Origin: a virus
Reading direction: 5' to 3' (one strand)
DNA: 64,000 bases
IMG/VR virus record: IMGVR_UViG_3300036846_000867
Span: 1 to 64,000 of that record
Shown: piece by piece, positions 1 through 64,000 of the stretch
How positions within the stretch are numbered: position 1 is the first letter of the stretch
Layout: each line of letters starts with the position of its first letter
Translations under genes and position numbers: made by a program
Notes under the pieces: generated by a model
What the model was told of the DNA's origin: nothing
Database searches by the model: none
What the model saw: only the letters and a program-made list of their open reading frames with translations

Positions 1-127
1 CTGCTCCCCTGCCTGCTCCCCTGCCTGCTCCCCTGCCTGCTCCCCTGCCTGCTCCCCTGCCTGCTCCCCTGCCTGCTCCCCTGCCTGCTCCCCTGCCTGC
101 TCCCCTGCCTGCTCCCCTGCCTGCTCC
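1..127. repeat. Tandem 12-bp repeat CTGCTCCCCTGC x10.5, truncated by window edge
   Basis: Read directly: 10 perfect units from base 1 plus a partial 11th. On the minus strand it is in frame with partial ORF 1-408 as (AGEQ)n. Confidence 0.97.
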
Positions 128-408
128 GGTGGTCGCACATGATGTAGGCCTTGCAAATAGCTGCGATAAGCATTGGCAAAGGAGTAGCTGACTGCCGCCA
201 GTACCAGCCGCCGGTCGGCCCCAGGTGCACCGACAAATTCCCAGCCAAGCATAACCTGGGTAACGAACTCGGCCTTCAGCCCGACTGCGTCCAAATCCGG
301 CTCTTCGGCGATGATGCGCACCAGCAATTCGCGCAGATTTACCTGCGTCCAGGTTTGCTGGTAAGCGCCAGTCGTGCCTGTGTCAGTATGCGTATCGGTC
401 CAGGTCAT
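1..408 (-). CDS. Hypothetical protein, first 136 codons only (ORF open to window edge), with an (EQAG)n tract
   Basis: Own translation: ATG at 408 overlaps the integrase stop (ATGA), MTWTDTHTDTGTTGAYQQ..., no stop down to base 1. Absent from the ORF track because there is no stop in the window. GC3 is high. Confidence 0.5.
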   Translation of the reverse strand, partial: MTWTDTHTDTGTTGAYQQTWTQVNLRELLVRIIAEEPDLDAVGLKAEFVTQVMLGWEFVGAPGADRRLVLAAVSYSFANAYRSYLQGLHHVRPPEQAGEQAGEQAGEQAGEQAGEQAGEQAGEQAGEQAGEQAGEQ

Positions 409-1562
409 GGTGTTGTCCTTTCGTTGGCGGGGGGATGTTCGTTGATGGGAAGATATGCGGTGATGTCGAAGCCGGTCTGCCGCACCATTTGTAGGGTTTC
501 CTGCGCCAAATCGTGACGCGCTTTGGTCATAGACCGGCGCAAATCCTCCAGCGTCCAGTCATTACTGCCCATCGCTTGCGCCACCCGGTATTTGGCCCAG
601 CCAAAGCCGTTGATCGGCCTACTGCCGGTGGTGGTAAAGACGAACCGCGAACCGCGAAAGCGGGGCAGGCCCCGGAGGATATTGACCGCCGTTTGCGGCA
701 GCGGGACGCGCTGCTCGCGCTTGTTATTCGCCCGCCGCGCCGGGAGCGTCCAGACACCGGCTTCGAGATCGAGTTCGTTCCACGTCATCTCGGCGGTCTC
801 GCTGCGCCGCTGGCCCAGCAGCGCCAGCAACTGAAAAAAGGGGCCAAAGGGCCAGCCAAGCACGCCGCTGGCCTGCCAGAACGCCTTTAGCTCGACGTGG
901 CTCAGCAGCCGCGTGCGCAGCTTGGGCTTCGCCAGGATTTTGATCCTAGCGACCGGATTGCCGGGCAGCTTGCCGCGCTCGACAGCCCAGTTATACATCC
1001 GACCAAGTAGGCGAATTTGGTTCCACCGCTCGATTTCACCGCGTTGGCCCGGCTTGACCGCATCGCCAAAAGCCTTGATCTCGACGGGGGTGATCGAGGC
1101 TGCGGGCTGATCGGCAAAATCGGCTATCGCCAGCATGCGGCACAGTAATTCCCAATTCTGCTGGTAGGTCTTTAACCGGTGATTGGCCCTGGACCACGCC
1201 AGATAATCGTCTATCAAACTCTGTAGCGTGTAAGTAGCGGCCTTCTCGGCCTCTGTCTGCTGGCGCTTGGCCTCGATGGGATTGATACCCGCCTTCGCCT
1301 TCAGCATCGCTTCCCTGGCCAGATCGCGGGCCTGGGCGATGCGGGGGATGATCGCGGTGCTGCCAAGCGTGACCGGCGTAAATTTCCCGTTCGGCCATGT
1401 ATTCGCAATCCAGCTTTTCTTGCCGTTGGGGCTGATACGGATGCCGAAGGAAGGCAGGAGCGTATCCCAAATCACGGTGTGCGTCGGGCTGCCATCCTTG
1501 GTCAGTTTGGTTGATGGCCCCAGCCGATCAACCATGCCTTGTGTGAGATTGGTGACGGTCAT
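405..1562 (-). CDS. int: Tyrosine-recombinase (P4-type) integrase, paralog 1
   Basis: 385-aa ORF. Arm domain FGIRISPNGKKSW; core LLALLGQRRSE..WTLPA..NKREQRVPL..FVFTTTG..EDLRRS..ITAYLP. Start overlaps the stop of paralog 2 (ATGA). Confidence 0.8.
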   Translation of the reverse strand: MTVTNLTQGMVDRLGPSTKLTKDGSPTHTVIWDTLLPSFGIRISPNGKKSWIANTWPNGKFTPVTLGSTAIIPRIAQARDLAREAMLKAKAGINPIEAKRQQTEAEKAATYTLQSLIDDYLAWSRANHRLKTYQQNWELLCRMLAIADFADQPAASITPVEIKAFGDAVKPGQRGEIERWNQIRLLGRMYNWAVERGKLPGNPVARIKILAKPKLRTRLLSHVELKAFWQASGVLGWPFGPFFQLLALLGQRRSETAEMTWNELDLEAGVWTLPARRANNKREQRVPLPQTAVNILRGLPRFRGSRFVFTTTGSRPINGFGWAKYRVAQAMGSNDWTLEDLRRSMTKARHDLAQETLQMVRQTGFDITAYLPINEHPPANERTTP

Positions 1563-3208
1563 GGCTGGAGCGCGCGGGCCTCCTGTCCGGTCGTGCCGGT
1601 ATCAGTATGCGTGTCATTCCAGGGCATGGTGGGAAGATATGCGGTGATGTCGAAGCCGGTCTGCTGCAACATGTGCAGTGTGTCGTGCTCCAACTGGTGA
1701 CGCGCCTTTACCATCGACCGACGCAGATCATCCAGGCACCAATCATTGATCCCCGTCGCCCGCACCAAACGGGTTTTGAGATTACTAAAGCCTCCTATTG
1801 GTGAGCCGTTGGTGGTGAAAACGACATCGGAACGCCGATAATGAGGTATCGTCTTGAAGATATCTACCGCCTGCGGCGGTAGGAACACACGACGCGGGCG
1901 GTGGTTAGTCGTCCTTGTCGCCGGAATCGTCCACACGGCAGCAGCTAGATCGATTTCCGACCATCTCATCTCGGCAGTCTCGGTCCGTCGTTGACCAAGG
2001 AGGACAAGCAACTGAAAATAGGGGCCAAGAGGATAGCCAAGCGTACCGCTGGCAATCCACAAGGCACGAAGCTCAGCATCTGTCAGCACGCGAGCGGTCT
2101 TTGTCTTCTTGACCGCAATCTTGATCCCGGTGACAGGATTACTGGGCACCTTGTCGTGTGCAACGCCCCAGGAATAAAGCCGCCTAAGAGCCGCGATTTG
2201 GTGCGCGTGTGCACTATACCCACGCTGCCCCGGTAGAACCGCGTAGGCAAAACTAGCGATCTGCGCCGTGGTAATCTGCGCTGCCGGTTGATCGGCGAAA
2301 TCCGTCAGTGCCAACACACGACAAAGTGCATAAACAGCACCGGTATAGGTACTCATCCTCCAGCGTGTCTCGCTCCCACGGAGATAATCCTCGACCAACT
2401 TGCGCAGTGTGTAGTTCTTCCACGTCTCCTCCTCGACAAAGAACTGCCGCCACCGAGGATCACGCCGCTTCGCCAATTCGGCGCGATCTTGTGCCCACTG
2501 ACGTTTGGCGCTGGTGACGTTCATGCCCATAGAGATCGGCGGATCGCCAACGTTTTTGCCGGGGATCAGTTCGGCGCTAAAGGCGGGCTGATACGTCTTT
2601 GTCTGCGGCTTACCGTGCCAGGAGAAGATGTGAACAAACTTCGCCTGCCCTGCGGGAATCCTTGGGCATTTACCAGATATCCGGATAGCAAGACCGGGAA
2701 CGGTCGCGTCATTAAAGCGAATTGTCTCGCGTGATCGTGGCGGCATATTCTTTATCGCCATCGCAATAGCCTCATCGCTCAGATTGAGCCTTTTCGTTTC
2801 GCTCCCTATTTCCGCCTCGATATGTTGCAATTCGGTTTGAAGGATAACCCGCTTCGCTTCGTTTTTACGAAGGGCTTCTTTAACAGCAAGGAGACGCCCA
2901 TCAATGGTAACTGGGCGGAAGTTCTTGTCGTTTAAGTTAACGCCGCGCTTCACCAGTTCGATCAGATGGCGAGCCTCCTTGCGGGCTTCTGCGACCGGCA
3001 TGCTACAGACATCGGCAAAGCTATGAGAGATTTGCTTGCCGTAAGGCGTGCCGGGAGTGGGTATTCGACATTGGATCACCCAGCTTTTCCGGTTCTGACT
3101 GACCCGCACGCCAAAGCCCTTCTGAATAGCGTCCCATTCGATCATGTTGGCTTTGCCTGCGGGCGGGCGCAGGCCGTCAATAAGCTGATCAGTCAGTTCC
3201 CTACCCAT
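1559..3208 (-). CDS. int: Tyrosine-recombinase integrase, paralog 2, with duplicated arm-type N-terminal domain
   Basis: ORF track 1559-3370 trimmed to ATG 3208 (MGRELTDQLIDGL..). Two arm-like repeats (GFGVRVS, GLAIRIS); core LLVLLGQRRTE..DDLRRS..ITAYLP. 34-nt identity 1631-1664 vs 448-480. Confidence 0.75.
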   Translation of the reverse strand: MGRELTDQLIDGLRPPAGKANMIEWDAIQKGFGVRVSQNRKSWVIQCRIPTPGTPYGKQISHSFADVCSMPVAEARKEARHLIELVKRGVNLNDKNFRPVTIDGRLLAVKEALRKNEAKRVILQTELQHIEAEIGSETKRLNLSDEAIAMAIKNMPPRSRETIRFNDATVPGLAIRISGKCPRIPAGQAKFVHIFSWHGKPQTKTYQPAFSAELIPGKNVGDPPISMGMNVTSAKRQWAQDRAELAKRRDPRWRQFFVEEETWKNYTLRKLVEDYLRGSETRWRMSTYTGAVYALCRVLALTDFADQPAAQITTAQIASFAYAVLPGQRGYSAHAHQIAALRRLYSWGVAHDKVPSNPVTGIKIAVKKTKTARVLTDAELRALWIASGTLGYPLGPYFQLLVLLGQRRTETAEMRWSEIDLAAAVWTIPATRTTNHRPRRVFLPPQAVDIFKTIPHYRRSDVVFTTNGSPIGGFSNLKTRLVRATGINDWCLDDLRRSMVKARHQLEHDTLHMLQQTGFDITAYLPTMPWNDTHTDTGTTGQEARALQP

Positions 3209-3215
3209 CGAAAGG

Positions 3216-3227
3216 ATTATACCCCCC
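3216..3227 (-). promoter_or_regulatory. G-run/TATAAT promoter-like box (GGGGGGTATAAT) 7 nt upstream of the int paralog 2 ATG
   Basis: Read on minus strand. Same motif class as 6585, 8469, 13410 and 15219. The spacing implies a leaderless or near-leaderless mRNA. Confidence 0.4.
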
Positions 3228-3234
3228 TTTCTTC

Positions 3235-3456
3235 TCAGTTGCTCAGCCGATGACGGATCGATTGCAGATCGGCGATCATCCCATCGAGCACATCGAGCTT
3301 GATGTGCGCCACCGCCACGTCCCGGTCGCGGTCGCCCAGAACGATCACCGTCATGCCGCAATCCGGGCAAAAGCCGATCTTGATCGTGTCCGCATCATAG
3401 ATGCCGTCGTCCCCGATATCTTCGTGTTCGTGGAATTCGACTTTATCCTGGGTCAT
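3235..3456 (-). CDS. Hypothetical protein (73 aa, acidic, CPDC motif)
   Basis: ORF track. Co-oriented in the leftward operon; 14-nt overlap with the upstream gene. Confidence 0.55.
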   Translation of the reverse strand: MTQDKVEFHEHEDIGDDGIYDADTIKIGFCPDCGMTVIVLGDRDRDVAVAHIKLDVLDGMIADLQSIRHRLSN

Positions 3457-3637
3457 TAGTCACCATCCGTTCGATCAGTTCATCCGCGCACGCAAGCCAT
3501 TCGGTATGCATGTCGGGATAATTGGCTCCGTGACCGACATCATTCCAATCCCGGTTCGTCCGGAATTCGAACATGTCGTATAAGTGTCGGGCGAGGCGCT
3601 CGCGGAACTGGTTGTCCGTCAGTGTCGCTAAGCTCAT
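3443..3637 (-). CDS. Hypothetical protein (64 aa)
   Basis: ORF track. GC3 is clearly higher in this frame than in the overlapping tail of 3540-4163. Confidence 0.6.
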   Translation of the reverse strand: MSLATLTDNQFRERLARHLYDMFEFRTNRDWNDVGHGANYPDMHTEWLACADELIERMVTNDPG

Positions 3638-4163
3638 TAGCCCCTCTGCGCCGGATCAAGCGACGATAGGCGGTAGCCGGTTCGAAGAGGCATAGCTCGG
3701 CATTCCAGAGCGGCAGCACGATCAGCGGTTGGCACTGAAACACCGCCTGCGTATCGCGCGTGATCACGACAGTCGGATAGCGATTTTGCCGGGCGATCAG
3801 GACCGCTGTCTTGCCGTGCCGCGCGGCCTCTTCGCACGCCTTGTTCCAGAATTTCCACAGCAGCCCGGTATGACAGATAAAGCCACGGGCAATGGCCAGT
3901 TCACGGTAGTGCTTACATTCGATAAACAACGCCTCGGCAAAATCGTAAGCTACCTGATTGATCGCCGTCAGATCGCCAGCCTGTGCCTTATTGATCAGGA
4001 TACGGGCCAAGTCACGGCGGAGGGCCAATGTGGCACGCCCACCGCTCAGAGAACTACGCCAGAACAAATCCTCGCGTTCGCCTTTCGACAACCACAGCGA
4101 CAGCCGCTTACAGATTTCCCGCTCGAATTTCGAGCCCTTCTCGTGTCCCCCGCCGCTGCGCAT
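3540..4163 (-). CDS. PD-(D/E)XK-fold nuclease / Holliday-junction-resolvase-like protein
   Basis: GSKFEREICKRL ... IECKHY pattern typical of Hjc/RecB-fold phage nucleases. Sits next to the RecA-like gene. The last ~33 codons overlap the next gene and have low GC3. Confidence 0.55.
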   Translation of the reverse strand: MRSGGGHEKGSKFEREICKRLSLWLSKGEREDLFWRSSLSGGRATLALRRDLARILINKAQAGDLTAINQVAYDFAEALFIECKHYRELAIARGFICHTGLLWKFWNKACEEAARHGKTAVLIARQNRYPTVVITRDTQAVFQCQPLIVLPLWNAELCLFEPATAYRRLIRRRGANELSDTDGQPVPRAPRPTLIRHVRIPDEPGLE

Positions 4164-4166
4164 TGA

Positions 4167-5201
4167 TCAGCCGTATTTGCGGAAGGGCGGTGTCATTGCC
4201 TCCGCGATTTCCTGCCAGCGGGCCTTGGTCGCCAGTGTCAGTTCCTCATGCATCGCAACCAGCCGGTCCATGTCGCGGGCGCGGCGGACGCGGCCCAGCG
4301 CCGCCGTATAGGCATCGAGGCCGTAGGACAGATCGCCTTGGTATTTGTTGCGCTTCAACCAGTTAACCATCGAGATTTCGTCATCGATGCCATAATTGAA
4401 CAGGATTGACACTTCACCATCGGAAAAGGCTGGTCCCAGCTTGTTCTTCTTGTTCTTCCAGCGCACGCGAATGCCGACCACGCGCTCGACATCGGACACG
4501 GTACGCACGATCTTGCCCGCCTCATACAACCAGACGATCTGCGACGCGTAAAAATCGAGCGCGTGACCGCCCGCCCGCGTCTTCGTCTCGCCGAACGTCA
4601 CGCCGATATTCTCGCGGATTTGGGAGATCAGCATCAGGCAGCAATTGGCCTTGGCAATCGGCTTGATCATCCGCCGGAAGAATTCCGACAGCATCTTGGC
4701 CTTCCGGCCCATCGTCGCCTTACCGAGTTCTTCATTGCCCATCTCCTGGGCATCGGACAGCGCGTCGATACTGTCCACGATGTAGAGCGTCGGGCCGCTC
4801 GGATGCAGTTCGATCCATTTTTCGATATCGGCGAAAAGCTCCTCGACGATCACGGAGCCGTGACCGGTGTCGGTATCGTCACCGGTAAACGACACACCGA
4901 GCGGGAAGCCCAGCGAATAGGCATAGGCCCGGTCGAAGGCAGCCTCGGTCTCGTTGTAGCGGATGTTCTCGGCACCGTGCAGCATCGCGAAATTGATCGC
5001 CGCCTCGATTGCCAAGAGCGTCTTGCCGGAGGATGTGTCACCAACGATGTTGACCATCCTGCCCCGGCCCCAGCCGCCACTGTGACCGAGGTTCAGAAGG
5101 ATACTGCCGGTCGGGAACGTCGTCCCGGCCACCGGCAGGACGGTAGGAACGGTAGCTTCGGCTTCCGCTGTCACACGACGGTTCAGTTGCGGTCTAGCCA
5201 T
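4167..5201 (-). CDS. RecA/UvsX-family recombinase
   Basis: Walker A GDTSSGKT, Walker B-like YIVDSIDAL, ISQIRENIGVTFGE..GGHALDFYAS core signature. Confidence 0.85.
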   Translation of the reverse strand: MARPQLNRRVTAEAEATVPTVLPVAGTTFPTGSILLNLGHSGGWGRGRMVNIVGDTSSGKTLLAIEAAINFAMLHGAENIRYNETEAAFDRAYAYSLGFPLGVSFTGDDTDTGHGSVIVEELFADIEKWIELHPSGPTLYIVDSIDALSDAQEMGNEELGKATMGRKAKMLSEFFRRMIKPIAKANCCLMLISQIRENIGVTFGETKTRAGGHALDFYASQIVWLYEAGKIVRTVSDVERVVGIRVRWKNKKNKLGPAFSDGEVSILFNYGIDDEISMVNWLKRNKYQGDLSYGLDAYTAALGRVRRARDMDRLVAMHEELTLATKARWQEIAEAMTPPFRKYG

Positions 5202-5398
5202 GTTCCCGCCTCTTTTAATTTCAACTGCATCGGTCGGCCTTCGCGTTCGGCAGCGAGCGCCTCGGTAGCCGTGCCAGCGATCAGGCCAAGGGCGAGGGCG
5301 AAGCGCGGATCGACATCACTACCGGACGGTAGCGGATACGGGGCCAGCGCCTCTGCGCGAAGCCTCTCGATCAGCGTGCGGGCTTCGTCGTTGGTCAT
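5183..5398 (-). CDS. Hypothetical protein (71 aa)
   Basis: ORF track. ATGA overlap with the SSB stop; 19-nt overlap with the recA-like start. Confidence 0.5.
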   Translation of the reverse strand: MTNDEARTLIERLRAEALAPYPLPSGSDVDPRFALALGLIAGTATEALAAEREGRPMQLKLKEAGTWLDRN

Positions 5399-6396
5399 GT
5401 GCTCTTGCGGGCAAACCGCTCGCGCAGCGAGGCCGCTTTAGAGGCCGTCTGCGAAGCAGCGGCAGGCACCGGTTCGCGCTCTGCTGGAGCCGGTGGTGCG
5501 GGACGGCGCGGTGCGGGCGCATCGGCCTCTTCCGGCGGCGGCTCACCGGACGGCTTGACATCGAAGGGCGGATCGAGCGGTAGCGCTGGTTCTTCGGTCG
5601 CGGGCCGCACATTGAGCGGGGGCCGATTGAGAACCGGGCGAGACGGGCGCTCCGAGGGAGCAGGACGCTCTGCACCATTGGTAGCGGCACGGGTAATCGG
5701 GCGCGGTTCCTCGGCAGGGGGCTCGGCCGCCCTGCCGCCTTCGAACAATTGCTTGATCTCATCATAGTCGCGCACCAGCAGCGTCTCGGGCAGCGGATGC
5801 GCCTGAACATATTCCAGCCAATTCGGATCGACCGATGTGGCACGGCGAGCCAGTTGAACACCGGTATATTTGGTGGCGATCCCCTCGCCGTCCTTATCAA
5901 AATATACGTCGAAGCCTTCTTCGTGGTGATCGACGAAATAGAATTTACCGGTCGTGCGGTCGCGGCTAACTTTGGTGATGTCACGGTCGAGCGTCCACGG
6001 CATGCCCCAGACGACCGGTCCCTTATCCTCGTCCTTGCGGTCGATAACCCAGACCAACACACGCTTTGACGCGCGCAGTTCCTTCACCAAATCCTCGTCG
6101 CCGCGCTTTTCGGCGAGCATCCGGGCTTCGCAGACCGGACAGGGCTGTTCCGCCATCTTCAACGGGCACAGCACGGTAGCCTTGTCGGGACCGACACCAA
6201 AATGCGTATAGACATCCATCCCGTAATGCTTCGCGCCATCCCATGTCGGCGGCAGGATGCGCACGGCATTCTCGCCCTTTTTCACCATGTAGAGGCGATA
6301 TTCGTCGCTGATGTAGCCCTGGAAACCGCCGCCCTGTTGAGAGGCCCGCCGTTCCCAATCCTCATCCGACCGCGCCTGATAACGAAACGCTGCCAT
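5395..6396 (-). CDS. gp32-like single-stranded DNA-binding protein
   Basis: 333 aa; N-terminal region with Zn-ribbon-like C..CPVCE and a Pro/Ala-rich tail. Lies between the recombinase and clamp loader. Family call is by resemblance only. Confidence 0.6.
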   Translation of the reverse strand: MAAFRYQARSDEDWERRASQQGGGFQGYISDEYRLYMVKKGENAVRILPPTWDGAKHYGMDVYTHFGVGPDKATVLCPLKMAEQPCPVCEARMLAEKRGDEDLVKELRASKRVLVWVIDRKDEDKGPVVWGMPWTLDRDITKVSRDRTTGKFYFVDHHEEGFDVYFDKDGEGIATKYTGVQLARRATSVDPNWLEYVQAHPLPETLLVRDYDEIKQLFEGGRAAEPPAEEPRPITRAATNGAERPAPSERPSRPVLNRPPLNVRPATEEPALPLDPPFDVKPSGEPPPEEADAPAPRRPAPPAPAEREPVPAAASQTASKAASLRERFARKST

Positions 6397-6557
6397 TAGC
6401 CAGCCCTCCTGCCAAACCGATTGTTCTGCACATCATGGATCGAACGCATCACGCCCAAACCGATCAGGCGGCCTGCGTAGTAGAAAAAGAAGCCGGTAAA
6501 CAGCATGGCGGCAAGACCGCCGCCCAGATACATGAGGAGGTTCAGTAGCTCATACAT
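6396..6557 (-). CDS. Small membrane protein (53 aa), below the ORF-track cutoff
   Basis: Own translation MYELLNLLMYLGGGLAAMLFTGFFFYYAGRLIGLGVMRS... GGGG RBS 8 nt upstream; TAATG overlap with the SSB start. Confidence 0.5.
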   Translation of the reverse strand: MYELLNLLMYLGGGLAAMLFTGFFFYYAGRLIGLGVMRSIHDVQNNRFGRRAG

Positions 6558-6584
6558 TGTGAAGCCCCAACAATGTCTGGGCCG

Positions 6585-6612
6585 TATATACCCCCGCCCG
6601 GTAAATTTCCAA
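6585..6612 (-). promoter_or_regulatory. Promoter-like TTGGAA-N16-TATATA with G5 abutting the -10
   Basis: Read on minus strand, ~30 nt upstream of the 53-aa ORF. Confidence 0.45.
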
Positions 6613-6619
6613 TAGTCAT

Positions 6620-7105
6620 TCAGTCAGTCCTTGGCGTCGCTTGTCTGGCAGCATTCAGATCGTCGCGCCGCCGCTGATAAATGGCCGCTGGTGTAATATA
6701 CCCCGCGACGATCAGATCGCCGGCCTTTTGCAGCAACATTGATTTCGTCCGCAACGATCTCACCAAATCCTCACACAGCTTCGCATATGTCTTAGCATGG
6801 TTGTACGCCGTGCGAGCTTCCAGCACATCGGCGAAGAGGGGCAGCGAGCGCTCGATAGCGGCTTCGGTGATCTTCTCGTTTTCCTGGCGCAGTTGCTGGC
6901 CGGTCTCGGCCTTGATGATGTCCACAGCCATCAGGCAGGCGCTCTCCTCGTTAGAGGCGAGGGAGGCGAGTTCAGCGGCGTCCTGCACCAGTTGCGGCAT
7001 CCTCATCAATTCCTCACCGAGGTTCATAAGATCGATGGGCAATTGTGCGCACAGCGCCTGATATTCCAAGGGATAGCCGGAGGGAGATACGGGGATATCG
7101 GTCAC
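6620..7105 (-). CDS. Hypothetical protein (161 aa)
   Basis: ORF track 6620-7330 trimmed. GTG at 7105 overlaps the clamp-loader stop (GTGA); the upstream part would overlap 7102-8052. Confidence 0.55.
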   Translation of the reverse strand: MTDIPVSPSGYPLEYQALCAQLPIDLMNLGEELMRMPQLVQDAAELASLASNEESACLMAVDIIKAETGQQLRQENEKITEAAIERSLPLFADVLEARTAYNHAKTYAKLCEDLVRSLRTKSMLLQKAGDLIVAGYITPAAIYQRRRDDLNAARQATPRTD

Positions 7106-8052
7106 GGCCAGATAATCCTTTTCATTGCCGCATAGAACTGAGCCTTTGGATCGAAGGATTGCGACGGGAACATCAACGCATCGACCATCTGCCCAAGATG
7201 ACGGGCCTTGTTGGGACCGGTCTCGCGCAGCAGCGCCCCGATCAACCGCCGCGTCAGCGGGATCAGCAAGCCGTCGTAGCTGTCGGTGGCTTCCTCCAGC
7301 CGCAGAAAGACCGGCCGAAGCACTTCCCACGTCGAGCGGCCCTGGATCAGCAGCGCGGCGATCTCGGCAATCGCGTCGTTGTCGGCATCGAGGATCGAGA
7401 TGATCCGCTTGGCTTCGTTGCGGTCGCGGGCGTCGTAGACACGCTCCAGCAGCGTGATCGCCTTGCGCGGCTGGCCGGTCGCCTCCTCAACGACCAGCGA
7501 CAGGATGTCGTTGGACGGGGACCAGCCCTCGCTGTCGCAGATGATTTGCAGCAATTCCTCGATGTACTGCCGCTCGACCGGCTTCAGGGCCACCGGAAAG
7601 CATCGCGTCTTCCAGGTTTCCGGGATGCGGTGCGCTTCGGTGGTGCAGAGCGCGAAGAACAGATGATCGGGCGGCTCTTCCAGGGCCTTCAGCAGCGCCT
7701 GCTTGGCAGGGGCCGACAGCCCGTGGCATTCATCGATGATGAACATCTTGTACGCTACGCCGCTCAGCGGCAGATGCTGACCGTGATCGATGAGTTCCCG
7801 GATCATGTCAATCGAGCCCGACGAGCCGCCGTCGATCTCGATCAATTCCGCGCTCAGATGGTTGGAAATGATCCGCGCCACGGTGGTCTTGCCGATCCCG
7901 CTGGGACCGGTCAGCAGATAGGAATGCGGCGGGCTGTTGCTCTCCAGCCGCCGCTGAAGCTTGGCCATCGGCTCGTCATGCCCTAAAACTTCACCAAAGG
8001 AAGCCGGGCGATATTTAACAATTAAAGGGGCGTCCATCAACTGCGGCACCAT
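7102..8052 (-). CDS. Clamp-loader ATPase (DNA pol III gamma/tau or RFC-like)
   Basis: KYRP..FGEVLGH, Walker A GPSGIGKTT, FIIDECH, ..KTRC sensor. Alternative start ATG 8037 (TGATG overlap with the polymerase stop). Confidence 0.85.
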   Translation of the reverse strand: MVPQLMDAPLIVKYRPASFGEVLGHDEPMAKLQRRLESNSPPHSYLLTGPSGIGKTTVARIISNHLSAELIEIDGGSSGSIDMIRELIDHGQHLPLSGVAYKMFIIDECHGLSAPAKQALLKALEEPPDHLFFALCTTEAHRIPETWKTRCFPVALKPVERQYIEELLQIICDSEGWSPSNDILSLVVEEATGQPRKAITLLERVYDARDRNEAKRIISILDADNDAIAEIAALLIQGRSTWEVLRPVFLRLEEATDSYDGLLIPLTRRLIGALLRETGPNKARHLGQMVDALMFPSQSFDPKAQFYAAMKRIIWP

Positions 8053-10967
8053 TCTGCACTGTCACGCGCATGCGAGCGGACCAACTGCATCGGTCTGCTG
8101 TTCCCCGTCCGATGGATTAGCTGACGCCGTGCCGCCGCGTTGATCAGCGCCCCGGTGGCGTTGTGATGGTGCGGCGGGCCGACGACCGTCTCGACGTGAA
8201 TGCGAAAATCTTCACCGATACCGGTCCAGCCACGCGGCAGGCTGGCGATCTCGGTAAGGGCGCGGTTCATCCAATCGCCTGCATTGTCCGCTATCTGATC
8301 GAGCGCAGTGTCCCGCGCCGCGCGGCTTGCCGCCGCATCAAAGGGACTGGAACGGCGCGGCGGCGGGCGTCCGCCAAACGGCGGTGACGGTGGCGGTACG
8401 CCATTGCCACGCCCGTTGCCGCGCACGTAATCGCCCTCGACGACGCCGATTGGCTCCATGTCACACCAATTATACCCCCATGACGCTTCGACAATCAGCG
8501 GCACGATCTGCCACTGATAGCGCACTTTTGTCATCACGCGGGTAATCTCGTCGAGATATTCCTCGATACGGTCCTCCTGCTCCGGCACGATAAATGTCAG
8601 ATCGTCATGGACGTTAATGCGCGGCATCAGATACATGTCGTCGTATTCAATCGCCAGCCTCTGCAATTCGTTCTGGCAGTCGAGCACGATCACCGCTTCA
8701 CCGTTCTGGATCGGTGTAATTACCGGTTCGTTGCCGGTCATGACGCCAAACCGCATCTGACCGTTGAGCGTTCTGACACCGCCGGTATCGCGGTATTCGG
8801 CGCGACGCGCGTTGAGCCAGCCCTTGGCGACACGGAACCGCGTCCAGAAATCACCGAGAAGATCGCTGATCACGGCGAACGGGATGCCGGTGCGCTCGGC
8901 GCAGTTTTCCGCCGTGGTGCCAAAGAAGGATGCAAAGACAAAATCTGTCTTGATCAGATCGCGGCCCTTCTTGCGGAGCACCGCTTCGGGGGCCGTATCG
9001 AGCAATAATTTGGTGCGCAGCCGGTCGAGATATTCCGGATAGATGTCGATCAGCTTGCCCAGCCAGTGACTGTGGATGTCCTCTTTGTCGATAAAGCTCT
9101 TGCACAGTACCGGATCGCGGCTGGCCATCCCATAGAGACGGCCCTGAATTTGCCCCTCGTCGCAGGACAGCAGCACATGGCCGGGCGGCGCAATAACCTG
9201 TTTGCGGAATTCGCGGTGCCGCCGTTTCGGCCAATTCTGGATATTGGTGTCGTTGGCCGATGTGCGAAACGTCGCGACGTGCATCGTGGTGTAGGATGGA
9301 TGCAGCAGCCCATCGCTGTGCAGAGCGTCCAGTGTCAGCACCGGTTCGATGTAATTGCTGACATGCTTGACCGCCTCGCGGTAGTCGAGCACCGTCTGGG
9401 CCAGCGGATTGCCGTGATCGGCCAATGGCCGGATAAGCTCGTCACCCGTACCATAAGATTTCTTATTGCGTGGTAGGGCGCATCGGCCGAATTCCGCCAG
9501 GGCGATGCCGACATGGTCCGGATTGCCGATGTTGAATTCCTGCTGTCGCGCACGCTCGAATTGGCGAACTTCATAGATCGTCGCGGCTTCGGAGCGCTTC
9601 CGGGCGGCGATATCGCCCCATTGTTCCTTGAGCAGCGCCGCCGCCTCCCGGTCGGCGGGCAGGCCCAAGAATTCCATGTAGGCGGTGCTCTCGATTGCCC
9701 CGATCAGACGAGCATATTCGTCCTTCAGGATACCGGGATCGTCGTGCAGGCGATGGTCGATCCGGATCGATGCCCAGGCATCGAGGCCGTTATACGGAAG
9801 GATTTCGTCGAGACTGTAGGCTTCGATATGCTTCGGATCGACGTTCGTCAGCTTCTTGATGTTGGTGCCCAGGATGATCCGCGACATTGCGCCGAGATCG
9901 AGCATGGAATTACGAGCATGATAGAGCCGTCCCAGTGCCATGCTGTCGTCGAAGGCGTGCGGCAGCCACGTATCATCGACGCCAAGGCTGCGGGCGGTCC
10001 ACAGCAGCCACACCAGTTCGAAGACCGCGTTGTGGGCTGTCCATTGCCGGTCGGCGGCGGCTGCCAGGAGCAGAAGCTCGCCCCAATCATTGGGCGCGTC
10101 GGGATGCTTCACCGGGAAGGCGAAGGATAATTTGCCGTCGCTCAGTGCGCCGCTCAATATCCGCGAATCACGATGGTATGGTTTGAGCTTCTCGGTCTCG
10201 ATGTCGATCCCGATCTTGCCTTCCAGACGAAGATAGAGGGCGTAGGCTTCCTCCTCGTTAAAGACCGAGATCACATCGGTCGGTTTTGGCTTCTCGATGA
10301 CCGGCGGTCGCCATTTGTCCACAGCGGCGAAGAAATTCTTGATCGAGGCGGCGAACACCGGATATTCGCGCGCCCGGTCGCCGCCATTGTGCAGCAGAAA
10401 CGACGGATGAAACGTCGGATAGTACCACAGCGCGTGCTCGCCAATTTCGACCGGGAATTTGACGCCGACCATATGCGTGATCGGGGCTTCGTTGAAGAAC
10501 CGCATCAGCGGTGCGCCGCCCAATCCCAGGATCGCCTTGAACGGCCTGATATTGATATCCTCTTCGAGATAGACCGAACAGCAATGCATCTCGTGCCCGG
10601 TCGGCGTGCGGTTGCCTTGCGGGCGACAACGCACCGCATTGCTGTAGGCGACGCGCTCCTTGAGACGGTGCGGGATGTGCTGCCGCAGCATCTTGCCGGA
10701 GGGACCGACAAACGGCTCGCCACGGTCGTCCTCCTCTTCGCCAGGGGCCTCTCCGAAGGCGAGGATGTCTGCCTCGGGCAGACCGCTCATGGCCATCTGC
10801 GGCGTCCCCAGGCGCTCCCACGTCGATTGTAGCGGGCAGGCGTCGCAGCCGCGTTCACCGCTCATCGTTTCGGCCTCCCGGCTGATCGAGGCAAACCGCG
10901 AGCCCGGTCGGACGGCGGCCCGTCGCGGCTCGGTCAGGACGGCATCGCCGTCGAAGCAAAAGCCCAT
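8037..10967 (-). CDS. DNA polymerase: family-4 UDG-like domain + 3'-5' exonuclease + PolA-type polymerase
   Basis: GCDACPL..GEAPGEEEDDRGEPFVGPSG (UDG4-like), GIDIETE (Exo I), SCDEGQIQGRL and NVHDDL (PolA motifs A/C). Start is ambiguous: 10967 (GAGGGA RBS) or 10865 (GGGAGG RBS). Confidence 0.85.
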   Translation of the reverse strand: MGFCFDGDAVLTEPRRAAVRPGSRFASISREAETMSGERGCDACPLQSTWERLGTPQMAMSGLPEADILAFGEAPGEEEDDRGEPFVGPSGKMLRQHIPHRLKERVAYSNAVRCRPQGNRTPTGHEMHCCSVYLEEDINIRPFKAILGLGGAPLMRFFNEAPITHMVGVKFPVEIGEHALWYYPTFHPSFLLHNGGDRAREYPVFAASIKNFFAAVDKWRPPVIEKPKPTDVISVFNEEEAYALYLRLEGKIGIDIETEKLKPYHRDSRILSGALSDGKLSFAFPVKHPDAPNDWGELLLLAAAADRQWTAHNAVFELVWLLWTARSLGVDDTWLPHAFDDSMALGRLYHARNSMLDLGAMSRIILGTNIKKLTNVDPKHIEAYSLDEILPYNGLDAWASIRIDHRLHDDPGILKDEYARLIGAIESTAYMEFLGLPADREAAALLKEQWGDIAARKRSEAATIYEVRQFERARQQEFNIGNPDHVGIALAEFGRCALPRNKKSYGTGDELIRPLADHGNPLAQTVLDYREAVKHVSNYIEPVLTLDALHSDGLLHPSYTTMHVATFRTSANDTNIQNWPKRRHREFRKQVIAPPGHVLLSCDEGQIQGRLYGMASRDPVLCKSFIDKEDIHSHWLGKLIDIYPEYLDRLRTKLLLDTAPEAVLRKKGRDLIKTDFVFASFFGTTAENCAERTGIPFAVISDLLGDFWTRFRVAKGWLNARRAEYRDTGGVRTLNGQMRFGVMTGNEPVITPIQNGEAVIVLDCQNELQRLAIEYDDMYLMPRINVHDDLTFIVPEQEDRIEEYLDEITRVMTKVRYQWQIVPLIVEASWGYNWCDMEPIGVVEGDYVRGNGRGNGVPPPSPPFGGRPPPRRSSPFDAAASRAARDTALDQIADNAGDWMNRALTEIASLPRGWTGIGEDFRIHVETVVGPPHHHNATGALINAAARRQLIHRTGNSRPMQLVRSHARDSAEWCRS
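8469..8479 (-). promoter_or_regulatory. GGGGGTATAAT box inside the polymerase ORF (possible internal promoter or chance)
   Basis: Exact 11-mer shared with 3216-3226 and 13410-13420, but it lies in coding sequence (WGYNW). Confidence 0.2.
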
Positions 10968-10978
10968 CTCTGTCCCTC

Positions 10979-11042
10979 GGCAAATCGGCGGCGTTTTCTC
11001 GGCGCAAATCGGCGGCAAAATCGGCGTTTACGGTGCAAATCC
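10979..11042 (-). repeat. Four CCGATTT(T)GC / GGATTTGC boxes directly upstream of the polymerase start
   Basis: Plus strand shows GCAAATCGGCGG at 10980 and 11004, GCAAAATCGGCG at 11015 and GCAAATCC at 11035, in the clamp-polymerase spacer. Confidence 0.8.
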
Positions 11043-11119
11043 TCTAAGCTATTGATTCAGTTGGCCGCAAACCGGCGTTTAGAAACACTATAAATGCCGC
11101 CAATTGCCGCCTATCCAAC

Positions 11120-12199
11120 TCAGACGGCTTTCCCGTGGACACCAAACAGGAATTCGTTAGGGCCACGAAACACCAGGGCATGTCGGTCCACATAGTCGAA
11201 CACCACACGGTCGGCCGCCCCCAATGCCCTGAATATACGGCGCGGCTCCAACTGGATCGGATTGATGTCGAACGGCTCTTCGGACTGGACCAGATAGTAT
11301 TCCGCCGAGAACGAGATGCTGTCCTCGTAGAATAACTTCGTCGCCCCTTCCTCGACCGACATCGACATCCGCGCCTTGCTCTTGTCTTCCGCCAGCGCAT
11401 CGACGCGGCGGACAAAGGCGGCCAAGCTCTCGCGGTCAATCGGCAGCGAGCGCTGCTGGCCGCGCAGCGCCCCGGCAATCGCCCGCAGATCGCTCTTCAG
11501 ATCGGCCTTGCGGCGGATCATCAGCTTGGTCGTCGGCGTCTGGCAGTAGATGCTGTCCCCGGTGAGGGAGACAGCCGTGTCTCCCCGGCTAACTTCTGCC
11601 AGCAGCGCCAGCGCGTCCGGGGCCAGCGTGATCTTGTCAGCGAAGGCGTCGTTGCGGTCGCCGAGACGACAGGAGGCAATCGCATTGTTATCGCTGGCAT
11701 AGGCGTAAAGACCGTCTGGTTCGTTTTCGATGGCAACGCCATACAGCCCCACCGAAATGTAGGCTTGCGAGCCGCAGCCCAGCGCCGCCAGTTGTAAGCC
11801 GCGCCCGAAGCCTTCCGTCACCGGGACCATCGTGCCGCGCCCGTCCCACGGCAGCGGCGGGATGGTGATGTCGCCGGCGATCAGCGAGAACGAGCCGGTC
11901 ATCTCGTAACGCTTGGCTTCGCTGGGGTCTTCACAAAGCCAGGAGAGCTTGTTGTCCTCGACCAGCAACCGGAAATCTCCGGCCGGTGCCGTGCTCAGCA
12001 CTTGCAGGAAGCGGGCGGTATCCACATAGGCTTCGGCGTCGATCCCCAGTGCCACTTCCACTTCCATAATGCCAAACGGCGAATGGCCGCGCACCGATGT
12101 CGGTGTGATGTGCAGCGCCTTATAGGATGGTGACAGAAGCTTCTCGTGCGCCAGCAGCGTGAACGGACGAAGCTGCTGGTAGATTTCGCTGGCTTGCAT
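11120..12199 (-). CDS. Sliding clamp (DnaN-like)
   Basis: 359 aa. AAGGAG RBS. Placed between dpdA-like and the polymerase in the replication operon. Size and weak resemblance to beta clamps only. Confidence 0.55.
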   Translation of the reverse strand: MQASEIYQQLRPFTLLAHEKLLSPSYKALHITPTSVRGHSPFGIMEVEVALGIDAEAYVDTARFLQVLSTAPAGDFRLLVEDNKLSWLCEDPSEAKRYEMTGSFSLIAGDITIPPLPWDGRGTMVPVTEGFGRGLQLAALGCGSQAYISVGLYGVAIENEPDGLYAYASDNNAIASCRLGDRNDAFADKITLAPDALALLAEVSRGDTAVSLTGDSIYCQTPTTKLMIRRKADLKSDLRAIAGALRGQQRSLPIDRESLAAFVRRVDALAEDKSKARMSMSVEEGATKLFYEDSISFSAEYYLVQSEEPFDINPIQLEPRRIFRALGAADRVVFDYVDRHALVFRGPNEFLFGVHGKAV

Positions 12200-12209
12200 C
12201 GGTGCTCCT

Positions 12210-13295
12210 TCAGGATGGGCTGATCCAGTCTTCCAGCATCTCGGTGTATTTCTTGAACGGCGGCTGGTTCAGGAGCCCCAGCGGATCGTCGTGCCACGCC
12301 CGCATCCGTGCCGCGTGGTTGTGCGAATTGATGTAGTAGTAGCTCGCCAGCGGACGGCGGTTGCCGGCATAGATCAGCGCGGGCAGGATCGACGGACTGA
12401 CACCGGCCGCCATGTAGAGATCGAATTCCGGCAGTGTCACCGCCGGGGCATTGCCGCTCGCGCCTGTCACGAAACCTGTAGAAGGGATGAATGTCGGCCG
12501 TGGATTTAACCGGACCAGTTCCTCCAATTGCAGAAAAAAGCGGGCGGCGATGTAGGCGTGCGACAGCCATGTCCGCCGCGATTTGCGGTTCTCGCGCAGA
12601 TCGTCGAGATCGATGTCGAGCGCCTCAAACCGCGCGCGGATAAAATCCAAATCCTCGCCCTCGACCATCGAAATATCGCGGGCATGGGAACTGTGGATCA
12701 GCGTCTCGTCGAGATCGGGAAACAGCACGTCATTGTGCTTGCGCTTGGTGGTGTGCCGATGATTGAGCCGCCCGGTTGGAATGCCGTGCAGCATGATCCG
12801 GCCCCATTTCGGCCCGCGCAGCCAGGACGAGCTATCGGCGCTGGCCCACGGATATTTGAACAGCGTCGGCACGTGGGAATTGCCAAAGGCGTGGACCAGC
12901 ACGGTCGGTTCGCCCGCCGCATTGACGATCTTCGACCACGCAAGCTGGAGCGCGTGGTCAATCGCCAGCCCGCGTGTGCTGGTGGTCGAGAAGCCGACAT
13001 AGTCGCAGCCCAGATCGAGCATCCGGTCGATCCAGTCGAGGCTCTCGCGGGCGTGCCAGATCGGGATCGGATCAAAGCCGCGACGGCGCATCTCCTTCAG
13101 ATTGTTGAGGCTGATCTGCGCCGCTTCCTCCGGTTCGTCGGGCGCAATATGGTCGAGCACGACGTATTTGCCGATCCAATCGCTGTTTGCTTCGAGAAAT
13201 TCGCAATACGCGTTGAGATCGATGGCTCGGCCAAGCCGCCATGCCGAATAGCCGCCGCTGTCCACCAGCGTCTTCACGGAACCGTTGGTGGTCAA
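12210..13295 (-). CDS. dpdA: DpdA-like (tRNA-guanine-transglycosylase fold) DNA transglycosylase
   Basis: TTG start 6 nt after AAGGAG. N-terminal LVDSGGYSAW...YVVLDHI resembles the TGT/DpdA DSGG catalytic-Asp motif. Embedded in the replication operon. Confidence 0.65.
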   Translation of the reverse strand: MTTNGSVKTLVDSGGYSAWRLGRAIDLNAYCEFLEANSDWIGKYVVLDHIAPDEPEEAAQISLNNLKEMRRRGFDPIPIWHARESLDWIDRMLDLGCDYVGFSTTSTRGLAIDHALQLAWSKIVNAAGEPTVLVHAFGNSHVPTLFKYPWASADSSSWLRGPKWGRIMLHGIPTGRLNHRHTTKRKHNDVLFPDLDETLIHSSHARDISMVEGEDLDFIRARFEALDIDLDDLRENRKSRRTWLSHAYIAARFFLQLEELVRLNPRPTFIPSTGFVTGASGNAPAVTLPEFDLYMAAGVSPSILPALIYAGNRRPLASYYYINSHNHAARMRAWHDDPLGLLNQPPFKKYTEMLEDWISPS

Positions 13296-13316
13296 AGGCC
13301 GCTCCTTTCAAGAATT

Positions 13317-13403
13317 GGACGCTGGCCTTCACGGGGGTTGCTAGCCCGTGAAGGATACTACTAGCGAGAGCAGCACGCTTTAAGGCGAGAAGCGCCAGCG
13401 TCC
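13317..13403 (-). other. Structured leader: nested perfect 10-bp inverted repeats
   Basis: GGACGCTGGC (13317-13326) pairs with GCCAGCGTCC (13394-13403). CCTTCACGGG (13326-13335) pairs with CCCGTGAAGG (13345-13354). Confidence 0.8.
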
Positions 13404-13409
13404 ATCCCT

Positions 13410-13425
13410 ATTATACCCCCCCCCC
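13410..13425 (-). promoter_or_regulatory. G10 tract abutting TATAAT, just after the nrdJ stop and upstream of dpdA
   Basis: Minus strand reads GGGGGGGGGGTATAAT. No recognisable -35. Confidence 0.4.
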
Positions 13426-13426
13426 T

Positions 13427-15202
13427 TCAATCGGTGGCGCAGGCACGCTCGCCGGTCACCGGATCGGGGAAGCAGGCTGCGCCTTCGGCGTCTTCCTCCT
13501 TGGGCTTGAGGATGCCCATCCGCTTGCCGTTGGTATTGAACAGCGCGCACGATTTGGCCCCGCCGTTCCAGGCGCGCAGATAGAGACTTTTGAAAGCCTC
13601 GTAGCTGACGCCGTCGCCCTCACCAGCAACCTGCCCGGAGACGTTGCACGTCTTGCTGATCGCGCTATCGACGAAGCGCTGGGCACGGCACAGCACGTCC
13701 ACGTGTTCTTCGCCGCTGATCTGGTTGGCGGTCCGCCCACGCACGCCGTAATGGGCATAGGCATAGTCGGTGACATCGAAGACGCGCGGCCCCTGCGGTG
13801 TCAGAACCGTGCGCTCGCCTTCCATCATGAAGACCGGCTCGATCCCGGAACTGACATAATCGGCCGCTTGACTGATCGTGCCGGTCGGGGCAATCGATGT
13901 CAGGAGGCCGTTGCGCAGCCCGTGAAGGCCAATCTCATGCCGCAAATCTTCCGGCAATCTGCGGAAGAACTCCCCTTCGACATATTTGTCTACATGCCAG
14001 AGCGGGAATGGCCCGCGTTCCTTAGCCAGTTCACAGCTTGTTTGGTAGGCGCGGACAAGGATGCGCTCAAGGATTTCATCCTGCTTTGCGAGATATTGCG
14101 GTGTCGCATAGGCCAGTGAGCAAACTTCTAGCGCGTTCGCCATCCCGGTGACGCCGACGCCCATCCGCCGCTTCGCCTTGGCTTCCGCCTCCTGTTGCGG
14201 CAGCGGATAGATCGTGCGGTCGATGACCCGGTCGAAGGCCCGCACCGCCACATCGACGGCATCGTCCAGGCGCTCCAGATCGATCTCGTAGCGCACCGTC
14301 TGCTTGCCAGATTGCGCGGCCAATTGAATGCCGTTGCCCTCGTAGACCGGGCGCAGCATCTTGACCAGGTTAACGCTGCCCAGGAGGCACGCCCCCCACG
14401 GCGGCAGCGGCTGCTCGGCGCAGGGATTGGTCGCGGTAATCTGTTCGCAGTAATACAGCGGATTGAGCCGGTTGATGCGGTCGATAAAGATCACGCCCGG
14501 CTCGGCCCAGTCCCAGTTGTTCTCCATGATCGCGGCCCAGACATCGAGCGCACGCACCTGTCCGAACACCGTATCGCCGAACCGCAGCTTGTAGCGCCCG
14601 TCGCATTCCAGCGCTGCCATGAATTCATCGGTGACGGCAATCGAGATATTGAAATTGGTCAGGCTCGACTGGTCCTGCTTGGCGCGGATAAATTGCATTA
14701 TATCGGGGTGCTGGATGTTCAGCACGCCCATCATCGCGCCGCGCCGCTCGCCGGCCGACATCATCGTCTCGCACATCTGGTGCCAGCACGCCATGAAGCT
14801 GATCGGACCGCTGGCGGCGGCTCCATAACCGAGACCGCGCACCGGTTCACCGGCTGGCCGCAGCGTCGAGAAATGCATGCCGATGCCGCCGCCCGCCCGC
14901 AGTGTCAGTGCCGCGTCGCGCAGCGCCTCGAAGATGCCCGTCGTGTTATCGGGGATTTCCCCCATCACGAAGCAGTTGAACGCGGTGGTTTCGAAGGGAC
15001 GGCCGACGGCACGTTGCTGCCGCCCGGCCGGTAGGAGCGTCTGATCGCGCAGATAGTTCAATAATCGTCGGAATTCCTGCGGTTCGTCGGCTACGGTCCG
15101 CGCATATCTGATGCAGTAATCGTCGAATGTTTCACCGGGATCGCGGTATTTCATTGCGTGGATCAACTGACCGTATTCGTTGCGCGGCCCGTAGATTTCC
15201 AT
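13427..15202 (-). CDS. nrdJ: Ribonucleotide reductase, class II-like (single chain)
   Basis: 591 aa; catalytic loop ATNPCAEQPL..CLLGSVNL. No small-subunit gene nearby. GGAGGAG RBS. Confidence 0.8.
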   Translation of the reverse strand: MEIYGPRNEYGQLIHAMKYRDPGETFDDYCIRYARTVADEPQEFRRLLNYLRDQTLLPAGRQQRAVGRPFETTAFNCFVMGEIPDNTTGIFEALRDAALTLRAGGGIGMHFSTLRPAGEPVRGLGYGAAASGPISFMACWHQMCETMMSAGERRGAMMGVLNIQHPDIMQFIRAKQDQSSLTNFNISIAVTDEFMAALECDGRYKLRFGDTVFGQVRALDVWAAIMENNWDWAEPGVIFIDRINRLNPLYYCEQITATNPCAEQPLPPWGACLLGSVNLVKMLRPVYEGNGIQLAAQSGKQTVRYEIDLERLDDAVDVAVRAFDRVIDRTIYPLPQQEAEAKAKRRMGVGVTGMANALEVCSLAYATPQYLAKQDEILERILVRAYQTSCELAKERGPFPLWHVDKYVEGEFFRRLPEDLRHEIGLHGLRNGLLTSIAPTGTISQAADYVSSGIEPVFMMEGERTVLTPQGPRVFDVTDYAYAHYGVRGRTANQISGEEHVDVLCRAQRFVDSAISKTCNVSGQVAGEGDGVSYEAFKSLYLRAWNGGAKSCALFNTNGKRMGILKPKEEDAEGAACFPDPVTGERACATD

Positions 15203-15218
15203 GTCGCTCCTCCGTTGC

Positions 15219-15233
15219 TTATATATACCCCGG
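15219..15233 (-). promoter_or_regulatory. CCGGGGTATATATAA box upstream of nrdJ
   Basis: Minus-strand read. Lies between the NusG-like stop (15235) and the nrdJ RBS. Confidence 0.35.
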
Positions 15234-15234
15234 T

Positions 15235-15747
15235 TTAGGCAAGCGCCTCGATTTCATCGACGGCGAATTCGATTTCCACTTCTCTGTTCAGTATCCGGAA
15301 CAACAGGCCGACGCGCTCGTCGTTTGACCATTTCACCAGCGCCTCGTGGTTTTGCAGCGCACCGCTCAGAATGCGGACGCGCGTGTTCGCCGTGAATTCC
15401 GGCCCCAGCACCGAATTGCTGGAGCGCAGATACTGCGGTGACAGATCGTACATGAATTTGTCGGGGACGCGCTGCGGCAGCCGGATATCACTATCCTTGG
15501 CGAGACACGTCAGCAGGCGGGAAATACCGTAGGTGTTGTTGATGCTGGCCCACGGTTCATCTTCGAAAAGCTGGATGAACACGTAACTGGCGAAGACCGG
15601 TCGGACGACGGTTTGTTTTAATTTCTTGGTGGTCGAGAGATAGAAAGGATAGAACGCCGCAAATCCCTGGCGTCGCAAATTTTGCAGGGCGCGCTGCTCC
15701 TGCGACGGCTGCGTCTGGGCAACAGACCAAAAGGATGCGTCGGCCAC
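15235..15747 (-). CDS. NusG/RfaH-family transcription elongation/antitermination factor
   Basis: GTG start with GAGGGGG RBS. NGN-like FWSVAQTQPSQEQRALQNLRRQGF..PVFASYVFI. KOW-like VRILSGALQNHEALV. Confidence 0.8.
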   Translation of the reverse strand: MADASFWSVAQTQPSQEQRALQNLRRQGFAAFYPFYLSTTKKLKQTVVRPVFASYVFIQLFEDEPWASINNTYGISRLLTCLAKDSDIRLPQRVPDKFMYDLSPQYLRSSNSVLGPEFTANTRVRILSGALQNHEALVKWSNDERVGLLFRILNREVEIEFAVDEIEALA

Positions 15748-15835
15748 GCCGCCCCCTCAACTGCATCTGGTGCCAGGAATGTTTACGTCAGATGGCAGTC
15801 AGGCTACCGGCCGGTGACAGACGGCGTCAATCCTC

Positions 15836-16129
15836 TCAATTTCTCACTTCTGTCGGTGGCCACGGGCCGCGTTGGGCACGCGGTATTTCTTTCATGCTGC
15901 GACCGACATCGCCGTCGCCGAAGCGCCACAGGCGTTCGCGGCGGATCGAAGCCGGATCGGTGGCATCGGTTTCGCCTTTGTCCGGATCGTACCAGACGAT
16001 GAAGCAGGCGAGGCAGATCAGGGATCGGCCGTGCCACAACGAACCGCGACGATAGCTCGACGGGATGCCGCAGCAATCACAGGGCTCCAGCGGCATAAGT
16101 TCGGGCGGGGCATCGACGTGGTCAGGCAT
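15836..16129 (-). CDS. Cys-rich putative zinc-binding protein (97 aa)
   Basis: ORF track 15836-16159 trimmed to ATG 16129 (GAAAGG upstream). CDCCG...CLAC motif. Confidence 0.5.
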   Translation of the reverse strand: MPDHVDAPPELMPLEPCDCCGIPSSYRRGSLWHGRSLICLACFIVWYDPDKGETDATDPASIRRERLWRFGDGDVGRSMKEIPRAQRGPWPPTEVRN

Positions 16130-16361
16130 GGCCTTTCTGTCCGTCAAGACCACGCCCATAAGCCTTCATAAATTCGTCTAGGCTCATATTGTTGAGCTTT
16201 GCCGCATCGCCAGTTTCCTGTACCAACTGCTCAACTTCCTTAACAACCTCCATAATCAGTTTTGGAGATTGCATAATCTCGTCGCGTTGCGCAGCGGGCA
16301 TCTGATCGAGGATCATCCCTACCATACCGGCAAGGGCCTCCGCACGTGTCATCGATGTCAT
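16122..16361 (-). CDS. Hypothetical acidic helical protein (79 aa)
   Basis: ORF track. ATGA overlap with the RHH gene stop. Confidence 0.55.
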   Translation of the reverse strand: MTSMTRAEALAGMVGMILDQMPAAQRDEIMQSPKLIMEVVKEVEQLVQETGDAAKLNNMSLDEFMKAYGRGLDGQKGHA

Positions 16362-16582
16362 TGGTTTCCGTCCTTCACACTATGTACGGTACGCCGTAGC
16401 AACTGAGGGCGCGGTGATCGCGACCGATCCGGGGCGGGTTCACCGGCATCCAAAGCATCCTGAACCATCCGCCGCAGTACCCAAGCCACCGGACGGTCGA
16501 GGGCTTCTGCCTTGGCATTGAGCCAGCGCAGTTGGTCAGCCGTATATCGAACACCGACATAACCAATATTGCTGCCAGCCAT
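16358..16582 (-). CDS. Ribbon-helix-helix (CopG/Arc-like) regulator, first gene of the leftward operon
   Basis: IGYVGVRYTADQLRWLNAKAEALDRPVAWVLRRMVQDAL fits a strand-helix-helix pattern. AAGGAGGAG RBS. Confidence 0.6.
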   Translation of the reverse strand: MAGSNIGYVGVRYTADQLRWLNAKAEALDRPVAWVLRRMVQDALDAGEPAPDRSRSPRPQLLRRTVHSVKDGNQ

Positions 16583-16607
16583 AGCTCTCCTCCTTAACGT
16601 TCCACAT

Positions 16608-16636
16608 CATATAACAAGCGACATTTTACAGTTCAA
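16608..16636 (-). promoter_or_regulatory. Leftward early promoter TTGAAC-N17-TATATG
   Basis: Minus-strand read in the AT-rich divergent spacer, ~25 nt upstream of the RHH gene. Confidence 0.6.
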
Positions 16637-16648
16637 TAAAAAAAATCC

Positions 16649-16677
16649 TTGCAATTTCAAATTATCAGGATTATCTA
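16649..16677 (+). promoter_or_regulatory. Rightward promoter TTGCAA-N17-TATCTA, flanked by AATCCT/AGGATT inverted repeat
   Basis: Read directly. IR arms at 16644-16649 and 16665-16670. Leader hairpin GCGGGGA-TCA-TCCCCGC at 16691-16707. Confidence 0.45.
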
Positions 16678-16732
16678 CGCATTACCTGCTGCGGGGATCA
16701 TCCCCGCCAGATGCCAAAACAGGACTAGCCTA

Positions 16733-17143
16733 ATGCCGAACCAAGACCGCAGCCTCGCTTCCATTCGTGTTGCGTTGCCCGAGCGCATCGAGCCTCGAAG
16801 CACCGCACGCTCGCTGGGGGCCAGTGTCCGCTTTTTCTTTATCCCGCTGTTCAACAACAGCGAGGATTTCCGCGCCTATCTCGCCTCGGTCGGCAACGAG
16901 GATTCGATCACCAAGAACCGCCTCTTTGATCGGTTCAAGGCGATCACGATGCTTGTTGCAACGGCGCGCGACGCCGGGGATTACGTCCTTCCCCAGGCAA
17001 CGGAAGGCGAAATCTACAAGCACATCACCAATATCATGCGTCGCGAGGGCCTCGGCCTGCGCGCCCGCAAGGCGTTTCAGCGCCGCGAGGCGGCACGTCT
17101 GCTGGCTGAGCAGGCGCATGGTGAAACCGTCGAGGGCGAATAA
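16733..17143 (+). CDS. Hypothetical protein (136 aa)
   Basis: ORF track 16649-17143 trimmed to ATG 16733 (AGGA 8 nt upstream). Followed by an intrinsic terminator. Confidence 0.55.
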   Translation: MPNQDRSLASIRVALPERIEPRSTARSLGASVRFFFIPLFNNSEDFRAYLASVGNEDSITKNRLFDRFKAITMLVATARDAGDYVLPQATEGEIYKHITNIMRREGLGLRARKAFQRREAARLLAEQAHGETVEGE

Positions 17144-17175
17144 TCTGCTCTCTGCTTGTAGACGTATTGAGGGAA

Positions 17176-17203
17176 GGGGGCCGGTCACACGGCCCCCTTT
17201 TTT
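17176..17203 (+). terminator. Rho-independent terminator
   Basis: GGGGCCG-GTCACA-CGGCCCC stem-loop followed by TTTTTT. Confidence 0.85.
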
Positions 17204-17215
17204 CAGGAGGATCAA

Positions 17216-18316
17216 ATGCCCGTTATTCCACTGCCAAACAGACTAGAATGGCTCGCCGCTGGAATTAAAGATGATATTGCTGCTGCGGAAAGCAGCAATA
17301 CTGTGTGGATTGATCACATGGTCAATGCCGCGATCAAGACTGCCGAGGCCAGAGGAGCATACACAAGCGATATTGCTTTTGGGCAGTGGTGGACGAATCA
17401 CGCTCTGCCATTAAACAAGAACGACCGTGCAGCATTAACAGCAATGGGCAAGCTCCCAGAAGAGATGCGGAGGATTTTCCACGCAACTGACCGTCGCTCC
17501 CTTCAACTTGTCTATAAGACAAACAAGGATCGGTTTCCTAGCACTAGGAAACCGCGCCGCATCAAAACCAACACGACCGGGACGACGGCAACCGCGACAA
17601 CACAAGCCGCTGCGCACGCGGCTCCGACGCCCGTAGCGCCCGGCACCACCGTGCCTCCCCCCAAGCAGAACGCGGCCGAAGCCGGGGATGATGATATGCA
17701 AGCTGAACCACCGGTCGCAGCCGCCAGTGGCCGCAGCCGTCGCGGTCTATCGACACCAAGGCTCGATCAGGCCCGTGCCATCATCCGTCGCTATCTCGAT
17801 GCCAACGAGCCGGTCAACCCCCACAAGCTGCAAGAAATTCACGGCATCTCACATGTCACATTCGACATGGCGATCACCGCCGAGCTTGCCGTGCGTGAAG
17901 CCGCCGAGCCGCAGATCGACATCAACACGTTCGCGCCTACGACAAAAGCCAAACTGGAAATGTGGAAGCGCCAGGAAACGCGGCGGCTCAACGCAGAACA
18001 TGCGCAGCGCATGGCGCAGATTGACGAAGAAATCCGCCGACAGGTTGTCGAGCGTGGGGCGCAATATCGTGAGCAAGCACAGGCCCGCGAAGCCGAAGCA
18101 CGGAAAACTGAAGCCTCGTTCCGCCGCCTGATCAACAACCGCCAGTTCGCGTTTACGACCGAGCAATTCCGCGCGATCCTCGCCTGCCTCCATCCCGACA
18201 GCGTTAATCAGGCCGGAGAGCGAACCGTCACCGTCGAACGTCTTAATACGGCATTCTCGCTGTTCAGGGCAAAACGCCTGCAACTGACCGGCGAAGAGGA
18301 TGTCCGCCAGTCATAA
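17216..18316 (+). CDS. Hypothetical protein (366 aa), coiled-coil C-terminal half
   Basis: ORF track. AGGAGG RBS. Confidence 0.65.
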   Translation: MPVIPLPNRLEWLAAGIKDDIAAAESSNTVWIDHMVNAAIKTAEARGAYTSDIAFGQWWTNHALPLNKNDRAALTAMGKLPEEMRRIFHATDRRSLQLVYKTNKDRFPSTRKPRRIKTNTTGTTATATTQAAAHAAPTPVAPGTTVPPPKQNAAEAGDDDMQAEPPVAAASGRSRRGLSTPRLDQARAIIRRYLDANEPVNPHKLQEIHGISHVTFDMAITAELAVREAAEPQIDINTFAPTTKAKLEMWKRQETRRLNAEHAQRMAQIDEEIRRQVVERGAQYREQAQAREAEARKTEASFRRLINNRQFAFTTEQFRAILACLHPDSVNQAGERTVTVERLNTAFSLFRAKRLQLTGEEDVRQS

Positions 18317-18442
18317 AAGGACCGGGCGCGTACAAGGCTCATCACGGGGAAACGGGAGGAAGCCTGTTTGGAAGGAGCGCGCCCGGCCAAGTAAACTGAC
18401 AGGGATAAGCCCCAAGCTCTATAGCACGGGCTCGGCCTGCGG
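18314..18442. repeat. Structured direct repeat, copy 1 (~125 bp)
   Basis: Starts at TAA of the plus-strand gene. 9-bp stem CCGGGCGCG (18322-18330) pairs with CGCGCCCGG (18378-18386). 24-nt block CTATAGCACGGGCTCGGCCTGCGG is identical to 21631-21654. Confidence 0.85.
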
Positions 18443-18460
18443 TCATGATCGATTTCGTGG

Positions 18461-19051
18461 TCAGTCATTTATCTCCCGTAAGAAAGCAGCACGCTCCTCT
18501 TCGGAAGCACGCTTCCAGACACGGAGTAGATCATCGAGCGGTGTTACCGGCTTGATGATCCCCGCCGCCAGAGCGGCAGCACGTGCCGAACGAAATTCGC
18601 GATTGGCTAAACGTTGGGCGTATTCCGGTGCGTCACGCTTGAGCCGGGCGACGAGATAGGCAGCGGTGGTGCCGTGACTAGGCAAGCTTCTAATAGAAGC
18701 TTGCTCGTCAGCCTTCGTCCTATCCCCACCGGGGAAAGCCAGTTCCGGCACGCCGTCCTCCTGCGCCAGGGCCTGCGCCAGCGTCAGCCGCCGCTCGATG
18801 TGCTCGCGGCGCATGCGAAAGCCGTTACCGTCCGCACAGAAATCATCAAAGCTGCGAAACGGCTGCTGCCGCATGTTCTTTAAGAGACGCCACGCCTCAG
18901 AATCACGAATTGACGTGTAAAGCGCCTCGGCAACATCGCGCCGCCAGCGTGTCGCATGAAATACGCTCAAGAATTCCGCCCGCTTGAGGACAATCCAGGC
19001 CGTCGTTCCATAAGGCGGATCAGGGCCTCTAAGCGGTAGCGCTACCGTCAT
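18461..19051 (-). CDS. Hypothetical, possibly DNA-binding protein (196 aa)
   Basis: ORF track 18461-19057. ATG 19051 preferred (GGAGA 7 nt upstream). The motif HGTTAAYLVARLKRDAPEYAQRLANREFRSARAAALAAGI recurs in phage/plasmid proteins (from memory). Confidence 0.6.
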   Translation of the reverse strand: MTVALPLRGPDPPYGTTAWIVLKRAEFLSVFHATRWRRDVAEALYTSIRDSEAWRLLKNMRQQPFRSFDDFCADGNGFRMRREHIERRLTLAQALAQEDGVPELAFPGGDRTKADEQASIRSLPSHGTTAAYLVARLKRDAPEYAQRLANREFRSARAAALAAGIIKPVTPLDDLLRVWKRASEEERAAFLREIND

Positions 19052-21053
19052 TTTCATTCTCCAATGCCGTCAGAAACATGGCTACTTTGATCAATTCTTC
19101 AGTTGACATCAGTTCCCGCGCCTTGCCAAACCGTCGCATGATCAACCCGTTGGTTGTTCCCCAAGGCCAACCACGCCGCGCATCCAAAGCCCTGCTGCGT
19201 GGTTCAATTGATGCCTTTAGTCTCTCCTCATGCTCCCGACGCCCGATAATCGGCGCGGGAGCTTTACGGGTGGGTATCGGCGGCATACCACACAGCGCCT
19301 CGGCAAAATCATGCATCTCAATTGGCGTTATCGGAAGATCGAACTGCTTAGCCAAATTGACATAATGCGCCGACAATTCGGATGTTAGCTCTGACTTCCC
19401 CAACTCATGGGCATGTAAATCGGTAAGCTCCGAACTTATATGAAAAATCCCCGCTCCAGGAGATGACGAAGAAGAAGGCGAAGACGACGCGCCATCAGGA
19501 TCGTTGTCATCACGGTCTAGTAAACTCTCCTGTTGCTCCTCTTCAATACGCTTAGTCACTTCGAGCATCAACGGATCGTTAAAAGTGACAACGAGCGCCC
19601 GCGTCTGCTTACCGTGCCGTCGTACCACACGCGCAATCGCTTGCTCGATATAAGCACGCGTGCGGTAGACACAACACAAGGCCATGTGCGATGCAGCAGG
19701 CGCGTCCATACCAATATAAGCCTTGCCCACAGTGATCAGAATATCATATCTACTACGGCAAAAATCTCTAATGACAGCATCGGCGTTTGGCTCGTCGGTA
19801 ATCGCCAGACCAACACGAAGATGAGGATAATTCCGGCGCATCCAGTCTCTTCGCTTTGTCGCATTTGGTTGGCTCTCAACTACAATAATCGCCTGACAAT
19901 CCGGATGTTGTCGCCTCGCCTGTTTCCAGCAATCGAGCATCTCGATAATAGCAGCAGTGGCAGCATCTCCCGTCACCGCAGCCCGTATCTGATCACGGAT
20001 TTCTGCCTCGTCGTCACTGCCAAATTTATCAAATTTTTTCTCATTACCATCACGATCAAGATACTCAACCTTAGCATCATGACGATGAAACTCGACAGGA
20101 AGAATAGCCTGAGGCTTAGCATTTAACGCTTGTGTGCGAGAATACTGAATTGTTATCCAGTCAGGATGCACCAGATCAATATTACCATCTGGTGTATAAG
20201 GAACAAAAGCACATGGCCTCCCGTCACCACGATATAAACCGCCGCTCATAATAACCAAAACGGCTGCTCGCTCGACCAGTGGTCGGATTGCTCGTATCCA
20301 TACTTTATCAGTCGAGACAAATTGTTCCTCATCCAGAAACAAAGCATAACGCTTACGCTTAAATTCTTCGAGATGCATATCGGGATCGGCGATAATCGAT
20401 TGATATGTCGTTATATATCCCCGCGCGCCACGACACGGATCGGCGACATTGTCAGCCGCTCGGTAACTGGGATGTTCGACTCCATAAGTGTCAAGCAATC
20501 CAGCGAGGAATTTCGGTATAATCTCTCCCTGCGCCCGCAGGCTCGAACGCGGTGTGAGCCAACAAAAACCGTTGGCAATTCTTTCCGCTATTGCAGTCTG
20601 AGCAAGATAGGGAAGCGTCTGCTTGCCGCCGCCCGGTGTCACCAAAGCCATGATCCGTGTTCTTGTACCCGGCTCGCCAAACCGCAAACAAACTTCGAAA
20701 AACTCACGCTGAAACGAACGCGCTTCCAATCTTTGTGAAATAGCTTGTATGATAGATGAACGCATGATTTTTCCTCCCTTACTTAGGTTACAAAGAACAC
20801 ACAAAGCCTGCATTTCATGTTGATTTGTTCTGTGGCTCAGTCGCCACGGAATAATGTGATCCGCGTGCCAGCCCTTTGGCGGCAGGGGATCACCACAGCG
20901 CGCACAACGACCGTCCGCCGCATACCACAAGCGATTGCGCGCCCGTGATGAACGCAGCAGCCGGGGCGAATTTTTTGGTGACACCGGTCTCATAGGTAGA
21001 ATCTGACCATCCTCACAAACAAGATGGGCATCGTCTTCTGGGACCGGGATCAC
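19029..21053 (-). CDS. HNH endonuclease domain fused to an SF2 (ResIII/DEAD-like) helicase
   Basis: GTG start. HNH CARCG..HADHIIPW..CVLCNLSKG. Helicase motifs TPGGGKQT, FLDEEQ, ITVGKAYIGMDAP, QAIARVVRR. Internal AAGGGAGGAAAAATC-ATG at 20765. Confidence 0.8.
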   Translation of the reverse strand: MIPVPEDDAHLVCEDGQILPMRPVSPKNSPRLLRSSRARNRLWYAADGRCARCGDPLPPKGWHADHIIPWRLSHRTNQHEMQALCVLCNLSKGGKIMRSSIIQAISQRLEARSFQREFFEVCLRFGEPGTRTRIMALVTPGGGKQTLPYLAQTAIAERIANGFCWLTPRSSLRAQGEIIPKFLAGLLDTYGVEHPSYRAADNVADPCRGARGYITTYQSIIADPDMHLEEFKRKRYALFLDEEQFVSTDKVWIRAIRPLVERAAVLVIMSGGLYRGDGRPCAFVPYTPDGNIDLVHPDWITIQYSRTQALNAKPQAILPVEFHRHDAKVEYLDRDGNEKKFDKFGSDDEAEIRDQIRAAVTGDAATAAIIEMLDCWKQARRQHPDCQAIIVVESQPNATKRRDWMRRNYPHLRVGLAITDEPNADAVIRDFCRSRYDILITVGKAYIGMDAPAASHMALCCVYRTRAYIEQAIARVVRRHGKQTRALVVTFNDPLMLEVTKRIEEEQQESLLDRDDNDPDGASSSPSSSSSPGAGIFHISSELTDLHAHELGKSELTSELSAHYVNLAKQFDLPITPIEMHDFAEALCGMPPIPTRKAPAPIIGRREHEERLKASIEPRSRALDARRGWPWGTTNGLIMRRFGKARELMSTEELIKVAMFLTALENENDGSATA

Positions 21054-21136
21054 AGCCTAAACAGAAACCAGCACGGCAGGCAATCGCTTTTTCGCTCCTT
21101 GGCCGGGGCACACCAGAGATCGAGCGTCCAAAATAT

Positions 21137-21176
21137 CGCTACGTATTGACATACGTAGCGGCTCACGTCATATAAC
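21137..21176 (+). promoter_or_regulatory. Promoter with operator palindrome: CGCTACGTAT-TGAC-ATACGTAGCG spanning the -35 TTGACA; -10 CATATAAC
   Basis: Perfect 10-bp inverted repeat at 21137-21160. TTGACA at 21146-21151. TATAAC at 21171-21176. Confidence 0.6.
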
Positions 21177-21200
21177 CGTCTCCTTACCGAGGAGAACGAC

Positions 21201-21533
21201 ATGAGCTATGTAAAGCCCCAGGACGCAGTATCGCCAGTGGCGCATCTGACGATGATCGCGGTGCTCTACGACAACGGACCGGGAGAGGATGCCAGCGCGG
21301 TCATCGAATGGGACGGCGAGCGCCGCATCGGGACGCGCTATAATGGCGATGACGACCATAATCCGGCCGGTCATCCGCAATCCCACGGCCACGCCACGTG
21401 GTTCGTTCAGCCGCCGCAATTCAACGAGGGGATCATCGCCTGCCTGCCGGAAAAGAAGCAGGCGCTCGCCACGGCGCTGCTCGACGGCGAGGACCGTTCG
21501 ATCATCCGCCGCCTGGAAGCCGCCGACGCCTAA
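21201..21533 (+). CDS. Hypothetical protein (110 aa)
   Basis: ORF track. GAGGAG RBS. Ends at the TAA that begins repeat copy 2. Confidence 0.6.
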   Translation: MSYVKPQDAVSPVAHLTMIAVLYDNGPGEDASAVIEWDGERRIGTRYNGDDDHNPAGHPQSHGHATWFVQPPQFNEGIIACLPEKKQALATALLDGEDRSIIRRLEAADA

Positions 21534-21654
21534 AAAGAGCCGGGCGCAGACACAGGCTGTGTCGTCAAAGGGAGGCTGGAGAAGCCTGAGAAGCGCGCCC
21601 GGCCAAGGAGACCATTCTAGGGGAGCCCCCCTATAGCACGGGCTCGGCCTGCGG
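21531..21654. repeat. Structured direct repeat, copy 2
   Basis: 9-bp stem GCCGGGCGC (21539-21547) pairs with GCGCCCGGC (21595-21603). Shares the GAAGCCTG, AGCGCGCCCGGCCAAG and CTATAGCACGGGCTCGGCCTGCGG blocks with copy 1. Confidence 0.85.
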
Positions 21655-22092
21655 CACAAGCAGCGGCAGCAGCCCAGAGCGCCAATATCCGGGATACGCG
21701 ATGTTCATGATGCGGCTGATATCGCTCAAGCCATCGAGCAGCGATTTCGTGTCGGCCTTCAGATCGCGCGCCGCATAATAGGCAGCGATGGCCCGGATGC
21801 AGAGCAGCACCAAGCCACAGCGCTGCGTCTCGTTCAAACCGCTAATCTGTTCGCCGAACCAGTCGTACAAGGCGATGGTCTGGACATCGATTTGCAATTT
21901 GCGCAACTGCACCACGGCAACATGGATGCGCGTAATATCGAACAGGGCATCGGCGACATACTGCGCCTCCCGCGACAGGGGAGAACGGTTGCCGCCCTTG
22001 AGATCGGCAAGCTTCGCCTCGATCCGGTCGCGCTCGTAGCGATCCAGTCCCTCGATGGCGGCGATGATGTCGTCCAGTTCCATCCCTGCCAT
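21631..22092 (-). CDS. Hypothetical protein (153 aa)
   Basis: ORF track. Its stop codon lies in the first 3 nt of the conserved 24-nt repeat block. Confidence 0.6.
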   Translation of the reverse strand: MAGMELDDIIAAIEGLDRYERDRIEAKLADLKGGNRSPLSREAQYVADALFDITRIHVAVVQLRKLQIDVQTIALYDWFGEQISGLNETQRCGLVLLCIRAIAAYYAARDLKADTKSLLDGLSDISRIMNIAYPGYWRSGLLPLLVPQAEPVL

Positions 22093-22130
22093 AATAGGAG
22101 CACCATTCGATATTTCAACCGGAACCCCGT

Positions 22131-22241
22131 TTATCGTTTTTGGCTTCGCCGTTCGACAATGGCATTGAAGGCTATCAGGCCGAAGAAGATCGCGGCTATC
22201 CCGACGAAGAAAATTCCGATGTAGAAAAGCGGCTCATCCAT
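22131..22241 (-). CDS. Possible micro membrane protein (36 aa)
   Basis: Own translation MDEPLFYIGIFFVGIAAIFFGLIAFNAIVERRSQKR. GAGGGA lies immediately upstream (short spacing). Confidence 0.3.
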   Translation of the reverse strand: MDEPLFYIGIFFVGIAAIFFGLIAFNAIVERRSQKR

Positions 22242-22345
22242 CCTTCCCTCACGAACGAAATCTGGCAGCCGAACCGTACTAGTGGGGGACGCCCCTGTAG
22301 AAAACGTCTAGGCTTCCTAACCGCTGGCAGACCGGGAGAGATAGT

Positions 22346-22564
22346 CTGCCAATAAATTTCGGCTTGAGCAGGCTCCAGTTTCCAGTTTCCCCGTTTCGGC
22401 TTTAGCAGGCTACAGCTTCCCCTGTTTCCCCGTTTCGGCTTTAGCAGGCTACAGCTTCCCCTGTTTCCCCGTTTCGGCTTTAGCAGGCTACAGCTTCCCC
22501 TGTTTCCCCGTTTCGGCTTTAGCAGGCTACAGCTTCCAGCTTCAGCAGGCTTCCCCCCCCCCCC
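22346..22564. repeat. 39-bp tandem (iteron-like) array, ~5 copies, ending in a C12 tract
   Basis: Unit GTTTCCCCGTTTCGGCTTTAGCAGGCTACAGCTTCCCCT starts at 22385, 22424, 22463 and 22502. A degenerate copy lies upstream. C12 at 22553-22564. Confidence 0.95.
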
Positions 22565-23171
22565 TTTCCTGTCTAACTCCTGCTACAGCCGTCATATTCA
22601 CACGGGTTGGGGCTGACGGCAGACTACCCCCGTTTCCGGGAGTAATCTGCTTCAGAGCTTCACACTGGGAGCGCCTTAGACAGAAGGGTTCTCGCGAGCT
22701 TCCATCAACTGGAAGCTCCGGGCGGCGTGCATTGTCCCGGTTTTAATCGCTGTTCCACAACACGCGGTGGTCCATCACCGATAGCCAAACCCCGACAAAT
22801 CGGTGACCAAGCAGGGCATCGCGCAGAGACGCGCGACCGCTACGTCTTTCGTCTGCCTTCAAGTGGTGGTAGCTACGATCATCGCCTCACCCACCGGGAG
22901 GGGTTTCATGCCCTCCACGCGATCTAGGCCATCGCACCAGTGCTACCTATGGCTTTTCTTGCTTATCCCGCGACCAGTTCTGCGGCTTGCTATTCCTAAC
23001 GCTCTCTTCTTGCTCCGAAACGTGAGGGGCTTATCCGCAAGCGATTGCGTCTTATCCAGCCACATATCATTGCGTTGCTCTCGTATGAGCCTTTGCAATT
23101 CTTCCTGACGGCTGGACATGCGTGCCCCCGCTTCAGAAGCGATATTTTTACTTTGCGGGAGCAGGACTGAT

Positions 23172-23187
23172 TGCGTATATATACGCA
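23172..23187. repeat. Perfect 16-bp palindrome TGCGTATATATACGCA
   Basis: Read directly, in a non-coding region. Confidence 0.9.
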
Positions 23188-23307
23188 GGCAGTTCCGCTC
23201 TGCCGCACGTCGATGGGCGCGATCAACGCCGCATCGGCATCTCGGTCCTAGCACCGAAAGGAACCGCCGCGCAAGGCCATTTGTGCGGCGGTTTTCTTTT
23301 GTGGCGA

Positions 23308-23315
23308 GGTATAAT
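23308..23315 (+). promoter_or_regulatory. GGTATAAT promoter-like box 20 nt upstream of ORF 23336
   Basis: Read directly. No clear -35. Confidence 0.35.
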
Positions 23316-23335
23316 CTTCCTTGGGAGGAATCACC

Positions 23336-23992
23336 ATGCTCCACGCCTCGATCACCGACATCCCGATGCCCGACCGGATCAAGCGCCTGCCGCTCGACCA
23401 CCGGGGCTTTCCGGTCCCCTGGTTTGTCGCCTTCGTCCGGGGGCAGCCCGATCACCGCGTCGCCCGCGCCGAGGCGATAGGACCGGCGGTCAAACAACAT
23501 CTCTGCTGGATTTGCGGCCAGCCGCTTGGCCGCTACCAAGTTAGTCTGATCGGCTGCATGTGCGCCATCAACCGCGTCATCTCGGAACCGCCCTCGCACC
23601 GCGACTGCGCCGAATATTCGGCGCGGGCCTGCCCGTTCCTGGCCCGGCCGCAGATGCATCGCCGCGAGGCTGGCCTACCGGAGGATCGCGTCGAGGCCGC
23701 CGGTTTCGGCCTCAAGCGCAATCCCGGCGTCGTCTGCCTGTGGATCAGCCGCGAGCCGCCAAAGCCGTTCCGCGCCGCCTTCGGTCAGGCTGGCACGCTG
23801 TTCAAGCTCGGCGAGCCCGACGAGACTATCTGGTACAGGGAGGGCCGGTTGGCGACGCGGCAGGAAGTTATCGACGCCATCGAGGATGGGCTGCCCAATC
23901 TGCTGGCCCCGGCCCAGGAGGAGGGACCGAGGGCAGTCGCCGAACTGGAGCGGCTGCACAGGCAGGCCCTCAACCATCTGCCAGCCGCGTAA
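23336..23992 (+). CDS. Conserved Cys-rich phage protein of unknown function (218 aa)
   Basis: ORF track 23321 trimmed to ATG 23336 (GGGAGGA RBS). Motifs RGFPVPWF, CWICGQPLG, HRDCAEYSARACPFL. Confidence 0.65.
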   Translation: MLHASITDIPMPDRIKRLPLDHRGFPVPWFVAFVRGQPDHRVARAEAIGPAVKQHLCWICGQPLGRYQVSLIGCMCAINRVISEPPSHRDCAEYSARACPFLARPQMHRREAGLPEDRVEAAGFGLKRNPGVVCLWISREPPKPFRAAFGQAGTLFKLGEPDETIWYREGRLATRQEVIDAIEDGLPNLLAPAQEEGPRAVAELERLHRQALNHLPAA

Positions 23993-24026
23993 ATTCCCTG
24001 TTTTTCCCTGATAAAACAGGGAATTT
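23991..24026 (+). terminator. Perfect 14-bp hairpin starting at the stop codon (terminator-like, no U-tract)
   Basis: AAATTCCCTGTTTT-TCCCTGAT-AAAACAGGGAATTT. Confidence 0.55.
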
Positions 24027-24033
24027 GGCAGGG

Positions 24034-24096
24034 AGTTGGAAGATTGGAAAAAGTTGGAAAAAGTTGGAGAAGTTGGCAGGAGTTGCCAACTTCTCC
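24034..24096 (+). repeat. Five ~10-bp-phased AGTTGGA-type boxes followed by a perfect 12-bp hairpin
   Basis: Boxes at 24034, 24042, 24052, 24062 and 24071. Hairpin GGAGAAGTTGGC-AGGAGTT-GCCAACTTCTCC at 24066-24096. Confidence 0.85.
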
Positions 24097-24159
24097 ACAG
24101 GCCCCTCCGCCAAGCCACGGACGAACCATAAAAAAATGAAACAGGATTAAACCACCGGC

Positions 24160-24190
24160 TTGACATATGGCTTGCTATCCCTTATATGTA
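24160..24190 (+). promoter_or_regulatory. Class I promoter CTTGACATATGG-N-TATATGTAGCG
   Basis: TTGACA at 24160-24165, then 18 nt, then ATATGTA. Same geometry as 8 other sites. Confidence 0.65.
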
Positions 24191-24242
24191 GCGTGCGGAC
24201 GGGAGATGGTTTCCGCCGCCAACAAATGAGGGAGCCAAGAGA

Positions 24243-25580
24243 ATGGCCATGAATTGGCCACGTTGGATCAAGCGGGAATGGCATCGGGTAGCAACTGCTG
24301 CCTTGAGCGCCGAATTCTCTCCGGCCTATGTGATCCCGCCATCGCCGCTGCGGGAGCCGCTCTACGGCGATATCGCGGCGTGCTGGCACCACTACGCTTT
24401 AGACAGCAGCAGCATCCCTGCTATCGCGCCCTCGCCCAGCGACAGCGCCGCCTATAACATGGCGCGATGCATCTGGCTGGCCGACGCCATCGCCGCCAAT
24501 GAGCCGGTCACCGGCTGGCGGTTGAACAGCGCACGACGGCGGGCCTTCGACCGGTTCAATTTCACGCTCGTCCCGTTGGGACGGTCGGCGGGATTGGCGG
24601 TGCGGGCATCGCGGGCGCTGCACGGCGACGCAGCCTGGAACATCGTCCGGTGCAAATGGCTGGAAGCCCAAATCGGCCATCTGGTGCTGAGCGGGGCCGC
24701 CGAGACGGTGCGGACGCCAGCCGAAGCAGCTGTCAGCGGCGATGTCGGACCGGCGGTCATTCTCGACTGGACCAATCTGACATACGGCATCGAGATCGAA
24801 TGCATCCGGCCAACGGATATCTCGATGGCCGATTTCGCGCGGCGGCTGACCGAAGCCGGTGTGCCGTGTAATTCCGAGAACTACAACCATCACGTGCGGA
24901 ATTACTGGAAGATCGTGACCGACGGTTCGCTCAGCGACCGGCGGGGCATCGGCATGGAACTGGTGAGCCCGATCCTGCGGGGCACGGCGGATTTCGAAAT
25001 AATCCGGAAAGTGTCCGAAATCCTGATCGGGCCAAACCGGACACGGCCGATCTGCCGGATCAACAAGACATGCGGGCTGCATGTCCATGTCGGGATGCCG
25101 GTGCAGATCAATGCGCCCGGCGCGCACCGGCTGCCGATCAACGTGCTGCGGCTGTACAACCACTACGAACCGGTGATCGACAGCCTGATGCCGCTCAGCC
25201 GGCGGGCCAATTCCTACGCGCGGCCGACCGCCTTCAATGAGCGGATCGCGGCATCGCCCAATCTCGACCGGCTGCGGACCAGCTACGGCTACGACCGGTA
25301 CCGGAAAGTAAATCTGGAGAGCCTGTGGCGGCACCGGTCAACCGGCGGCACGATTGAATACAGGCAGCATGCCGGGACGACCGAGGCCGACAAGATCATC
25401 GCCTGGGCAACGATGGTGCTCAAGATGACGGCGGTGGCCAACAGCGCTCCAGCGCTGCCCGAGGGGCCGCCGACGCTGGAAGGGCTCCTGGGGCTGGTCG
25501 GCGCGGATGAGGAGGCCCTGGCCTTCTGGACGCGGCGGCAGGCGCTGCTGGCTCCGGCCGACGCCCGGATCGCCGCCTAG
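24243..25580 (+). CDS. Amidoligase_2-family (glutamine-synthetase-like COOH-NH2 ligase) enzyme with ~170-aa N-terminal extension
   Basis: YGIEIECI..WKIVTDGSL..GMELVSPIL..KTCGLHVHVG..GTIEYRQH. GAGGGAG RBS. Confidence 0.8.
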   Translation: MAMNWPRWIKREWHRVATAALSAEFSPAYVIPPSPLREPLYGDIAACWHHYALDSSSIPAIAPSPSDSAAYNMARCIWLADAIAANEPVTGWRLNSARRRAFDRFNFTLVPLGRSAGLAVRASRALHGDAAWNIVRCKWLEAQIGHLVLSGAAETVRTPAEAAVSGDVGPAVILDWTNLTYGIEIECIRPTDISMADFARRLTEAGVPCNSENYNHHVRNYWKIVTDGSLSDRRGIGMELVSPILRGTADFEIIRKVSEILIGPNRTRPICRINKTCGLHVHVGMPVQINAPGAHRLPINVLRLYNHYEPVIDSLMPLSRRANSYARPTAFNERIAASPNLDRLRTSYGYDRYRKVNLESLWRHRSTGGTIEYRQHAGTTEADKIIAWATMVLKMTAVANSAPALPEGPPTLEGLLGLVGADEEALAFWTRRQALLAPADARIAA

Positions 25581-25643
25581 CGCGGCATGAACTAAGGCGG
25601 CGGGGACATTCCGCCGCCCTCTTTGCAACCGAAGGACGAGACC

Positions 25644-25886
25644 ATGATCCACACCAATGACGGCAAGATACTGCGGGCGACGCAGCCGAAGGACATCGTC
25701 ACCGAACTCAACGACATGAGCTTCGAGCCGGAGACCACGTCGGAGAAATTCATGACCGAGAGCGCGGGCCGCATCCTGGCCTTCTCGGGGCGGAAAATCC
25801 GCACCGACTGCGCCGATAACTACGTCACCGATCTGTTCAAATACGGTTTCCTCTCGACCGATGAGGGGCCGGTGAAGACCGATTGA
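25644..25886 (+). CDS. Hypothetical protein (80 aa)
   Basis: ORF track 25623 trimmed to ATG 25644 (GAAGGA RBS). Confidence 0.55.
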   Translation: MIHTNDGKILRATQPKDIVTELNDMSFEPETTSEKFMTESAGRILAFSGRKIRTDCADNYVTDLFKYGFLSTDEGPVKTD

Positions 25887-25911
25887 GGCCAGCAGCAAAG
25901 GGAGCCTGCCG

Positions 25912-26877
25912 ATGCTCGACAGCAATATCAGTCTCAGGGGACCGCAACGCGAGATCATCGACTACATGCGAACCGCCTATGGCATCGAGGACATCAAAGT
26001 TCGCCCAGGTGGCAAGCATATCCACATCGAATATGTCTACCGTGGGCAGACGCACAAGGACACGCTACCGAACGGGCATGCTGTCGATCCGAACTGGATC
26101 AGCGTGCGCAAGCACGATCTGCGCAAGGAACTGGGCGATCCGCCCGCCGTCGTCGCGCCGCCGCCAAGGAGGAGGAGCCTCGAAGAAATGACGCAGGAAG
26201 CGCAGGCGAAGGCCGATCTGCTGGCCAGCACCGCAATCGCCACGGTGGTCTTACCGTCGAAATCATCGACGGTGATCCCGGCGATCCCAGCCGGGATGGG
26301 CAAGACGGCACCGGCTACGTCGCCGATCCCGCTGCCAAAATTCGCCTGCTCGGTCGGCTCGCTGAAGCATTCGAACGATATTTCGTTCTATCTCGGGAAA
26401 GAACTCGGCGATGCGATGGATACGCAATTCGGCGCGGGCCGCCGCTACGTCATCGGCTACAGCCATCCCGGCCTGTGGACGGCCCGCCCGTCGATGACCG
26501 ACGGACGCGCCATCGAGACGAATCACCGGCTGCACTGCCGTGGCTCGGAGACGATCAAGAAGCTGGGCAAGTTCCAAGGGACCAAATGCGAGGCGATGCT
26601 GCATCACAACCGCGTCGAATTTCGGTTGGCCGCGCCGGTCGAACTGCTCAAGCCCCAATTTCCCCCTACGGGGGAAATCCAAAAAACCAGTGAGCCTGTG
26701 CCAATGCCGGAGCCACACAAACCAGAACCTGTCGCATCGCCGCCGCCTGCCGATCCGCGCGAGCGGCTGCGGTCGGTGCTGCGGCAGATCAAGGAGATCG
26801 AGGAAGAGGGCACCTACCGGCTGATCAGCGAGAACGGCTGGCGCTGGCGGGCCAATGACATTGGCTTGGAAGATTAA
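25912..26877 (+). CDS. Hypothetical protein (321 aa)
   Basis: ORF track. GGGAG RBS. Pro-rich linker regions. Confidence 0.65.
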   Translation: MLDSNISLRGPQREIIDYMRTAYGIEDIKVRPGGKHIHIEYVYRGQTHKDTLPNGHAVDPNWISVRKHDLRKELGDPPAVVAPPPRRRSLEEMTQEAQAKADLLASTAIATVVLPSKSSTVIPAIPAGMGKTAPATSPIPLPKFACSVGSLKHSNDISFYLGKELGDAMDTQFGAGRRYVIGYSHPGLWTARPSMTDGRAIETNHRLHCRGSETIKKLGKFQGTKCEAMLHHNRVEFRLAAPVELLKPQFPPTGEIQKTSEPVPMPEPHKPEPVASPPPADPRERLRSVLRQIKEIEEEGTYRLISENGWRWRANDIGLED

Positions 26878-26908
26878 CTTCATGAAAGCACACTGGAGGA
26901 ATAACTTC

Positions 26909-27136
26909 ATGAAAGTACAAACGACAGTCGGTGTCGTGCTCAACGAAGAGGAATTCAGAGCATTGACCAAAGGCAAGACCATCTACGTTACGGACGGGGG
27001 ACTGACAGTGCGGCTGCTCCTGGCCGATATCGGCTTCCCGGCAATGGTAGACGCGATCAAGGAGGCCGTACAGGCGGTCGGCGTCGAGCCGCCCGAAATC
27101 TGCATCATCCCGCCGGGCGATCCGCTGAAACTGTGA
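26909..27136 (+). CDS. Hypothetical protein (75 aa)
   Basis: ORF track 26855 trimmed to ATG 26909 (GGAGGA RBS). AACTTCATGAAAG is duplicated at 26876 and 26904. Confidence 0.5.
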   Translation: MKVQTTVGVVLNEEEFRALTKGKTIYVTDGGLTVRLLLADIGFPAMVDAIKEAVQAVGVEPPEICIIPPGDPLKL

Positions 27137-27152
27137 GCGAGTTCGTCTCCGC

Positions 27153-27183
27153 TTGATTTATGGTCTACTAACCGCTATATATA
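27153..27183 (+). promoter_or_regulatory. Class I promoter TTGATT-N18-ATATATAAAGCGG
   Basis: Read directly. Confidence 0.6.
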
Positions 27184-27205
27184 AAGCGGAAAGGAGACCC
27201 GATAA

Positions 27206-27382
27206 ATGATGAAAAAGCTGCTGATGGCGCTGGCGATGATGGCAGTAGCCCATTTGATGCCCCCCGAAATGCTCGACGGCCTCCTCCACTGGACGGCACA
27301 CTACGCAGCCGACCATCTTTGCGAAACCAAGTACGGTATCAAGATGGTCAATCTGAGCGCGGTCAAGCATCTGAAAGGATAG
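27206..27382 (+). CDS. Micro-ORF, 58 aa, signal-peptide/TM-like N-terminus
   Basis: Own translation MMKKLLMALAMMAVAHLMPP... AAGGAG RBS. Below the ORF-track cutoff. Confidence 0.5.
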   Translation: MMKKLLMALAMMAVAHLMPPEMLDGLLHWTAHYAADHLCETKYGIKMVNLSAVKHLKG

Positions 27383-27435
27383 GGAGAATAAGATTTTACG
27401 CCGGTTTTGAAACCCGGAGTTGGCTAAAGCGAGAC

Positions 27436-27466
27436 TTGACATATGGGGCATAAACCACCATATGTA
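27436..27466 (+). promoter_or_regulatory. Class I promoter CTTGACATATGG-N-ATATGTAAATCG
   Basis: Read directly. Confidence 0.65.
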
Positions 27467-27485
27467 AATCGAAAGGAAAGTCTCG

Positions 27486-27614
27486 ATGTACGCCAAAGTT
27501 ACCGTCGCCTCAACCGATCTGTTCCTCTACATGGTTCTGGCGGTCGGCGGAACCGGCTGCGGGCTAGCATTCTACAGTCTGAAAATGCTCGCCAGCCTGT
27601 CTCTGGGATTGTGA
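27486..27614 (+). CDS. Micro-ORF, 42 aa, one TM helix
   Basis: Own translation MYAKVTVASTDLFLYMVLAVGGTGCGLAFYSL... AAAGGAAAG RBS. Confidence 0.45.
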   Translation: MYAKVTVASTDLFLYMVLAVGGTGCGLAFYSLKMLASLSLGL

Positions 27615-27631
27615 TCTGAAGGGAGACTGAG

Positions 27632-27796
27632 ATGTTCAACCACACCGCTTTCATCCTCTCGAAGCTGGCCAAACGGGGCAGCTATCACGGCAAGGAGAAG
27701 GGCGCGGAATGGCGGGCCGCCAAGCTGTTGGCGGACGGCGATCCCTCGCTCGTCTATGCCGAGGTGGACGGCAAATGGTCTCTGAAAAAGGGATAG
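27632..27796 (+). CDS. Micro-ORF, 54 aa
   Basis: Own translation MFNHTAFILSKLAKRGSYHGKEKGAEW... GGGAGA RBS. Confidence 0.45.
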   Translation: MFNHTAFILSKLAKRGSYHGKEKGAEWRAAKLLADGDPSLVYAEVDGKWSLKKG

Positions 27797-27798
27797 AT

Positions 27799-28041
27799 AT
27801 GCCCAAGCTCTATGAAGCGGTAACGCAAGTTACCAAAGACATTCCTTACTCGCGCCAGCTATTCTGCGAAGGAGAGATCACCGAGGGCCATCACCGCTGG
27901 GAGATCGCCTTCGAGGGCGTCGATGGACTGCCCGTAATCGAATGGGTATGGGCGAAGAATGCCAGCGATGCTGTCACTCATTTCCTAAGCCTGCACGGCT
28001 CGCTCTTCTTCACGGTTCGCCTAACCAGCGACAACGAATAG
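27799..28041 (+). CDS. Hypothetical protein (80 aa)
   Basis: ORF track 27709 trimmed to ATG 27799, 2 nt after the upstream stop. Confidence 0.55.
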   Translation: MPKLYEAVTQVTKDIPYSRQLFCEGEITEGHHRWEIAFEGVDGLPVIEWVWAKNASDAVTHFLSLHGSLFFTVRLTSDNE

Positions 28042-28068
28042 GAAGCAGCAACGCGGCTAAAAATAAAC

Positions 28069-28099
28069 TTGAATTCTGGGCTTCTCTTCGCTATATATA
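28069..28099 (+). promoter_or_regulatory. Class I promoter TTGAAT-N18-ATATATAAAGCG
   Basis: Read directly. Confidence 0.6.
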
Positions 28100-28119
28100 A
28101 AGCGAAGGGAGAAAAAAAG

Positions 28120-28242
28120 ATGTTTGGTATGATGATGTCGATGGCCTCTCTGATGCTAGCCGCCAGCCTGTTCTATCTGGTGTACAAATCCGCCGCCGCC
28201 GACACGGAATACGCCTACGTGTTTGAAAGCACGGGGGGATAA
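28120..28242 (+). CDS. Micro-ORF, 40 aa, one TM helix
   Basis: Own translation MFGMMMSMASLMLAASLFYLVYKSAAAD... AAGGGAGA RBS. Stop abuts the GGCT ATG. Confidence 0.45.
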   Translation: MFGMMMSMASLMLAASLFYLVYKSAAADTEYAYVFESTGG

Positions 28243-29076
28243 ATGAGCAGGACGATGAAATTGATGTGGGCCTATGGCTCAAATCTTAACAAGCGCCAGA
28301 TGCTGCTCCGCTGCCCCGCAGCGGTGCCGCTGGAGGCGCTGACCGTACAAAATCTCATCCTGCGCTTTCGTGGCGTCGCCGATGTTGCCTATCGCACCGG
28401 GGCGTATTGCGAGGGCGCGTTGTGGGCGATCACGCGCGACTGCGAGCGCGCTCTCGACGATTATGAGGGCGTCGGATCGGGCGGCTTCGGCGGGCTCTAC
28501 CGCAAATGCCATTTCGACTATGTCGATCCGGACAGCGGCGAGCAGCACCGCGTGCTGTATTACAAGATGAACCGTCACGGCATCATGCCGCCCAGCGAGG
28601 GATATCTCGATTGCATTCTGCAAGGCTATGCCGATTTCGGCATCGATACCGCGCGGCTGATCAAGGCGGTCGAGCACGCGTGGCGCAGGAAGGACATGAA
28701 CGGCTTCATGGCCTATCGCTGGGAGAAAGCGGGCAAGCCGAGGATGGCGCGGATCGAGCGAATCGCGACGGTCTTCGAAGGCGACGTGGAGGGCGATCCG
28801 GAGCCGGGCGAGATTACCAAGCTGCCGACCAAGCAGGCCGCCAGGGACACCACGATGCCGGATGTCTGCCTGCGCGTCGATCCGGACAATCCGAACCATT
28901 GCCGCGCCGTCGTGCTGACCGAGAAAGGCGAGAGATACTTCGCCGAGAATATCAAGGCGGACAAGGAGGACACCGAATGGCGGTTCAAATTCTCGACGCA
29001 CGTGGTCGCGGGGCTGCTGCAAAAGAAGCGGCTGAGCGTCACCATCCTGGAGAAGCTGAGAAAGCTCCGCGCATGA
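28243..29076 (+). CDS. Gamma-glutamylcyclotransferase (GGCT/AIG2-like) domain fused to an unknown C-terminal half
   Basis: N-terminal WAYGSNLNKRQM..LRF..GALWAI..ALDDYEGV..YRK pattern of the GGCT fold. 277 aa. Confidence 0.75.
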   Translation: MSRTMKLMWAYGSNLNKRQMLLRCPAAVPLEALTVQNLILRFRGVADVAYRTGAYCEGALWAITRDCERALDDYEGVGSGGFGGLYRKCHFDYVDPDSGEQHRVLYYKMNRHGIMPPSEGYLDCILQGYADFGIDTARLIKAVEHAWRRKDMNGFMAYRWEKAGKPRMARIERIATVFEGDVEGDPEPGEITKLPTKQAARDTTMPDVCLRVDPDNPNHCRAVVLTEKGERYFAENIKADKEDTEWRFKFSTHVVAGLLQKKRLSVTILEKLRKLRA

Positions 29077-29396
29077 TCTGCCTAACCTGCATGGGCGCAG
29101 GCCGCCGATTAAACCCCGGCCTGCGCATCATCGCCTACGACGAGCATGGCATGCACGTCGAAATTCACAATCCCTGCCAATTGTCGGTGATGATCGAATG
29201 CTCCGAATGCAGCGGCAGCGGCAATGCCAATGGCAATACGCCGTCGCAGCGCATGCGGCTGATGATCGAAGACGTAGATGGACTGATCAGAGAGATATGG
29301 GCGGCGCAGCCAATGCTGCGGGCGAAGCGCAACGTCATCCTCAACCGCCTTCACCGCATCCGTCACAATCTCGAAATCCTGCGTAACGCAGCATGA
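29073..29396 (+). CDS. Small protein with two DnaJ-type CxxCxGxG zinc-finger motifs (107 aa)
   Basis: ATGA overlap with the GGCT stop. CLTCMGAG and CSECSGSG. Sits in the frame of the long shadow ORF 28506-29396. Confidence 0.55.
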   Translation: MICLTCMGAGRRLNPGLRIIAYDEHGMHVEIHNPCQLSVMIECSECSGSGNANGNTPSQRMRLMIEDVDGLIREIWAAQPMLRAKRNVILNRLHRIRHNLEILRNAA

Positions 29397-29623
29397 TCGA
29401 TTACGATATCGTGGTGCTGTTCAAGGATGACACGCGCGAGACGGTCAAAGTTACAGCGGTTAGTCCGGTGCGGGCAGCCGCCACTGCCACCTACAGCATG
29501 GAGAAATGGGACCGTGCCAAGCAGTTCCAGGTTGTCGGCCTGTTGATCACCATCCCGGTGCGCGGCGCGCAGATCATGCCGCTGCCACGCCCGCAACTGA
29601 TAAGACGGAGGCCAGCCGCATGA
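29393..29623 (+). CDS. Hypothetical protein (76 aa)
   Basis: ORF track. ATGA overlap. Confidence 0.5.
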   Translation: MIDYDIVVLFKDDTRETVKVTAVSPVRAAATATYSMEKWDRAKQFQVVGLLITIPVRGAQIMPLPRPQLIRRRPAA

Positions 29624-29886
29624 ACCGTATGACCGAACCGGAACTGCTGCGCGAATGCCGCAAAGCGCTGGGGTATAGTCCAGGCGGGCTGGTCAATTTC
29701 CTCGCCTATCGCGACGATCACAGACTGCGCCACTGGGAGAAGGGCGAAAATGACATCCCGACGCTGCTGTGGCTGGTGCTGTTCTACATGCTGCGCGAGG
29801 CTGGCAAGCGCGAATTGATGAACCAGGTTCACGGCTTGATCCAGCAACGCCGGATCGATGTGGTCAACAACCGTAGGAAGGCATGA
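29620..29886 (+). CDS. Possible XRE-like HTH protein (88 aa)
   Basis: ORF track 29506 trimmed to ATG 29620 (ATGA overlap). LRECRKALGYSPGGLVNFL..HWEKGENDIP. Confidence 0.45.
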   Translation: MNRMTEPELLRECRKALGYSPGGLVNFLAYRDDHRLRHWEKGENDIPTLLWLVLFYMLREAGKRELMNQVHGLIQQRRIDVVNNRRKA

Positions 29887-30071
29887 TGGCCAAACAAGTT
29901 AGCATAAGCGATCAGATGGTGGACATCACGCAGCCGGAACATGAAGTCGAAATCATGTACAGCGGCGGCGTTCTCTGGATCAATATCGATGGCATGTGCC
30001 GCCTGCGGTGTACGCAGATCAAGCCCGAACTGCTGACATGGGACATCGACCGAGAGAAGCCCAAGGAATAA
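29883..30071 (+). CDS. Hypothetical protein (62 aa)
   Basis: ORF track. ATGA overlap. Confidence 0.5.
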   Translation: MMAKQVSISDQMVDITQPEHEVEIMYSGGVLWINIDGMCRLRCTQIKPELLTWDIDREKPKE

Positions 30072-30075
30072 GGCG

Positions 30076-30279
30076 ATGGCAATTGGTCCAGGCAAATACG
30101 ACGACGAGGCAACGCGCGTCCGTTTGAGCACCAAGGCGAAGGGCGTGATCGTGGTGGTGCTTGGTGGTCATCTCGGCACCGGTTTCTCGGCACAGGCATC
30201 CTTAGAGGTTACTCTCATGCTACCGCGCCTGCTGCGCGATCTGGCGGACCAGATCGAAGAGAGCGAGAAAAACTTGTAA
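30076..30279 (+). CDS. Hypothetical protein (67 aa)
   Basis: ORF track. AAGGAA upstream. Confidence 0.5.
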   Translation: MAIGPGKYDDEATRVRLSTKAKGVIVVVLGGHLGTGFSAQASLEVTLMLPRLLRDLADQIEESEKNL

Positions 30280-30285
30280 GCACGC

Positions 30286-31137
30286 ATGAAAACGCTCGAA
30301 TATCGCTTCGTCGATAAATCGACATGGGCCGATGGTCCGTGGCATTTCGAACCGGACAAGCGGCAATGGCAGGATAGCGCCACCGGATTGTTCTGCCTCG
30401 TGCTACGCCATGACTACCTTGGCCATTTCTGTGGCTATGTCAGTCTGCCGCTAGAACACGCGGCGCACGGCCTGCACCACGACGGGATTACCGACCAGGA
30501 AGCCAAGACCTCGATGAAGGAATTCCGCAAAAACATCCGACGCTGGCACGAGGCCGGTTATCCTCCGCTAACCGAATGGCACAAGCAACATCCACTACCG
30601 GAACGTGATCACACACCGTTTCCCGGTGTCGGCGAATATCTTGCCAATATCGAAGTGCACGGCGGGCTATCCTATGCCGACGTTGGCAACGTGCCCACCG
30701 AAGCCACGTGGCAAAAGGTTTGCGAGCGCCTGAACAAACCGAGCATCCTTGCCGATGCCGCGCAATATCCACTGGGCCACACCGCGCGATGGGTTCGCAA
30801 ATGGGCACCGGTCAGCACCGACTACGACACCTGGAAGACCCAGGTGCTTCACGAAACCATATGCCTCGAAATGGAACCCGGTGAACCAACCGATCTGTGG
30901 TTCTTCGGCTTCGATTGCTGTCATGCCTGGGACATTCAACCGGGCATGGACGCAATGATGGAACAGTTCGGCACTAAAAGTCCTAGGCTGCATTTACCCG
31001 GCGAAAACGTCGCCTACCGTGATCTTGCCTTTGTCGAAGGCGAAGTCGCAAAGCTTGCTAAACAGCTTAACGGGCTGACCGTGCTCCTGCCACTGCTAAC
31101 TTCTGGACGTGGTGAAAAACCAGACCGGATTGGATGA
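30286..31137 (+). CDS. Conserved phage protein of unknown function (283 aa)
   Basis: ORF track. VHGGLSY...WFFGFDCCHAWD motif seen in many phage hypotheticals (from memory). Confidence 0.65.
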   Translation: MKTLEYRFVDKSTWADGPWHFEPDKRQWQDSATGLFCLVLRHDYLGHFCGYVSLPLEHAAHGLHHDGITDQEAKTSMKEFRKNIRRWHEAGYPPLTEWHKQHPLPERDHTPFPGVGEYLANIEVHGGLSYADVGNVPTEATWQKVCERLNKPSILADAAQYPLGHTARWVRKWAPVSTDYDTWKTQVLHETICLEMEPGEPTDLWFFGFDCCHAWDIQPGMDAMMEQFGTKSPRLHLPGENVAYRDLAFVEGEVAKLAKQLNGLTVLLPLLTSGRGEKPDRIG

Positions 31138-31141
31138 AATA

Positions 31142-31537
31142 ATGGCCCGCCGCCCCGATCTCCTCGAAGGCTTGTCCCGCCGTCAGCGACGGGCGCAGGA
31201 ACTCAAAGATTTACTGACCCTAAAGAACGCCAAGGGCAGCACATTTGCCTCGCGGGAGACCTTCGAAAAAGATTTCGAACTGGTCGGTCTCGGCAGCTTA
31301 AAATTACTAGATAACATCAAAGAGCTTACGCCGGAAACCAAGCTCGATTTCGCGGCCTGTGCCCGCGTCGATCTCGATAATCCGATCTATTTCAAAGATA
31401 ATATGTTCTGCGACTGCTACGACTGCGACTGCCGCTTGCAATACCGTCCTAATGTCCTCCTGCCACAGGATATCGTGCGCCTGTGCATCTCCTGCGCCGC
31501 GCGGCGGCTGCGGGAAGAGGAGGAGCAGAAGACATGA
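31142..31537 (+). CDS. Hypothetical Cys-rich protein (131 aa)
   Basis: ORF track 31109 trimmed to ATG 31142. CDCYDCDC..CISC. Confidence 0.5.
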   Translation: MARRPDLLEGLSRRQRRAQELKDLLTLKNAKGSTFASRETFEKDFELVGLGSLKLLDNIKELTPETKLDFAACARVDLDNPIYFKDNMFCDCYDCDCRLQYRPNVLLPQDIVRLCISCAARRLREEEEQKT

Positions 31538-32556
31538 TCCTCTGGCGACAGCTTCTCGATGCGGTCAGCGTGCGCTGGATTGATCGCGGCCACAACACAT
31601 CGCGCGGCCACGTCAACATTCCTTGTCCGTGGTGCGGCACCGCCGATCCTTCGTACCATCTCGGCATCGAGGAGGCCACGGGAGCCTATTACTGCCTGCG
31701 TTCGCAGCCGCCGCATGCCGGGCGGTCGGTGCCGTTCCTATTGATGACGCTTGGCGTCCCGTCGTTCCAGATCGACGCGTTGCTGCGGGAATTCTCCGAT
31801 GACAGCACACCGACACGCACGCCGCGCGCACAGGAACTCACCAACTGGTCGCAATTCAAAAGCGCCGCCGATCATCCCGCCGCGCTAACTTATCTGCGGG
31901 CGCGCGGCTTCGATCCGCCCGCCGTGCTGGCCCGCCGCTATGACATGCGGTTCACCACATCGGGCAAGCACAGTTGGCGCATCCTGCTGCCGCTGCGGCT
32001 GAACACCGAGATCATCGGCTGGACCGGGCGAGACATCAGCAACCGGCAGCCCCAGCGCTATCTGACCAGCGATCCCTCCGGTGGGGGATCGCTCTACGTG
32101 CCGGTCTATCCGACCGAGGCGACGCAGATCGTCATCGTGGTCGAGGGACCATTCGACGCCATCGCGATCAGCGACAGCTATCCAGACCGTACCGTCATCG
32201 CCATCGCCCTGACCGGCCTTCAAGTTAATCCAATCCGCCGTCAGCATCTCGCCGATGTCATCCGAATGGCAGGCGGCGGGGAGCCACGCGTGCTACTGAC
32301 GCTCGATAGAGACCAGGAGACGAATATTAAGGAGAACCTCAAGGAAATGCTAGCGCGGGGCACCGGCATTCCCTATCCTGAAAATTTCCCGGTGCCGCCG
32401 TCCTTCAAGGATGCCGGGGAGATGTCACACGCACAAATCCAGGCATGGCTGAAGCAACTGCCGCCGCAGCAAAGACGAGGGGGAACACCGGAATGGAAGG
32501 AGGATTCCGACCGGAATGGCACGGCATCTTCGAAAACTGGACCAAAGCCTATATGA
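31534..32556 (+). CDS. DNA primase (zinc-ribbon + TOPRIM)
   Basis: ATGA overlap start. CPWCGT..YYCLRS zinc motif. VIVVEGPFDAIAISD (TOPRIM EGxxD) and LTLDRDQE (DxD). Confidence 0.75.
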   Translation: MILWRQLLDAVSVRWIDRGHNTSRGHVNIPCPWCGTADPSYHLGIEEATGAYYCLRSQPPHAGRSVPFLLMTLGVPSFQIDALLREFSDDSTPTRTPRAQELTNWSQFKSAADHPAALTYLRARGFDPPAVLARRYDMRFTTSGKHSWRILLPLRLNTEIIGWTGRDISNRQPQRYLTSDPSGGGSLYVPVYPTEATQIVIVVEGPFDAIAISDSYPDRTVIAIALTGLQVNPIRRQHLADVIRMAGGGEPRVLLTLDRDQETNIKENLKEMLARGTGIPYPENFPVPPSFKDAGEMSHAQIQAWLKQLPPQQRRGGTPEWKEDSDRNGTASSKTGPKPI

Positions 32557-33020
32557 GAGTTCACCACTGGAAAATCCGTCACGAGATGGATTTGAAGGAC
32601 AGCGTCCAGGAAGGCGCGCGGATTTTCGTCTGGTGCCTGCGCAAGACCACCAGCCAAGGAGGGCGGATCGACAACGAGAAATGGTTCATGCGCTACTATC
32701 AGCGGGCGGTGGGGACGTGGCTGATCGACAAGGCCGCGAAGAGCACGGCGCGGCGCGAGGGGCAGATCGTCCTGGCCCAGCAGCCGCCCGTCGCCACCAT
32801 CGAGCAGAACGGCCCGCTGCTGACGGCGCTCAGTCAAGACGCCTCGCATGAACTCCAGATCGTGTTGCGGACCATCATGGGGACATCGAGCGAATTCTTC
32901 CTGGGGCTCCTGTTGCGGCCCGGTCCAGATAACGTCTGGTCGCGGCGGCTGTGTCGTCTATGCGGCATTCCGGTCAATGAGAACATTATCGACGAACTGA
33001 AAAAGCTGCTGAAGGAATAG
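32493..33020 (+). CDS. Possible ECF-like sigma factor or RNAP-binding protein (175 aa)
   Basis: FENWTKAYMRVHHWKI..DLKDSVQEGARIFVW..WFMRYYQRAVGTWLIDKAAK resembles sigma regions 2.1-2.4. Start is uncertain (32493 with GAGGGGG RBS, or 32553 with ATGA overlap). Confidence 0.4.
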   Translation: MEGGFRPEWHGIFENWTKAYMRVHHWKIRHEMDLKDSVQEGARIFVWCLRKTTSQGGRIDNEKWFMRYYQRAVGTWLIDKAAKSTARREGQIVLAQQPPVATIEQNGPLLTALSQDASHELQIVLRTIMGTSSEFFLGLLLRPGPDNVWSRRLCRLCGIPVNENIIDELKKLLKE

Positions 33021-33031
33021 ATATTTTTTGG

Positions 33032-33060
33032 TTGCCGATTGCCCCTTCGCGAATTATATT
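33032..33060 (+). promoter_or_regulatory. Promoter-like TTGCCG-N17-TATATT
   Basis: Read directly, upstream of ORF 33096. Confidence 0.45.
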
Positions 33061-33095
33061 GGTGGTTAACCCCAAGCGAAGCGAAGGAGCGATCA

Positions 33096-33695
33096 ATGAC
33101 CGTAACCGAGCCTGGAGCCACGACCGAAGAACACACGGTATACACCGAATTGTTTGCCGCGATCCGGCAGCACAAGCCGACATTCCGCGCCCAGCGCGAG
33201 AGCGACACCGATGCCGATCACATCGAACGCGTTCTGCAAGCCATCGCCGACGTGCCGGATGAGATTTACAACGCCCTGTCGGCCGAGGCGCAGAACTGGT
33301 TCGCCCGTGCGGCGGAAACCGCCAATGCGGGCGGCGTACCGGCCCCGCCGGATGGCTTCGTCTCGGGCTACAAGCCGAAGCAGCCCAAGGCGGCGAAGAA
33401 GAAGCTGATCACGCGCGAGAGGCCGCAGAAGGCACAGAAGGCGCTGGGGCCGACGATGGGCACGCTGATCCGCCGCGCGATCATCGACAACCGGCATGCC
33501 ACCGTGCAGGACCTCGAAGCCATGCTGGCGGCCAACGGCTTCACCGACATCAAGCGCTCGACCGTCTTCTCGTTCCAGCGCGGCTCGCTCGACACGCTGC
33601 GTGTCGCCGAGGCGATGGGCCGCTTCTACTGGCCGGAACCGGCGGCGACAGGACAGCCTGCGGAACAGGCAGCGGAACAGCCTGCCGCAGCATAA
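33096..33695 (+). CDS. Hypothetical protein (199 aa)
   Basis: ORF track 33039 trimmed to ATG 33096 (GAAGGAG RBS). Confidence 0.6.
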   Translation: MTVTEPGATTEEHTVYTELFAAIRQHKPTFRAQRESDTDADHIERVLQAIADVPDEIYNALSAEAQNWFARAAETANAGGVPAPPDGFVSGYKPKQPKAAKKKLITRERPQKAQKALGPTMGTLIRRAIIDNRHATVQDLEAMLAANGFTDIKRSTVFSFQRGSLDTLRVAEAMGRFYWPEPAATGQPAEQAAEQPAAA

Positions 33696-33715
33696 TCCCC
33701 TTTCGGCCGATTGCA

Positions 33716-33747
33716 GAAACGGCCCCCGCTCGGGGGCCGTTTCGTTA
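33716..33747 (+). terminator. Terminator-like perfect 12-bp hairpin
   Basis: GAAACGGCCCCC-GCTC-GGGGGCCGTTTC followed by GTT. Confidence 0.7.
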
Positions 33748-33764
33748 GGAGGGTATAGACGAAG

Positions 33765-34532
33765 ATGAACGCATCGCAGATGATCGTCAACGAACGCGCC
33801 GGGCCGATTGACAAGACCGTGCTCTTGTTCAGCGGAGGTATGGACAGCCTGTGCTACGCGCATCTGCTGAAGCCCGATCTCCTGCTCTACATCCCGACCG
33901 GGGCTCGCTACGAGATAACGGAGAGTTGGTGGGTTAGCCAGCTTCTATTCCAGAACATGCTGCCTCCCGAGAGCGAGCTATTGACGTTGGGCGGCGCGCT
34001 CGATCTGAGCCGCTACGAGCGTAGCGACATGATCGTGCCGAACCGCAACGCCCATCTGGTGATGCTCGCCTCGCATTACGGCGACACGATCCATCTGTCG
34101 TCGGTCGATGGTGACCGCTCGACCGACAAGGACGAGCAGTTCTATGCGCTGATGACCGTGCTGCTCGATCACATGTGGCAGAAGCAGCATTGGTGCGATC
34201 CGGCGCGGCGCTTCAAGATCGAAGCCCCGTTCAAGCACCTGACCAAGCGCCAGTTGGTGCAGTTATACTTGGCCGATGGCGGCGATCCCACCGTGTTCCG
34301 CGTCAGCTATTCCTGCTATCGCGGCGAGCGCAAACACTGCGGCGTCTGCAAGCCGTGCTTCCGCAAGCGCGTCGCCCTGGAACTCAATTTCATCGTGCTC
34401 AAGGATTACTGGGAGCAGGATTTCTGGGAGACGCAATGGTACGTCGATCTGCTGCCACTGATCCAACGAGGCCAGTATCGTGGCGAAGAGGATCGCGATA
34501 TCATGGAATTTGCCAAACGTATGAGCATTTGA
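33765..34532 (+). CDS. queC: QueC-like PP-loop ATPase (7-cyano-7-deazaguanine synthase family)
   Basis: PP-loop LLFSGGMDSLC. C-terminal zinc motif SCYRGERKHCGVCKPCFRKR. GGAGGGTATAGA box ends 5 nt before the ATG. Confidence 0.75.
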   Translation: MNASQMIVNERAGPIDKTVLLFSGGMDSLCYAHLLKPDLLLYIPTGARYEITESWWVSQLLFQNMLPPESELLTLGGALDLSRYERSDMIVPNRNAHLVMLASHYGDTIHLSSVDGDRSTDKDEQFYALMTVLLDHMWQKQHWCDPARRFKIEAPFKHLTKRQLVQLYLADGGDPTVFRVSYSCYRGERKHCGVCKPCFRKRVALELNFIVLKDYWEQDFWETQWYVDLLPLIQRGQYRGEEDRDIMEFAKRMSI

Positions 34533-34543
34533 GGAGCGCAACG

Positions 34544-34849
34544 ATGAAATGGATACTGAAGCACCCAAAGGCCACATTCGACATGCTGGGCTTCCTGCCC
34601 ATGATGTTCGACGACCGCAATCCGCTGCCAGCCCGCGAACAGGCCGACCATAACTACAACCACGGCGGCGGCTGGCAGCCTTTCCCGCATTTCAAAATGA
34701 CCGAGAAAGGGCTGAAATATCCCGGCGATCCGGTCATGCCGCTACTCGCCGAGGCCAAGTTACGCGACGAAACGATCCGGTTCTACGAATGCGCGTGGGT
34801 AGCCATTATCCAACCGGATGGCAGCTACGAAATCTGCCGGATGGATTAA
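34544..34849 (+). CDS. Hypothetical protein (101 aa)
   Basis: ORF track 34175 trimmed to ATG 34544 (GAGGAG RBS). Confidence 0.55.
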   Translation: MKWILKHPKATFDMLGFLPMMFDDRNPLPAREQADHNYNHGGGWQPFPHFKMTEKGLKYPGDPVMPLLAEAKLRDETIRFYECAWVAIIQPDGSYEICRMD

Positions 34850-34867
34850 CCTTTTTTGCCTTATGGC

Positions 34868-34898
34868 TTGAATTTTAAGGCATTATTGCATATATATA
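34868..34898 (+). promoter_or_regulatory. Class I promoter TTGAAT-N18-ATATATAAATC
   Basis: Read directly. Confidence 0.55.
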
Positions 34899-34931
34899 AA
34901 TCACAGAAGAACCCGAAGAAAGGACACGACC

Positions 34932-35393
34932 ATGACGTTGTTCATCGATCTCGATGGCGTCTTGGCCGATTTCGACACGGCCTACGCCGCTATAGCGGGC
35001 GCACCGCCCAACAAGCTCCTCGACAATGTGGACTGGCGAAAGATCGTCGCGGCTCCCGGCTTCTATGCCGAGATACCGCCGATGCCCGATATGGAGGCCT
35101 TCTGGGCCTACATCACGACATTTCCCGATGTCGTGATCCTGACCGGCGTGCCGACCAGCGTGCCGAAGGCCGCCGACGACAAGCGGGCGTGGGTGACCAA
35201 GCATCTTGGCGCACACGTCAAGATGATCGCCTGCAAATCGCGGGAGAAATGCCTCTACGCCAAGCCGGGCGACGTGCTAGTGGACGATTGGGAGAAATAC
35301 CGGGCTAACTGGCTGAAGGCCGGGGGCGTGTGGATCACGCACACCAGCGCCGCCGAGAGCATCGCCGCGCTGGCGGAAATGGCAAGCAAATGA
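34932..35393 (+). CDS. HAD-family 5'(3')-deoxyribonucleotidase-like enzyme
   Basis: LFIDLDGVLADFD (DxDxV/T motif I) ... VLVDDW. 153 aa. Confidence 0.7.
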   Translation: MTLFIDLDGVLADFDTAYAAIAGAPPNKLLDNVDWRKIVAAPGFYAEIPPMPDMEAFWAYITTFPDVVILTGVPTSVPKAADDKRAWVTKHLGAHVKMIACKSREKCLYAKPGDVLVDDWEKYRANWLKAGGVWITHTSAAESIAALAEMASK

Positions 35394-35647
35394 GAAACCC
35401 CAAGATCATCAAGCTCTACTGCCCGGTCTGCCATCGCAGCCTCCCGAAGAGCAGACAGCTTTGCCGCTGTCAGCGTGCATCGCGTATGATTCGCGACAAG
35501 GAGCAGGCACTGCCGCCAATCGACAAAGCGGCTCAGCAGGAACTGCGGCGACAGTTGCGGCGCAAAATCGAAGGCGGATGGAAGCCCGAAGACATCCGCA
35601 AGCTTGGCCCGCTAACTCGTAACTGGCTGTTTGGGTATCTAGAATGA
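35390..35647 (+). CDS. Hypothetical CxxC protein (85 aa)
   Basis: ATGA overlap. CPVCHRSL..CRC. Confidence 0.5.
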   Translation: MRNPKIIKLYCPVCHRSLPKSRQLCRCQRASRMIRDKEQALPPIDKAAQQELRRQLRRKIEGGWKPEDIRKLGPLTRNWLFGYLE

Positions 35648-35678
35648 GCACGTTAAACCAAAATGATGGGAGAGCACG

Positions 35679-35879
35679 TTGCGATTTGTCTGGTTTTATC
35701 TGTACATTCAGATGTTCATTTTCGGCGGCCTCGCGACTGCGATCTTCCTCGATTTCGTAAAGGGGCTCGCAAGGCGGCTCGCAAGGCGGCTCGCAAGGCG
35801 GTGGCGCGTAATACGGCTCGCAAGACGGCTGTCCAAACCAAGAGAACCCCCAATCGCCGATGCCGACATAGCAGATTAA
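35679..35879 (+). CDS. Small membrane protein (66 aa) with (LARR)3 tail encoded by a 12-bp x3 tandem repeat (35765-35800)
   Basis: TTG start after GGGAGAG. TM helix FVWFYLYIQMFIFGGLATAIFLDFV. Stops just before the terminator, whereas the alternative frame 35663-35908 reads through the hairpin. Confidence 0.45.
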   Translation: MRFVWFYLYIQMFIFGGLATAIFLDFVKGLARRLARRLARRWRVIRLARRLSKPREPPIADADIAD

Positions 35880-35880
35880 A

Positions 35881-35903
35881 AGAGGCCATACGGCCTCTTT
35901 TTT
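35881..35903 (+). terminator. Rho-independent terminator
   Basis: AGAGGCC-ATAC-GGCCTCT followed by TTTTT. Confidence 0.85.
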
Positions 35904-35915
35904 CGTAGAGAGTTA

Positions 35916-35946
35916 TTGACATATAGGGAGATACGCCTCATATATA
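35916..35946 (+). promoter_or_regulatory. Class I promoter ATTGACATATAG-N-ATATATACAG
   Basis: TTGACA at 35916-35921, then 18 nt, then ATATATA. Confidence 0.6.
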
Positions 35947-35996
35947 CAGTAGTCGAAACGGGCGATGGTGTCCGGTTCCAAGGAGGGAAATCCCCA

Positions 35997-36722
35997 ATGT
36001 TCGCTTCCGCCAAAAAAGTGGCGCTCGCTCCCAAAACTACAGCCAAAGGCAAGCCGACCAAGCCGGTCGATCTGATCGAGGGCTGGGAGGAGCTATGCGC
36101 GCTCGACGTGGTCAGCAAGGCGCTCGCCGGGCTGGTTACCGTCAAAAAGCTATCGCTCGAAGAGGGACCGATCACCGATCTCCTGGTGACGCGCGGTCTG
36201 GCCACCGGCCGCAAGCCGGAATCGCTCTCGCCGGTCGAAGGCGAAGGCAAGGGATCGGCCTACATCGCCAAGCGCTCGACGAAATCGCCGCTCAGCGAGG
36301 AGGAGATCGAGTTACTGACCGAGACGGTCGGCGAGGAGGCCCTGCCCAGCTACGTCGAGATGGTCGAAGACCGGCCTGCGCTGCTGGCGGTCAATCCGGA
36401 ATATGCCAGTGACGAAGCCCTGCTCCGCAAGATCGACCGGGCGCTCAAGAGCGTCAAGGACATCCCGGAGGATTTCATCATCGAGACCGAGGCGGTCTCG
36501 AAGACGGTGGTCGCCGACGGGGCGGTCAACGAGATGTTCAAGCTGTCGCCCGAAAAGCTAGAAGCGGTCTTCGCGCTGCTCGCCGGGATCAGCCTGCGGC
36601 CGGTCTACGGCGCGAGCCTGGAGAAAGCCTGGGAGGCGATCCGGGCACTGCTCCCGGAGGCCGCCGGCCTGCCAGAGAAGCCGAAGGCACGGCCCGTCCC
36701 GGTCATGCGCAGGGCAGGCTAA
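35997..36722 (+). CDS. Hypothetical protein (241 aa)
   Basis: ORF track 35916 trimmed to ATG 35997 (GGAGGG RBS). Confidence 0.6.
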   Translation: MFASAKKVALAPKTTAKGKPTKPVDLIEGWEELCALDVVSKALAGLVTVKKLSLEEGPITDLLVTRGLATGRKPESLSPVEGEGKGSAYIAKRSTKSPLSEEEIELLTETVGEEALPSYVEMVEDRPALLAVNPEYASDEALLRKIDRALKSVKDIPEDFIIETEAVSKTVVADGAVNEMFKLSPEKLEAVFALLAGISLRPVYGASLEKAWEAIRALLPEAAGLPEKPKARPVPVMRRAG

Positions 36723-36914
36723 CAAGAACAGACAGCGGGATGGTCTTCTCCTTCGGGACTGCCGGTGGCCCGAACTCCCGCACACCGGTCCTAGTAACTC
36801 CCCGCAAGGAATGAAATGAAAATCGATCCAAACGCCATCGGTATGTGGGCAACAGCAATCACCTTCGGACTATTGCTCTGGCAACTCGGCTACCTTTGAA
36901 TCTGACATGGCTAC

Positions 36915-36945
36915 TTGACATATGGCGCAATATGCCCCATATATA
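36915..36945 (+). promoter_or_regulatory. Class I promoter CTTGACATATGG-N-ATATATAAAGCGG
   Basis: Read directly. Confidence 0.65.
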
Positions 36946-36969
36946 AAGCGGACGAAAAAGGAGAAATCA

Positions 36970-37161
36970 ATGTCCGTCAACGCCAAATCCCTCCTCGCGA
37001 AAGCCCTAAAAGCGGCCAAGGCCGATGCTTCTATCGGCTTCTGCATCGCCTGCGGCAAGAAGGCCAGCGGCGTCGAACCGGACGCACGAAAATATCCGTG
37101 CGCGGGCTGCGGCAAGAACGCAGTCTACGGTGCCGAAGAAATCGTCATGATACTGGCCTAA
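36970..37161 (+). CDS. Zinc-ribbon protein (63 aa)
   Basis: ORF track 36922 trimmed to ATG 36970 (AGGAGA RBS). CIACG...CAGCG. Confidence 0.55.
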   Translation: MSVNAKSLLAKALKAAKADASIGFCIACGKKASGVEPDARKYPCAGCGKNAVYGAEEIVMILA

Positions 37162-37171
37162 AGGAACCACG

Positions 37172-37639
37172 ATGACCGTTCTACCAAACACACATATCTC
37201 CCCTGAGACGGCCTACGTGGTCGAAAATTACCCTTATAGCTGGAAGCTGCGCTGCCAGATGCGCTACTGGCTGGAATTCCAGCCGAAGAAGGGCTTCCGC
37301 CTGTGGATGCAGACGAGCAATCCGAAGCGCGGCGGCATGTGGAACAAGCCGAAGGCTGGGACGTATTCGAAATTCGGCGCGGCGCTCTATCTCGACGAAA
37401 ACGGCCACGTCAAATGCGCGGGGCTGTCGGAATATTCCAGCGTCGAGGAATGCGAAGCCTTCGTCGATATGTATCTTGCGGGCGTGCCCGCCGCTGGCCA
37501 GAAGATCACCAAGGCGTGGCTGGCCGCAAAACAGGCTTATTGGATACGGCAGACCAAGCCAATCGATCCGGTCGCCGCTGCACACGCGCGCATCGCCTTC
37601 GGCAAGACGCTTGTCGCGGAGGAGGAGAAGCCACAGTGA
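37172..37639 (+). CDS. Hypothetical protein (155 aa)
   Basis: ORF track. AAAGGAA RBS. Confidence 0.6.
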   Translation: MTVLPNTHISPETAYVVENYPYSWKLRCQMRYWLEFQPKKGFRLWMQTSNPKRGGMWNKPKAGTYSKFGAALYLDENGHVKCAGLSEYSSVEECEAFVDMYLAGVPAAGQKITKAWLAAKQAYWIRQTKPIDPVAAAHARIAFGKTLVAEEEKPQ

Positions 37640-37884
37640 CTGACCGCCTAACTCTAGCACATGCCCTCGAAGAAGGGGGCATTTTACGCGAGGCCGCCGA
37701 GCACATCGCGACCGAGATTTTCGGTGCAATCCATAGCAATGTTGCCACTAAGACTGATCTCCGCGAATTGGAACAGAAATTCGAGATTCGCTTCGAAGAA
37801 ACCCAACACCTGATCACCCGCATGACCATTGCTCTCGGTGCCATAGTCATCGCAGCGGCAGGCATACTGCATTACTGGAAATAG
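37636..37884 (+). CDS. Hypothetical coiled-coil protein with C-terminal TM helix (82 aa)
   Basis: GTG start overlapping the upstream stop (GTGA). In the frame of ORF 37303-37884. Confidence 0.5.
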   Translation: MTDRLTLAHALEEGGILREAAEHIATEIFGAIHSNVATKTDLRELEQKFEIRFEETQHLITRMTIALGAIVIAAAGILHYWK

Positions 37885-37887
37885 TCG

Positions 37888-38520
37888 ATGAAATACGACA
37901 GCTTCCGTTATCTTTATCCGCCACGCCCCGAGACCAAGATCGCACCAACTGATCTCGGCGTGATCGAGAAGCAGGGCTGGATCGGGCAGGCCAAAATGAA
38001 CGGCACGCTCTGCACGATCTACGTCAGCAACGACGGCTCAGTGGCGATGGGACGCCACGGCCCGGACCATGTCCTCGACTGGCAGCCGGGCGCTCCGTGG
38101 CAGGATTTTACCAACACACTGGAGGGCAGTGGCTGGTACGTCTTCGTCGGTGAATTGCTGCATTCGAAGGGCGTCGGCGTGCGCGACACCATCGTGCTGT
38201 TCGATCTGCTGGTTGAAGACGGCGACTATCTCGTCGGTAAATCCTACGGCGTGCGGCTCGCCCGACTGACGCAATTGCTCAATATCTACGGCCAGCCGCG
38301 CCGCCTGGAACTGACGCACAGAGAGTATAATGAAGGCGTGTGGCTAATCGAGAGCCGCGCACGGGCCTTCCGCGAATGGTTCGACGCGCCCGCGCCCGCG
38401 ATGGTCGAAGGGCTGGTCTTTAAACAGTGTGACGCCAAGCTGCAACTATGCAGCCGAGCGACCGCCAACAAGAACTGGCAGGTTAAGTGTCGCAAGCCAA
38501 AGGCCAATGTGAGCTTTTAA
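37888..38520 (+). CDS. Minimal ATP-dependent DNA (or RNA) ligase-like nucleotidyltransferase (210 aa)
   Basis: Motif I AKMNGT (KxNG rather than KxDG), motif III FVGELL, motif IV EGLVFK, motif V WQVKCRK. Confidence 0.7.
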   Translation: MKYDSFRYLYPPRPETKIAPTDLGVIEKQGWIGQAKMNGTLCTIYVSNDGSVAMGRHGPDHVLDWQPGAPWQDFTNTLEGSGWYVFVGELLHSKGVGVRDTIVLFDLLVEDGDYLVGKSYGVRLARLTQLLNIYGQPRRLELTHREYNEGVWLIESRARAFREWFDAPAPAMVEGLVFKQCDAKLQLCSRATANKNWQVKCRKPKANVSF

Positions 38521-38531
38521 GGAAAGACAGC

Positions 38532-38756
38532 ATGACACTACAACTCGGTGCTTTGCGCGACGCGTTGCTAAATGCAGGCGCGACCGCCGACAAGGCCGAT
38601 AAAGCAGCGGAGGAACTGGCTGGCTACGAAAACCGCTTCGCCGGGATCGAGACACGGCTCGCAGTTCTCACCTGGATGGTTGGTTCCAATATCGCTGTTA
38701 CGATTGGCCTTCTCTGGCTGCTAATTCGCACCGCCAGCAAAGTTGGAGCCCTATGA
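38532..38756 (+). CDS. Hypothetical coiled-coil/TM protein (74 aa)
   Basis: ORF track 38487 trimmed to ATG 38532. Architecture resembles 37636-37884. Confidence 0.5.
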   Translation: MTLQLGALRDALLNAGATADKADKAAEELAGYENRFAGIETRLAVLTWMVGSNIAVTIGLLWLLIRTASKVGAL

Positions 38757-38945
38757 TGATGCTCCTCGTCCTGTGGGCCATCGGTCATTTCCTGGAGACA
38801 CAGTAATGCTGCCACATCCTGCCGCGCTAAACGTCGCCTTCACCACGATCAAACGGAGGCGACAACACTGCTGGTGCTGGCCGATCCTGGCCATAACCTG
38901 CGCTGCATTCGCATGGATGCTCATTCATTCGTAAAGGACCGAACT

Positions 38946-39155
38946 ATGCCCAAAGCCCCTAATCCCGCCAAGACCATATCGCCGAGGCAGTGGCGCTCGA
39001 TAATCTCGAAGATCAAGCGCCACAAGGAAGCCATCGCCTACCACCGCGACGCGCTCCGCGATATCCACTACGATCTGGACCAGATTATCGAAAGCACCAA
39101 CGAGGGGCTGCAATCGCTCGACGTGGCGCTCGATCAACTATCGGAGTTCCTATGA
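38946..39155 (+). CDS. Hypothetical protein (69 aa)
   Basis: ORF track 38874 trimmed to ATG 38946 (AAAGGA upstream). Confidence 0.5.
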   Translation: MPKAPNPAKTISPRQWRSIISKIKRHKEAIAYHRDALRDIHYDLDQIIESTNEGLQSLDVALDQLSEFL

Positions 39156-39463
39156 GCTTTGAGAAAGTGCTGCTGGAAGCCGGTTACGCCTGCTCGCGCC
39201 AGCTTGCCGACGGCAATTGGCTGGCGGTCCAGCGCCAGATGTACACCACGGGCCTGTTCCTGATCCGCGACGGCGACGAATGGGGATACGAATGCCGCTG
39301 GTGCTACGAACACACCGTGCCCGCCATCATCGCCCTCAATCTGTGGAACGGGATCGGTGACGATCCGCCGGGGCCGTGGGTAAAGCAAAAAGGCCGGAAC
39401 AGCACCGGTCGCGGCGTTGATCGGCTTAACCCAAAACTGGCCGACGAGAAGGCAGAATTCTGA
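39152..39463 (+). CDS. Hypothetical protein (103 aa)
   Basis: ATGA overlap. In the frame of ORF 38990-39463. Confidence 0.5.
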   Translation: MSFEKVLLEAGYACSRQLADGNWLAVQRQMYTTGLFLIRDGDEWGYECRWCYEHTVPAIIALNLWNGIGDDPPGPWVKQKGRNSTGRGVDRLNPKLADEKAEF

Positions 39464-39924
39464 TGAGCGGCTGGAATCTTCCGCCCGGCGTGACCACGGT
39501 GATGATCGAACACGCCTATGGCGGTCCCGAGGGGCCGTGCGCCGTCTGCGGCCTCGTGATCGACGACTGCATCTGCCCGGAATGCCCGGTCTGCAACGGC
39601 GTCGGCGATCCCGTCTGCTACGACGGCGGACGCCGCTGGTACACCGAAGAGATCGGTGGACAACGCGTGGACGTGGAACGTGAAACGCCCGGCCACGGGC
39701 TGGTCCGCACGGCGGCCCAGATCGAGCAGCGCCGCAAGGCCGACGAATATCTGGCCGAAGAAGCCGCCGCCGACCGTCAGTTCAACGACGATGAATTTAT
39801 CTGGTCGGTCCTCGAAAGACCGCCGCACAGCAACGCAGAGCGCGACTGTCTGGTCGGGCTCGCCGCTGCGATCCAGGCGTGGTTGGTCGATCAGGGAATT
39901 ATGCGACTGGTCGGACCGCCATGA
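39463..39924 (+). CDS. Hypothetical Cys-rich protein (153 aa)
   Basis: ORF track. TGATG overlap. CAVCG..CICPECPVCNG. Confidence 0.6.
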   Translation: MSGWNLPPGVTTVMIEHAYGGPEGPCAVCGLVIDDCICPECPVCNGVGDPVCYDGGRRWYTEEIGGQRVDVERETPGHGLVRTAAQIEQRRKADEYLAEEAAADRQFNDDEFIWSVLERPPHSNAERDCLVGLAAAIQAWLVDQGIMRLVGPP

Positions 39925-41195
39925 CAAAGCCGAAGCCCGATCTGGCCTTTCTCGACAAAGTCCACGCATGGACGTTCAACAAGCGCACCGATACCGGCAA
40001 TCTGCTATCGCGCGAATGTCAGATGGTTCAGGCGCGGCTGCGCAGCAAGCTGCGGACGGCGCAGCGCTTTATCGTTGATGACGACGCGGTCGAGATCGCC
40101 GCCGGGCTGTCGCGGGAATTCAACCGGCTGGAGGCGTGGTCGTTCCTCGCCCGCCTGCCCTACGACACGATGTGGCTTCAGTTCAATCTGCACCACAAGA
40201 TCGAATGCATGCGCAAGCTCGACGACCGCATGCTGCCGCTCGACGCCGATCTGGTTTCTCCGGTGCTCGGCTATCTGCTGTTCCGCGACGACACCGGGCC
40301 GTCGCCGGTCTGGATCGCGCATGAGTTTTATCAGGCCGACGACGGCAAGCCGTTCATCGGCATGCTGGCCTTCGTGTTCGATCCCGAGGGCGACACGATG
40401 TGGCCGATACGCGGCTCGAAATACTGGCGCTCGCCGACGCTGTCGCTGCGCAAGGGCTTCCCGCGCATGAAGATCACCGTGGAATGGACCGGTGCCGTCC
40501 GCGACGATCAGCCTGCTACCATGCCGATCACAGCCGATGCCGCGCCGGAGATCGCGCTCTGCGGCATCTACGAGCCGGTCAAGGAGGCGGAAGTTACGAT
40601 GGACGCCGACGGTATGCATGCCACAGGCGATTTCGTCACAGCGCCTTCCTGGTTCATCAACCGTGGCGCGGTGATCGTCGATCCATGGTGGGACCATTAT
40701 CTCGCCCATCGCTGGCAGGACGACACTGAGCGCGTCAACCAGTTGATCCTGTTTCAGATCAACGAATGCCGTGGCGCGATGAAATTCCTGATCACGCTGC
40801 TGGGGGCGATCAACGGCCTGCCCCGCGATGTGAAGCCGATCCTGACGCGTTCAGGCAAGCGGCCGGTCGGGATGAACATGCTGCCCTATCTCGGGCACAG
40901 CCATCTGCGGCTGACGATCCCGCGCGACAACCGCGTCGTCTGGGCGCGCAGGACGCTCGACCATGCCGCAGGCAGCAGTGAGACGCGGCGACAGCATCCG
41001 GTCCGGGGGCACTGGCGGATCGTCGAGCGCGGCAAGAAAGTTACATTCCTCTGCCGCCACATGCCGACGATGGTCGAGCATGGGCTGGGCATCTGCGAGA
41101 ACTGCGAAATGCTGATCCGCTGGATACCGCAGCATGTGCGTGGCGATCCCGAAAAGGGCATGGTCGATCACGATCTTTACGAGGTAACTGTCTGA
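39921..41195 (+). CDS. Large protein of unknown function (424 aa), paralog of 44571-45590
   Basis: ORF track 39879 trimmed to ATG 39921 (ATGA overlap). Shared blocks RLPYDTMW, LGYLLF, FDPEGD, RRQHPVRGHWR. Confidence 0.65.
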   Translation: MTKPKPDLAFLDKVHAWTFNKRTDTGNLLSRECQMVQARLRSKLRTAQRFIVDDDAVEIAAGLSREFNRLEAWSFLARLPYDTMWLQFNLHHKIECMRKLDDRMLPLDADLVSPVLGYLLFRDDTGPSPVWIAHEFYQADDGKPFIGMLAFVFDPEGDTMWPIRGSKYWRSPTLSLRKGFPRMKITVEWTGAVRDDQPATMPITADAAPEIALCGIYEPVKEAEVTMDADGMHATGDFVTAPSWFINRGAVIVDPWWDHYLAHRWQDDTERVNQLILFQINECRGAMKFLITLLGAINGLPRDVKPILTRSGKRPVGMNMLPYLGHSHLRLTIPRDNRVVWARRTLDHAAGSSETRRQHPVRGHWRIVERGKKVTFLCRHMPTMVEHGLGICENCEMLIRWIPQHVRGDPEKGMVDHDLYEVTV

Positions 41196-41410
41196 TGACA
41201 CTCAAAGAAATCGAAGAGCTATGGGAACTCGCCCGCGTCATTCACGAAGCCAGACGCGATCTCGCATGGGGACCGGTCGTAGGCCCAAAGAAGGAGAAAT
41301 GGCCTAGGTTCCACAGGAGCTATACACACAATCCAATCGCCTACGTCGATCTCGCTCTTGCCAGCGCGAAGGCAGTCACAGACACCTTCAAGATCGATCT
41401 CGCGGCTTGA
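41195..41410 (+). CDS. Hypothetical protein (71 aa)
   Basis: ORF track. TGATG overlap. Confidence 0.5.
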   Translation: MTLKEIEELWELARVIHEARRDLAWGPVVGPKKEKWPRFHRSYTHNPIAYVDLALASAKAVTDTFKIDLAA

Positions 41411-41437
41411 ATTTCACGGCCAGATGCCCTATATGTA
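41407..41437 (+). promoter_or_regulatory. Class I promoter TTGAAT-N18-ATATGTAAAGCGG
   Basis: Read directly. Overlaps the end of ORF 41195-41410. Confidence 0.6.
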
Positions 41438-41488
41438 AAGCGGACGCGGGAGATGGTTTCCGGTCCCGAATAGATTGTGAGGTGTCGA

Positions 41489-41725
41489 ATGAGCCGTCAT
41501 GTTCACTTGCATTTAGGCGATGCCTTCAAAGAAGCGAAGCATCCGCGTGGTAAAGGGGGAAAATTCTCCAAGGGTGGCGCGGCTTCTGGTACAACTGAAG
41601 AGCAGCGTCATCAACAACGGATAAAGACCGCTCATAGTTTGGGTGTTGAGCCTGAACACATGTACCCAGAGCACCGTAGGCGTTTTAGCGATCCCAGATT
41701 AAAAGGAGAAATACAGGGCAAATGA
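41489..41725 (+). CDS. Hypothetical protein (78 aa) with HPRGKGGKF motif
   Basis: ORF track 41477 trimmed to ATG 41489 (GAGGTG RBS). Confidence 0.5.
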   Translation: MSRHVHLHLGDAFKEAKHPRGKGGKFSKGGAASGTTEEQRHQQRIKTAHSLGVEPEHMYPEHRRRFSDPRLKGEIQGK

Positions 41726-42180
41726 CGACGGGACTGATGACAAATCCGGCCCAAATCCGCCAGTTCACGCTAGCCGGTCTGGCAACGCTGACGCTCAAAT
41801 CGCTGCGTACCGAACGCCATTACACGTACAAGATCAAGCAGGCGGTCGATAAGGAGACGGGCGAAGAGAAGGCGCTGTGGTTCGTCGCGGTCCTGGCCAA
41901 TGGCGAGGATTACAAATACATCGGCTGCATCGCTGGCGCGGCCGAGACGTTCAAGCTGACGGGCGGCAGCAAATTCACCGAGGATGCCGGTTGCGTCAAG
42001 GCGTGGCGGTATTTCTGGACCGGGATTACGGCCGGTGCGGTTAAGCCGGAACTTGAAATCCGGCACGAAGGACGCTGCGGCCGGTGCGGCCGGGAACTGA
42101 CGACGCCAGAAAGTATTGATACCGGATTTGGTCCCGAATGTTCGGCCGTACTCGGTGTCCCCTGGATGACGCGGACATGA
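41722..42180 (+). CDS. Hypothetical protein (152 aa) with C-terminal CGRCGR..GFGPEC motif (DUF6011-like)
   Basis: ORF track. ATGA overlap. Confidence 0.55.
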   Translation: MTTGLMTNPAQIRQFTLAGLATLTLKSLRTERHYTYKIKQAVDKETGEEKALWFVAVLANGEDYKYIGCIAGAAETFKLTGGSKFTEDAGCVKAWRYFWTGITAGAVKPELEIRHEGRCGRCGRELTTPESIDTGFGPECSAVLGVPWMTRT

Positions 42181-42404
42181 CCAAGGAAGAATTATGGGAA
42201 GAGCAGATGACCGCAGACATCGAGAACAAGCGCGCCGATACCGACTATAAACGAACGATGCTGCGTTGGGAGCCGTGGAAGGCAATTCTTGCGGCAGTAG
42301 CCGCAACCGCTGCCTTGGCAGGCTTTACCGGCTACAAAATCGGCACGGTAACGCCTCCCACACCGCCGATCATTATTAACATACCAGCGCTGCCGAAATC
42401 TTAG
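42177..42404 (+). CDS. Hypothetical TM protein (75 aa)
   Basis: ORF track 42138 trimmed to ATG 42177 (ATGA overlap). Confidence 0.5.
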   Translation: MTKEELWEEQMTADIENKRADTDYKRTMLRWEPWKAILAAVAATAALAGFTGYKIGTVTPPTPPIIINIPALPKS

Positions 42405-42563
42405 ATGGAACAAATTTGGTCCCTCCTGAATTGGATTTCCTACGGCTTGATCGTCGCCGCCGTAGTACTATTGCCACACTCTATCTACAGTCGAGCCATA
42501 GTAGTAATACCGGCGGCATTAATTATTATTATTATTATGATTGAACGCGCAAGGAAGCTGTAA
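42405..42563 (+). CDS. Micro membrane protein (52 aa), contains an (ATT)5 run
   Basis: Own translation MEQIWSLLNWISYGLIVAAVVLL...ALIIIIIMIERARKL. TAATG overlap with the next gene. Confidence 0.4.
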   Translation: MEQIWSLLNWISYGLIVAAVVLLPHSIYSRAIVVIPAALIIIIIMIERARKL

Positions 42564-43084
42564 TGGCATTAACTCTAGATCAGCTAGTCGAGAGCGGCGT
42601 CAAGCACGCGAAGCACATCCTGCTGAAAAAGCGCGAGCCGCAGATGCAGGCTTTCTACACGCTGATCTCGAATACGGGCGAAATCATCATGCTACCCTGC
42701 ACATTCACCAACGATTTCGAGAAGGATGTGACGGTCGCGACGGTCAAGCTCACGGCAGAAATAAGCAACGCGGTCATGGCGCTCTACGTCGCTGAAGCCT
42801 GGATGCTGAGATTGTCCAAGCCGCTGACACCGTGGCATGCCGACCGAACGATGGAAAATCTGCCGCGTCCGTCGCAGAGCCCGGACCGGATTGAGGTTGT
42901 CCATTGCGTGGCCACCGACGGCACCACCGTCAAAGCCTGCGCTTTGCAAATGGTGCGAGACAAGCCCGGCGGTAAACTAATTTCCCTGGTTCCGATGCCC
43001 GAATTAGACGGCGGCAACGGGAAGAACTATATGGGCAGAATGATCGATGGGATCATCCCATCGAGAAAGGAAGCACCACAATGA
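42563..43084 (+). CDS. Hypothetical protein (173 aa)
   Basis: ORF track. Confidence 0.6.
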   Translation: MALTLDQLVESGVKHAKHILLKKREPQMQAFYTLISNTGEIIMLPCTFTNDFEKDVTVATVKLTAEISNAVMALYVAEAWMLRLSKPLTPWHADRTMENLPRPSQSPDRIEVVHCVATDGTTVKACALQMVRDKPGGKLISLVPMPELDGGNGKNYMGRMIDGIIPSRKEAPQ

Positions 43085-43683
43085 ACAAAGACTTATCGCG
43101 GCTGAGCACGGCCGAGGAGCTATGGCTCTGGCGCATCCGCCAGCCGGTGACCGTCCAGCCGGAAAGCCGCTACATACGCAGCACGATGACGCGCGGCGAG
43201 GCGGCGAAGTTTCTTGGGATAAGCCTGGAACGCTACAAGAATTTGGAAGCGGGGCGGCGCATCAACGTCGCGGTCGAGGAACTGCCGTCTCTCGCCTTCC
43301 TGCGCATGCCGCGTCCGGAGATTTCGCTGCGCGAGCAGCTTATCCTGGCCCGCCACCGCTCCGGGCTCTACATCCGCCAGATCGCCGAGGAATTCGGCAT
43401 GTCGCACACCAGCATGCTGACGCATGAAGACGCAGCATCGCGACGGCTGATCGACTACTGGTCGAGCAAGGGCTTCTTTGGCTGGGCATTACCGCCGGAA
43501 ATCGAGCCCAGGCCGGTTCGCCCGGTCCTGCTCCGCCGCGCGCCAGCACCACCGCCACCGCCAGTCGTATATCCCGCGCGGCCGGTTCTGCTACGCCGCA
43601 CGCCAGTATCGCTGCCGCCAGTCGCACATCCCGCGCGGCCGGTTCTGCTGAGCCGTAGTGAGCGTAACCAAGCAGCGGCCTGA
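43081..43683 (+). CDS. HTH DNA-binding protein (200 aa) with three C-terminal PARPVLL(R/S)R repeats
   Basis: MTRGEAAKFLGISLERYKNLEAGRR (XRE-like HTH). Second HTH-like YIRQIAEEFGMSHTSM. ATGA overlap. Confidence 0.55.
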   Translation: MNKDLSRLSTAEELWLWRIRQPVTVQPESRYIRSTMTRGEAAKFLGISLERYKNLEAGRRINVAVEELPSLAFLRMPRPEISLREQLILARHRSGLYIRQIAEEFGMSHTSMLTHEDAASRRLIDYWSSKGFFGWALPPEIEPRPVRPVLLRRAPAPPPPPVVYPARPVLLRRTPVSLPPVAHPARPVLLSRSERNQAAA

Positions 43684-43687
43684 TCGA

Positions 43688-43698
43688 GGTATATAAAT
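43688..43698 (+). promoter_or_regulatory. GGTATATAAAT promoter-like box
   Basis: Read directly, 29 nt upstream of ORF 43727. No -35. Confidence 0.3.
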
Positions 43699-43726
43699 GG
43701 CATGAGCAAGGAACGGGGAGGCAGAC

Positions 43727-44266
43727 ATGAGCAGCAAAGTAAATCGATCAGTTTATGATTGCTATGAGCGAGCCGCCCCCGATGAGGAGATGTTCATCCT
43801 GCTGGGCCGCGACCGGCATGCGGCGGCTCTCGTCCGCCTGTGGGCCGAGATGCGCGAGCGCGAGGGCGAAGACCCCATCATCGTCGAGGAAGCGCGCGAA
43901 TGCGCCGCTCGTCTGGAACAGTACGCGCAGGCGCTGGGCAAACCGGTGATGAACATGAACAGCATCGTGATGTTCGCCACCACGCTGCGGCAGGAAAAGG
44001 AAGCGGCAGTGGCAGCCCCGCCACCGCAGGAAGCCGTCACGTCAGGCTACGCCCTCGCGGTCAACGAGATCGTCATGGTAGGCCACGGCGGCCCCGCCAA
44101 GCTCATGCGTATCTTCCCCGACAATGCCGAAAACGAAGCGGTGCGCGGTAAAGTCAATGTGCAGTTCCCACGCTCGCCCGGACCGGTGACGGTCGATGCG
44201 ATCCAGATACGCCGCGCAATGCCGGAGGAAGTGGAACAATACCGGTTGGCCGGGGGCCGCCTGTGA
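43727..44266 (+). CDS. Hypothetical protein (179 aa)
   Basis: ORF track. GGGGAGG RBS. Confidence 0.6.
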   Translation: MSSKVNRSVYDCYERAAPDEEMFILLGRDRHAAALVRLWAEMREREGEDPIIVEEARECAARLEQYAQALGKPVMNMNSIVMFATTLRQEKEAAVAAPPPQEAVTSGYALAVNEIVMVGHGGPAKLMRIFPDNAENEAVRGKVNVQFPRSPGPVTVDAIQIRRAMPEEVEQYRLAGGRL

Positions 44267-44571
44267 GCGATACCGCAGCCGAGCTAAGATTGCTGTCGAT
44301 GGCAGACGAAAAGCACAGATTTGCCATCGAGATGAACTACCAGTTCAATGAAGCGCTTCAAGCAGCCTTTGAGCGTGGCATCGATGAACAGTGGTTCACA
44401 CTGGTCGATGTCTCACAGATGGCGGATGGACATATCGGACCGGGATATTTCCGTGTCTTCCGTCTGACCGATGCCGGATTAAATAAATTGAAGCTATTGA
44501 GATTACGCCAAGAGGCCAACGCCAAGGCCGAGGGAGCCGCGCTGGATGCGTGGGAAGCCAAGTGTACTTGA
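44263..44571 (+). CDS. Hypothetical protein (102 aa)
   Basis: ORF track. GTGA overlap. Confidence 0.5.
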   Translation: MSDTAAELRLLSMADEKHRFAIEMNYQFNEALQAAFERGIDEQWFTLVDVSQMADGHIGPGYFRVFRLTDAGLNKLKLLRLRQEANAKAEGAALDAWEAKCT

Positions 44572-45590
44572 TGGACACCGTAGCGAACGCGGCCATGCTC
44601 GTTCGCAACAGCGGTATCAAGAACGATCCGCTGCTGAAAATCTTCCCGCTGCTGAACCAGAAGATGATCGGTGCGCCACGCTTCCTGCTCGACGAAAACA
44701 CGATCCACACGGCGGTCGAGCTAACATTGGGACGCCCAAAAGTGCTGCTGGAGGCAATGCGCCATCTGCGCGTGCCTTATCCGCATATCTGGTGCGAATG
44801 GCCAGAGAACGGACGGGCCAAGCTGCGTGAGGTGTTCGGCTATCAAAACCAGATCGGTCCCGACCGCCCGCTGCCCCAGCGGCTCGGCTTTTTCCTCGAA
44901 TGCACCGACGAGGACGGGCGCAAGGGACACGTCACATGGTGCTGGACATCGCCGGATCACGAGGCGCTGAACGGTGAGACGATCCCGCTCGCAGGCAATT
45001 TCCCCAACATCGCGCCGATCTCGCCATTCTTCGATCTCGATGGCCGCGTGGACCAGCCCAGTGACAAGATCGCTGGCTTCCTGCGCGGCAATCTCTGTCG
45101 CCTGTGGCGTGATAACCCCGTGCAACTCGAAGCCCTGTTCGACATCTGGCGCACCGCCGTGCACGGCCCCAATGAATGGGGCTACGATTATCTCGCCATC
45201 CTACAAAGACAAGGGATGCTCGAAGACCAGCTTCCCAATATGTGGGCCGATGTCTACGGGGAATACATCATCATCTGGGCGATCCTGCTGCTGCTCACAT
45301 CGAGCCGCAAGACGGTCGATTATCGCCCGGTAGACCGGACGCGGATCAACAAGCTGCGGGCAAAGCGCAGGCAGTCGCTGCTGTTCGATCATACCGAAAT
45401 CGTCATGCATCTCGGCGAGCAGCACATCGTCGGCCAGCACCGCCAGCCATTGGGTTATGCGCGAAAATCGCCCCGCATTCACATGGTGTCCAGCTACCTG
45501 AACCGGCGTGGTGACAAGCACTGGATTACAAAACCCTTCACACGTGGTAGCGGCGAGACCATCCATAGGCAGATTAAAGTAAGAGCTTGA
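44571..45590 (+). CDS. Large protein of unknown function (339 aa), paralog of 39921-41195
   Basis: ORF track 44550 trimmed to ATG 44571 (TGATG overlap). Shared blocks RVPYPHIW, LGFFLE, FDLDGR, SPRIHMVSSYLNRR. Confidence 0.6.
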   Translation: MDTVANAAMLVRNSGIKNDPLLKIFPLLNQKMIGAPRFLLDENTIHTAVELTLGRPKVLLEAMRHLRVPYPHIWCEWPENGRAKLREVFGYQNQIGPDRPLPQRLGFFLECTDEDGRKGHVTWCWTSPDHEALNGETIPLAGNFPNIAPISPFFDLDGRVDQPSDKIAGFLRGNLCRLWRDNPVQLEALFDIWRTAVHGPNEWGYDYLAILQRQGMLEDQLPNMWADVYGEYIIIWAILLLLTSSRKTVDYRPVDRTRINKLRAKRRQSLLFDHTEIVMHLGEQHIVGQHRQPLGYARKSPRIHMVSSYLNRRGDKHWITKPFTRGSGETIHRQIKVRA

Positions 45591-45593
45591 GCT

Positions 45594-45935
45594 ATGGAAC
45601 TACGAATTATCATGACCGACCATCTCGATGCACCGTCGTATCAACCGCGCTATGCGATCCTGCGCAACAAGAGCGCGGCCGAGGTCGAGGATTTTGCCAG
45701 AACACACCCGCGCGTCTTTGTCTTTGCGTTCGCAACGCTATCGATTGAGGATTGCCCAGACTATTCCAGCCTCGCGCCACCGGATGAGCCGGATATCATG
45801 ATGCCTGAACACCGCCATTACATTGTTCAACCAATGTACCTCGGCAACTTCGACGAGCCCGAGAAAGCGATTCGATCAGTCATCGAGCAGGTGTTCGGCG
45901 AGGACCACACCAACAACGCAATCGAGATCATATGA
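45594..45935 (+). CDS. Hypothetical protein (113 aa)
   Basis: ORF track. Confidence 0.55.
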   Translation: MELRIIMTDHLDAPSYQPRYAILRNKSAAEVEDFARTHPRVFVFAFATLSIEDCPDYSSLAPPDEPDIMMPEHRHYIVQPMYLGNFDEPEKAIRSVIEQVFGEDHTNNAIEII

Positions 45936-46159
45936 GCTTGACGTTTTCCGGTGGGGAAATCCGCATGAACAGCAGCGACTGGTCAAAGCCTGTCCAGGGC
46001 AAGCCGGTCGGCTACCAACTGACCGTCGTCAATCCCGACGATCCGCGCTTCGGCGCGGATGCCAGAGCCGAGACGATGGAGCCGCTGCTGGAATTGAACG
46101 AGCAGCTTGCCGTGCTGGGGTATGAATTCATGAAGCTGGAACGTATCTATAGGAGCTAG
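45932..46159 (+). CDS. Hypothetical protein (75 aa)
   Basis: ORF track. ATGA overlap. Confidence 0.5.
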   Translation: MSLTFSGGEIRMNSSDWSKPVQGKPVGYQLTVVNPDDPRFGADARAETMEPLLELNEQLAVLGYEFMKLERIYRS

Positions 46160-46168
46160 GACATTGCT

Positions 46169-46420
46169 ATGTCGATCTCCTACCGCTATCCCTACCGCTA
46201 CATCGCCAGCAAACCGGTAAAATTCGAACAACTTGGTGACGCCCGCTGGATGTATGTCGAAGCGCCGCCGCATCTCGCCAACAACATGGCAGGCTGCCCG
46301 GTCAGCAAGCACGAATACGGCGTCATCGCCACCGACCGCTTCCTGTTGGAATCGGTCCAGAACGCGGCCGGGCTGACACCCATCAAAGCAATGGCAGACC
46401 ATCAGTTTGACGGAGCATAG
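46169..46420 (+). CDS. Hypothetical protein (83 aa)
   Basis: ORF track. Confidence 0.5.
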   Translation: MSISYRYPYRYIASKPVKFEQLGDARWMYVEAPPHLANNMAGCPVSKHEYGVIATDRFLLESVQNAAGLTPIKAMADHQFDGA

Positions 46421-46450
46421 CCAAGGCCGGGCGCGACCGGTGCAAGGCTA

Positions 46451-46518
46451 GGGGGGCCGACGGTGGAGAGGGACACAGAGCGCGACGGCGCTCTCCTCGC
46501 AGAAGCTAGCGGCCCCCC
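46451..46518 (+). terminator. Long GC-rich compound hairpin followed by CGCTTTTCG
   Basis: GGGGGGCCG (46451-46459) pairs with CGGCCCCCC (46510-46518). Inner pairs GGAGAG/CTCTCC and GAGCGC/GCGCTC. Confidence 0.55.
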
Positions 46519-46550
46519 GGCGCTTTTCGAGAGGAAGAGGATCGTTTGAC

Positions 46551-46748
46551 ATGAGCATGTCTGGTCCGATCAGGTGGGTGAAGCAACCATACATCCCCGA
46601 AGGCAAAGTAGCGCTGTTACGCGACGGCAAGCTTGTTTGGTATGGAAATTTATCCGATCCGTTCGACGATGCCGACATGGACGAGATGCATCTCAACCCG
46701 GCCGATTGGAAAGCACTGGCCAGGACGCTAGCCGAAAAATCGCCATAG
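46551..46748 (+). CDS. Hypothetical protein (65 aa), last rightward gene
   Basis: ORF track. GAGGAAGAGGA RBS. Confidence 0.5.
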   Translation: MSMSGPIRWVKQPYIPEGKVALLRDGKLVWYGNLSDPFDDADMDEMHLNPADWKALARTLAEKSP

Positions 46749-46765
46749 AAGCCCGTAGACACGCA

Positions 46766-46806
46766 AAAGGGGCCACTGACTGGTGTAGCACCAGCCCGGC
46801 CCCTTT
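46766..46806. terminator. Bidirectional terminator between convergent arms
   Basis: AAAGGGGCC..CTGGTG-TAG-CACCAG..GGCCCCTTT two-tier hairpin with A/T runs on both sides. Confidence 0.75.
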
Positions 46807-46841
46807 CGCTTACCAGCGGCCCTCAGAACGGCCCTGACAGG

Positions 46842-47141
46842 CTAATCCCTGGACGGCGACATCCCCAACGGCGCTTTGTAATGGCTCGACCGGTGTATCC
46901 GGTGGTGGCGGGCCGGAGGCTCGACGTAGCGCGCGTGATGATAGCGATGATGGCGGTAATGGCGGCGATGATAACGATGCGTCGGATAGTTCTCCGCCAC
47001 GCTTGGAGCCGGAGCCGGGGGCGCAGCGACCACCGGTTGCGGCGCATAAGCGATCTGAGGCGGTGGTGGCGGGGGCGGCGTAGGAGCAGCACACGCTGCC
47101 AGCATAGCAACGGCAACAAAGCCAAGGACAAGGACACGCAT
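46842..47141 (-). CDS. Lipoprotein (99 aa) with Pro-rich linker and His/Arg/Tyr-rich C-terminal region
   Basis: Signal peptide plus lipobox MLAAC. GAGGAGGAA RBS. HRYHRRHYRHHRYHHARY. Confidence 0.7.
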   Translation of the reverse strand: MRVLVLGFVAVAMLAACAAPTPPPPPPPQIAYAPQPVVAAPPAPAPSVAENYPTHRYHRRHYRHHRYHHARYVEPPARHHRIHRSSHYKAPLGMSPSRD

Positions 47142-47169
47142 GGCGGTTTCCTCCTCTTCTAAAGTTTAG

Positions 47170-47640
47170 TTAGTGTGATGTACCAGATTCCGGTTCCGGT
47201 GTTGGTTCCGTTGGTTCAGGTTCCGGATCGTGGGGTTCTTGCTTCACGACTGGTGCCGGTTGATCAGGTAGTTCCGGTGCCGGTATCAGCGGCACGGACG
47301 GTGGTGGCGGCGGGGGCGGTGGCACATTCGGCAGCGGCGGCAGGCTGCCGCGCACATTCGGCAACACCGCCGTCTCGCTGTAGCTGAAGCCAAGCTCTTC
47401 GAGCTTCTTGACCAGCATCTCTTTCTGCTGTTGCAGCGCACTTCCGATAACGTTCAGCGACGCCCCGTCACTGAGCGGCGGATCGAGCGAGATCACCGTC
47501 GCCACCGGAGGCTTGCCGCTGCTGGCGATGGTCAGGCTAAGCAGCGAACCGTCCTTTAAATCAACAATAGCCCGCTCAATCAACGCAAGCTGCCACTGCA
47601 TCCGGGCCGCTTCCGGAATTTGATTGATGTCTGGCATCAA
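47170..47640 (-). CDS. Hypothetical protein (156 aa), Pro-rich C-terminus, downstream of the tail fibre
   Basis: ORF track. Confidence 0.6.
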   Translation of the reverse strand: MMPDINQIPEAARMQWQLALIERAIVDLKDGSLLSLTIASSGKPPVATVISLDPPLSDGASLNVIGSALQQQKEMLVKKLEELGFSYSETAVLPNVRGSLPPLPNVPPPPPPPPSVPLIPAPELPDQPAPVVKQEPHDPEPEPTEPTPEPESGTSH

Positions 47641-47649
47641 ACTTTCTCC

Positions 47650-49674
47650 CTAATGGATCGTGGCGTTCTGTAGCTCTTGCACCTGTAGCGTCAATTCCTG
47701 CACCGCCTTGACCAAGGCGGTCAGCACATCGTTGTAACTCAATGCTAGCGTTTCATTCGCCGTGCAAAGAATGACAGCGCCCGGCAGAATTTCATCGACA
47801 TCCTGCGCGACAAGGCCACGGCGTGTCGTTCCGTCACCGCCTTTATAGCGGAAGGTGACAGGCTTCAGCCGCATAATGGCAGGAAGAACGTCCTCGCGTA
47901 TCTCGGCAATATCTTCCTTCAGCGATCTGTCCGACGGATTGAAGCTTTGAGCAAATAGATTGCCGAACTGGTCGAGATACATTCTATCGACGGTATTGAA
48001 TGACCAAGTCGTAGTAGCATCTGCCTGATGGCCCCAAACCCACGTATTGCCGTTATTGCCGCGCTGAAGCTCGACAACACCACCATAAGAACTGATGATG
48101 CCAATTCCCGCCCCAGGAGCATCCGAAACAACGTCGATGTTGGCGGTAGAATACATCCCGCGAGCGTAAAGGCTGCCGCTCGGTGCATAGACCGCATAAC
48201 CGCCCGCCCCCGCATAGATAGGCGAGCCGGTGTACATATAGCCACCATTGTTCTGCCACACCACTCCACCAATATTTATATAACTGGCAGTCCAGATGGG
48301 ATTTGGCGTGTACATCTGTTGGCCGTTGTTTTGCCAGACCATCCCGGCAATGTTGAGCGAACCGCTCATCGTAATGTTGGCGCATTGCACGATACTGCCG
48401 GCAAAATATCCATTGCCGCTAGCGACATTGAGATTGTTGTAGACCGTCAGTCCGTTGTAGACAGAGCCTGCACCATTGATCTGCCAATTACCGCCGACAA
48501 CGCCGCTGGCATAGACCGTCACAGTCCCGGCAGTGTCGATTTGCAACCGAATTGCGCCAGCACTTTCATCGGTAATAGCAAACGGTCCGTTGCTTTGACA
48601 GCCGACAGACCAGTCACGAGTTCCACCGACGATATAATGTTGGCGAGCATAATATCCGGCATCCGCGTAGACTTGCAGAGGATCGTTGCCGCTTGGGATG
48701 TAGCAACGCGTTCCTGCGTTTAGATAGGCGTAACCATTGGTTTGAAATGTCCCATACACATTAGTCGGATTGTGCAAATTTATCGGTTGACCGCCTCCCG
48801 AATAGATATCGGTTGGACCGATTGAACCGGAGCCGATTAGAATTCCGTTAGACGCGCTCATCCCAAGCATCGTCCGACCGATGCCGCCGACATCGTTACC
48901 CAAAATATAATGGTTGTTGGTGAGGACGATATTCTCAGAATAAATGACCGAAGCGGTGTTGTCGAAATATACGTTGGCCGTCAGATTGTTGCCGATATGG
49001 ATGTTGTTGTCGGACAGCAAACCGATGACGCGGCGGATGTTGTTGCCGGTGTCCCTGCCGCTCCAGGAATAATTATTTTGGGTGACTGGTACACCATTGA
49101 ATATCACGTTCGGCGACGAACCGTCATTGATGGTGACGTTGTTATCGGCTGATTTGACGATCAGACCACGCGCCTGCCCGGTGGTATCACGACCGAAATA
49201 CCATGTGTTGTTGTTTAGAATGGTCGAGATGCCGGTCTGGAACAGAATGTTGCCGACCATCGTGCCGCCCGCGAGAGGGAGATAGGCACCAAGATCGGGA
49301 CCAGCGGGGATCAATGCCGAGACAAAATCGGCGAGTGCTTGCTGCCACAGAGCAATCCAGTTTATCTGACTACCGTCATCGGGAACGTAGGTTTGCGTCT
49401 CGTCGCTGATCCACAGACACAGGCTGCTGGCGACAAAGGTCGCCTGTCGTATTGCGCGGTTGTTGAACGCGCTGATCGCGATCCCAGGCATGTTGCCGGT
49501 GGCCAGCAACGGATCGGTGAAATAGGCAGGAAGCCCTTCGAGATTGGCTCCCGTGCCGATGGCGACCGCCTTGAAATCGGTCCCGGCCGGTGTAAAGGGT
49601 GTTGGCACGAAGGGAACAACGGCCCGTCCGTTTGTCTGCCCGTTTGCCGGGAGAGCAGCAGTTTCATCGCTCAT
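47650..49674 (-). CDS. Tail fibre/spike protein with C-terminal S74-type intramolecular chaperone domain
   Basis: 674 aa; Gly/Asn/Thr-rich beta-type repeats. C-terminus SDRSLKEDIAEI..LKPVTFRYK..GLVAQDV. Confidence 0.8.
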   Translation of the reverse strand: MSDETAALPANGQTNGRAVVPFVPTPFTPAGTDFKAVAIGTGANLEGLPAYFTDPLLATGNMPGIAISAFNNRAIRQATFVASSLCLWISDETQTYVPDDGSQINWIALWQQALADFVSALIPAGPDLGAYLPLAGGTMVGNILFQTGISTILNNNTWYFGRDTTGQARGLIVKSADNNVTINDGSSPNVIFNGVPVTQNNYSWSGRDTGNNIRRVIGLLSDNNIHIGNNLTANVYFDNTASVIYSENIVLTNNHYILGNDVGGIGRTMLGMSASNGILIGSGSIGPTDIYSGGGQPINLHNPTNVYGTFQTNGYAYLNAGTRCYIPSGNDPLQVYADAGYYARQHYIVGGTRDWSVGCQSNGPFAITDESAGAIRLQIDTAGTVTVYASGVVGGNWQINGAGSVYNGLTVYNNLNVASGNGYFAGSIVQCANITMSGSLNIAGMVWQNNGQQMYTPNPIWTASYINIGGVVWQNNGGYMYTGSPIYAGAGGYAVYAPSGSLYARGMYSTANIDVVSDAPGAGIGIISSYGGVVELQRGNNGNTWVWGHQADATTTWSFNTVDRMYLDQFGNLFAQSFNPSDRSLKEDIAEIREDVLPAIMRLKPVTFRYKGGDGTTRRGLVAQDVDEILPGAVILCTANETLALSYNDVLTALVKAVQELTLQVQELQNATIH

Positions 49675-49688
49675 TCAGTTCTCTCCCC

Positions 49689-51170
49689 TTATCCCTTGTA
49701 ATCCCATTTGGTGTTGCCATCATCCCAGGCGGTCGATGTCGCCGTCCTGGCGGCGGTGCCCGTCGTTGTCGGAGCATCCCAAAGAGTTCCGACGCCTGGG
49801 ATGTACGACTGCCCCGGCGTCAGCATCAGCCCCCAATAGCCGGTGTCCCAGCCGTGGACTGCATCGGACGCAGCGTCCCAGGCGAAGAACGGCACGCCCG
49901 GTGTCGGTTGCAGCGCGTAGGCGCGAAGCTCGATCCCTTCGGGGCGCAAATCCATTTGCCCGGTGGTGAACAGGGACAGCAGCACATTGTCTATCGGCCC
50001 GCTCGACAGCAGCCCGTAGAGCATCGTCATGTTGCCGTAATCCTGGATGATAACTTTGATGCCGGTGTACTGGAACAGCGTGTCCCATGCCGAATAAGCC
50101 GTCGGGACCGAGCCGTTCCAATGATTGGCGATCACCGTGGCGTAGAGCAGCAGGCGGTAATGATAATCGTCCAGCCGCTCTATCGAATTGTCGGCGTCGG
50201 CCGGTCCCTTCCAATTGGCTTGGTTCCAACCCAGCCCTTCCTCGTCCCAGGAGAAGAAGCCCGCAGGAATTTCGATCCAACGGCTCTTGCCCACCCACTG
50301 CCCGGTGAAATCCTCCTGCTGGCCGATGCAGTAGTCGAGATCGAACAGCCCCGAGAACCCGGCGACAAGCTGCTGATCCTGGATCATCGGATCGACGCTC
50401 ATGCCCACAGTCGCCATGTAGCGCGGGCGCTGGTTGTGTTCCGATGTGATGTGGTCGAGATAATAGTTGGTGTCGTAGGTGGGAAACGGCGGTGGATACG
50501 GCGGCAGCGGCTCGATAATCTCGGCGATCCCGAACCACAATCTCGTCGCCGCGCCGATCCTGCCGATCAAGAACGGCTGTTGCGGCCCCGCCAGACCGCT
50601 CAGCATGGTGCTGCCGCTGATCGAGCCTGCCAGCCGCGTGCCGTAATTCCCGGTGGCTAGCTGCGCCGTGCTGGTGGCCAGGATACCGCCCGACAGACGC
50701 ACCGGCTGGGGCGACAGCCTGGGCGCAGCAAAGGACGCTCTCGCCGCCGCCCTGATCGTACCGGCTATATGCAGCACCAGCGCGGCAGGCGTAATGGCTA
50801 GCTGCGCTGTCCCTGCCGCACTGGTACGGCCCGCCAGGAAGAGGCGCATCCCCGGCGTCCGGAGACGGGCGGAACCGCTCGCGGTAATCCGCCCCGCCAC
50901 CAACTGAAGGACGGTCGGCGGCGTGACAAAGACCAGCGGCTGGATTTTTACTTGTGACTGCGCTGCCGTGCGGCCTGCAATCTGAATCAGGATCGCAGGA
51001 CCAGTAAAGATCGGTATTTGGATTTGTACGCGGCCTTGCGCCGTTATCCGGCCTGACACTTGCGTAAAATTCAGACCGAACACCAACGGCCGAACGATAA
51101 TCTGTGCTCGCGAGAGTATATTTCCCGCGAGTGAAATAGGCGTGGCCGTAGGATTTACATCGGCGGCCAT
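49689..51170 (-). CDS. Baseplate/tail-fibre-associated protein (493 aa) with repetitive N-terminal third
   Basis: ORF track. ~8 degenerate repeats of the (L/I)AGR(I/T)(T/S)A type. Positioned after the baseplate J module. Confidence 0.6.
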   Translation of the reverse strand: MAADVNPTATPISLAGNILSRAQIIVRPLVFGLNFTQVSGRITAQGRVQIQIPIFTGPAILIQIAGRTAAQSQVKIQPLVFVTPPTVLQLVAGRITASGSARLRTPGMRLFLAGRTSAAGTAQLAITPAALVLHIAGTIRAAARASFAAPRLSPQPVRLSGGILATSTAQLATGNYGTRLAGSISGSTMLSGLAGPQQPFLIGRIGAATRLWFGIAEIIEPLPPYPPPFPTYDTNYYLDHITSEHNQRPRYMATVGMSVDPMIQDQQLVAGFSGLFDLDYCIGQQEDFTGQWVGKSRWIEIPAGFFSWDEEGLGWNQANWKGPADADNSIERLDDYHYRLLLYATVIANHWNGSVPTAYSAWDTLFQYTGIKVIIQDYGNMTMLYGLLSSGPIDNVLLSLFTTGQMDLRPEGIELRAYALQPTPGVPFFAWDAASDAVHGWDTGYWGLMLTPGQSYIPGVGTLWDAPTTTGTAARTATSTAWDDGNTKWDYKG

Positions 51171-51179
51171 CTAACGGCG

Positions 51180-51839
51180 CTAAGCAAGGGCGATGGTCAG
51201 CGCATTAGCCGGAAACGTCGCCTGGACATTGGCAATAATTGACTGCGAAGCCACTTTGCGGATCATCCCGTCGCCACTGGTCGCCGTGTTGACAACATTA
51301 CCGGCATTGGTGACGGTGAAGGTGTCGGTGAGCGAATTGGACACCACCAATGGTCCGGTAAGGCTGCCCGCACTATACGTCGGCGGCGTGCCGCCGTATT
51401 CGGTCGAATACATCACGGTGTCGCCGTTCAGCATGCCGTGTCGTGGCGACGTGATAACTCCCGGAGACGCGGCGGAGATCGAACACGGCAGCCAGGAGAA
51501 GCCACCGAAGAAATCCCACGCCATCAGATTACCGGCCGTCAAGGCATCGTAGATGCCAAAGCCGATGATCGTGCCCCAGCCCGCCGTCGATGTCGGAAAC
51601 ACAATCGGATTGGCGTTCTGGCAGAGGCTCGGCGACACGCCTGTCGGCGTCGCCCAATCGCCCCCGGCCGTGGCGACACGGGCATAAGCCCCTCCTGATA
51701 CCTCGGTAAAGCCGGTGCCATCATCCAATCCGGTCGCGGTGAACAATGCGACATAGGCAGGCCGCATCGCAAAGATCGCCGCCTTACCGGTCATGTGTTG
51801 CAACACGCCGCTCGCCATGTAGCTCGTTAGCCCAGTCAT
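51180..51839 (-). CDS. Conserved tail/baseplate-module protein (219 aa)
   Basis: ORF track 51180-51857 (TTG start). ATG 51839 preferred (GAGGAG upstream). YVALFT..EVSGGAYARV..WG motif family. Confidence 0.55.
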   Translation of the reverse strand: MTGLTSYMASGVLQHMTGKAAIFAMRPAYVALFTATGLDDGTGFTEVSGGAYARVATAGGDWATPTGVSPSLCQNANPIVFPTSTAGWGTIIGFGIYDALTAGNLMAWDFFGGFSWLPCSISAASPGVITSPRHGMLNGDTVMYSTEYGGTPPTYSAGSLTGPLVVSNSLTDTFTVTNAGNVVNTATSGDGMIRKVASQSIIANVQATFPANALTIALA

Positions 51840-51853
51840 TATGCCGTTACTCC

Positions 51854-53029
51854 TCAACTAACGGTTATCGTGATCGTCGTGGCGTCGCAGGTCGCCGCCT
51901 CGATATACGAGATTATGACATCGGCAGCGGCGGTTGCAGCGCCGCCACGCGATTGCAGGACGCTGGTTACGTCGTAGGTTAGCCCATCCGGTTCGGCTAG
52001 CTGCGTCGCCGCGATCAGCTTGGTCAGATAGCTGTCATAGCCAATCGGCAACGTGGTCAGGAACAGAATGATCTGATTGACGATTTCCTGTTCTATCGCT
52101 TGCGTAAAACCGGCCAGCGCCGTCAGCGCGATGTCGATCTGGATCGGCACCAGTGACAGTTCGAAGAAATTGATCTGGGACGGGATGCCGCGCGGATCGT
52201 AGACGATCAGCGATGTGGTGCCGTAAGTGGGCGAGCCGGGCGTCTTGCGCAGCGCGATGGCATTGGCGATCTGCTGTGCATCGCCCCCCTCCACCACCGC
52301 CGCCATCGAATTGGCCGGGATGCCGTTGGCGTCCGGGGCACCGGTCGGGTTCTCATAGACCATGACGCGCTGAACACCGGCCAAATTCTCGATTGCGCCC
52401 TGAATGCCGAACACCACCGTCTGCGATGGATTGGCTACCGATTGCATCTGTCGCCGCCGTAGTTGCGCATCACTCTCGACCGGGGCACCGGGGACGGCAG
52501 GGACGGTATTCTCCACCGTCTGCCAGTTGAGGACCGGCGTCACGATACGCGTTATTGTTTCCGCTTGAGCGGTGATCGCGCCCGGTGTCGTACTGGTGGC
52601 CGTCACCGTAATTTCGCCCTCCGGCGGGATGATCACGCCTGCGGGCAACTGCCACTGCGACTGAAGATTGAGATTGTCGGCGACGATGCCGTTGCTGATA
52701 TCCGTTCCAGCTTGTCCGACACAGCGGACAAGGACGGTACTGAACGAGCTTCGTTGCCGCCGGATGCCGTTGATCTTGACCACGCTCGACAGCCCCACGC
52801 CGACCGCGAAGCTCGGGCTGTAGGACAGATAGGTAGCGGCAATCGTCATGTTGGTGTCGTTGATCGCCGAAGCGATTATCGCCACCCATTGCCCATCCTG
52901 CGTATCGGCATCGAGATCGATATCCGCCCCGTAGATTGCCCGATACTGGTTTTGCAAATACGTCAGTACGTCCGTAAACATCGGGACGAAGACGCCATTG
53001 GCGTCGATGATGGTAATCGGAAAAGCCAT
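51854..53029 (-). CDS. Baseplate J-like protein
   Basis: 391 aa. ESDAQLRRRQ motif and overall gpJ-like pattern. Follows a gpW-like gene with a 1-nt overlap. Confidence 0.75.
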   Translation of the reverse strand: MAFPITIIDANGVFVPMFTDVLTYLQNQYRAIYGADIDLDADTQDGQWVAIIASAINDTNMTIAATYLSYSPSFAVGVGLSSVVKINGIRRQRSSFSTVLVRCVGQAGTDISNGIVADNLNLQSQWQLPAGVIIPPEGEITVTATSTTPGAITAQAETITRIVTPVLNWQTVENTVPAVPGAPVESDAQLRRRQMQSVANPSQTVVFGIQGAIENLAGVQRVMVYENPTGAPDANGIPANSMAAVVEGGDAQQIANAIALRKTPGSPTYGTTSLIVYDPRGIPSQINFFELSLVPIQIDIALTALAGFTQAIEQEIVNQIILFLTTLPIGYDSYLTKLIAATQLAEPDGLTYDVTSVLQSRGGAATAAADVIISYIEAATCDATTITITVS

Positions 53030-53532
53030 CAGCGCCTCGGTGTTGGTGACGGCAAGCGACGCAGCAACGGTGGTGACGGCAGCCGTTGCGGCATGATCGT
53101 AGTGGGAGCGGGTACGATGTGGATCGTCGGCAGCGTCTGGCCAACCTGTGAAATGTTCAGATTGAAGGCGCGTCCATAGATTGTGTCGATGGTCGCGTTG
53201 ACCGCAAACGCGCGGGTGTTGGGATTGACCGAACTAAAATAGCTGACGATTGCTACCACGCCGGTCGTGCCCAGAATGCGTTCACGGATTGCCGCATCGC
53301 GCGACAACTGTGTATGCACACCGAGGATGCGGCCTTGCCTGACCACTAGATCATTAAGCGGGAAACCGCCCCACGGAGTTCCCTCAGTGGTATCGAGAAA
53401 CCATTCGCCAGCATACAACAGCAGCCGCGTCCTGACCGACTGCCCCACCGCTTCTGGCTGATTGTGCCAGAAATCGGCGGAGCCGTGGCCGAACTGCATG
53501 TCGTAATTGGCGTCGAGCTTCCGGTAGCGCAT
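53029..53532 (-). CDS. Baseplate wedge protein (gpW/gp25-like; by position and motif)
   Basis: AVGQSVRTRLLLYAGEWFLDTTEGTPW resembles the gp25/W GE-W-type motif. Immediately upstream of the J-like gene. Confidence 0.5.
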   Translation of the reverse strand: MRYRKLDANYDMQFGHGSADFWHNQPEAVGQSVRTRLLLYAGEWFLDTTEGTPWGGFPLNDLVVRQGRILGVHTQLSRDAAIRERILGTTGVVAIVSYFSSVNPNTRAFAVNATIDTIYGRAFNLNISQVGQTLPTIHIVPAPTTIMPQRLPSPPLLRRLPSPTPRR

Positions 53533-53744
53533 TAGCTCACGGGGAGCATCGGTGGCGTCGGCCGGTCCGCCCCGTTGCCCGGCTGCGGCTGCTTCTCCGT
53601 CTGCTGCTGCAATTGCGTGCTAATCGCCTGGATCAGCGGCGCGGCCAGTTCATAAGGCGCTTTGACCAGGGCCGCCATGACGTTGTTCCACTGCTGGGCT
53701 TCCAGCGTGACGGCAAGCGGTGTGTTTGGCGCGATAGGCTCCAT
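53532..53744 (-). CDS. Hypothetical protein (70 aa)
   Basis: ORF track. 1-nt overlap with the downstream gene. Confidence 0.5.
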   Translation of the reverse strand: MEPIAPNTPLAVTLEAQQWNNVMAALVKAPYELAAPLIQAISTQLQQQTEKQPQPGNGADRPTPPMLPVS

Positions 53745-53864
53745 GATGCCCTCCTTGGGCTGGTGGTGGACCGGGTTTTGGATTTGGGCGTCCTCCTCGG
53801 AGGCACGCCCGCCAATTAAGCCTCACGCCGCCCTGTCGATCAAGACGGTCGCATGAGACCCTTT

Positions 53865-55331
53865 TTACGGAACGATGATCTCTTCGACCGCTTCCAGCCG
53901 CTCGGCAAGCTGCTGCACCGCCCCGATCAGATGCGCCACCAGCGCCAGAAGATCGACGGCCAGCAGGCTGTCCTGTTCGACCACCGCATTGGGCATGTAA
54001 TCCCGCACATCCTGGGCCGTCACGCCGACATCGACATGGCGCTGGATGCCGCCGCCGCTGCTGATGGTATCGCGGTCGTAGGACACCAGTGACAGATTGC
54101 GGAGCACGGCAAGGCAATCGGTGTCGGCCGGTTCGATATTCCATTTCAGCGAGGCATCGCTGTTTTGATAAAAATTATTGGCGTAGGCGTCGCCACCAAC
54201 ATTCAATTGTGCGCCGATGCTCGCATTGCCTCCCGGCACGCTGAGAGCGGTGCCGCCACCATTAATACTAAGACCGAAGATGGTAGACGTACCGGAGGCA
54301 GCCGTTATTGCGCCTGCCGCATAGACACTACCATTTGGAACATAGACCGCGTTGCCGCCGCCATTGATCTGGATTAAGCTAAAGACAGATGTGCCGCTGT
54401 TAGAAACAAGCTGCGCGTTGGCGGTTATAGAACCAGCCGCGTAGATATTGCCGTTGTTTGCATAGATCGCAGTACCGCCGCTGGTAGCCGTCAGTACTCC
54501 GTTGACGGTTACGGCACCACCGACAGTGAGCGTTGAATTGGCGGTTAAGGGAACGTAGCACGTGACGCCACCAGACTGAACATATAAAAAAGCAGAGCCA
54601 CCGCCTACCGATTGAAAATAGTGGCTACTGTTACGGTAGTAGTTCGACTGATCGCCCGAGCCACCGGCCAACAACGCACCATTACCAGAACCGTCGTAAA
54701 GGATGTTGTACGAACCGGAGACGACGAGAAAGATACGATTACCGACATTGAGCGTGGCCCCGACAATTGTCGTATTGCCGCCGACCGTCAGTGTGCTGCC
54801 GACCGACATCGTGCTGTTGACAGCCAATGCCCCGGTGATTGTCCCACCGGTCAGAGGCAGATAGCCTCCTACCGTACTGGCTAACTGTTGAAACGGAACG
54901 GCTTGCAGGTTCGCCGCCGCATTGCCGCTCAGTGTCAATGCCCCGTTGACAGTCAATGCTCCCGAGAGCGTCCCGCCGGACAGGGGAAGATAACCGCCTA
55001 CCGTACTATTGAGTTGTTGCAAGGGCACGGCTTGCAGGCTCGCCGCCGCATTGCCGCTTAGTGTTAAGCTGCCGTTGGCGGTCATACTGCCGCTGACAGT
55101 CAACGGCCCCGAGATTGTCCCGCCCGCCAAAGGCAGAAAGGGCGTCGCGGCTGCCCAATCGGTAATATCGATATGCGTCAGCACCACATCGCCAGTGCGA
55201 CCCGCCACCGACCAAACCTGTCCCCCCGAACCGGAACCGGCATTCCATTTCTGCCCGTCCCATGTCCAGCGAAAGCCGCCGCTGGTGAAGCTGCTGCCGA
55301 CCGTCGGACTGTTTGGATAGTCGATTGCCAT
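53865..55331 (-). CDS. Tail fibre protein with C-terminal S74-type chaperone domain
   Basis: N-terminus MAIDYPNSPTVGSSFT..WTWDGQKW. Repeats LSGNAAA(S/N)LQAVP. C-terminus SDASLKWNIEP..VGVTAQDV. Confidence 0.75.
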   Translation of the reverse strand: MAIDYPNSPTVGSSFTSGGFRWTWDGQKWNAGSGSGGQVWSVAGRTGDVVLTHIDITDWAAATPFLPLAGGTISGPLTVSGSMTANGSLTLSGNAAASLQAVPLQQLNSTVGGYLPLSGGTLSGALTVNGALTLSGNAAANLQAVPFQQLASTVGGYLPLTGGTITGALAVNSTMSVGSTLTVGGNTTIVGATLNVGNRIFLVVSGSYNILYDGSGNGALLAGGSGDQSNYYRNSSHYFQSVGGGSAFLYVQSGGVTCYVPLTANSTLTVGGAVTVNGVLTATSGGTAIYANNGNIYAAGSITANAQLVSNSGTSVFSLIQINGGGNAVYVPNGSVYAAGAITAASGTSTIFGLSINGGGTALSVPGGNASIGAQLNVGGDAYANNFYQNSDASLKWNIEPADTDCLAVLRNLSLVSYDRDTISSGGGIQRHVDVGVTAQDVRDYMPNAVVEQDSLLAVDLLALVAHLIGAVQQLAERLEAVEEIIVP

Positions 55332-56374
55332 TAGAGATCAGCCGACGCGTTAAAATCAAAACTCACATAGGTTGCACCAGTACCCGTAGTTAGCGTGTTC
55401 ACACCAAAACCGCCTGTGCGTGTGTAGTTTACGGCAAGAGTAGACGAACCGCCGTAGGTTATGTTGGCAAAATTGACAGTGGGAGCAGCCCGCATTTGCG
55501 TTGCGAATATCCACGATCCCCAGAAGCTTGCTCCACTGGCTGGGCTCATTGTTGAGTATAATAGTGTCCCAGTCTGATAAAACCGCTGACACTTCGCCAA
55601 ATCTTGCTGCGGGTCGGGGATTTCCAGTGGCGTTGTGACGCTACCGACTTCGAGTTGAATACCATACAGGTAGATTACTCCGTTTTGCACCCCGACATTA
55701 CCGGCGCGACTGGCTTGGTTGCTACCGGACGAAAGCCAGAATTGGAATGCTGTGAAGTCATCCCCGTTGGTGCCCAGCGTCTTGCCAGATACAGACGGAA
55801 GCGCGAATGTCATGCTGTATCGGATAAAACCCGTAGCCCCAGAGGAAATGGTGACCGATTGCCCAACCCCACTGAGAAACGGTGATGGTGAACCCCCTGA
55901 ACCGAAATACTGGTCAATTGATGCGCCTACTTTAAGACCGGCGACACTACCCACAGCAAAAAACGACAGGGTGACGGTCTTGCCACCGAGGCGGCTAACG
56001 CGTTCGATTGATTGTTGCAGATACGTGTACGCCGCCGCGCCAGCATTGCCGGTTACTTGCGCTTGCACGCGGTTCTGCGCTTCCTCCTGTCCTGGGATTT
56101 GCGCGACACCCATAGCCCCAATGGTAAGCGACAAAGTATCGAGATTAATTGACATCCGCCAGCGGTCGGCAGTAAGCGCACCGTTTGTGGTGAAAGGCCC
56201 CGTCCCGCGCTGCACGATGTTGAACAACGGATTATGCAGAAGATTGCGACCGACATCGTTGTAGGTGATCACGGATGTAGTAGTGGAAACCCATTTGGTA
56301 CCGTCCCACCGCCACTGCATCCCGGAAGCTGAAAATAGCTGCCCGACTGTCGGCCCGTTTGGAAAATCGATCAT
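55331..56374 (-). CDS. Tail fibre-like protein (347 aa)
   Basis: N-terminus [28 protein letters not shown], paralogous to neighbours. Confidence 0.6.
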   Translation of the reverse strand: MIDFPNGPTVGQLFSASGMQWRWDGTKWVSTTTSVITYNDVGRNLLHNPLFNIVQRGTGPFTTNGALTADRWRMSINLDTLSLTIGAMGVAQIPGQEEAQNRVQAQVTGNAGAAAYTYLQQSIERVSRLGGKTVTLSFFAVGSVAGLKVGASIDQYFGSGGSPSPFLSGVGQSVTISSGATGFIRYSMTFALPSVSGKTLGTNGDDFTAFQFWLSSGSNQASRAGNVGVQNGVIYLYGIQLEVGSVTTPLEIPDPQQDLAKCQRFYQTGTLLYSTMSPASGASFWGSWIFATQMRAAPTVNFANITYGGSSTLAVNYTRTGGFGVNTLTTGTGATYVSFDFNASADL

Positions 56375-57129
56375 CGCGCTCTACGAGCCCAAATCACACC
56401 AGTCCAAGTTATTGTGGCCGTAGTATAATAGGCCAGTCCGCATAAATAGACAGTTTGCGATGCGTTCACGTTAACGCGCCCACCGCCACCGCAACCCGCC
56501 GACATCCCACCACCAACATTGGAAGTTGGTATAACAGTATAAGTACCTACAACCTGATTTACACCAGCAGGAGAAAGCGAGATAATTCCACCAAAAAACG
56601 AGCTTCCGGCAGCACTTATAGCAGGAGCTACATATCCACCAACATCCCAATCACCAGCCGAAAGTACCATCGATGTGATCGTTAACCAGGAGCCACTGGC
56701 TGCTGCCGCTTGTCCAGTGCTTTGAGATACAGTGATGTACTCGCCGACCTCCCCTGCCGCTGCATTTGAACCATCGGTGATACCAGGTATATGCCCTGGC
56801 GTCACCGCTACTGTCGGTGGCGCGACGCTGTTGTTGACGGTGATGCCCGCACCGCCTTGGTAATTCGGCACTGGTACATTGACCGACGGCACCGATGGCA
56901 CCCATTGCAGCGAGGTACCGTCGTTGTACCAGATATAAAGCTGCGCCCCGACACTATCCCACCATTGCTGCCCGACGATAGGATTGGCCGGTGGCGTATC
57001 GGAAACATATACCGCAACCACCGACGGCGTCGGCGAGACGACTACCCATTTAGTACCATCCCACTTCCACTGTGTTCCAGCAGATGAAAATATTTGCCCA
57101 GTGGTCGGACTATTTGGGAAATCGATCAT
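56371..57129 (-). CDS. Tail fibre-like protein (252 aa)
   Basis: N-terminus [28 protein letters not shown], plus a second motif [31 protein letters not shown]. Confidence 0.6.
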
Positions 57130-60100
57130 CGCCCCTGCGCACTGGCCTCTAGTGCAACGACACGGTCACACAGTTCCTGTACGGCGTTGACCAACGCGTA
57201 GATGACATTGCTTGGCTCGGCCAACAGCATCTCGGTCAGTTCTTCATCCTCGGGATCGAGACGACGCTGATCCCGCATAACGAGTTCAGGCATTACGCCA
57301 TTCAACTCGTCAGCGACGAAGCCAAGACGCGTGCGTCCGTCTTGCGTTGTTTCACCACGTCCGTTGTATTTGAAGGTAACCGGACGCAGTTGATAAATCG
57401 CGTCGAGTCCCTGCTTGTAGTCGATTACATCTTCCTTAATACGAATATCAGAAATGACAGCCCATGCGCCGCTTACGTTAGACGTTCCAACACTATTAAA
57501 CAGGGCGTATTGGCTTGCAGCACCGACAGCACCAAACCAGTGTATTGAGTTCTGGTAGGTAATCTGATTGGTTGGCGACCCCCAACATACAATAGCGACG
57601 CGGGCTGAACCATCATAGACACTAACACCGTTACTAGCTAAGTTGAGTACCGCTTGACCACCGCTTTGATAATTACCACCAGAAGCTAAGTTGATGCCGC
57701 TAGAGTTAATTTGAGCATAAATCGAACTGTTTCCAACCGAATAAAAAACATGGTTGTTGTTTGAATAAAGGTTCTGGTTTTGCGAGGAAGCGCCTAGATA
57801 GATAGCGCCACGAGATGAGGCATCGTAAATGTAAGTCCAACTAGCATCTCGTATGAGTGCGTTGTTGCCACTTATCAGATAGCCCCCGGTGGCACTGATG
57901 CTACCACCAGCGGTGAAAGCACCGGTAGACCCAAAGGTGAAGGGAACGCCAGCATCGGTGTTGCCTAAAGTCAGAAGCTTGCTGACACTGTAGAACGCCC
58001 AGCGCCAATTCGCCGTGTTACGGTCGTAAAGCACATAGGTAGCAGTCGAGCCTTGTGCTACAACAACCCCCACAGTGCCGGGATCGGTCGCGACGCTGCC
58101 ACCAACCACCAGCCCGACCGGCATGGTGACAAAGCCGCCGGTGGTGATCCCCAGTCGTACCAACCCGGTGGGATTATCAATGATGTCGAAAATGCCGGTC
58201 GCATCAACAACACCAATCCGCCACGGATGCGTGCCGTTGATCGTCAGCCACGTATCATTACCAGCCGGGGTATGAAGTGTCAGCAATCCGGTGAGCGTCC
58301 CGCCCGTGAGCGGGAGATACGGTGTCGCGACATCAATGGTGGTGGGTGTCGTACCGGTGTTTAACGTCAGACCGGGGCCAGTTTGATAAGTTCCCGCTGG
58401 TCCGGTCGAACCAGCCGGGCCTGTCGCACCGGGCGGCCCCGACATGTTACTTGACGGCACCCATTGCGAACTAGTGCCGTCATTGTACCAGACATAGAGT
58501 TGCCCGGCGGTGCTGTCGTACCAAAGCTCGCCGACAGTGGGGGAACCCGGTGCGGTATCGCTGATGACGATGCTCGCACCGCCGACACCGGTCGGTCCGG
58601 TCGCTCCTGTCGCTCCCGTTGGACCAGTTGGGCCAGTAACGGTACTGGCGGCTCCGGTCGCTCCTGTTGGGCCTGTTGGGCCAGGAACGGTCGAAGCAGC
58701 GCCTGTTGGTCCTGTTGGCCCAGTAACGCCTGTCGCGCCTGTGGCCCCTGTAGGGCCGGTCGCTCCGGGCGCGCCTGCTACGCCTATCCCGGTGGCCCCT
58801 GTGGGGCCTGTGACACCCGTTGGACCGGTCGCTCCGATGGCCCCTGTGGCTCCAGTCGGTCCTGGCACCGTCGAAGCCGCGCCGGTCGGCCCGGTCGCTC
58901 CGGTGGCTCCAGTCGCCCCTGTAGCTCCTGCCGCTCCCGCCGCTCCGCTCGGTCCGGGTGCCCCGGTCGCCCCGGTCGGCCCCGCCGCCGCACTGTTGGC
59001 GATTACCCATTGGGAACTCGTCGGATCGACGTACCAGACATAAAGCTGGCCGACACCGGTCGAGCTATCCCACCACAACGCCCCCGTCGTGGGAGTGACA
59101 GGCGGTGTATCGGACACCGTAATTGAACCGCTGCCGCTGCCGCCTGGGCCGGTTGCGCCGGTCGGCCCGGTCGGTCCAGCAGGGCCGGTTGCGCCGGTCG
59201 GTCCCGCAGGGCCTGGACCACCGCCGCCACCGCCGCCAATCGGCACACCGTTCTGAAAGAAGCCACCGGCCGCGTCGATCAGCCCCTGCGCTGTGACTTT
59301 GCCACTGTGCGTCGTCAGCGGCGTGTTGTGTGCAATCTGGTTTGACGCCGTCTGCGTGATCTGCCCAGGCGCGAGATTGATCGCGGTGGCAGCCGAGCCG
59401 GTCCCCGGCGTGGTGCTACCCATCCCCAGGCCCGAAGCCATCTTCAGCATCGACGAGATATCGGTGCCGACGCCGGGGATCGCGCTGAGCAGGCTGACCG
59501 CCGAATTGCTGCCGTTCAGCGCGCTGGTCAGATTGAAATTGTTGCCGGCCGCGCTGAACGCCATCGAGGCAACGCCGCCCAGCGCGCGGTTGATCGTGCT
59601 GGAGACATCGCCAAGGCTGGTAATGCTGGAGAAATCGAGCCCGGTTACTTGCTGGGAAATACTGTTTATGACGCCCTGGAACGAGCCGTTGGTGATCCCC
59701 TGCCACGCGGAGAGCGCCTGTTCCGCACTGCTGAGGATGCCGCCGGTCAGCTTGGCGGGCGTGCCTGCGCCCGCCTGCTGCACCAGCAAATTCATCGCCG
59801 ACGAGACGGTCTGCGTCGATGACTGAACTGTGGTATTAAATCCCTTGCCGCCGATGCTCAGCGGATTGGTCGGCGTCGTAAAGGCAAATGTCCCGCCCGA
59901 GGACGGGTGAAAATCCATATTGGTTTTGCCGTCCGTCGTCCGTAGCTGGTAGCTGTCGGTGCTGACATTGGGCAGGGCGTTGGGCACCGAACGAAAGCCG
60001 GGAATAAAGAAACCGTCGCTCAGATCGTGCATCCGACTGGCGAACTGGTTTTGAATGCCGCCTTGTGTGTGCCACAGATCGATGCTGCGCGAGGCGAAGA

Positions 60101-60404
60101 TCGACAGCCCCTCGTCGCCCTTCTTAACCGGGATCGTGATCGCCATGCCGCCGCCGCCCAGATTGAGCGTCGGCATGGTCAGCTTGGGAATGGCCTGCCA
60201 GTCGATTGTGCCGCCCGGCTTCAAGACGGCCAGCTTGATCGCCGGATTACCGTCTACCGTGTTAGTCTGCGGATTGTGCTGCTCGGCGATGTTCGGCAGT
60301 GCAACGTGCTGCGTCGCCCGCTGGTTCTGATCAAACTGTCGAAACGGTTCGTCACCATCGTAGAACCGCTCATAGACAGTGAAGATGCCCTTGCTGTCTG
60401 ACAT
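57126..60404 (-). CDS. Baseplate central spike (gp138/gpV-like N-terminal domain) with collagen-like tracts and C-terminal S74-type chaperone domain
   Basis: N-terminus [34 protein letters not shown] tracts at aa ~390-427 and ~474-609. C-terminus [29 protein letters not shown]. Confidence 0.7.
58578..59237 (-). repeat. Collagen-like G-X-Y coding repeats (GPTGATG type) in two blocks
   Basis: Counted from the protein sequence of ORF 57126-60404. They generate long shadow ORFs in other frames. Confidence 0.9.
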
Positions 60405-60405
60405 C

Positions 60406-60738
60406 TCACGGCGTTATCAGAAAAACTCGGCCATCGGTGCCGAAATTATTAAACGTCGGGATGGCGTCCGGAGACACGCCAGGACCAATCGACACCACCG
60501 TCATCCTCGTCGTGGCGGCAAACGGCATATGTTCGAACTGACTAAAGATATCGGTGCCGGTCACCATTGGCAGCCCGTCGATGATCGGATTTGTACCGCC
60601 CTCGTCATAGATGTCGAGCACCCATACCGACATCACCGTGTTCCATTTGAAATACAGCGTGTAAGCAACGCCGTCCCACGTGACAATTTCGAAGAACGGA
60701 TGGCCTGCTTCGGTCGGAATTTCAGCATAAGTTGCCAT
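60406..60738 (-). CDS. Conserved baseplate-region protein (110 aa)
   Basis: ORF track. Directly upstream of the spike gene. Confidence 0.55.
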
Positions 60739-60741
60739 CTT

Positions 60742-61710
60742 CTAAAACGGCCCTTGGAAGGACGACGATGTCTGCTCTGGTGGTGGCGACGGCGGCGGCG
60801 GTGGCGGTTCGACATAATCTTTGGATGGCGTAATGCCAGTATCGAATTCCCCGGTCGGATTTGCTGCCGGTGCCATTGTCGTTGGTGGCGGCGGCTCACC
60901 GATAGGTGCCCCCGCATCATCATGAGGATCGGCAACTTTGCTAAATCCGTTGTTGTTGGTAGTATCGGCTACGGTCTTCGCATCCGCTCCCGATGGCGTC
61001 TTGGTATCGGTCGGACCATTGCCCTTGGGCGTCGATGTCGTGTCGGGATTGGTTTGGTCACCGGAATTGCCCGACATGCCCGAGACGGTGGTCGTCTGCG
61101 TGTTGACGATAATAACCTGACGACAGCCAATCTGCGCCATCAACGTGAATTCGGAATGCTGATCGGTGGTCACCACCAACCGCTCGATCAGCATGTTCCG
61201 GTAGACGCGCTTGCCGGTGTACAGATCGAAGGGATGGAACGCATTCTGCAACGCCAGCAGCAGACCGTAGACACCGCTCTCGGCCGACAGATCATGGACC
61301 ATTGCCTTGGACCAGCCGGCGCTGATGTTGACAATCTGCGGCCGGGAAAAGGCATGATCCGAAATCGGTGCCCCGGCCTCGACGGGGTGATCGGTTATCT
61401 GCACCTCATCCGTGTGCTGCTCGTCAATCGTTACCTGCGCGATGATGCCGCCGATGCTGCGGCGGTACGGCACAAACAGCGCGGGCGTCCAATTACTGTT
61501 GGGAAGCACCGCGCTCGGCGCGTTTTGCTCCGGGGCCGCTTCAGCCGTCTGGGTGACATTCGCCACATTCGACACGTCACCGTCACCGGTCGGCGTACCA
61601 CCAGCAAAATCACCGCCGCCGCTGAAATCACCGCCGCCGCTGAAATCGCCACCGGCAAAAGGAACCGGGACTGGAGGGCGTGGCCGTAAGAGATCGGCCA
61701 GCAGAGGCAT
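60742..61710 (-). CDS. Baseplate hub-region protein (322 aa) with N-terminal (GGDF)n repeats
   Basis: FAGGDFSGGGDFSGGGDFAGG. Core ITDHPVEAGAPISDHAF motif seen in phage tail/hub proteins (from memory). Confidence 0.55.
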   Translation of the reverse strand: MPLLADLLRPRPPVPVPFAGGDFSGGGDFSGGGDFAGGTPTGDGDVSNVANVTQTAEAAPEQNAPSAVLPNSNWTPALFVPYRRSIGGIIAQVTIDEQHTDEVQITDHPVEAGAPISDHAFSRPQIVNISAGWSKAMVHDLSAESGVYGLLLALQNAFHPFDLYTGKRVYRNMLIERLVVTTDQHSEFTLMAQIGCRQVIIVNTQTTTVSGMSGNSGDQTNPDTTSTPKGNGPTDTKTPSGADAKTVADTTNNNGFSKVADPHDDAGAPIGEPPPPTTMAPAANPTGEFDTGITPSKDYVEPPPPPPSPPPEQTSSSFQGPF

Positions 61711-61721
61711 TGTCGATCTCC

Positions 61722-63215
61722 CTAATTAGTAAAACCCTGACGCTGGAAAACCGATCCTGGCGATTCTATCGGCTTTCCGTTGGCATCCAGAGCAAGACAG
61801 ATCATATCGCAATACCACGACTGCCCGCGTGTATCCCCGCTGATTTCCATCATGTAAATCTTATAGAGACCGATGGGCGAAGTCGGCACGGGGACATCCT
61901 GCAATTTGAATGTAGCTTCATCCGCACCATAGCTTTGTGCCAAAACGCGATTGGCTTCGGAACCGGTAACCTCCTGACCACCGGGGATAAAAGCAACGCC
62001 AGAAATAAATTCACTGTCCAGCTTGACCAGCCCGCCGATCTTAATCCTCGGATTGAGCAGACAGCGAATTTGCATTCCTTGCGGCGTGGCCTCGGGAATG
62101 CCGACCAACCCAGTCCTGGTGTTGAGCACCACCGCCTCGCCTTCCAGATATTCCTGTTGCGAAACAATATATAGCTTGTTCATATCGACAAAGGTATCCG
62201 CGTTATATTTGACCATCATATCGCGGATATAATGCTGCGAGCTACCGGCGACGATCCAGGGACGCAGCAGCGTGTCTGTGCCCACCTTTTGGCTCATAAA
62301 GCCCACAGGAATACCGATATCGTTGACTATTGTCTTTATGCCATCGCTCTCCATGCTGCCCTGTTCGAAGCGATGCGCCGAATTGGATGTCACCATCTTC
62401 TGGCCATCGGCCGCAATAATTTCGAGGTAAGTGTCGGTCGGGTTCTCCTTGCCTCGCCGATATTGCACCACCATGCCGTCAAAAATTACACCATACTGCC
62501 CATATTTATATCCTGCGCTTAGTTTTATCCGACCAAACTGGATGACCTTCTTCATCGTGGCAGGTGCCATATTATAGACACGCGCATCAAGAAAATTCGG
62601 CGTCGTCGCCGTGTTCTTGTGGACGTTGAAGGTTACTCGCAGCGCAGCAAGCTCCAATCCCTGTTGTTGGCCGGTATTAGTGGAACTGTCACCACCACCG
62701 CCGAAATCGCCGCCGCCGGCAAAATCGCTAGTACCGCCCTCGGCGGGCGGACTGTCACTGCCACCAGCGGGATCGCGCGGCGCACGTAGCAGCGTGGGCG
62801 GCGCGGTGCCACCGCTATTCCCGGTGACGGTTACTGAACCACCGCCACCGCTGCTCGCAAGGGGCGCACCATAGACCGCCAGACTGATCTTCCGTAACCA
62901 TTGCGAGCCGCCGTCCCTGGTGTCACCAGGACCGGAAAACGGCCCCTTCGACGTGTCTAATTTATTGACGACAGCAGTGTTGATGTTATCGGTGTTGGTG
63001 GTGAGACCGCTGCCGCCGCCGCCGTTATTAAGATCGACATCGCCGCCGCCGTAATCACCGCCGCCTACGAAATCGCTACTGCTACCCTCGGCAGGAGGAC
63101 TGTCACTGCCTCCAGCAGGATCGCGTGGGGCTGGTGAATTTCTGGCGAACCGGCTGAGATTGGTCCAGTTCTCTTCGATCTGCGCATCGGTGAAACGCCG
63201 AAAATCATCCGGCAT
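61722..63215 (-). CDS. Baseplate hub/tail-tip protein (497 aa) with duplicated Gly/Asp-rich segment
   Basis: Two copies of PRDPAGGSDSPPAEG..SDF.GGGD.GGG. C-terminal LRVTFNVHKNTATTPNFLDARVYNM..IKLSAGY pattern typical of tail hub proteins (from memory). Confidence 0.55.
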   Translation of the reverse strand: MPDDFRRFTDAQIEENWTNLSRFARNSPAPRDPAGGSDSPPAEGSSSDFVGGGDYGGGDVDLNNGGGGSGLTTNTDNINTAVVNKLDTSKGPFSGPGDTRDGGSQWLRKISLAVYGAPLASSGGGGSVTVTGNSGGTAPPTLLRAPRDPAGGSDSPPAEGGTSDFAGGGDFGGGGDSSTNTGQQQGLELAALRVTFNVHKNTATTPNFLDARVYNMAPATMKKVIQFGRIKLSAGYKYGQYGVIFDGMVVQYRRGKENPTDTYLEIIAADGQKMVTSNSAHRFEQGSMESDGIKTIVNDIGIPVGFMSQKVGTDTLLRPWIVAGSSQHYIRDMMVKYNADTFVDMNKLYIVSQQEYLEGEAVVLNTRTGLVGIPEATPQGMQIRCLLNPRIKIGGLVKLDSEFISGVAFIPGGQEVTGSEANRVLAQSYGADEATFKLQDVPVPTSPIGLYKIYMMEISGDTRGQSWYCDMICLALDANGKPIESPGSVFQRQGFTN

Positions 63216-63219
63216 GGTT

Positions 63220-64000
63220 CTACGCCATATAACGACGGTTATTGCCGATAAAGTTAGCCAACTGGCGATCCGTCGTGTATTTCATCTGCTTCTCATGCAC
63301 ATGGCTGGCATAGACGTGATTATGGACGTTCTGGACTACCCTCGGTGGCTGCTTGGCGGCCTTCTCGGCAGAAGCCGCAGCGGCGGCCTGCTTGTCAGCA
63401 CCTAGCTTTATACTTTTGGCAGCCTTATCCAGTTCTTTCGCGGCATCACCGTAATCGAAATTTCTGTAGTCAGGGAAATGGTACGGATGTACTGCCGGGC
63501 CTTTTCCGCCTCGCGCCTCACTGTGCGGCAGCAGACCGGTAAGCGGGAGATGATATTTTTGGGCCAGTTGATGTAGCTGTTCTTGCACGCCTCGTGGCGC
63601 ACCGTAACCGACACCCTCCAAAATGACGTTCGCATGAGCAGCCTGCAATTCCTCGATCATCTTGCCCATATAGCCGATTTGGCGTTCGTTCAATACTCCA
63701 CCACCACCGGTCTTCTGGTTCGATCCGAAAGCCAAGCCGACAGTCTTATTGGCGAATTCCTTGAAGCGGCCCCTGGTCATGTTGTAGATGGTCTCGGGCG
63801 TTTGCCCGCCTTGACCGATCCCCTCGACACCGAGGGCTTTCGCGGTCCCCAAAGCAATCGAATCACCGAACATCGCAGAGATCGTGTTCTGCGCGGCAGC
63901 ACCAGCAGCAGCAGCGGCAGCGGCTCCTTTCTCCATAGGAGAGCCGCCAGCGACAGCGGTGGGCGGCTTACCGCCAATCGCCCCGGTCGCAAATGATTTG
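63220..64000 (-). CDS. Tail-module protein, C-terminal part (ORF open to window edge), with GDSL/SGNH-hydrolase-like motif
   Basis: The frame stays open from 63936 to 64000 (own check). FGDSIALG block I-like, LAFGSNQ block III-like. Confidence 0.55.
   Translation of the reverse strand, partial: KSFATGAIGGKPPTAVAGGSPMEKGAAAAAAAGAAAQNTISAMFGDSIALGTAKALGVEGIGQGGQTPETIYNMTRGRFKEFANKTVGLAFGSNQKTGGGGVLNERQIGYMGKMIEELQAAHANVILEGVGYGAPRGVQEQLHQLAQKYHLPLTGLLPHSEARGGKGPAVHPYHFPDYRNFDYGDAAKELDKAAKSIKLGADKQAAAAASAEKAAKQPPRVVQNVHNHVYASHVHEKQMKYTTDRQLANFIGNNRRYMA

Follow-up and report, generated by a model that had tools for sequence, protein, structure and literature searches.

A circularly permuted DpdA and a variant QueC in a phage genome, compared with described 7-deazaguanine DNA modification systems

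Background

To our knowledge, DpdA is the entry point of every 7-deazaguanine DNA modification known from phages, and we know of no better predictor at present, for either the modified fraction of a genome or the identity of the base, than the DpdA subfamily. The closest described systems to the one considered here are those of phages 9g and CAjan. Both belong to the Queuovirinae: in Enterobacteria phage 9g the DpdA1 installs preQ0/G+ in vivo (PMC6884629), and that of Escherichia phage CAjan gives GA/GGC-specific dPreQ0 (PMC7544227). [quoted passage not shown] 2019. As regards QueC, the substitutions Y35A and Y131A inactivate the E. coli enzyme, and an altered QueC signature has been argued to predict altered function (PMC13329287). 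The QueC-family proteins Cap9 and QatC ligate CDG to amines (PMC13329287, 10.1101/2025.04.06.647259).

In this study we compare with these systems a locus found in a window of viral DNA, by which we mean the whole 64-kb stretch that was analysed; it belongs to a 114,005-bp contig, about 50 kb of which lies outside this scope. The features discussed are collected in Table 1.

Table 1. Positions of the features of the window and of the segments of its DpdA protein
Feature	Position	Strand	Remarks
UDG-domain/PolA fusion DNA polymerase	8037..11018	(-)	Pfam UDG + DNA_pol_A; identical Logan gene and relatives
Sliding clamp	11120..12199	(-)	phrog_947; clamp ATG 10 nt past the dpdA stop
dpdA, DpdA-type DNA guanine transglycosylase	12210..13295	(-)	361 aa; predicted to be circularly permuted
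Shine-Dalgarno AAGGAG	13302..13307	(-)	6 nt upstream of the dpdA TTG start; read from the sequence
Class II ribonucleotide reductase, NrdJ-like	13427..15202	(-)	Pfam Ribonuc_red_lgC E 4.8e-104, and PHROG; immediately upstream of dpdA
Amidoligase_2 protein	24243..25580	(+)	Pfam E 8.8e-25
Variant QueC-family PP-loop ATPase	33765..34532	(+)	255 aa; Pfam QueC PF06508
Catalytic core, strands 3-8	residues 1-165 of DpdA		
Hairpin insert and helical subdomain	residues 166-265 of DpdA		
Relocated beta1-alpha1-beta2-alpha2 segment	residues about 291-345 of DpdA		

Results

Identity of the DpdA

The first-pass annotation had described an ORF with a TGT-like N-terminus, and this ORF is real: the minus-strand gene has a ribosome-binding site, its product contains both LVDSGGYSAW and YVVLDHI, and an independent gene call on the Logan contig gave exactly the same 361-aa protein. 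On the evidence of its sequence it is a phage DpdA, closest to the DpdA1 of 9g and CAjan. A profile of the 57 family members matches 9g DpdA with 158.8 bits (E 3e-48) and RHEph04 DpdA with 161 bits, phrog_887 'queuine tRNA-ribosyltransferase' matches the ORF at E 2.4e-34, and with 9g DpdA as tblastn query the window is hit at E 7e-21. The likeness to TGT and DpdA is, judged from the phrog_887 score and from the 171 deposited phage genomes that match the ORF in tblastn, far above chance.

Residues named for CAjan DpdA (PMC7544227) could be transferred through alignment A4, which includes the CAjan, 9g and RHEph04 enzymes. CAjan D63, S64, F67 and D105 correspond to D12, S13, Y16 and D48, and H132, G153, F189 and D206 to H81, G101, F137 and D154. 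All of these columns are invariant in A4 except Y16 and G101, and the catalytic aspartates D12 and D154, which the first-pass annotation had left to be looked for, are thus in place. The second Gly of CAjan G153/G154 is F102 in the sub-lineage of the window; most family members have Leu there. Across the 57 members D154, H81, H135 and G138 are invariant and D12 is kept in at least 90%. The spacing of the residues is very similar to that in CAjan DpdA, the distance from F137 to D154, for example, being 17 residues in both. By analogy, D12 of the DSGG motif would be the general acid/base and D154 the nucleophile.

With DpdA1 of 9g and CAjan the window DpdA shares the motifs DSG(A/G), LD, P-x-x-H, HxFG and S-x-DSSSW, a helical subdomain after the nucleophile and a genomic position immediately upstream of the genes for the clamp and the DNA polymerase. 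The differences are a hairpin insert of about 40 residues after the nucleophile in the window DpdA, an identity of 23-27%, and the location of the N-terminal beta1-alpha1-beta2 segment of about 60 residues, which is found at about 291-345 here. The zinc cluster of TGT is absent from both. The structural zinc of TGT and bDpdA has no site here: downstream of D154 there is no Cys cluster, and only C31 and C97 form conserved Cys columns in the alignment of close relatives. This check, also suggested in the first-pass annotation, does not discriminate, as the validated 9g DpdA has no such cluster either, nor have those of CAjan and RHEph04.

The relationship to TGT itself is more distant. The ORF has no match to Pfam TGT or to any Pfam family at E <= 0.1, and no PDB sequence, TGT and bDpdA included, matches it at E <= 10, even when the DpdA family profile is the query. 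The validated 9g DpdA likewise finds neither TGT nor bDpdA among PDB sequences, so that the outcome of these searches is not evidence against DpdA function. The AF2 model of the protein (pLDDT 89, pTM 0.89) has eight beta-alpha units. In BFVD the structures that it resembles most are those of phage 'queuine tRNA-ribosyltransferase' proteins (E 2.8e-10 to 1e-7, TM 0.5), whereas Foldseek against the PDB places generic TIM barrels first, with TGT (2pot; prob 0.97 over 203 columns) below them and bDpdA (7ui4) at rank 21 (E 1.3e-2, TM 0.33). Because the Pfam and PDB sequence searches are empty and the Foldseek matches are weak, the tie to the TGT mechanism is indirect and runs through phage DpdA1. 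In comparison with bDpdA of Salmonella Montevideo (7UI4; PMC10164549) and TGT (PF01702), the window DpdA has in common base exchange in a TIM barrel, presumably by the same double displacement, with two catalytic Asp and a third Asp for base recognition; it differs in having no sequence match, no zinc site and permuted strands, and no DpdB-like ATPase partner was detected.

Membership of two other subfamilies was considered and rejected. For DpdA3, the subfamily of Cellulophaga phage phiST and Campylobacter phages, the family profile was compared by hmmsearch and hhalign with Cellulophaga phage phi19:2 gp042, taken as a DpdA3 homologue by its position and motifs (hhalign prob 0.4%, E 0.14). 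For DpdA4, known from archaeal viruses, Pfam DUF6610 gives no match to the ORF.

Circular permutation of the barrel

Comparison of profiles and counting of strands, rather than structural superposition, support a circular permutation of the DpdA barrel, by which strands 1 and 2 of the (beta/alpha)8 fold come to lie at the C-terminus. In standard phage DpdA beta1-beta2 precedes the DSG strand; here the DSG motif already stands at residue 12 and the beta1-beta2 segment, with its L-x-S-Y-x-Y motif, is at 291-321. When the C-terminal segment of the family was compared by hhalign with the N-terminal segments of DpdA1 (9g, RHEph04, P0071, P0072 and P0074), the two aligned over L-x-S-Y-x-Y with 94.6% probability and E 7e-8. 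Permuting the profile moved the start of its alignment with 9g DpdA from residue 66 to residue 34 and added 5 bits. The permuted architecture occurs in at least 158 of the 220 relatives retrieved, and is absent from Pfam models, from the PDB sequences searched and from deposited phage genomes. It is for this reason that annotation based on Pfam would overlook the subfamily; the precomputed Pfam annotation is '-' in every one of 84 relatives.

By the organisation of its modules the nearest deposited phage is ZHS (vB_EpM_ZHS, OM621816), an Edwardsiella phage, with which the window shares the order queC-folE-dpdA ... clamp-PolA-clamp loader ... RecA as well as similar baseplate genes (Baseplate J, DUF2612). 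ZHS DpdA also begins right at DSG and reaches at best 37.6% identity in tblastn, over residues 10-177, but it has 266 aa and is without the relocated C-terminal segment. The idea that ZHS DpdA is split, with the 94-aa ZHS_63 as its beta1-beta2, was tried and was not significant (E 0.15). The folE gene of ZHS lies beside dpdA, with queE and queD elsewhere in the 71-kb genome, and its QueC has canonical YxQxHxxE and YPDC, unlike that of the window.

Neighbourhood of dpdA and missing pathway genes

The nrdJ and sliding clamp genes named as neighbours of dpdA in the first-pass annotation were both confirmed (Table 1). The clamp is homologous to clamp genes downstream of dpdA in loci L006 and L007, and in relatives, too, the gene for the UDG/PolA polymerase comes after those for DpdA and the clamp. 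A DpdA-clamp-polymerase order is common to 9g, CAjan, RHEph04, VspDsh_1 and ZHS, and in all five FolE precedes it. The earlier statement that the gene is inside a replication operon is therefore correct as to location, but the position is not a peculiarity. What does differ is the slot upstream: dpdA of 9g and CAjan is flanked by folE, queD, queE and (gat-)queC and that of the window by nrdJ, which, on comparison of 84 loci, occupies the place where most related phages have FolE; it does so in 4/4 members of the sub-lineage. The genes for NrdJ, DpdA, the clamp, UDG/PolA and the clamp loader are co-oriented and tightly packed, and judging from this spacing dpdA is probably expressed together with the replisome genes. 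No sigma-70-like promoter was found between 7 and 17 kb in the window, and there are no tRNA genes in the 64 kb.

The only gene of the deazaguanine pathway in the window encodes a QueC-family protein, 20 kb from dpdA. FolE, QueD and QueE had been reported missing, and three methods bear this out. A Pfam scan of essentially all called ORFs of the window found no FolE, QueD, QueE or QueF; six-frame tblastn with 16 phage FolE, QueD, QueE, QueF and QueC references had the QueC ORF as its sole match below E 0.2; and no credible coding ORF of the window contains a CxxxCxxC motif. Pfam 'Serglycin' matches were set aside as spurious, since they came from GS linkers in concatenated queries. In a relative whose DpdA is 86% identical, tblastn over 5.4-46.2 and 47.8-84 kb of an 84-kb contig (about 77 kb, or about 92%) again found no FolE, QueD, QueE or QueF. 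In the loci of DpdA relatives (+-10 kb) these genes are of very different frequency, FolE being present in 71 of 84, QueC in 63, QueE in 28, QueD in 25 and QueF in 9. The description of the phage as QueC-only thus covers the window together with about 92% of the 84-kb relative, and does not extend to the whole genome of about 114 kb.

The variant QueC

The first-pass annotation had recognised a QueC-like ORF by SGGMDS and the zinc motif CYRGERKHCGVCKPC. Both are present, and the Pfam QueC score is 59.7 bits, where the cut-off is 22. The NCBIfam equivalog TIGR00364, in contrast, scores 48.7 bits with a cut-off of 150.3. Alignments A3 and A5, built from the loci, show which motifs are kept: SGGMDS at 23-28, IVPNRN at 90-95 (VPxRN), K161 (the conserved Lys, K165 in the signature of PMC13329287), and the zinc motif C184-Y185-x6-C192-x2-C195-x2-C198, in which the first spacer is 7 instead of 8. 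Others are not. YxQxHxxE is reduced to its Tyr (Y49-E-I-T-E at the aligned positions), and YPDC is replaced by T-D-K-D-E in the window and (S/T)xDKDE in the subfamily. The same loss is seen in L019, L005, L020, L123, L160 and BS162P1, whereas most phage QueCs that adjoin DpdA retain both motifs. A Trp-rich C-terminal extension of about 50 residues is also conserved in the subfamily. Compared with canonical QueC (b0444), 9g Gat-QueC and Cap9, then, the variant shares SGGxDS, VPxRN, the Lys and the Cys4 zinc motif with its Tyr, and compared with 9g Gat-QueC it is without the fused amidotransferase domain.

The subfamily profile finds in the PDB Cap9 at E 2.3e-12 and QueC (2pg3) at E 4e-11; the single protein finds among PDB sequences only Cap9, at E 0.033, and a blastp comparison with E. 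coli QueC yields E 0.57. Its single-sequence AF2 model has a pLDDT of 32. In L020 a copy of 51% identity is the sole QueC of a contiguous QueD-QueE-QueC-FolE cluster, a 27% copy has the same role in L160, and the DpdA gene of Bacteroides phage BS162P1 is immediately preceded by a 34% copy. From these associations the variant may be taken to act in the CDG pathway. In the FolE-less sub-lineage its dN/dS of 0.21 indicates purifying selection.

The first-pass annotation had also suggested that an amidoligase might contribute to a non-standard derivative. The gene is kept in the close relative L019 (70%) and lies 8-11 kb from both dpdA and the variant QueC. Amidoligase_2 occurs in none of 81 other DpdA loci (+-10 kb), as is true of a GGCT-like gene, and its relatives are in Porphyromonas, Arthrobacter and Bacillus phages, none of which was retrieved in the DpdA search. 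Given this lack of co-occurrence and the phages in which its relatives are found, a link to the derivative was rejected and a part for the amidoligase in the DpdA/QueC system is not supported.

Discussion

The enzyme studied here is of a known kind, DpdA, and it is the circular permutation of its barrel and the non-canonical motif set of its QueC partner that are actually unusual, two features that the first-pass annotation does not mention. Taken as a whole, the explanation that we consider probable is that this permuted DpdA uses host CDG and the variant QueC to replace dG by a 7-deazaguanine as a protection against restriction. CDG (7-carboxy-7-deazaguanine) would most likely come from the FolE, QueD and QueE of the host, if the host has this capacity, since the phage, as far as seen, encodes only the variant QueC. 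The latter, with ATP, could convert CDG to the base used by DpdA, most probably preQ0 and possibly the amide ADG. [quoted passage not shown] The dG of the phage would then be partly replaced by the 7-deazaguanine nucleoside, and host restriction might be blocked. Evasion of restriction is, on the same analogy, the most likely purpose of a guanine swap in the phage's own DNA. Dependence on precursors made by the host, with the early pathway absent, would be shared with the DpdA-only phages; those encode none of the pathway genes, and the window phage retains the enzyme of the last step in a variant form.

The earlier account left two sources for the missing steps, the host or genes outside the window, and the alternative was correctly put. 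A phage-encoded source is unlikely, though not a negligible prospect. It would mean that the preQ0 pathway is complete, with folE, queD and queE in the roughly 50 kb beyond the window, and that the QueC-only arrangement is an artefact of where the window ends. That these genes could lie elsewhere is suggested by the extent of the window, 64 kb of a 114,005-bp contig, and by ZHS, a syntenic phage whose dpdA/folE/queC cluster has queE and queD dispersed at distances of 11-19 kb; in addition, FolE is found in most relatives. Against this, the FolE slot directly upstream of dpdA is held by nrdJ throughout the sub-lineage, and some 77 kb of the close relative is without FolE, QueD, QueE or QueF. 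Scans of the stretches of the window that correspond to the positions of queD and queE in ZHS (16-31 and 35-46 kb) came up empty. The ORF at the right end of the window is a truncated tape-measure gene, and what lies to its right are genes for the tape measure, a chaperone and the tail tube, that is, for tail morphogenesis.

A second possibility, which appears doubtful, concerns the product rather than its source. Under the preferred explanation the base would most probably be preQ0, but the variant QueC could stop at ADG, or join CDG to some other amine, and so yield a non-standard derivative. The product of the variant is uncertain because YxQxHxxE and YPDC, with their essential Tyr residues, are missing. 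These are substrate-side motifs, and the inactivity of Y35A and Y131A in E. coli QueC, the proposed link between altered signature and altered function (PMC13329287) and the ligation of CDG to amines by Cap9 and QatC (PMC13329287, 10.1101/2025.04.06.647259) are all consistent with a change of activity. So are the conserved extra C-terminal segment and the fact that the subfamily is as near to Cap9 as to QueC. On the other hand, the variant takes the place of QueC in QueD-QueE-QueC-FolE clusters that are standard in all other respects, for which the simplest reading is the same function. VPxRN is intact in it as well, together with the conserved Lys, the cysteines of the zinc motif and the essential Tyr that follows the first of these. 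The form of this idea that includes the amidoligase has against it the absence of co-occurrence with DpdA and the distance of that gene from either partner.

It is very improbable that the TGT-like and QueC-like proteins deazaguanylate a protein, in the manner of Cap10/Cap9 in type IV CBASS or of QatC, in counter-defence or regulation. That the QueC-like protein, searched singly, matches Cap9 and nothing else among PDB sequences points this way, as does the PADLOC 'QueC' model, which matches at 4.8e-9 (34.6 bits). The QatC models match poorly, however, with 21 bits on a partial stretch in PADLOC and, in NCBIfam, 24 bits where the cut-off is 280. PADLOC has no match of any kind for the DpdA-like protein, and Pfam and PADLOC scans of the window turned up none of the partners that such defence systems have beside Cap9 or QatC (Cap10 and CD-NTase, or QatA, QatB and QatD). 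On these two grounds a defence-type reading, and membership of a Cap9/QatC system, was rejected. The dpdA and QueC genes are moreover 20 kb apart on opposite strands, the family is homologous to the DNA-modifying 9g DpdA at E 3e-48, and it sits in replisome operons beside FolE. Equally remote is the idea that dpdA is a decaying remnant, or some other TIM-barrel enzyme, the lineage having lost the deazaguanine pathway: FolE has gone from its usual position and Foldseek puts generic barrels first, yet dpdA is under purifying selection in the FolE-less sub-lineage (three relatives give dN/dS 0.11-0.13 at a dS of about 0.85-1.1), the QueC partner is likewise so constrained, the catalytic and pocket residues are all intact, the ribosome-binding site of the gene is strong, and it is tightly packed in its operon.

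We return to the favoured explanation, a permuted DpdA that draws on host CDG and a variant QueC, for what the locus may mean. The variant QueC puts to the test the 2026 rule of a 'canonical signature', since two of its motifs are broken and yet it replaces QueC in complete clusters. It is conceivable, if improbable, that permuted DpdA subfamily and non-canonical QueC form an unrecognised two-component system that turns host CDG into a base other than preQ0. In that event the derivative, for example ADG or an N-substituted carboxamide, would be made by an undescribed route, and the DpdA might effectively be a sixth class, abundant in uncultured myovirus-like phages of about 110 kb. As it stands, the finding extends a known system and does not overturn current understanding. 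The sub-lineage that carries this DpdA with this QueC is a natural experiment in which steps of the pathway are brought by the phage and which are taken from the host.

Identity of the DpdA protein

The ORF read in the first-pass annotation as a DpdA-like DNA transglycosylase gave no Pfam match at E <= 0.1 and no NCBIfam match, and the 84 homologous proteins recovered were all metagenomic, none of them carrying a Pfam domain in precomputed annotation. Residues 7-174 of the ORF product match PHROGs family 887 ('queuine tRNA-ribosyltransferase', E 2.4e-34), and tblastn found matches in 171 deposited phage genomes, all below 40% identity and none covering more than 73% of the protein. An exhaustive profile search returned 7,240 cluster representatives at E <= 1e-3, 1,673 of them at <= 1e-30. 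The 57-member family profile recognises the DpdA of phage 9g, for which DNA-modifying activity has been shown in vivo (PMC6884629), at 158.8 bits (E 3e-48), and that of RHEph04 scores about equally.

Residues were mapped in an alignment that takes in CAjan DpdA, with the preQ0/guanine-pocket and catalytic residues assigned by Kot et al. (PMC7544227) as reference. CAjan D63, S64, F67, D105, H132, G153, F189 and D206 correspond to D12, S13, Y16, D48, H81, G101, F137 and D154, respectively, with closely agreeing spacings, and D12, S13, D48, H81, F137 and D154 are invariant columns. The score to 9g DpdA and the retention of the catalytic aspartates D12 and D154 uphold the earlier identification, and the ORF can be assigned with high confidence to phage DpdA of the DpdA1 lineage.

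The AlphaFold model built from the 57-sequence alignment (pLDDT 89, pTM 0.89) finds phage 'queuine tRNA-ribosyltransferases' as its top structural matches among viral models (E 2.8e-10). Against solved structures generic TIM barrels alone score, with bacterial DpdA (bDpdA, 7UI4) at rank 21; this does not speak against membership, since a search of PDB sequences with the validated 9g DpdA likewise gives neither TGT nor DpdA. The zinc cluster of TGT and bDpdA, a site that the first-pass annotation had proposed to check, was not found in the protein, yet it is missing from 9g, CAjan and RHEph04 DpdA too. Family comparison ruled out membership of DpdA3 or DpdA4.

Gene neighbourhood

The window has a G+C content of 58.8%. 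An AAGGAG ribosome-binding site, read from the sequence, lies 6 nt 5' of the dpdA start codon, the ATG of the next gene follows 10 nt past the stop codon, and the identical product was called independently on a Logan contig. The locus had been described correctly, and the peptides quoted for it are found in this ORF. Its placement inside the replication operon also stands, but not as a peculiarity: the order folE-dpdA-clamp-polymerase is found in 9g, RHEph04, VspDsh_1, CAjan, Edwardsiella phage ZHS and the metagenomic relatives L005-L007, so that it is normal for this lineage. Relatives with just ~35% DpdA identity have the fusion polymerase after dpdA and the clamp as well. The spacer hairpin (CCTTCACGGG / CCCGTGAAGG) has no T-run behind its stem.

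Features of the window
Feature	Position	Strand	Remarks
Two tandem tyrosine-recombinase genes	405-3370	-	Arm-DNA-binding + Phage_integrase; adjoin PDDEXK nuclease
Clamp loader, gp32-like SSB, RecA-like protein, PDDEXK nuclease			further downstream of dpdA, all on minus strand
UDG-PolA fusion polymerase	8037-11018	-	downstream of dpdA; N-terminal uracil-DNA-glycosylase-family domain joined to PolA
Sliding clamp	11120-12199	-	downstream of dpdA
dpdA	12210-13295	-	361 aa, TTG start codon
Hairpin	13326-13354		perfect 10-bp stem, 9-nt loop, in 131-nt nrdJ-dpdA spacer
Class II ribonucleotide reductase (nrdJ)	13427-15202		upstream of dpdA; itself preceded by NusG-like gene
Low-G+C stretch	19500-21100		between divergent gene arms; G+C down to 0.45 vs 0.59 mean; weak low-GC3 ORFs only
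Amidoligase_2 protein	24243-25580	+
Gamma-glutamyl-cyclotransferase-like (GGCT-like) protein	28243-29076	+
Lys/Ala-rich protein	33039-33695	+	218 aa, immediately 5' of QueC gene
QueC-like gene	33765-34532	+	Pfam QueC 59.7 bits, above threshold
Tail-fibre-like protein	57126-60404	-	1,092 aa, long collagen-like Gly-X-Y repeats
Tape-measure gene	63220-64000	-	C-terminal end of 902-aa gene, cut by window boundary (seen with L018)

Elsewhere in the window, the low-G+C stretch could serve in regulation or as an origin. In the close relative L004 an HNH endonuclease and a metallophosphatase occupy the recombinase position, and the region homologous to the tail-fibre-like protein has a Pfam Collagen match.

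Probable circular permutation of DpdA

DpdA1 proteins carry ~60 residues ahead of the DSG motif, whereas the protein described here has 11, together with ~190 additional residues after the nucleophile. The family profile alignment pairs its residues 1-263 with residues 66-307 of 9g. The C-terminal segment of the family contains an L-x-S-Y-x-Y motif, in which L316, S318, Y319 and Y321 are invariant among close relatives, and relatives without the permutation carry counterparts of this motif at their N-terminus: P0072 has LMSYYYL, P0071 MISYFYW, 9g ILESWHYV and RHEph04 FLESYHYI. With hhalign, the family C-terminal segment matched an alignment of non-permuted N-terminal segments at 94.6% probability (E 7e-8), and the C-terminal profile region matched the N-termini of P0072 and P0074 (E ~3e-3). 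When the profile columns were rotated, the alignment to 9g reached back to residue 34 and gained 5 bits. Six strands of the model lie within residues 9-155; with those at 292-296 and 315-318 they make the eight that a TIM barrel needs. Given the profile alignment, recurring motif, hhalign match, rotated profile and strand count, circular permutation of a DpdA1 is the description that suits the protein best; it is well supported but not proven.

The permuted architecture was seen in 158 of 220 retrieved relatives, and the C-terminal half of the protein had no match in 50,697 deposited phage genomes. A full-text literature search for DpdA with 'circular permutation' returned no relevant paper, and the 2023 subfamily paper is silent on permutation. 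The ZHS DpdA (L012 8974-10564, 266 aa) is without the beta1-beta2 segment at either terminus; the hydrophobic pattern of a 94-aa ORF lying two genes downstream is similar, but the match is not significant (E 0.15).

The variant QueC

With NCBIfam, the QueC-like ORF scores no more than a third of the equivalog cut-off. Its Pfam match, PP-loop and zinc cysteines uphold its placement in the QueC family. Of the canonical QueC signature, established by experiment in 2026 (PMC13329287), it retains SGGxDS, VPxRN, the conserved Lys, all four zinc cysteines and the essential Tyr that follows the first Cys; YxQxHxxE is cut down to its Tyr, and T-D-K-D-E stands in place of YPDC. Most QueCs adjoining DpdA genes keep the canonical motifs. 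The variant belongs to a distinct subfamily, equally distant from solved QueC (E 4e-11) and Cap9 (E 2.3e-12), with members in the loci L019 (80% identity to the window protein), L005 (56%), L020 (51%), L123/L124 (37%), L164 (32%) and L160 (27%) and in gp86 of Bacteroides phage BS162P1 (34%).

In L020 the variant is the sole QueC within a contiguous QueD-QueE-QueC-FolE block, in L160 it occurs together with FolE, QueD, QueE and DpdA, and in BS162P1 it directly precedes an unannotated DpdA, and QueE is 2 kb off. This context shows that the variant works on the pathway of 7-carboxy-7-deazaguanine (CDG). In BS162P1 (OP172706, L200 12001-16015, gp86-gp91) the variant QueC, the DpdA homologue and QueE are all labelled 'hypothetical protein'. 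As a possible companion of this module, the Lys/Ala-rich protein could bind DNA in the manner of histones; its homologues adjoin QueC or FolE in L005, L006 and L007.

Extent of the deazaguanine pathway

Pfam scanning of essentially every called ORF, tblastn in six frames with references taken from 9g, RHEph04 and three relatives from metagenomes, and a motif scan all found no FolE, QueD, QueE or QueF in the window, bearing out the earlier statement that the first three are missing. Across 84 loci, DpdA has FolE within 10 kb in 71, usually immediately upstream; the counts for nearby QueC, QueE, QueD and QueF are 63, 28, 25 and 9. An nrdJ in the FolE slot, together with the lack of any pathway gene nearby, is seen in the three close relatives of the window alone (L002-L004). 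An OMP-decarboxylase-family gene lies between folE and dpdA in L005 (7316-7960), alone among the 84 loci, and also on the 106,805-bp JGI contig of the relative P0046; it could encode a CDG decarboxylase non-homologous to the known QueD-like DpdL.

The window is 56% of a 114,005-bp contig, and the absence holds for the window. The earlier caveat that the remaining genes may be encoded outside it is real, since queE and queD are dispersed in ZHS. This gap is partly closed by a close relative's 84-kb IMG/VR contig, in which the stretches read (5.4-46.2 kb and 47.8-84.0 kb) hold only DpdA, NrdJ, variant QueC, amidoligase and the GGCT-like gene, and by the DNA beyond the right-hand end of the window, which carries the tape measure, tail chaperones and a PhiTE-type tail tube. 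It is thus probable that the sub-lineage with nrdJ upstream of dpdA is truly without FolE, QueD and QueE. Within it dN/dS is 0.11-0.13 for DpdA and 0.21 for QueC (dS 0.7-1.1); both genes are under purifying selection, and the pair is therefore in use.

The amidoligase and GGCT-like genes are 2.7 kb apart and kept in the 84-kb relative (70% and 65%). The proposal that amidoligase and QueC together yield a non-standard derivative is unsupported: none of the 81 other loci has the amidoligase or the GGCT-like gene within 10 kb of DpdA, and relatives of the amidoligase are found in Porphyromonas, Arthrobacter and Bacillus phages. CmoY, a recently described DNA amide ligase, is asparagine-synthetase-like and of another superfamily (PMC12783734). 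Nothing found links the amidoligase with deazaguanine chemistry.

Proposed mechanism and significance

The analysis shows homology to a DNA-modifying DpdA, intact catalytic residues, the operon position, a family-wide link with deazaguanine synthesis genes and a retained QueC. By analogy with TGT/DpdA chemistry (PMC10164549, PMC7544227), D154 would displace guanine to form a covalent intermediate, D12 would activate the incoming base, and the modification would be made after replication. Gene content suggests that the host supplies CDG, which the variant QueC would convert to the inserted base, preQ0 being the default guess and the amide form (ADG) the alternative. DpdA-only phages are a precedent for host dependence: 7-11 is modified, and Orion is unmodified on a pathway-lacking host (PMC6884629, PMC8306585).

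The core identification holds: DpdA, a QueC-family gene, and no early pathway within the window. BS162P1, an isolated and cultured phage, offers a system where the variant QueC could be tested. What is noteworthy is that DpdA appears to be circularly permuted, that the QueC subfamily is non-canonical, and that one sub-lineage probably retains these two genes only.

What the first reader, a model, noticed from the sequence alone, without database searches (positions are those of the whole stretch)
24160..29076. Amidoligase_2 plus GGCT enzymes in one early rightward block: candidate uncharacterised ligation / hypermodification system
Sequence shows: a 445-aa ORF (24243-25580) carries the Amidoligase_2 hallmarks (YGIEIECI, WKIVTDGSL, GMELVSPIL, KTCGLHVHVG, GTIEYRQH). 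It sits behind a conserved TTGACA-type promoter and a conserved leader hairpin. It is followed by 80-aa and 321-aa unknowns and several micro-ORFs. Next comes a 277-aa ORF (28243-29076) whose N-terminal ~140 aa have gamma-glutamylcyclotransferase motifs (AYGSNL, DDYEGV), fused to an unknown C-terminal half. The ligase has a ~170-aa N-terminal extension with an internal duplication (AAYNMARCIWLADAI / AAWNIVRCKWLEAQI). Established: comparative genomics (Iyer, Abhiman, Burroughs and Aravind 2009) predicted phage amidoligase + GGCT cassettes as amino-acid/peptide ligation systems. To my knowledge their substrate and biological role are not experimentally defined. Inference: this genome also encodes DpdA and QueC, so a carboxylated base or nucleotide (for example 7-carboxy-7-deazaguanine) or a protein tag is an attractive substrate. 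GGCT would then trim or recycle gamma-glutamyl adducts.
Basis: partly seen in the sequence, partly recalled or inferred. Interest (0 to 1): 0.8.

Follow-up and report, generated by a model that had tools for sequence, protein, structure and literature searches.

The report
Phage amidoligase, small partner, GGCT cassette
An uncultured ~114-kb phage carries a variant of a widespread but biochemically untested mobile-element module (an ATP-dependent amide ligase plus a gamma-glutamyl-removing enzyme), which also includes a conserved 80-residue partner protein that the held literature and family libraries do not describe, and which is not linked to the phage's 7-deazaguanine DNA-modification genes.

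Summary
ORF 24243-25580 is an intact Amidoligase_2 (GS/GCS-fold) ligase. ORF 28243-29076 is a GGCT-fold enzyme that keeps the YGSNL motif and the catalytic Glu. DpdA-like and QueC-like genes are also in the window. The ligase-GGCT pairing is already a known prediction (Iyer 2009, as cited in later papers); no experimental work was found.

None of 149 other ligase loci has QueC or DpdA within 6 kb. Three unrelated cassette-bearing phage genomes lack the whole pathway. DpdA-positive Arthrobacter phages lack the cassette. The ligase module also sits on Bacteroides conjugative transposons.

Its family has 1,125 representatives and no Pfam, PHROG or PDB match. It lies immediately 3' of the ligase in 127 of 149 loci.

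This clade's version is a variant. It has a 175-residue helical N-extension, a clade-only 321-aa ORF, and a GGCT with an extra C-terminal module that sits 2.4 kb downstream behind its own promoter.

Best reading: a writer/eraser pair for a gamma-glutamyl-type amide on an unknown amine-bearing target.

The parts
24159..24190 (+). Promoter-like motif (cTTGACA, N17, TATATGTA) in front of the ligase operon
   Evidence: One of at least 8 copies of the same motif on the + strand. Conserved in relative L002.
24193..24225 (+). Conserved leader segment GTGCGGACGGGAGATGGTTTCCGCCGCCAACAA
   Evidence: Nearly invariant in L002 and L004, with a second copy at 41424-41462. Hairpin energy is not exceptional (z=-0.01).
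24243..25580 (+). Amidoligase_2 carboxylate-amine ligase, 445 aa: helical N-extension (1-150), disordered linker (151-170), catalytic domain (178-445)
   Evidence: PF12224 at 89 bits. Invariant E184/E186/E239/H280/H282/R320/R321/E372/R374/H376. AF2 pLDDT 87. Foldseek top hits are YbdK, GS, GshF and GmaS.
25644..25886 (+). 80-aa conserved partner protein of the ligase (the third component)
   Evidence: Homologous ORFs lie 3' of ligases in unrelated elements. 127 of 149 loci have it. Family of 1,125 representatives with no Pfam, PHROG or PDB match. AF2 pLDDT 90.6.
25912..26877 (+). 321-aa clade-restricted protein of unknown function, 25 nt after the small protein
   Evidence: Only 14 homologues, all at least 44% identical and all from this clade. 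No Pfam, PHROG, NCBIfam, PADLOC or PDB match.
26909..28242 (+). Variable stretch of micro-ORFs (75, 58, 42, 54, 88 and 40 aa) with three internal promoter motifs (27152, 27435, 28068). Each promoter is followed first by a short hydrophobic ORF.
   Evidence: Gene calls on the source contig, promoter repeats and translations. Content differs in relatives L002 and L004.
28243..29076 (+). GGCT-fold (AIG2_2-type) cyclotransferase, residues ~1-170, then an acidic linker and a ~70-aa clade-specific C-terminal module
   Evidence: PF13772 at 30.1 bits and phrog_2520. YGSNL motif and E75 aligned to human GGCT E98. Alignment with standalone partners from L005, L008 and L021.
29073..29396 (+). 107-aa Cys-rich (Zn-ribbon-like) ORF whose start overlaps the GGCT stop codon. 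Conserved after the GGCT in relatives. Membership of the system is uncertain.
   Evidence: Gene call. Orthologues in L002 (14864-15181) and L004 (15672-15989). No family hits.

Best explanation
The block is a clade-specific variant of a widespread accessory module of mobile elements (phages and conjugative transposons). It has three parts: a GS/GCS-fold ATP-dependent carboxylate-amine ligase (Amidoligase_2), a tightly coupled ~80-residue partner protein, and a GGCT-fold cyclotransferase.

Proposed mechanism (inferred):
1. Early in infection the ligase, probably in complex with the small protein as a specificity or activating subunit, uses ATP to form an acyl-phosphate on a carboxylate. This is most likely the gamma-carboxylate of glutamate, as in all of its characterised structural neighbours.
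2. It joins that carboxylate to an amine on a target that is not yet known.
3. The GGCT enzyme later removes the adduct. The free alpha-amine of the gamma-glutamyl group attacks its own amide, which releases 5-oxoproline and the free amine.

The pair would therefore act as writer and eraser of a temporary gamma-glutamyl-type tag. The module does not depend on the DpdA/QueC 7-deazaguanine genes of this phage.

Shown: component identities, intact active sites, fold, gene linkage and phyletic independence from DpdA/QueC.

Inferred: glutamate as the acyl donor, the writer/eraser logic, the small protein as a ligase subunit, and early timing.
For: Ligase:
- PF12224 at 89 bits.
- Invariant metal/ATP-type residues across 23 homologues.
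- The confident model matches YbdK/GCS2, glutamine synthetases, GshF, gamma-glutamylmethylamide synthetase and naphthylamine gamma-glutamylating GS at probability 1.00. All of these are gamma-glutamyl-forming enzymes (established knowledge).

GGCT:
- Above the Pfam cutoff, with YGSNL and the catalytic Glu conserved.
- All characterised GGCT-fold enzymes cleave gamma-glutamyl amides by cyclisation (established knowledge).

Linkage:
- GGCT is adjacent to the ligase in 4 of 4 distant contexts sampled first, in cultured phages Waltz, 055SW001, GR1 and C75C1, and in 23 of 30 ligase clusters at 50% identity.
- In Waltz a glutamine-amidotransferase-like gene is also adjacent.
- The small protein is 3'-adjacent in 127 of 149 loci, and 146 of 150 family hits are next to a ligase. 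Start and stop codons often overlap.
- All three genes are retained in clade relatives at 60-70% identity, while the ORFs between them turn over.

Location: the ligase sits at the head of an early-type operon here and in C75C1, and inside a conjugative transposon in Bacteroides.
Against: - No biochemical data exist for any family member in the literature searched.
- The acyl donor and the target are unknown.
- In this window the ligase and the GGCT are 2.4 kb apart, with three promoter motifs between them, so co-regulation is not shown.
- Most ligase plus small-protein loci (102 of 127) have no GGCT nearby. An eraser is therefore not obligatory, and the simple writer/eraser picture may be incomplete.
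- A ligase and a GGCT acting on the same unmodified adduct would form a futile cycle.
- The small protein's role is inferred only from linkage. It has no conserved Lys, Cys or C-terminus, and no structural neighbour of known function.
Confidence: 0.5

Rival explanations
1. The ligase acts on a 7-deazaguanine intermediate or base (for example 7-carboxy-7-deazaguanine) made through QueC and inserted by DpdA. This would give an amino-acid-hypermodified DNA base, and the GGCT would trim the adduct.
For: DpdA-like and QueC-like genes are in the same genome. QueC-like is retained in relative L002. The QueC-like protein is atypical, at 48.7 bits against an equivalog cutoff of 150.3. No QueD, QueE or FolE homologue is seen in the 64-kb window, so the pathway here is non-canonical.
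Against: The genes are 8-12 kb away, and DpdA lies on the other strand in the replication module. 0 of 149 other ligase loci has QueC or DpdA within 6 kb. Three complete or near-complete cassette-bearing phage genomes lack the whole pathway, with positive controls working. DpdA-positive phage records (186) are mostly Escherichia, Pseudomonas, Vibrio and Rhizobium phages, and none of the listed ones overlaps the listed ligase-positive records. Mufasa8 and Sonali have the full pathway without the cassette. The ligase and small-protein pair also occurs in a conjugative transposon.
Confidence: 0.05
2. The published prediction. The cassette modifies the peptidoglycan stem peptide or its cytoplasmic precursors, for example to block superinfection or to tune lysis.
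For: This is how the module is described in phage genome papers that cite Iyer 2009 (PMC11945000; PMC11318856). Stem peptides contain gamma-linked glutamate and free amines (established knowledge). It is compatible with the chemistry proposed above, as it is one specific choice of target.
Against: It is purely predictive. None of the three proteins has a detected signal peptide, cell-wall-binding domain or Mur-ligase-like domain. The cassette occurs in hosts with very different walls, including Bacteroidota, Actinomycetota, Bacillota and an unknown high-GC host. A GGCT needs a free alpha-amine on an L-gamma-glutamyl group, which the stem-peptide D-isoglutamate does not have (established knowledge).
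Confidence: 0.15
3. A protein-targeting or counter-defence system. The ligase with its 80-aa partner glutamylates (or otherwise amidates) a host or element protein during establishment in a new cell. Alternatively, the 80-aa protein is itself the substrate or carrier.
For: The module sits in early or accessory regions of phages and on conjugative transposons, where establishment and anti-defence genes are typically found. The small protein is strictly coupled to the ligase. It has conserved surface-type residues S26, R43, R53 and D63.
Against: No PADLOC hit and no known anti-defence family hit. No conserved Lys or C-terminal residue that would suit a tag or an amine acceptor. No experimental precedent for this family.
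Confidence: 0.15
4. In this particular phage the ligase operon and the GGCT gene are independent accessory genes. They are merely neighbours in a moron-rich early region.
For: Separate promoter motifs, 2.4 kb of variable micro-ORFs between them, and a GGCT that is co-transcribed with its own 40-aa hydrophobic ORF and a Zn-ribbon ORF. Most ligase loci have no GGCT.
Against: Both genes are retained in all three clade members while the spacer turns over. The window's GGCT is the same AIG2_2 subtype that directly follows ligases in L005, L008 and L021. C75C1 shows the same split layout independently.
Confidence: 0.1

Closest known systems
Phage and mobile-element Amidoligase_2 (PF12224) neighbourhoods with an AIG2/GGCT cyclotransferase or a GAT-like peptidase (Iyer, Abhiman, Burroughs and Aravind 2009; later called a 'putative peptidoglycan modification module')
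   Same: Same ligase family, above the Pfam threshold with intact residues. Same partner family (GGCT fold). Carried on a phage in an accessory or early region.
   Different: The ligase has a 175-residue helical N-extension. This replaces the ~70-residue HTH-like N-domain of ordinary members and is unrelated to it (hhalign P=0.64). The GGCT is displaced 2.4 kb downstream behind its own promoter and carries an extra C-terminal module. A clade-only 321-aa ORF is inserted. The 80-aa partner is not mentioned in any text I could read, but I could not access the 2009 paper itself.
Gamma-glutamyl tagging pathways that pair a GS-like ligase with a gamma-glutamyl-removing enzyme. Examples: PuuA/PuuD in putrescine catabolism, and BtrJ/BtrG in butirosin biosynthesis, where BtrG is a GGCT-fold enzyme.
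   Same: Same logic: an ATP-dependent ligase makes a gamma-glutamyl amide on an amine, and a second enzyme removes it. PuuA-type enzymes share the GS fold, and gamma-glutamyl-amine-forming GS-fold enzymes (GmaS, naphthylamine GS) are among the Foldseek hits. BtrG shares the GGCT fold. The resemblance to these pathways is from my own knowledge, not a test.
   Different: No sequence-level membership. BtrJ is an ATP-grasp enzyme, not GS-fold. PuuD is a class I amidotransferase-type hydrolase. No intermediate-processing enzymes are encoded between the ligase and the GGCT here. The target amine is unknown.
Small-protein conjugation or carrier systems with carboxylate-amine ligases (Pup-PafA/Dop; LysW-LysX)
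   Same: A small protein of about 60-80 residues is encoded next to an amide-forming ligase.
   Different: Pup and LysW work through a conserved C-terminal Glu or Gln. This family has no conserved C-terminus and no conserved Lys, and it folds into a compact beta-alpha3-beta domain. Membership was tested and not met.
Phage 7-deazaguanine DNA modification clusters (DpdA with FolE, QueD, QueE and QueC)
   Same: The window encodes a DpdA-like and a QueC-like protein.
   Different: They are not adjacent to the cassette. QueC-like scores below the equivalog cutoff. No QueD, QueE or FolE is present in the window. The cassette does not co-occur with these genes across other elements.

Membership tests
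Amidoligase_2 (PF12224) / GS-GCS-fold carboxylate-amine ligases | Profile match above the curated threshold | tested here: met
   89.1 bits against a cutoff of 22, E=5.6e-25. phrog_2443, 2.5e-27.
Amidoligase_2 (PF12224) / GS-GCS-fold carboxylate-amine ligases | Conserved acidic, His and Arg residues of the metal/ATP site | tested here: met
   E184, E186, E239, H280, H282, R320, R321, R352, K355, N357, E372, R374 and H376 are invariant in 23 homologues down to 28% identity.
Amidoligase_2 (PF12224) / GS-GCS-fold carboxylate-amine ligases | GS/GCS-type fold | tested here: met
   AF2 pLDDT 87. Foldseek top hits are YbdK 1r8g (E=1.2e-4), GS, GshF and GmaS, all at probability 1.00. TM-scores are only ~0.3-0.4 because the query includes the N-extension.
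Amidoligase_2 (PF12224) / GS-GCS-fold carboxylate-amine ligases | ATP-dependent amide-bond formation | not testable with these tools
   Needs an enzyme assay. No family member has a solved structure by sequence search, and no biochemistry was found.
GGCT / AIG2 fold cyclotransferases | Profile match above the curated threshold | tested here: met
   AIG2_2 PF13772 at 30.1 bits against a cutoff of 27. GGACT PF06094 is below its cutoff (20 against 22.8). phrog_2520, 2.3e-16.
GGCT / AIG2 fold cyclotransferases | YGSL/YGSN substrate-binding motif and catalytic glutamate | tested here: met
   Y11-G12-S13-N14-L15 is identical to human GGCT. E75 aligns with E98, and 3cry is the E98Q mutant. Both are invariant in 6 AIG2_2-type partners.
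Amidoligase-GGCT gene neighbourhood (Iyer 2009 type) | Ligase and cyclotransferase encoded side by side in one operon | tested here: inconclusive
   Same strand and same early block, but 2.4 kb apart with three promoter motifs in between. Conserved as a pair in clade relatives. Adjacent in most other lineages.
Ligase-associated small-protein family (unnamed, defined here) | Profile match and position immediately 3' of an Amidoligase_2 gene | tested here: met
   The window ORF scores 1.3e-37 against the narrow profile and 1.3e-26 against the 150-sequence profile. It starts 64 nt after the ligase stop. 146 of 150 hits are ligase-adjacent.
Phage DpdA / 7-deazaguanine modification system | The cassette genes belong to, or co-occur with, the DpdA/preQ0 gene set | tested here: not met
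   0 of 149 loci. Three cassette-bearing genomes lack the pathway. DpdA-positive Arthrobacter phages lack the cassette.
Phage DpdA / 7-deazaguanine modification system | Bona fide QueC (equivalog-level match) | tested here: not met
   TIGR00364 at 48.7 bits against a cutoff of 150.3. Only residues 87-200 match.
Pup / LysW-type small-protein tags | Conserved C-terminal Glu or Gln used for ligation | tested here: not met
   The C-termini are variable. The conserved positions are internal: S26, M37, R43, R53 and D63.
Known anti-phage defence or catalogued systems (PADLOC) | Any component matches a catalogued model | tested here: not met
   No hits for the ligase, the small protein, the 321-aa protein, the GGCT or the Zn-ribbon ORF.

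The most novel reading that the evidence does not exclude
The ligase and the 80-aa protein form an obligate two-subunit enzyme that is spread across phages and conjugative transposons (more than 1,000 sequence clusters). It installs a previously undescribed amino-acid modification on a host or element macromolecule during establishment in a new cell. GGCT or GAT-like enzymes act as optional erasers. This would be a new class of mobile-element host-manipulation or counter-defence system, and the unusual N- and C-terminal modules of this clade would retarget it.
Probability: 0.2. Interest if true: 0.75.

Novelty: new variant of a known kind. Interest (0 to 1): 0.45.

Why it matters
Amidoligase_2 cassettes are common in phages and conjugative elements of gut, oral, soil and aquatic bacteria. 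They have carried the same untested prediction since 2009.

Showing that the ligase almost always comes with a specific 80-residue partner changes how the system should be tested. The two proteins should be co-expressed and co-purified, rather than assaying the ligase alone. It also gives a cleaner genomic marker for the module.

Showing that the module is independent of DpdA/QueC removes an attractive but misleading lead about DNA hypermodification.

For this window taken alone the finding is modest. It is a divergent member of a known predicted system in an uncultured phage with no identified host.

Tried and rejected
- Near-identical DNA search of the block in the phage collection: no match.
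- Host identification through prophages in GTDB genomes: the best ligase match is only 44% identical.
- The Iyer 2009 paper could not be opened by PMC id or by DOI. Its content is taken from papers that cite it and from my memory of the Pfam description.
- Small-protein fold against the PDB: nothing significant (best E=3.9). The weak ACP and ChaC hits are at random level. BFVD returned only unnamed viral proteins.
- I considered an ACP-like carrier idea (invariant Ser) and rate it unlikely. The Ser lies at the end of helix 1 rather than at the start of helix 2, and no ACP profile matches.
- I rejected a Pup/LysW-like tag because no C-terminus is conserved.
- The N-extension as tandem copies of the common HTH-like N-domain: rejected (hhalign P=0.64).
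- The 'internal duplication' is only an 11-residue motif.
- The 321-aa protein and the GGCT C-terminal module: no hits in Pfam, PHROGs, NCBIfam, PADLOC or PDB profiles.
- The leader as a known RNA: no Rfam family. The hairpin is no more stable than shuffles.
- My first adjacency count for the small protein was too strict, because stop-to-stop ORFs overlap the ligase. It was corrected.

Full report
**1. Observation**

The window is part of an uncultured phage. The identical ligase protein is on record with a longest contig of 114,005 bp. Relatives lie on contigs of 110-117 kb.

The genome is myovirus-like. It has baseplate and tail-fibre genes at 47-63 kb, and a leftward replication module with a DNA polymerase, clamp loader, RNR and a UvsX-like recombinase. 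Two integrases sit at 405-3370.

- ORF 24243-25580 matches Pfam Amidoligase_2 at 89 bits (cutoff 22) over residues 178-395, and matches phrog_2443.
- ORF 28243-29076 passes the AIG2_2 threshold (30.1 against 27 bits) and matches the PHROG gamma-glutamyl cyclotransferase family.
- Its YGSNL motif is identical to human GGCT, and E75 aligns with the catalytic E98.

The promoter-like motif in front of the ligase recurs at least eight times on the + strand. Three of those copies lie between the ligase operon and the GGCT, so the two enzymes are not in one simple operon.

The leader segment after the promoter is almost invariant in two relatives and has a second copy at 41424. Its hairpin is no more stable than shuffled sequence.

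The 'internal duplication' of the N-extension is an 11-residue repeated helix motif of modest significance. The GGCT domain is about 170 residues long, followed by an acidic linker and a ~70-residue clade-specific module.

DpdA-like (12210-13295, minus strand) and QueC-like (33765-34532) genes are present. The QueC-like protein scores far below the QueC equivalog cutoff.

**2. What the enzymes are**

An alignment of 23 ligase homologues, down to 28% identity, keeps an invariant set of Glu, His and Arg residues typical of GS/GCS-type ligases.

The AlphaFold model (pLDDT 87) has three parts: an all-helical N-terminal module (1-150), a disordered linker, and a catalytic domain. Its best PDB neighbours are YbdK/GCS2, glutamine synthetases, GshF, gamma-glutamylmethylamide synthetase and a naphthylamine gamma-glutamylating GS, all at probability 1.00.

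By sequence, no member of Amidoligase_2 has a solved structure.

**3. Linkage across elements**

The first four distant ligase homologues I looked up all have a GGCT-fold gene directly downstream, in unrelated backbones. Cultured phages show the same pairing:

| Phage | Arrangement |
|---|---|
| Arthrobacter phage Waltz | GGACT, ligase, glutamine amidotransferase |
| Bacillus phage 055SW001 | ligase, then GGCT about 1 kb downstream |
| Geobacillus phage GR1 | ligase, then GGCT |
| Phage C75C1 | ligase, tiny ORFs, then a 298-aa GGCT |

In C75C1 the ligase is the first gene of an early operon, as it is here.

The pairing is a known prediction. Phage papers cite Iyer et al. 2009 and call it a putative peptidoglycan modification module. 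I found no experimental study.

**4. A third component**

The 80-aa ORF after the ligase is homologous to the small ORFs that sit between the ligase and the GGCT in a Mu-like phage and in a jumbo-phage clade.
- An exhaustive HMMER search found 1,125 cluster representatives at E<=1e-3. Nearly all of the best 150 are standalone proteins of 72-90 residues.
- The window protein has no Pfam, PHROG, NCBIfam or PADLOC hit, the family profile has no PDB sequence hit, and the homologues carry no precomputed Pfam domain.
- The model is confident (pLDDT 90.6, beta-alpha3-beta). It has no significant PDB neighbour and matches only unnamed viral proteins in BFVD.

I then collected 160 further ligase loci with the family profile: 80 from IMG/VR and 80 from GTDB genomes. 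Of these, 149 have at least 800 nt downstream of the ligase:

| Neighbour of the ligase | Loci (of 149) |
|---|---|
| Small protein immediately 3' | 127 |
| GGCT-fold gene nearby | 38 |
| Both | 25 |
| None of small protein, GGCT or GAT | 4 |

Across all loci, 146 of 150 small-protein hits are ligase-adjacent.

After dereplication by ligase identity:

| Identity threshold | Clusters | Small protein | GGCT | Both |
|---|---|---|---|---|
| 90% | 102 | 74 | 45 | 27 |
| 50% | 30 | 16 | 23 | 13 |

These loci were chosen by similarity to the window's ligase. The figures therefore describe this ligase subfamily, not all of PF12224.

The conserved residues of the small protein are S26, M37, R43, R53 and D63, plus glycines. 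There is no conserved Lys or Cys, and the C-terminus is not conserved. This argues against a Pup/LysW-type tag and favours a ligase-binding subunit.

**5. Where the module lives**

In Bacteroides xylanisolvens the ligase and small-protein pair lies between a ParA-like gene with DUF3408 genes and a TraG P-loop ATPase. That is a conjugative-transposon transfer region. The module therefore travels on both phages and conjugative elements.

**6. The DpdA/QueC idea**

- None of the 149 loci has QueC or DpdA within 6 kb.
- In the window these genes lie 8-12 kb from the ligase, so I also searched whole genomes. Porphyromonas phage 019b, phage C75C1 and 96% of Waltz contain no DpdA, QueC, QueD, QueE or FolE. 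The positive controls worked in both directions.
- DpdA-like genes occur in 186 phage records, mostly Escherichia, Pseudomonas, Vibrio and Rhizobium phages. None of the listed ones overlaps the listed ligase-positive records.
- Arthrobacter phages Mufasa8 and Sonali have the classical FolE-QueD-QueE-QueC-DpdA-ParB module and no cassette in the ~15 kb around it.

Co-residence in this clade is therefore a single lineage event and not evidence of coupling.

**7. What is particular to this clade**

- The ligase N-extension is unrelated to the HTH-like ~70-residue N-domain of ordinary subfamily members.
- A 321-aa protein follows the small protein after 25 nt and is found only in this clade.
- The spacer of micro-ORFs differs between relatives, while ligase, small protein, 321-aa ORF, GGCT and Zn-ribbon ORF are all retained.
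- Each internal promoter is followed first by a short hydrophobic ORF.

**8. Mechanism and verdict**

All structural neighbours of the ligase make gamma-glutamyl amides, and all characterised GGCT-fold enzymes break them by cyclisation. The other partner reported for this ligase family, a GAT-like thiol peptidase (my recollection of the Pfam description), resembles gamma-glutamyl hydrolases such as PuuD; this comparison is also from my own knowledge.

The best-supported reading is a writer/eraser pair for a gamma-glutamyl-type tag on an unknown amine, with the 80-aa protein as a ligase subunit. I put this at about 0.5.

The target cannot be decided here. It could be a peptidoglycan precursor, a protein or a small-molecule amine.

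The finding is real, but its headline pairing is already known as a prediction, and its proposed link to deazaguanine is not supported. The conserved small partner and the variant architecture are the new elements.

Noticed in passing
window 22382-22576: Four head-to-tail copies of a 39-bp unit (CCTGTTTCCCCGTTTCGGCTTTAGCAGGCTACAGCTTCC) in the intergenic region between the leftward and rightward gene blocks. They could be iterons, an origin or a regulatory array.
   Followed up: no
window 24000-24100: A run of short GTTGGA(A/G)-type repeats and a 14-bp-stem inverted repeat (24065-24097) just upstream of the ligase promoter.
   Followed up: no
window 24159, 27152, 27435, 28068, 34865, 35915, 36914, 41404: A phage-specific promoter-like consensus, cTTGAca-N17-cTATATaTAAA, recurs on the + strand. 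The generic sigma-70 scan missed all copies. The three copies inside the block are each followed first by a 40-58-aa hydrophobic ORF.
   Followed up: partly
window 24193-24225 and 41424-41462; L002 ~9950-9985; L004 ~9870-9905: A leader sequence (GACGGGAGATGGTTTCCGCCGCC) is nearly invariant between relatives whose coding DNA has diverged. It is present behind two different promoters. It matches no Rfam family, and its fold is no more stable than shuffles. It may be a protein-binding or translational control element.
   Followed up: partly
window 12210-13295 (-) and 33765-34532 (+): A DpdA-like transglycosylase sits in the replication module, and a QueC-like PP-loop protein sits 20 kb away on the other strand. 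The QueC-like protein is far below the QueC equivalog cutoff and has a weak QatC-like hit. No QueD, QueE or FolE homologue is in the 64-kb window. This may be a non-canonical deazaguanine pathway or one that depends on host precursors.
   Followed up: partly
L004 1-1510 (relative on 116.6-kb contig Ga0376662_0000028): A clade relative encodes a Mom-like protein (PF25680) and a DndB-like protein (PF14072) about 8.5-10 kb upstream of its ligase. This hints at further DNA-modification functions in the clade.
   Followed up: no
window 405-3370 (-): Two adjacent tyrosine-integrase-like genes (385 and 603 aa) in a ~114-kb myovirus-like genome.
   Followed up: no
window 19029-21053 (-): A 674-aa protein that combines an N-terminal HNH endonuclease region with a helicase region.
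   Followed up: no
window 35752-35830: A short array of 12-bp repeats (GGCTCGCAAGGC) upstream of the promoter motif at 35915.
   Followed up: no
L135 (Bacteroides xylanisolvens XB1A, NC_021017.1 3050218-3062949): The ligase and small-protein pair is embedded in a conjugative-transposon transfer region (ParA-like, DUF3408 x2, TraG P-loop, DUF4141). Many of the 80 bacterial loci are from Bacteroidota.
   Followed up: partly
L183 (phage C75C1, OQ984151.1) 20149-22830: An independent example of the split layout. The ligase is the first gene of an early operon, followed by four tiny ORFs and then an unusually long (298-aa) GGCT.
   Followed up: no
P0155 (155 aa): One representative of the small-protein family is a tandem duplication of the domain. 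A few others carry short C-terminal extensions, including a Cys-rich one (P0189).
   Followed up: no
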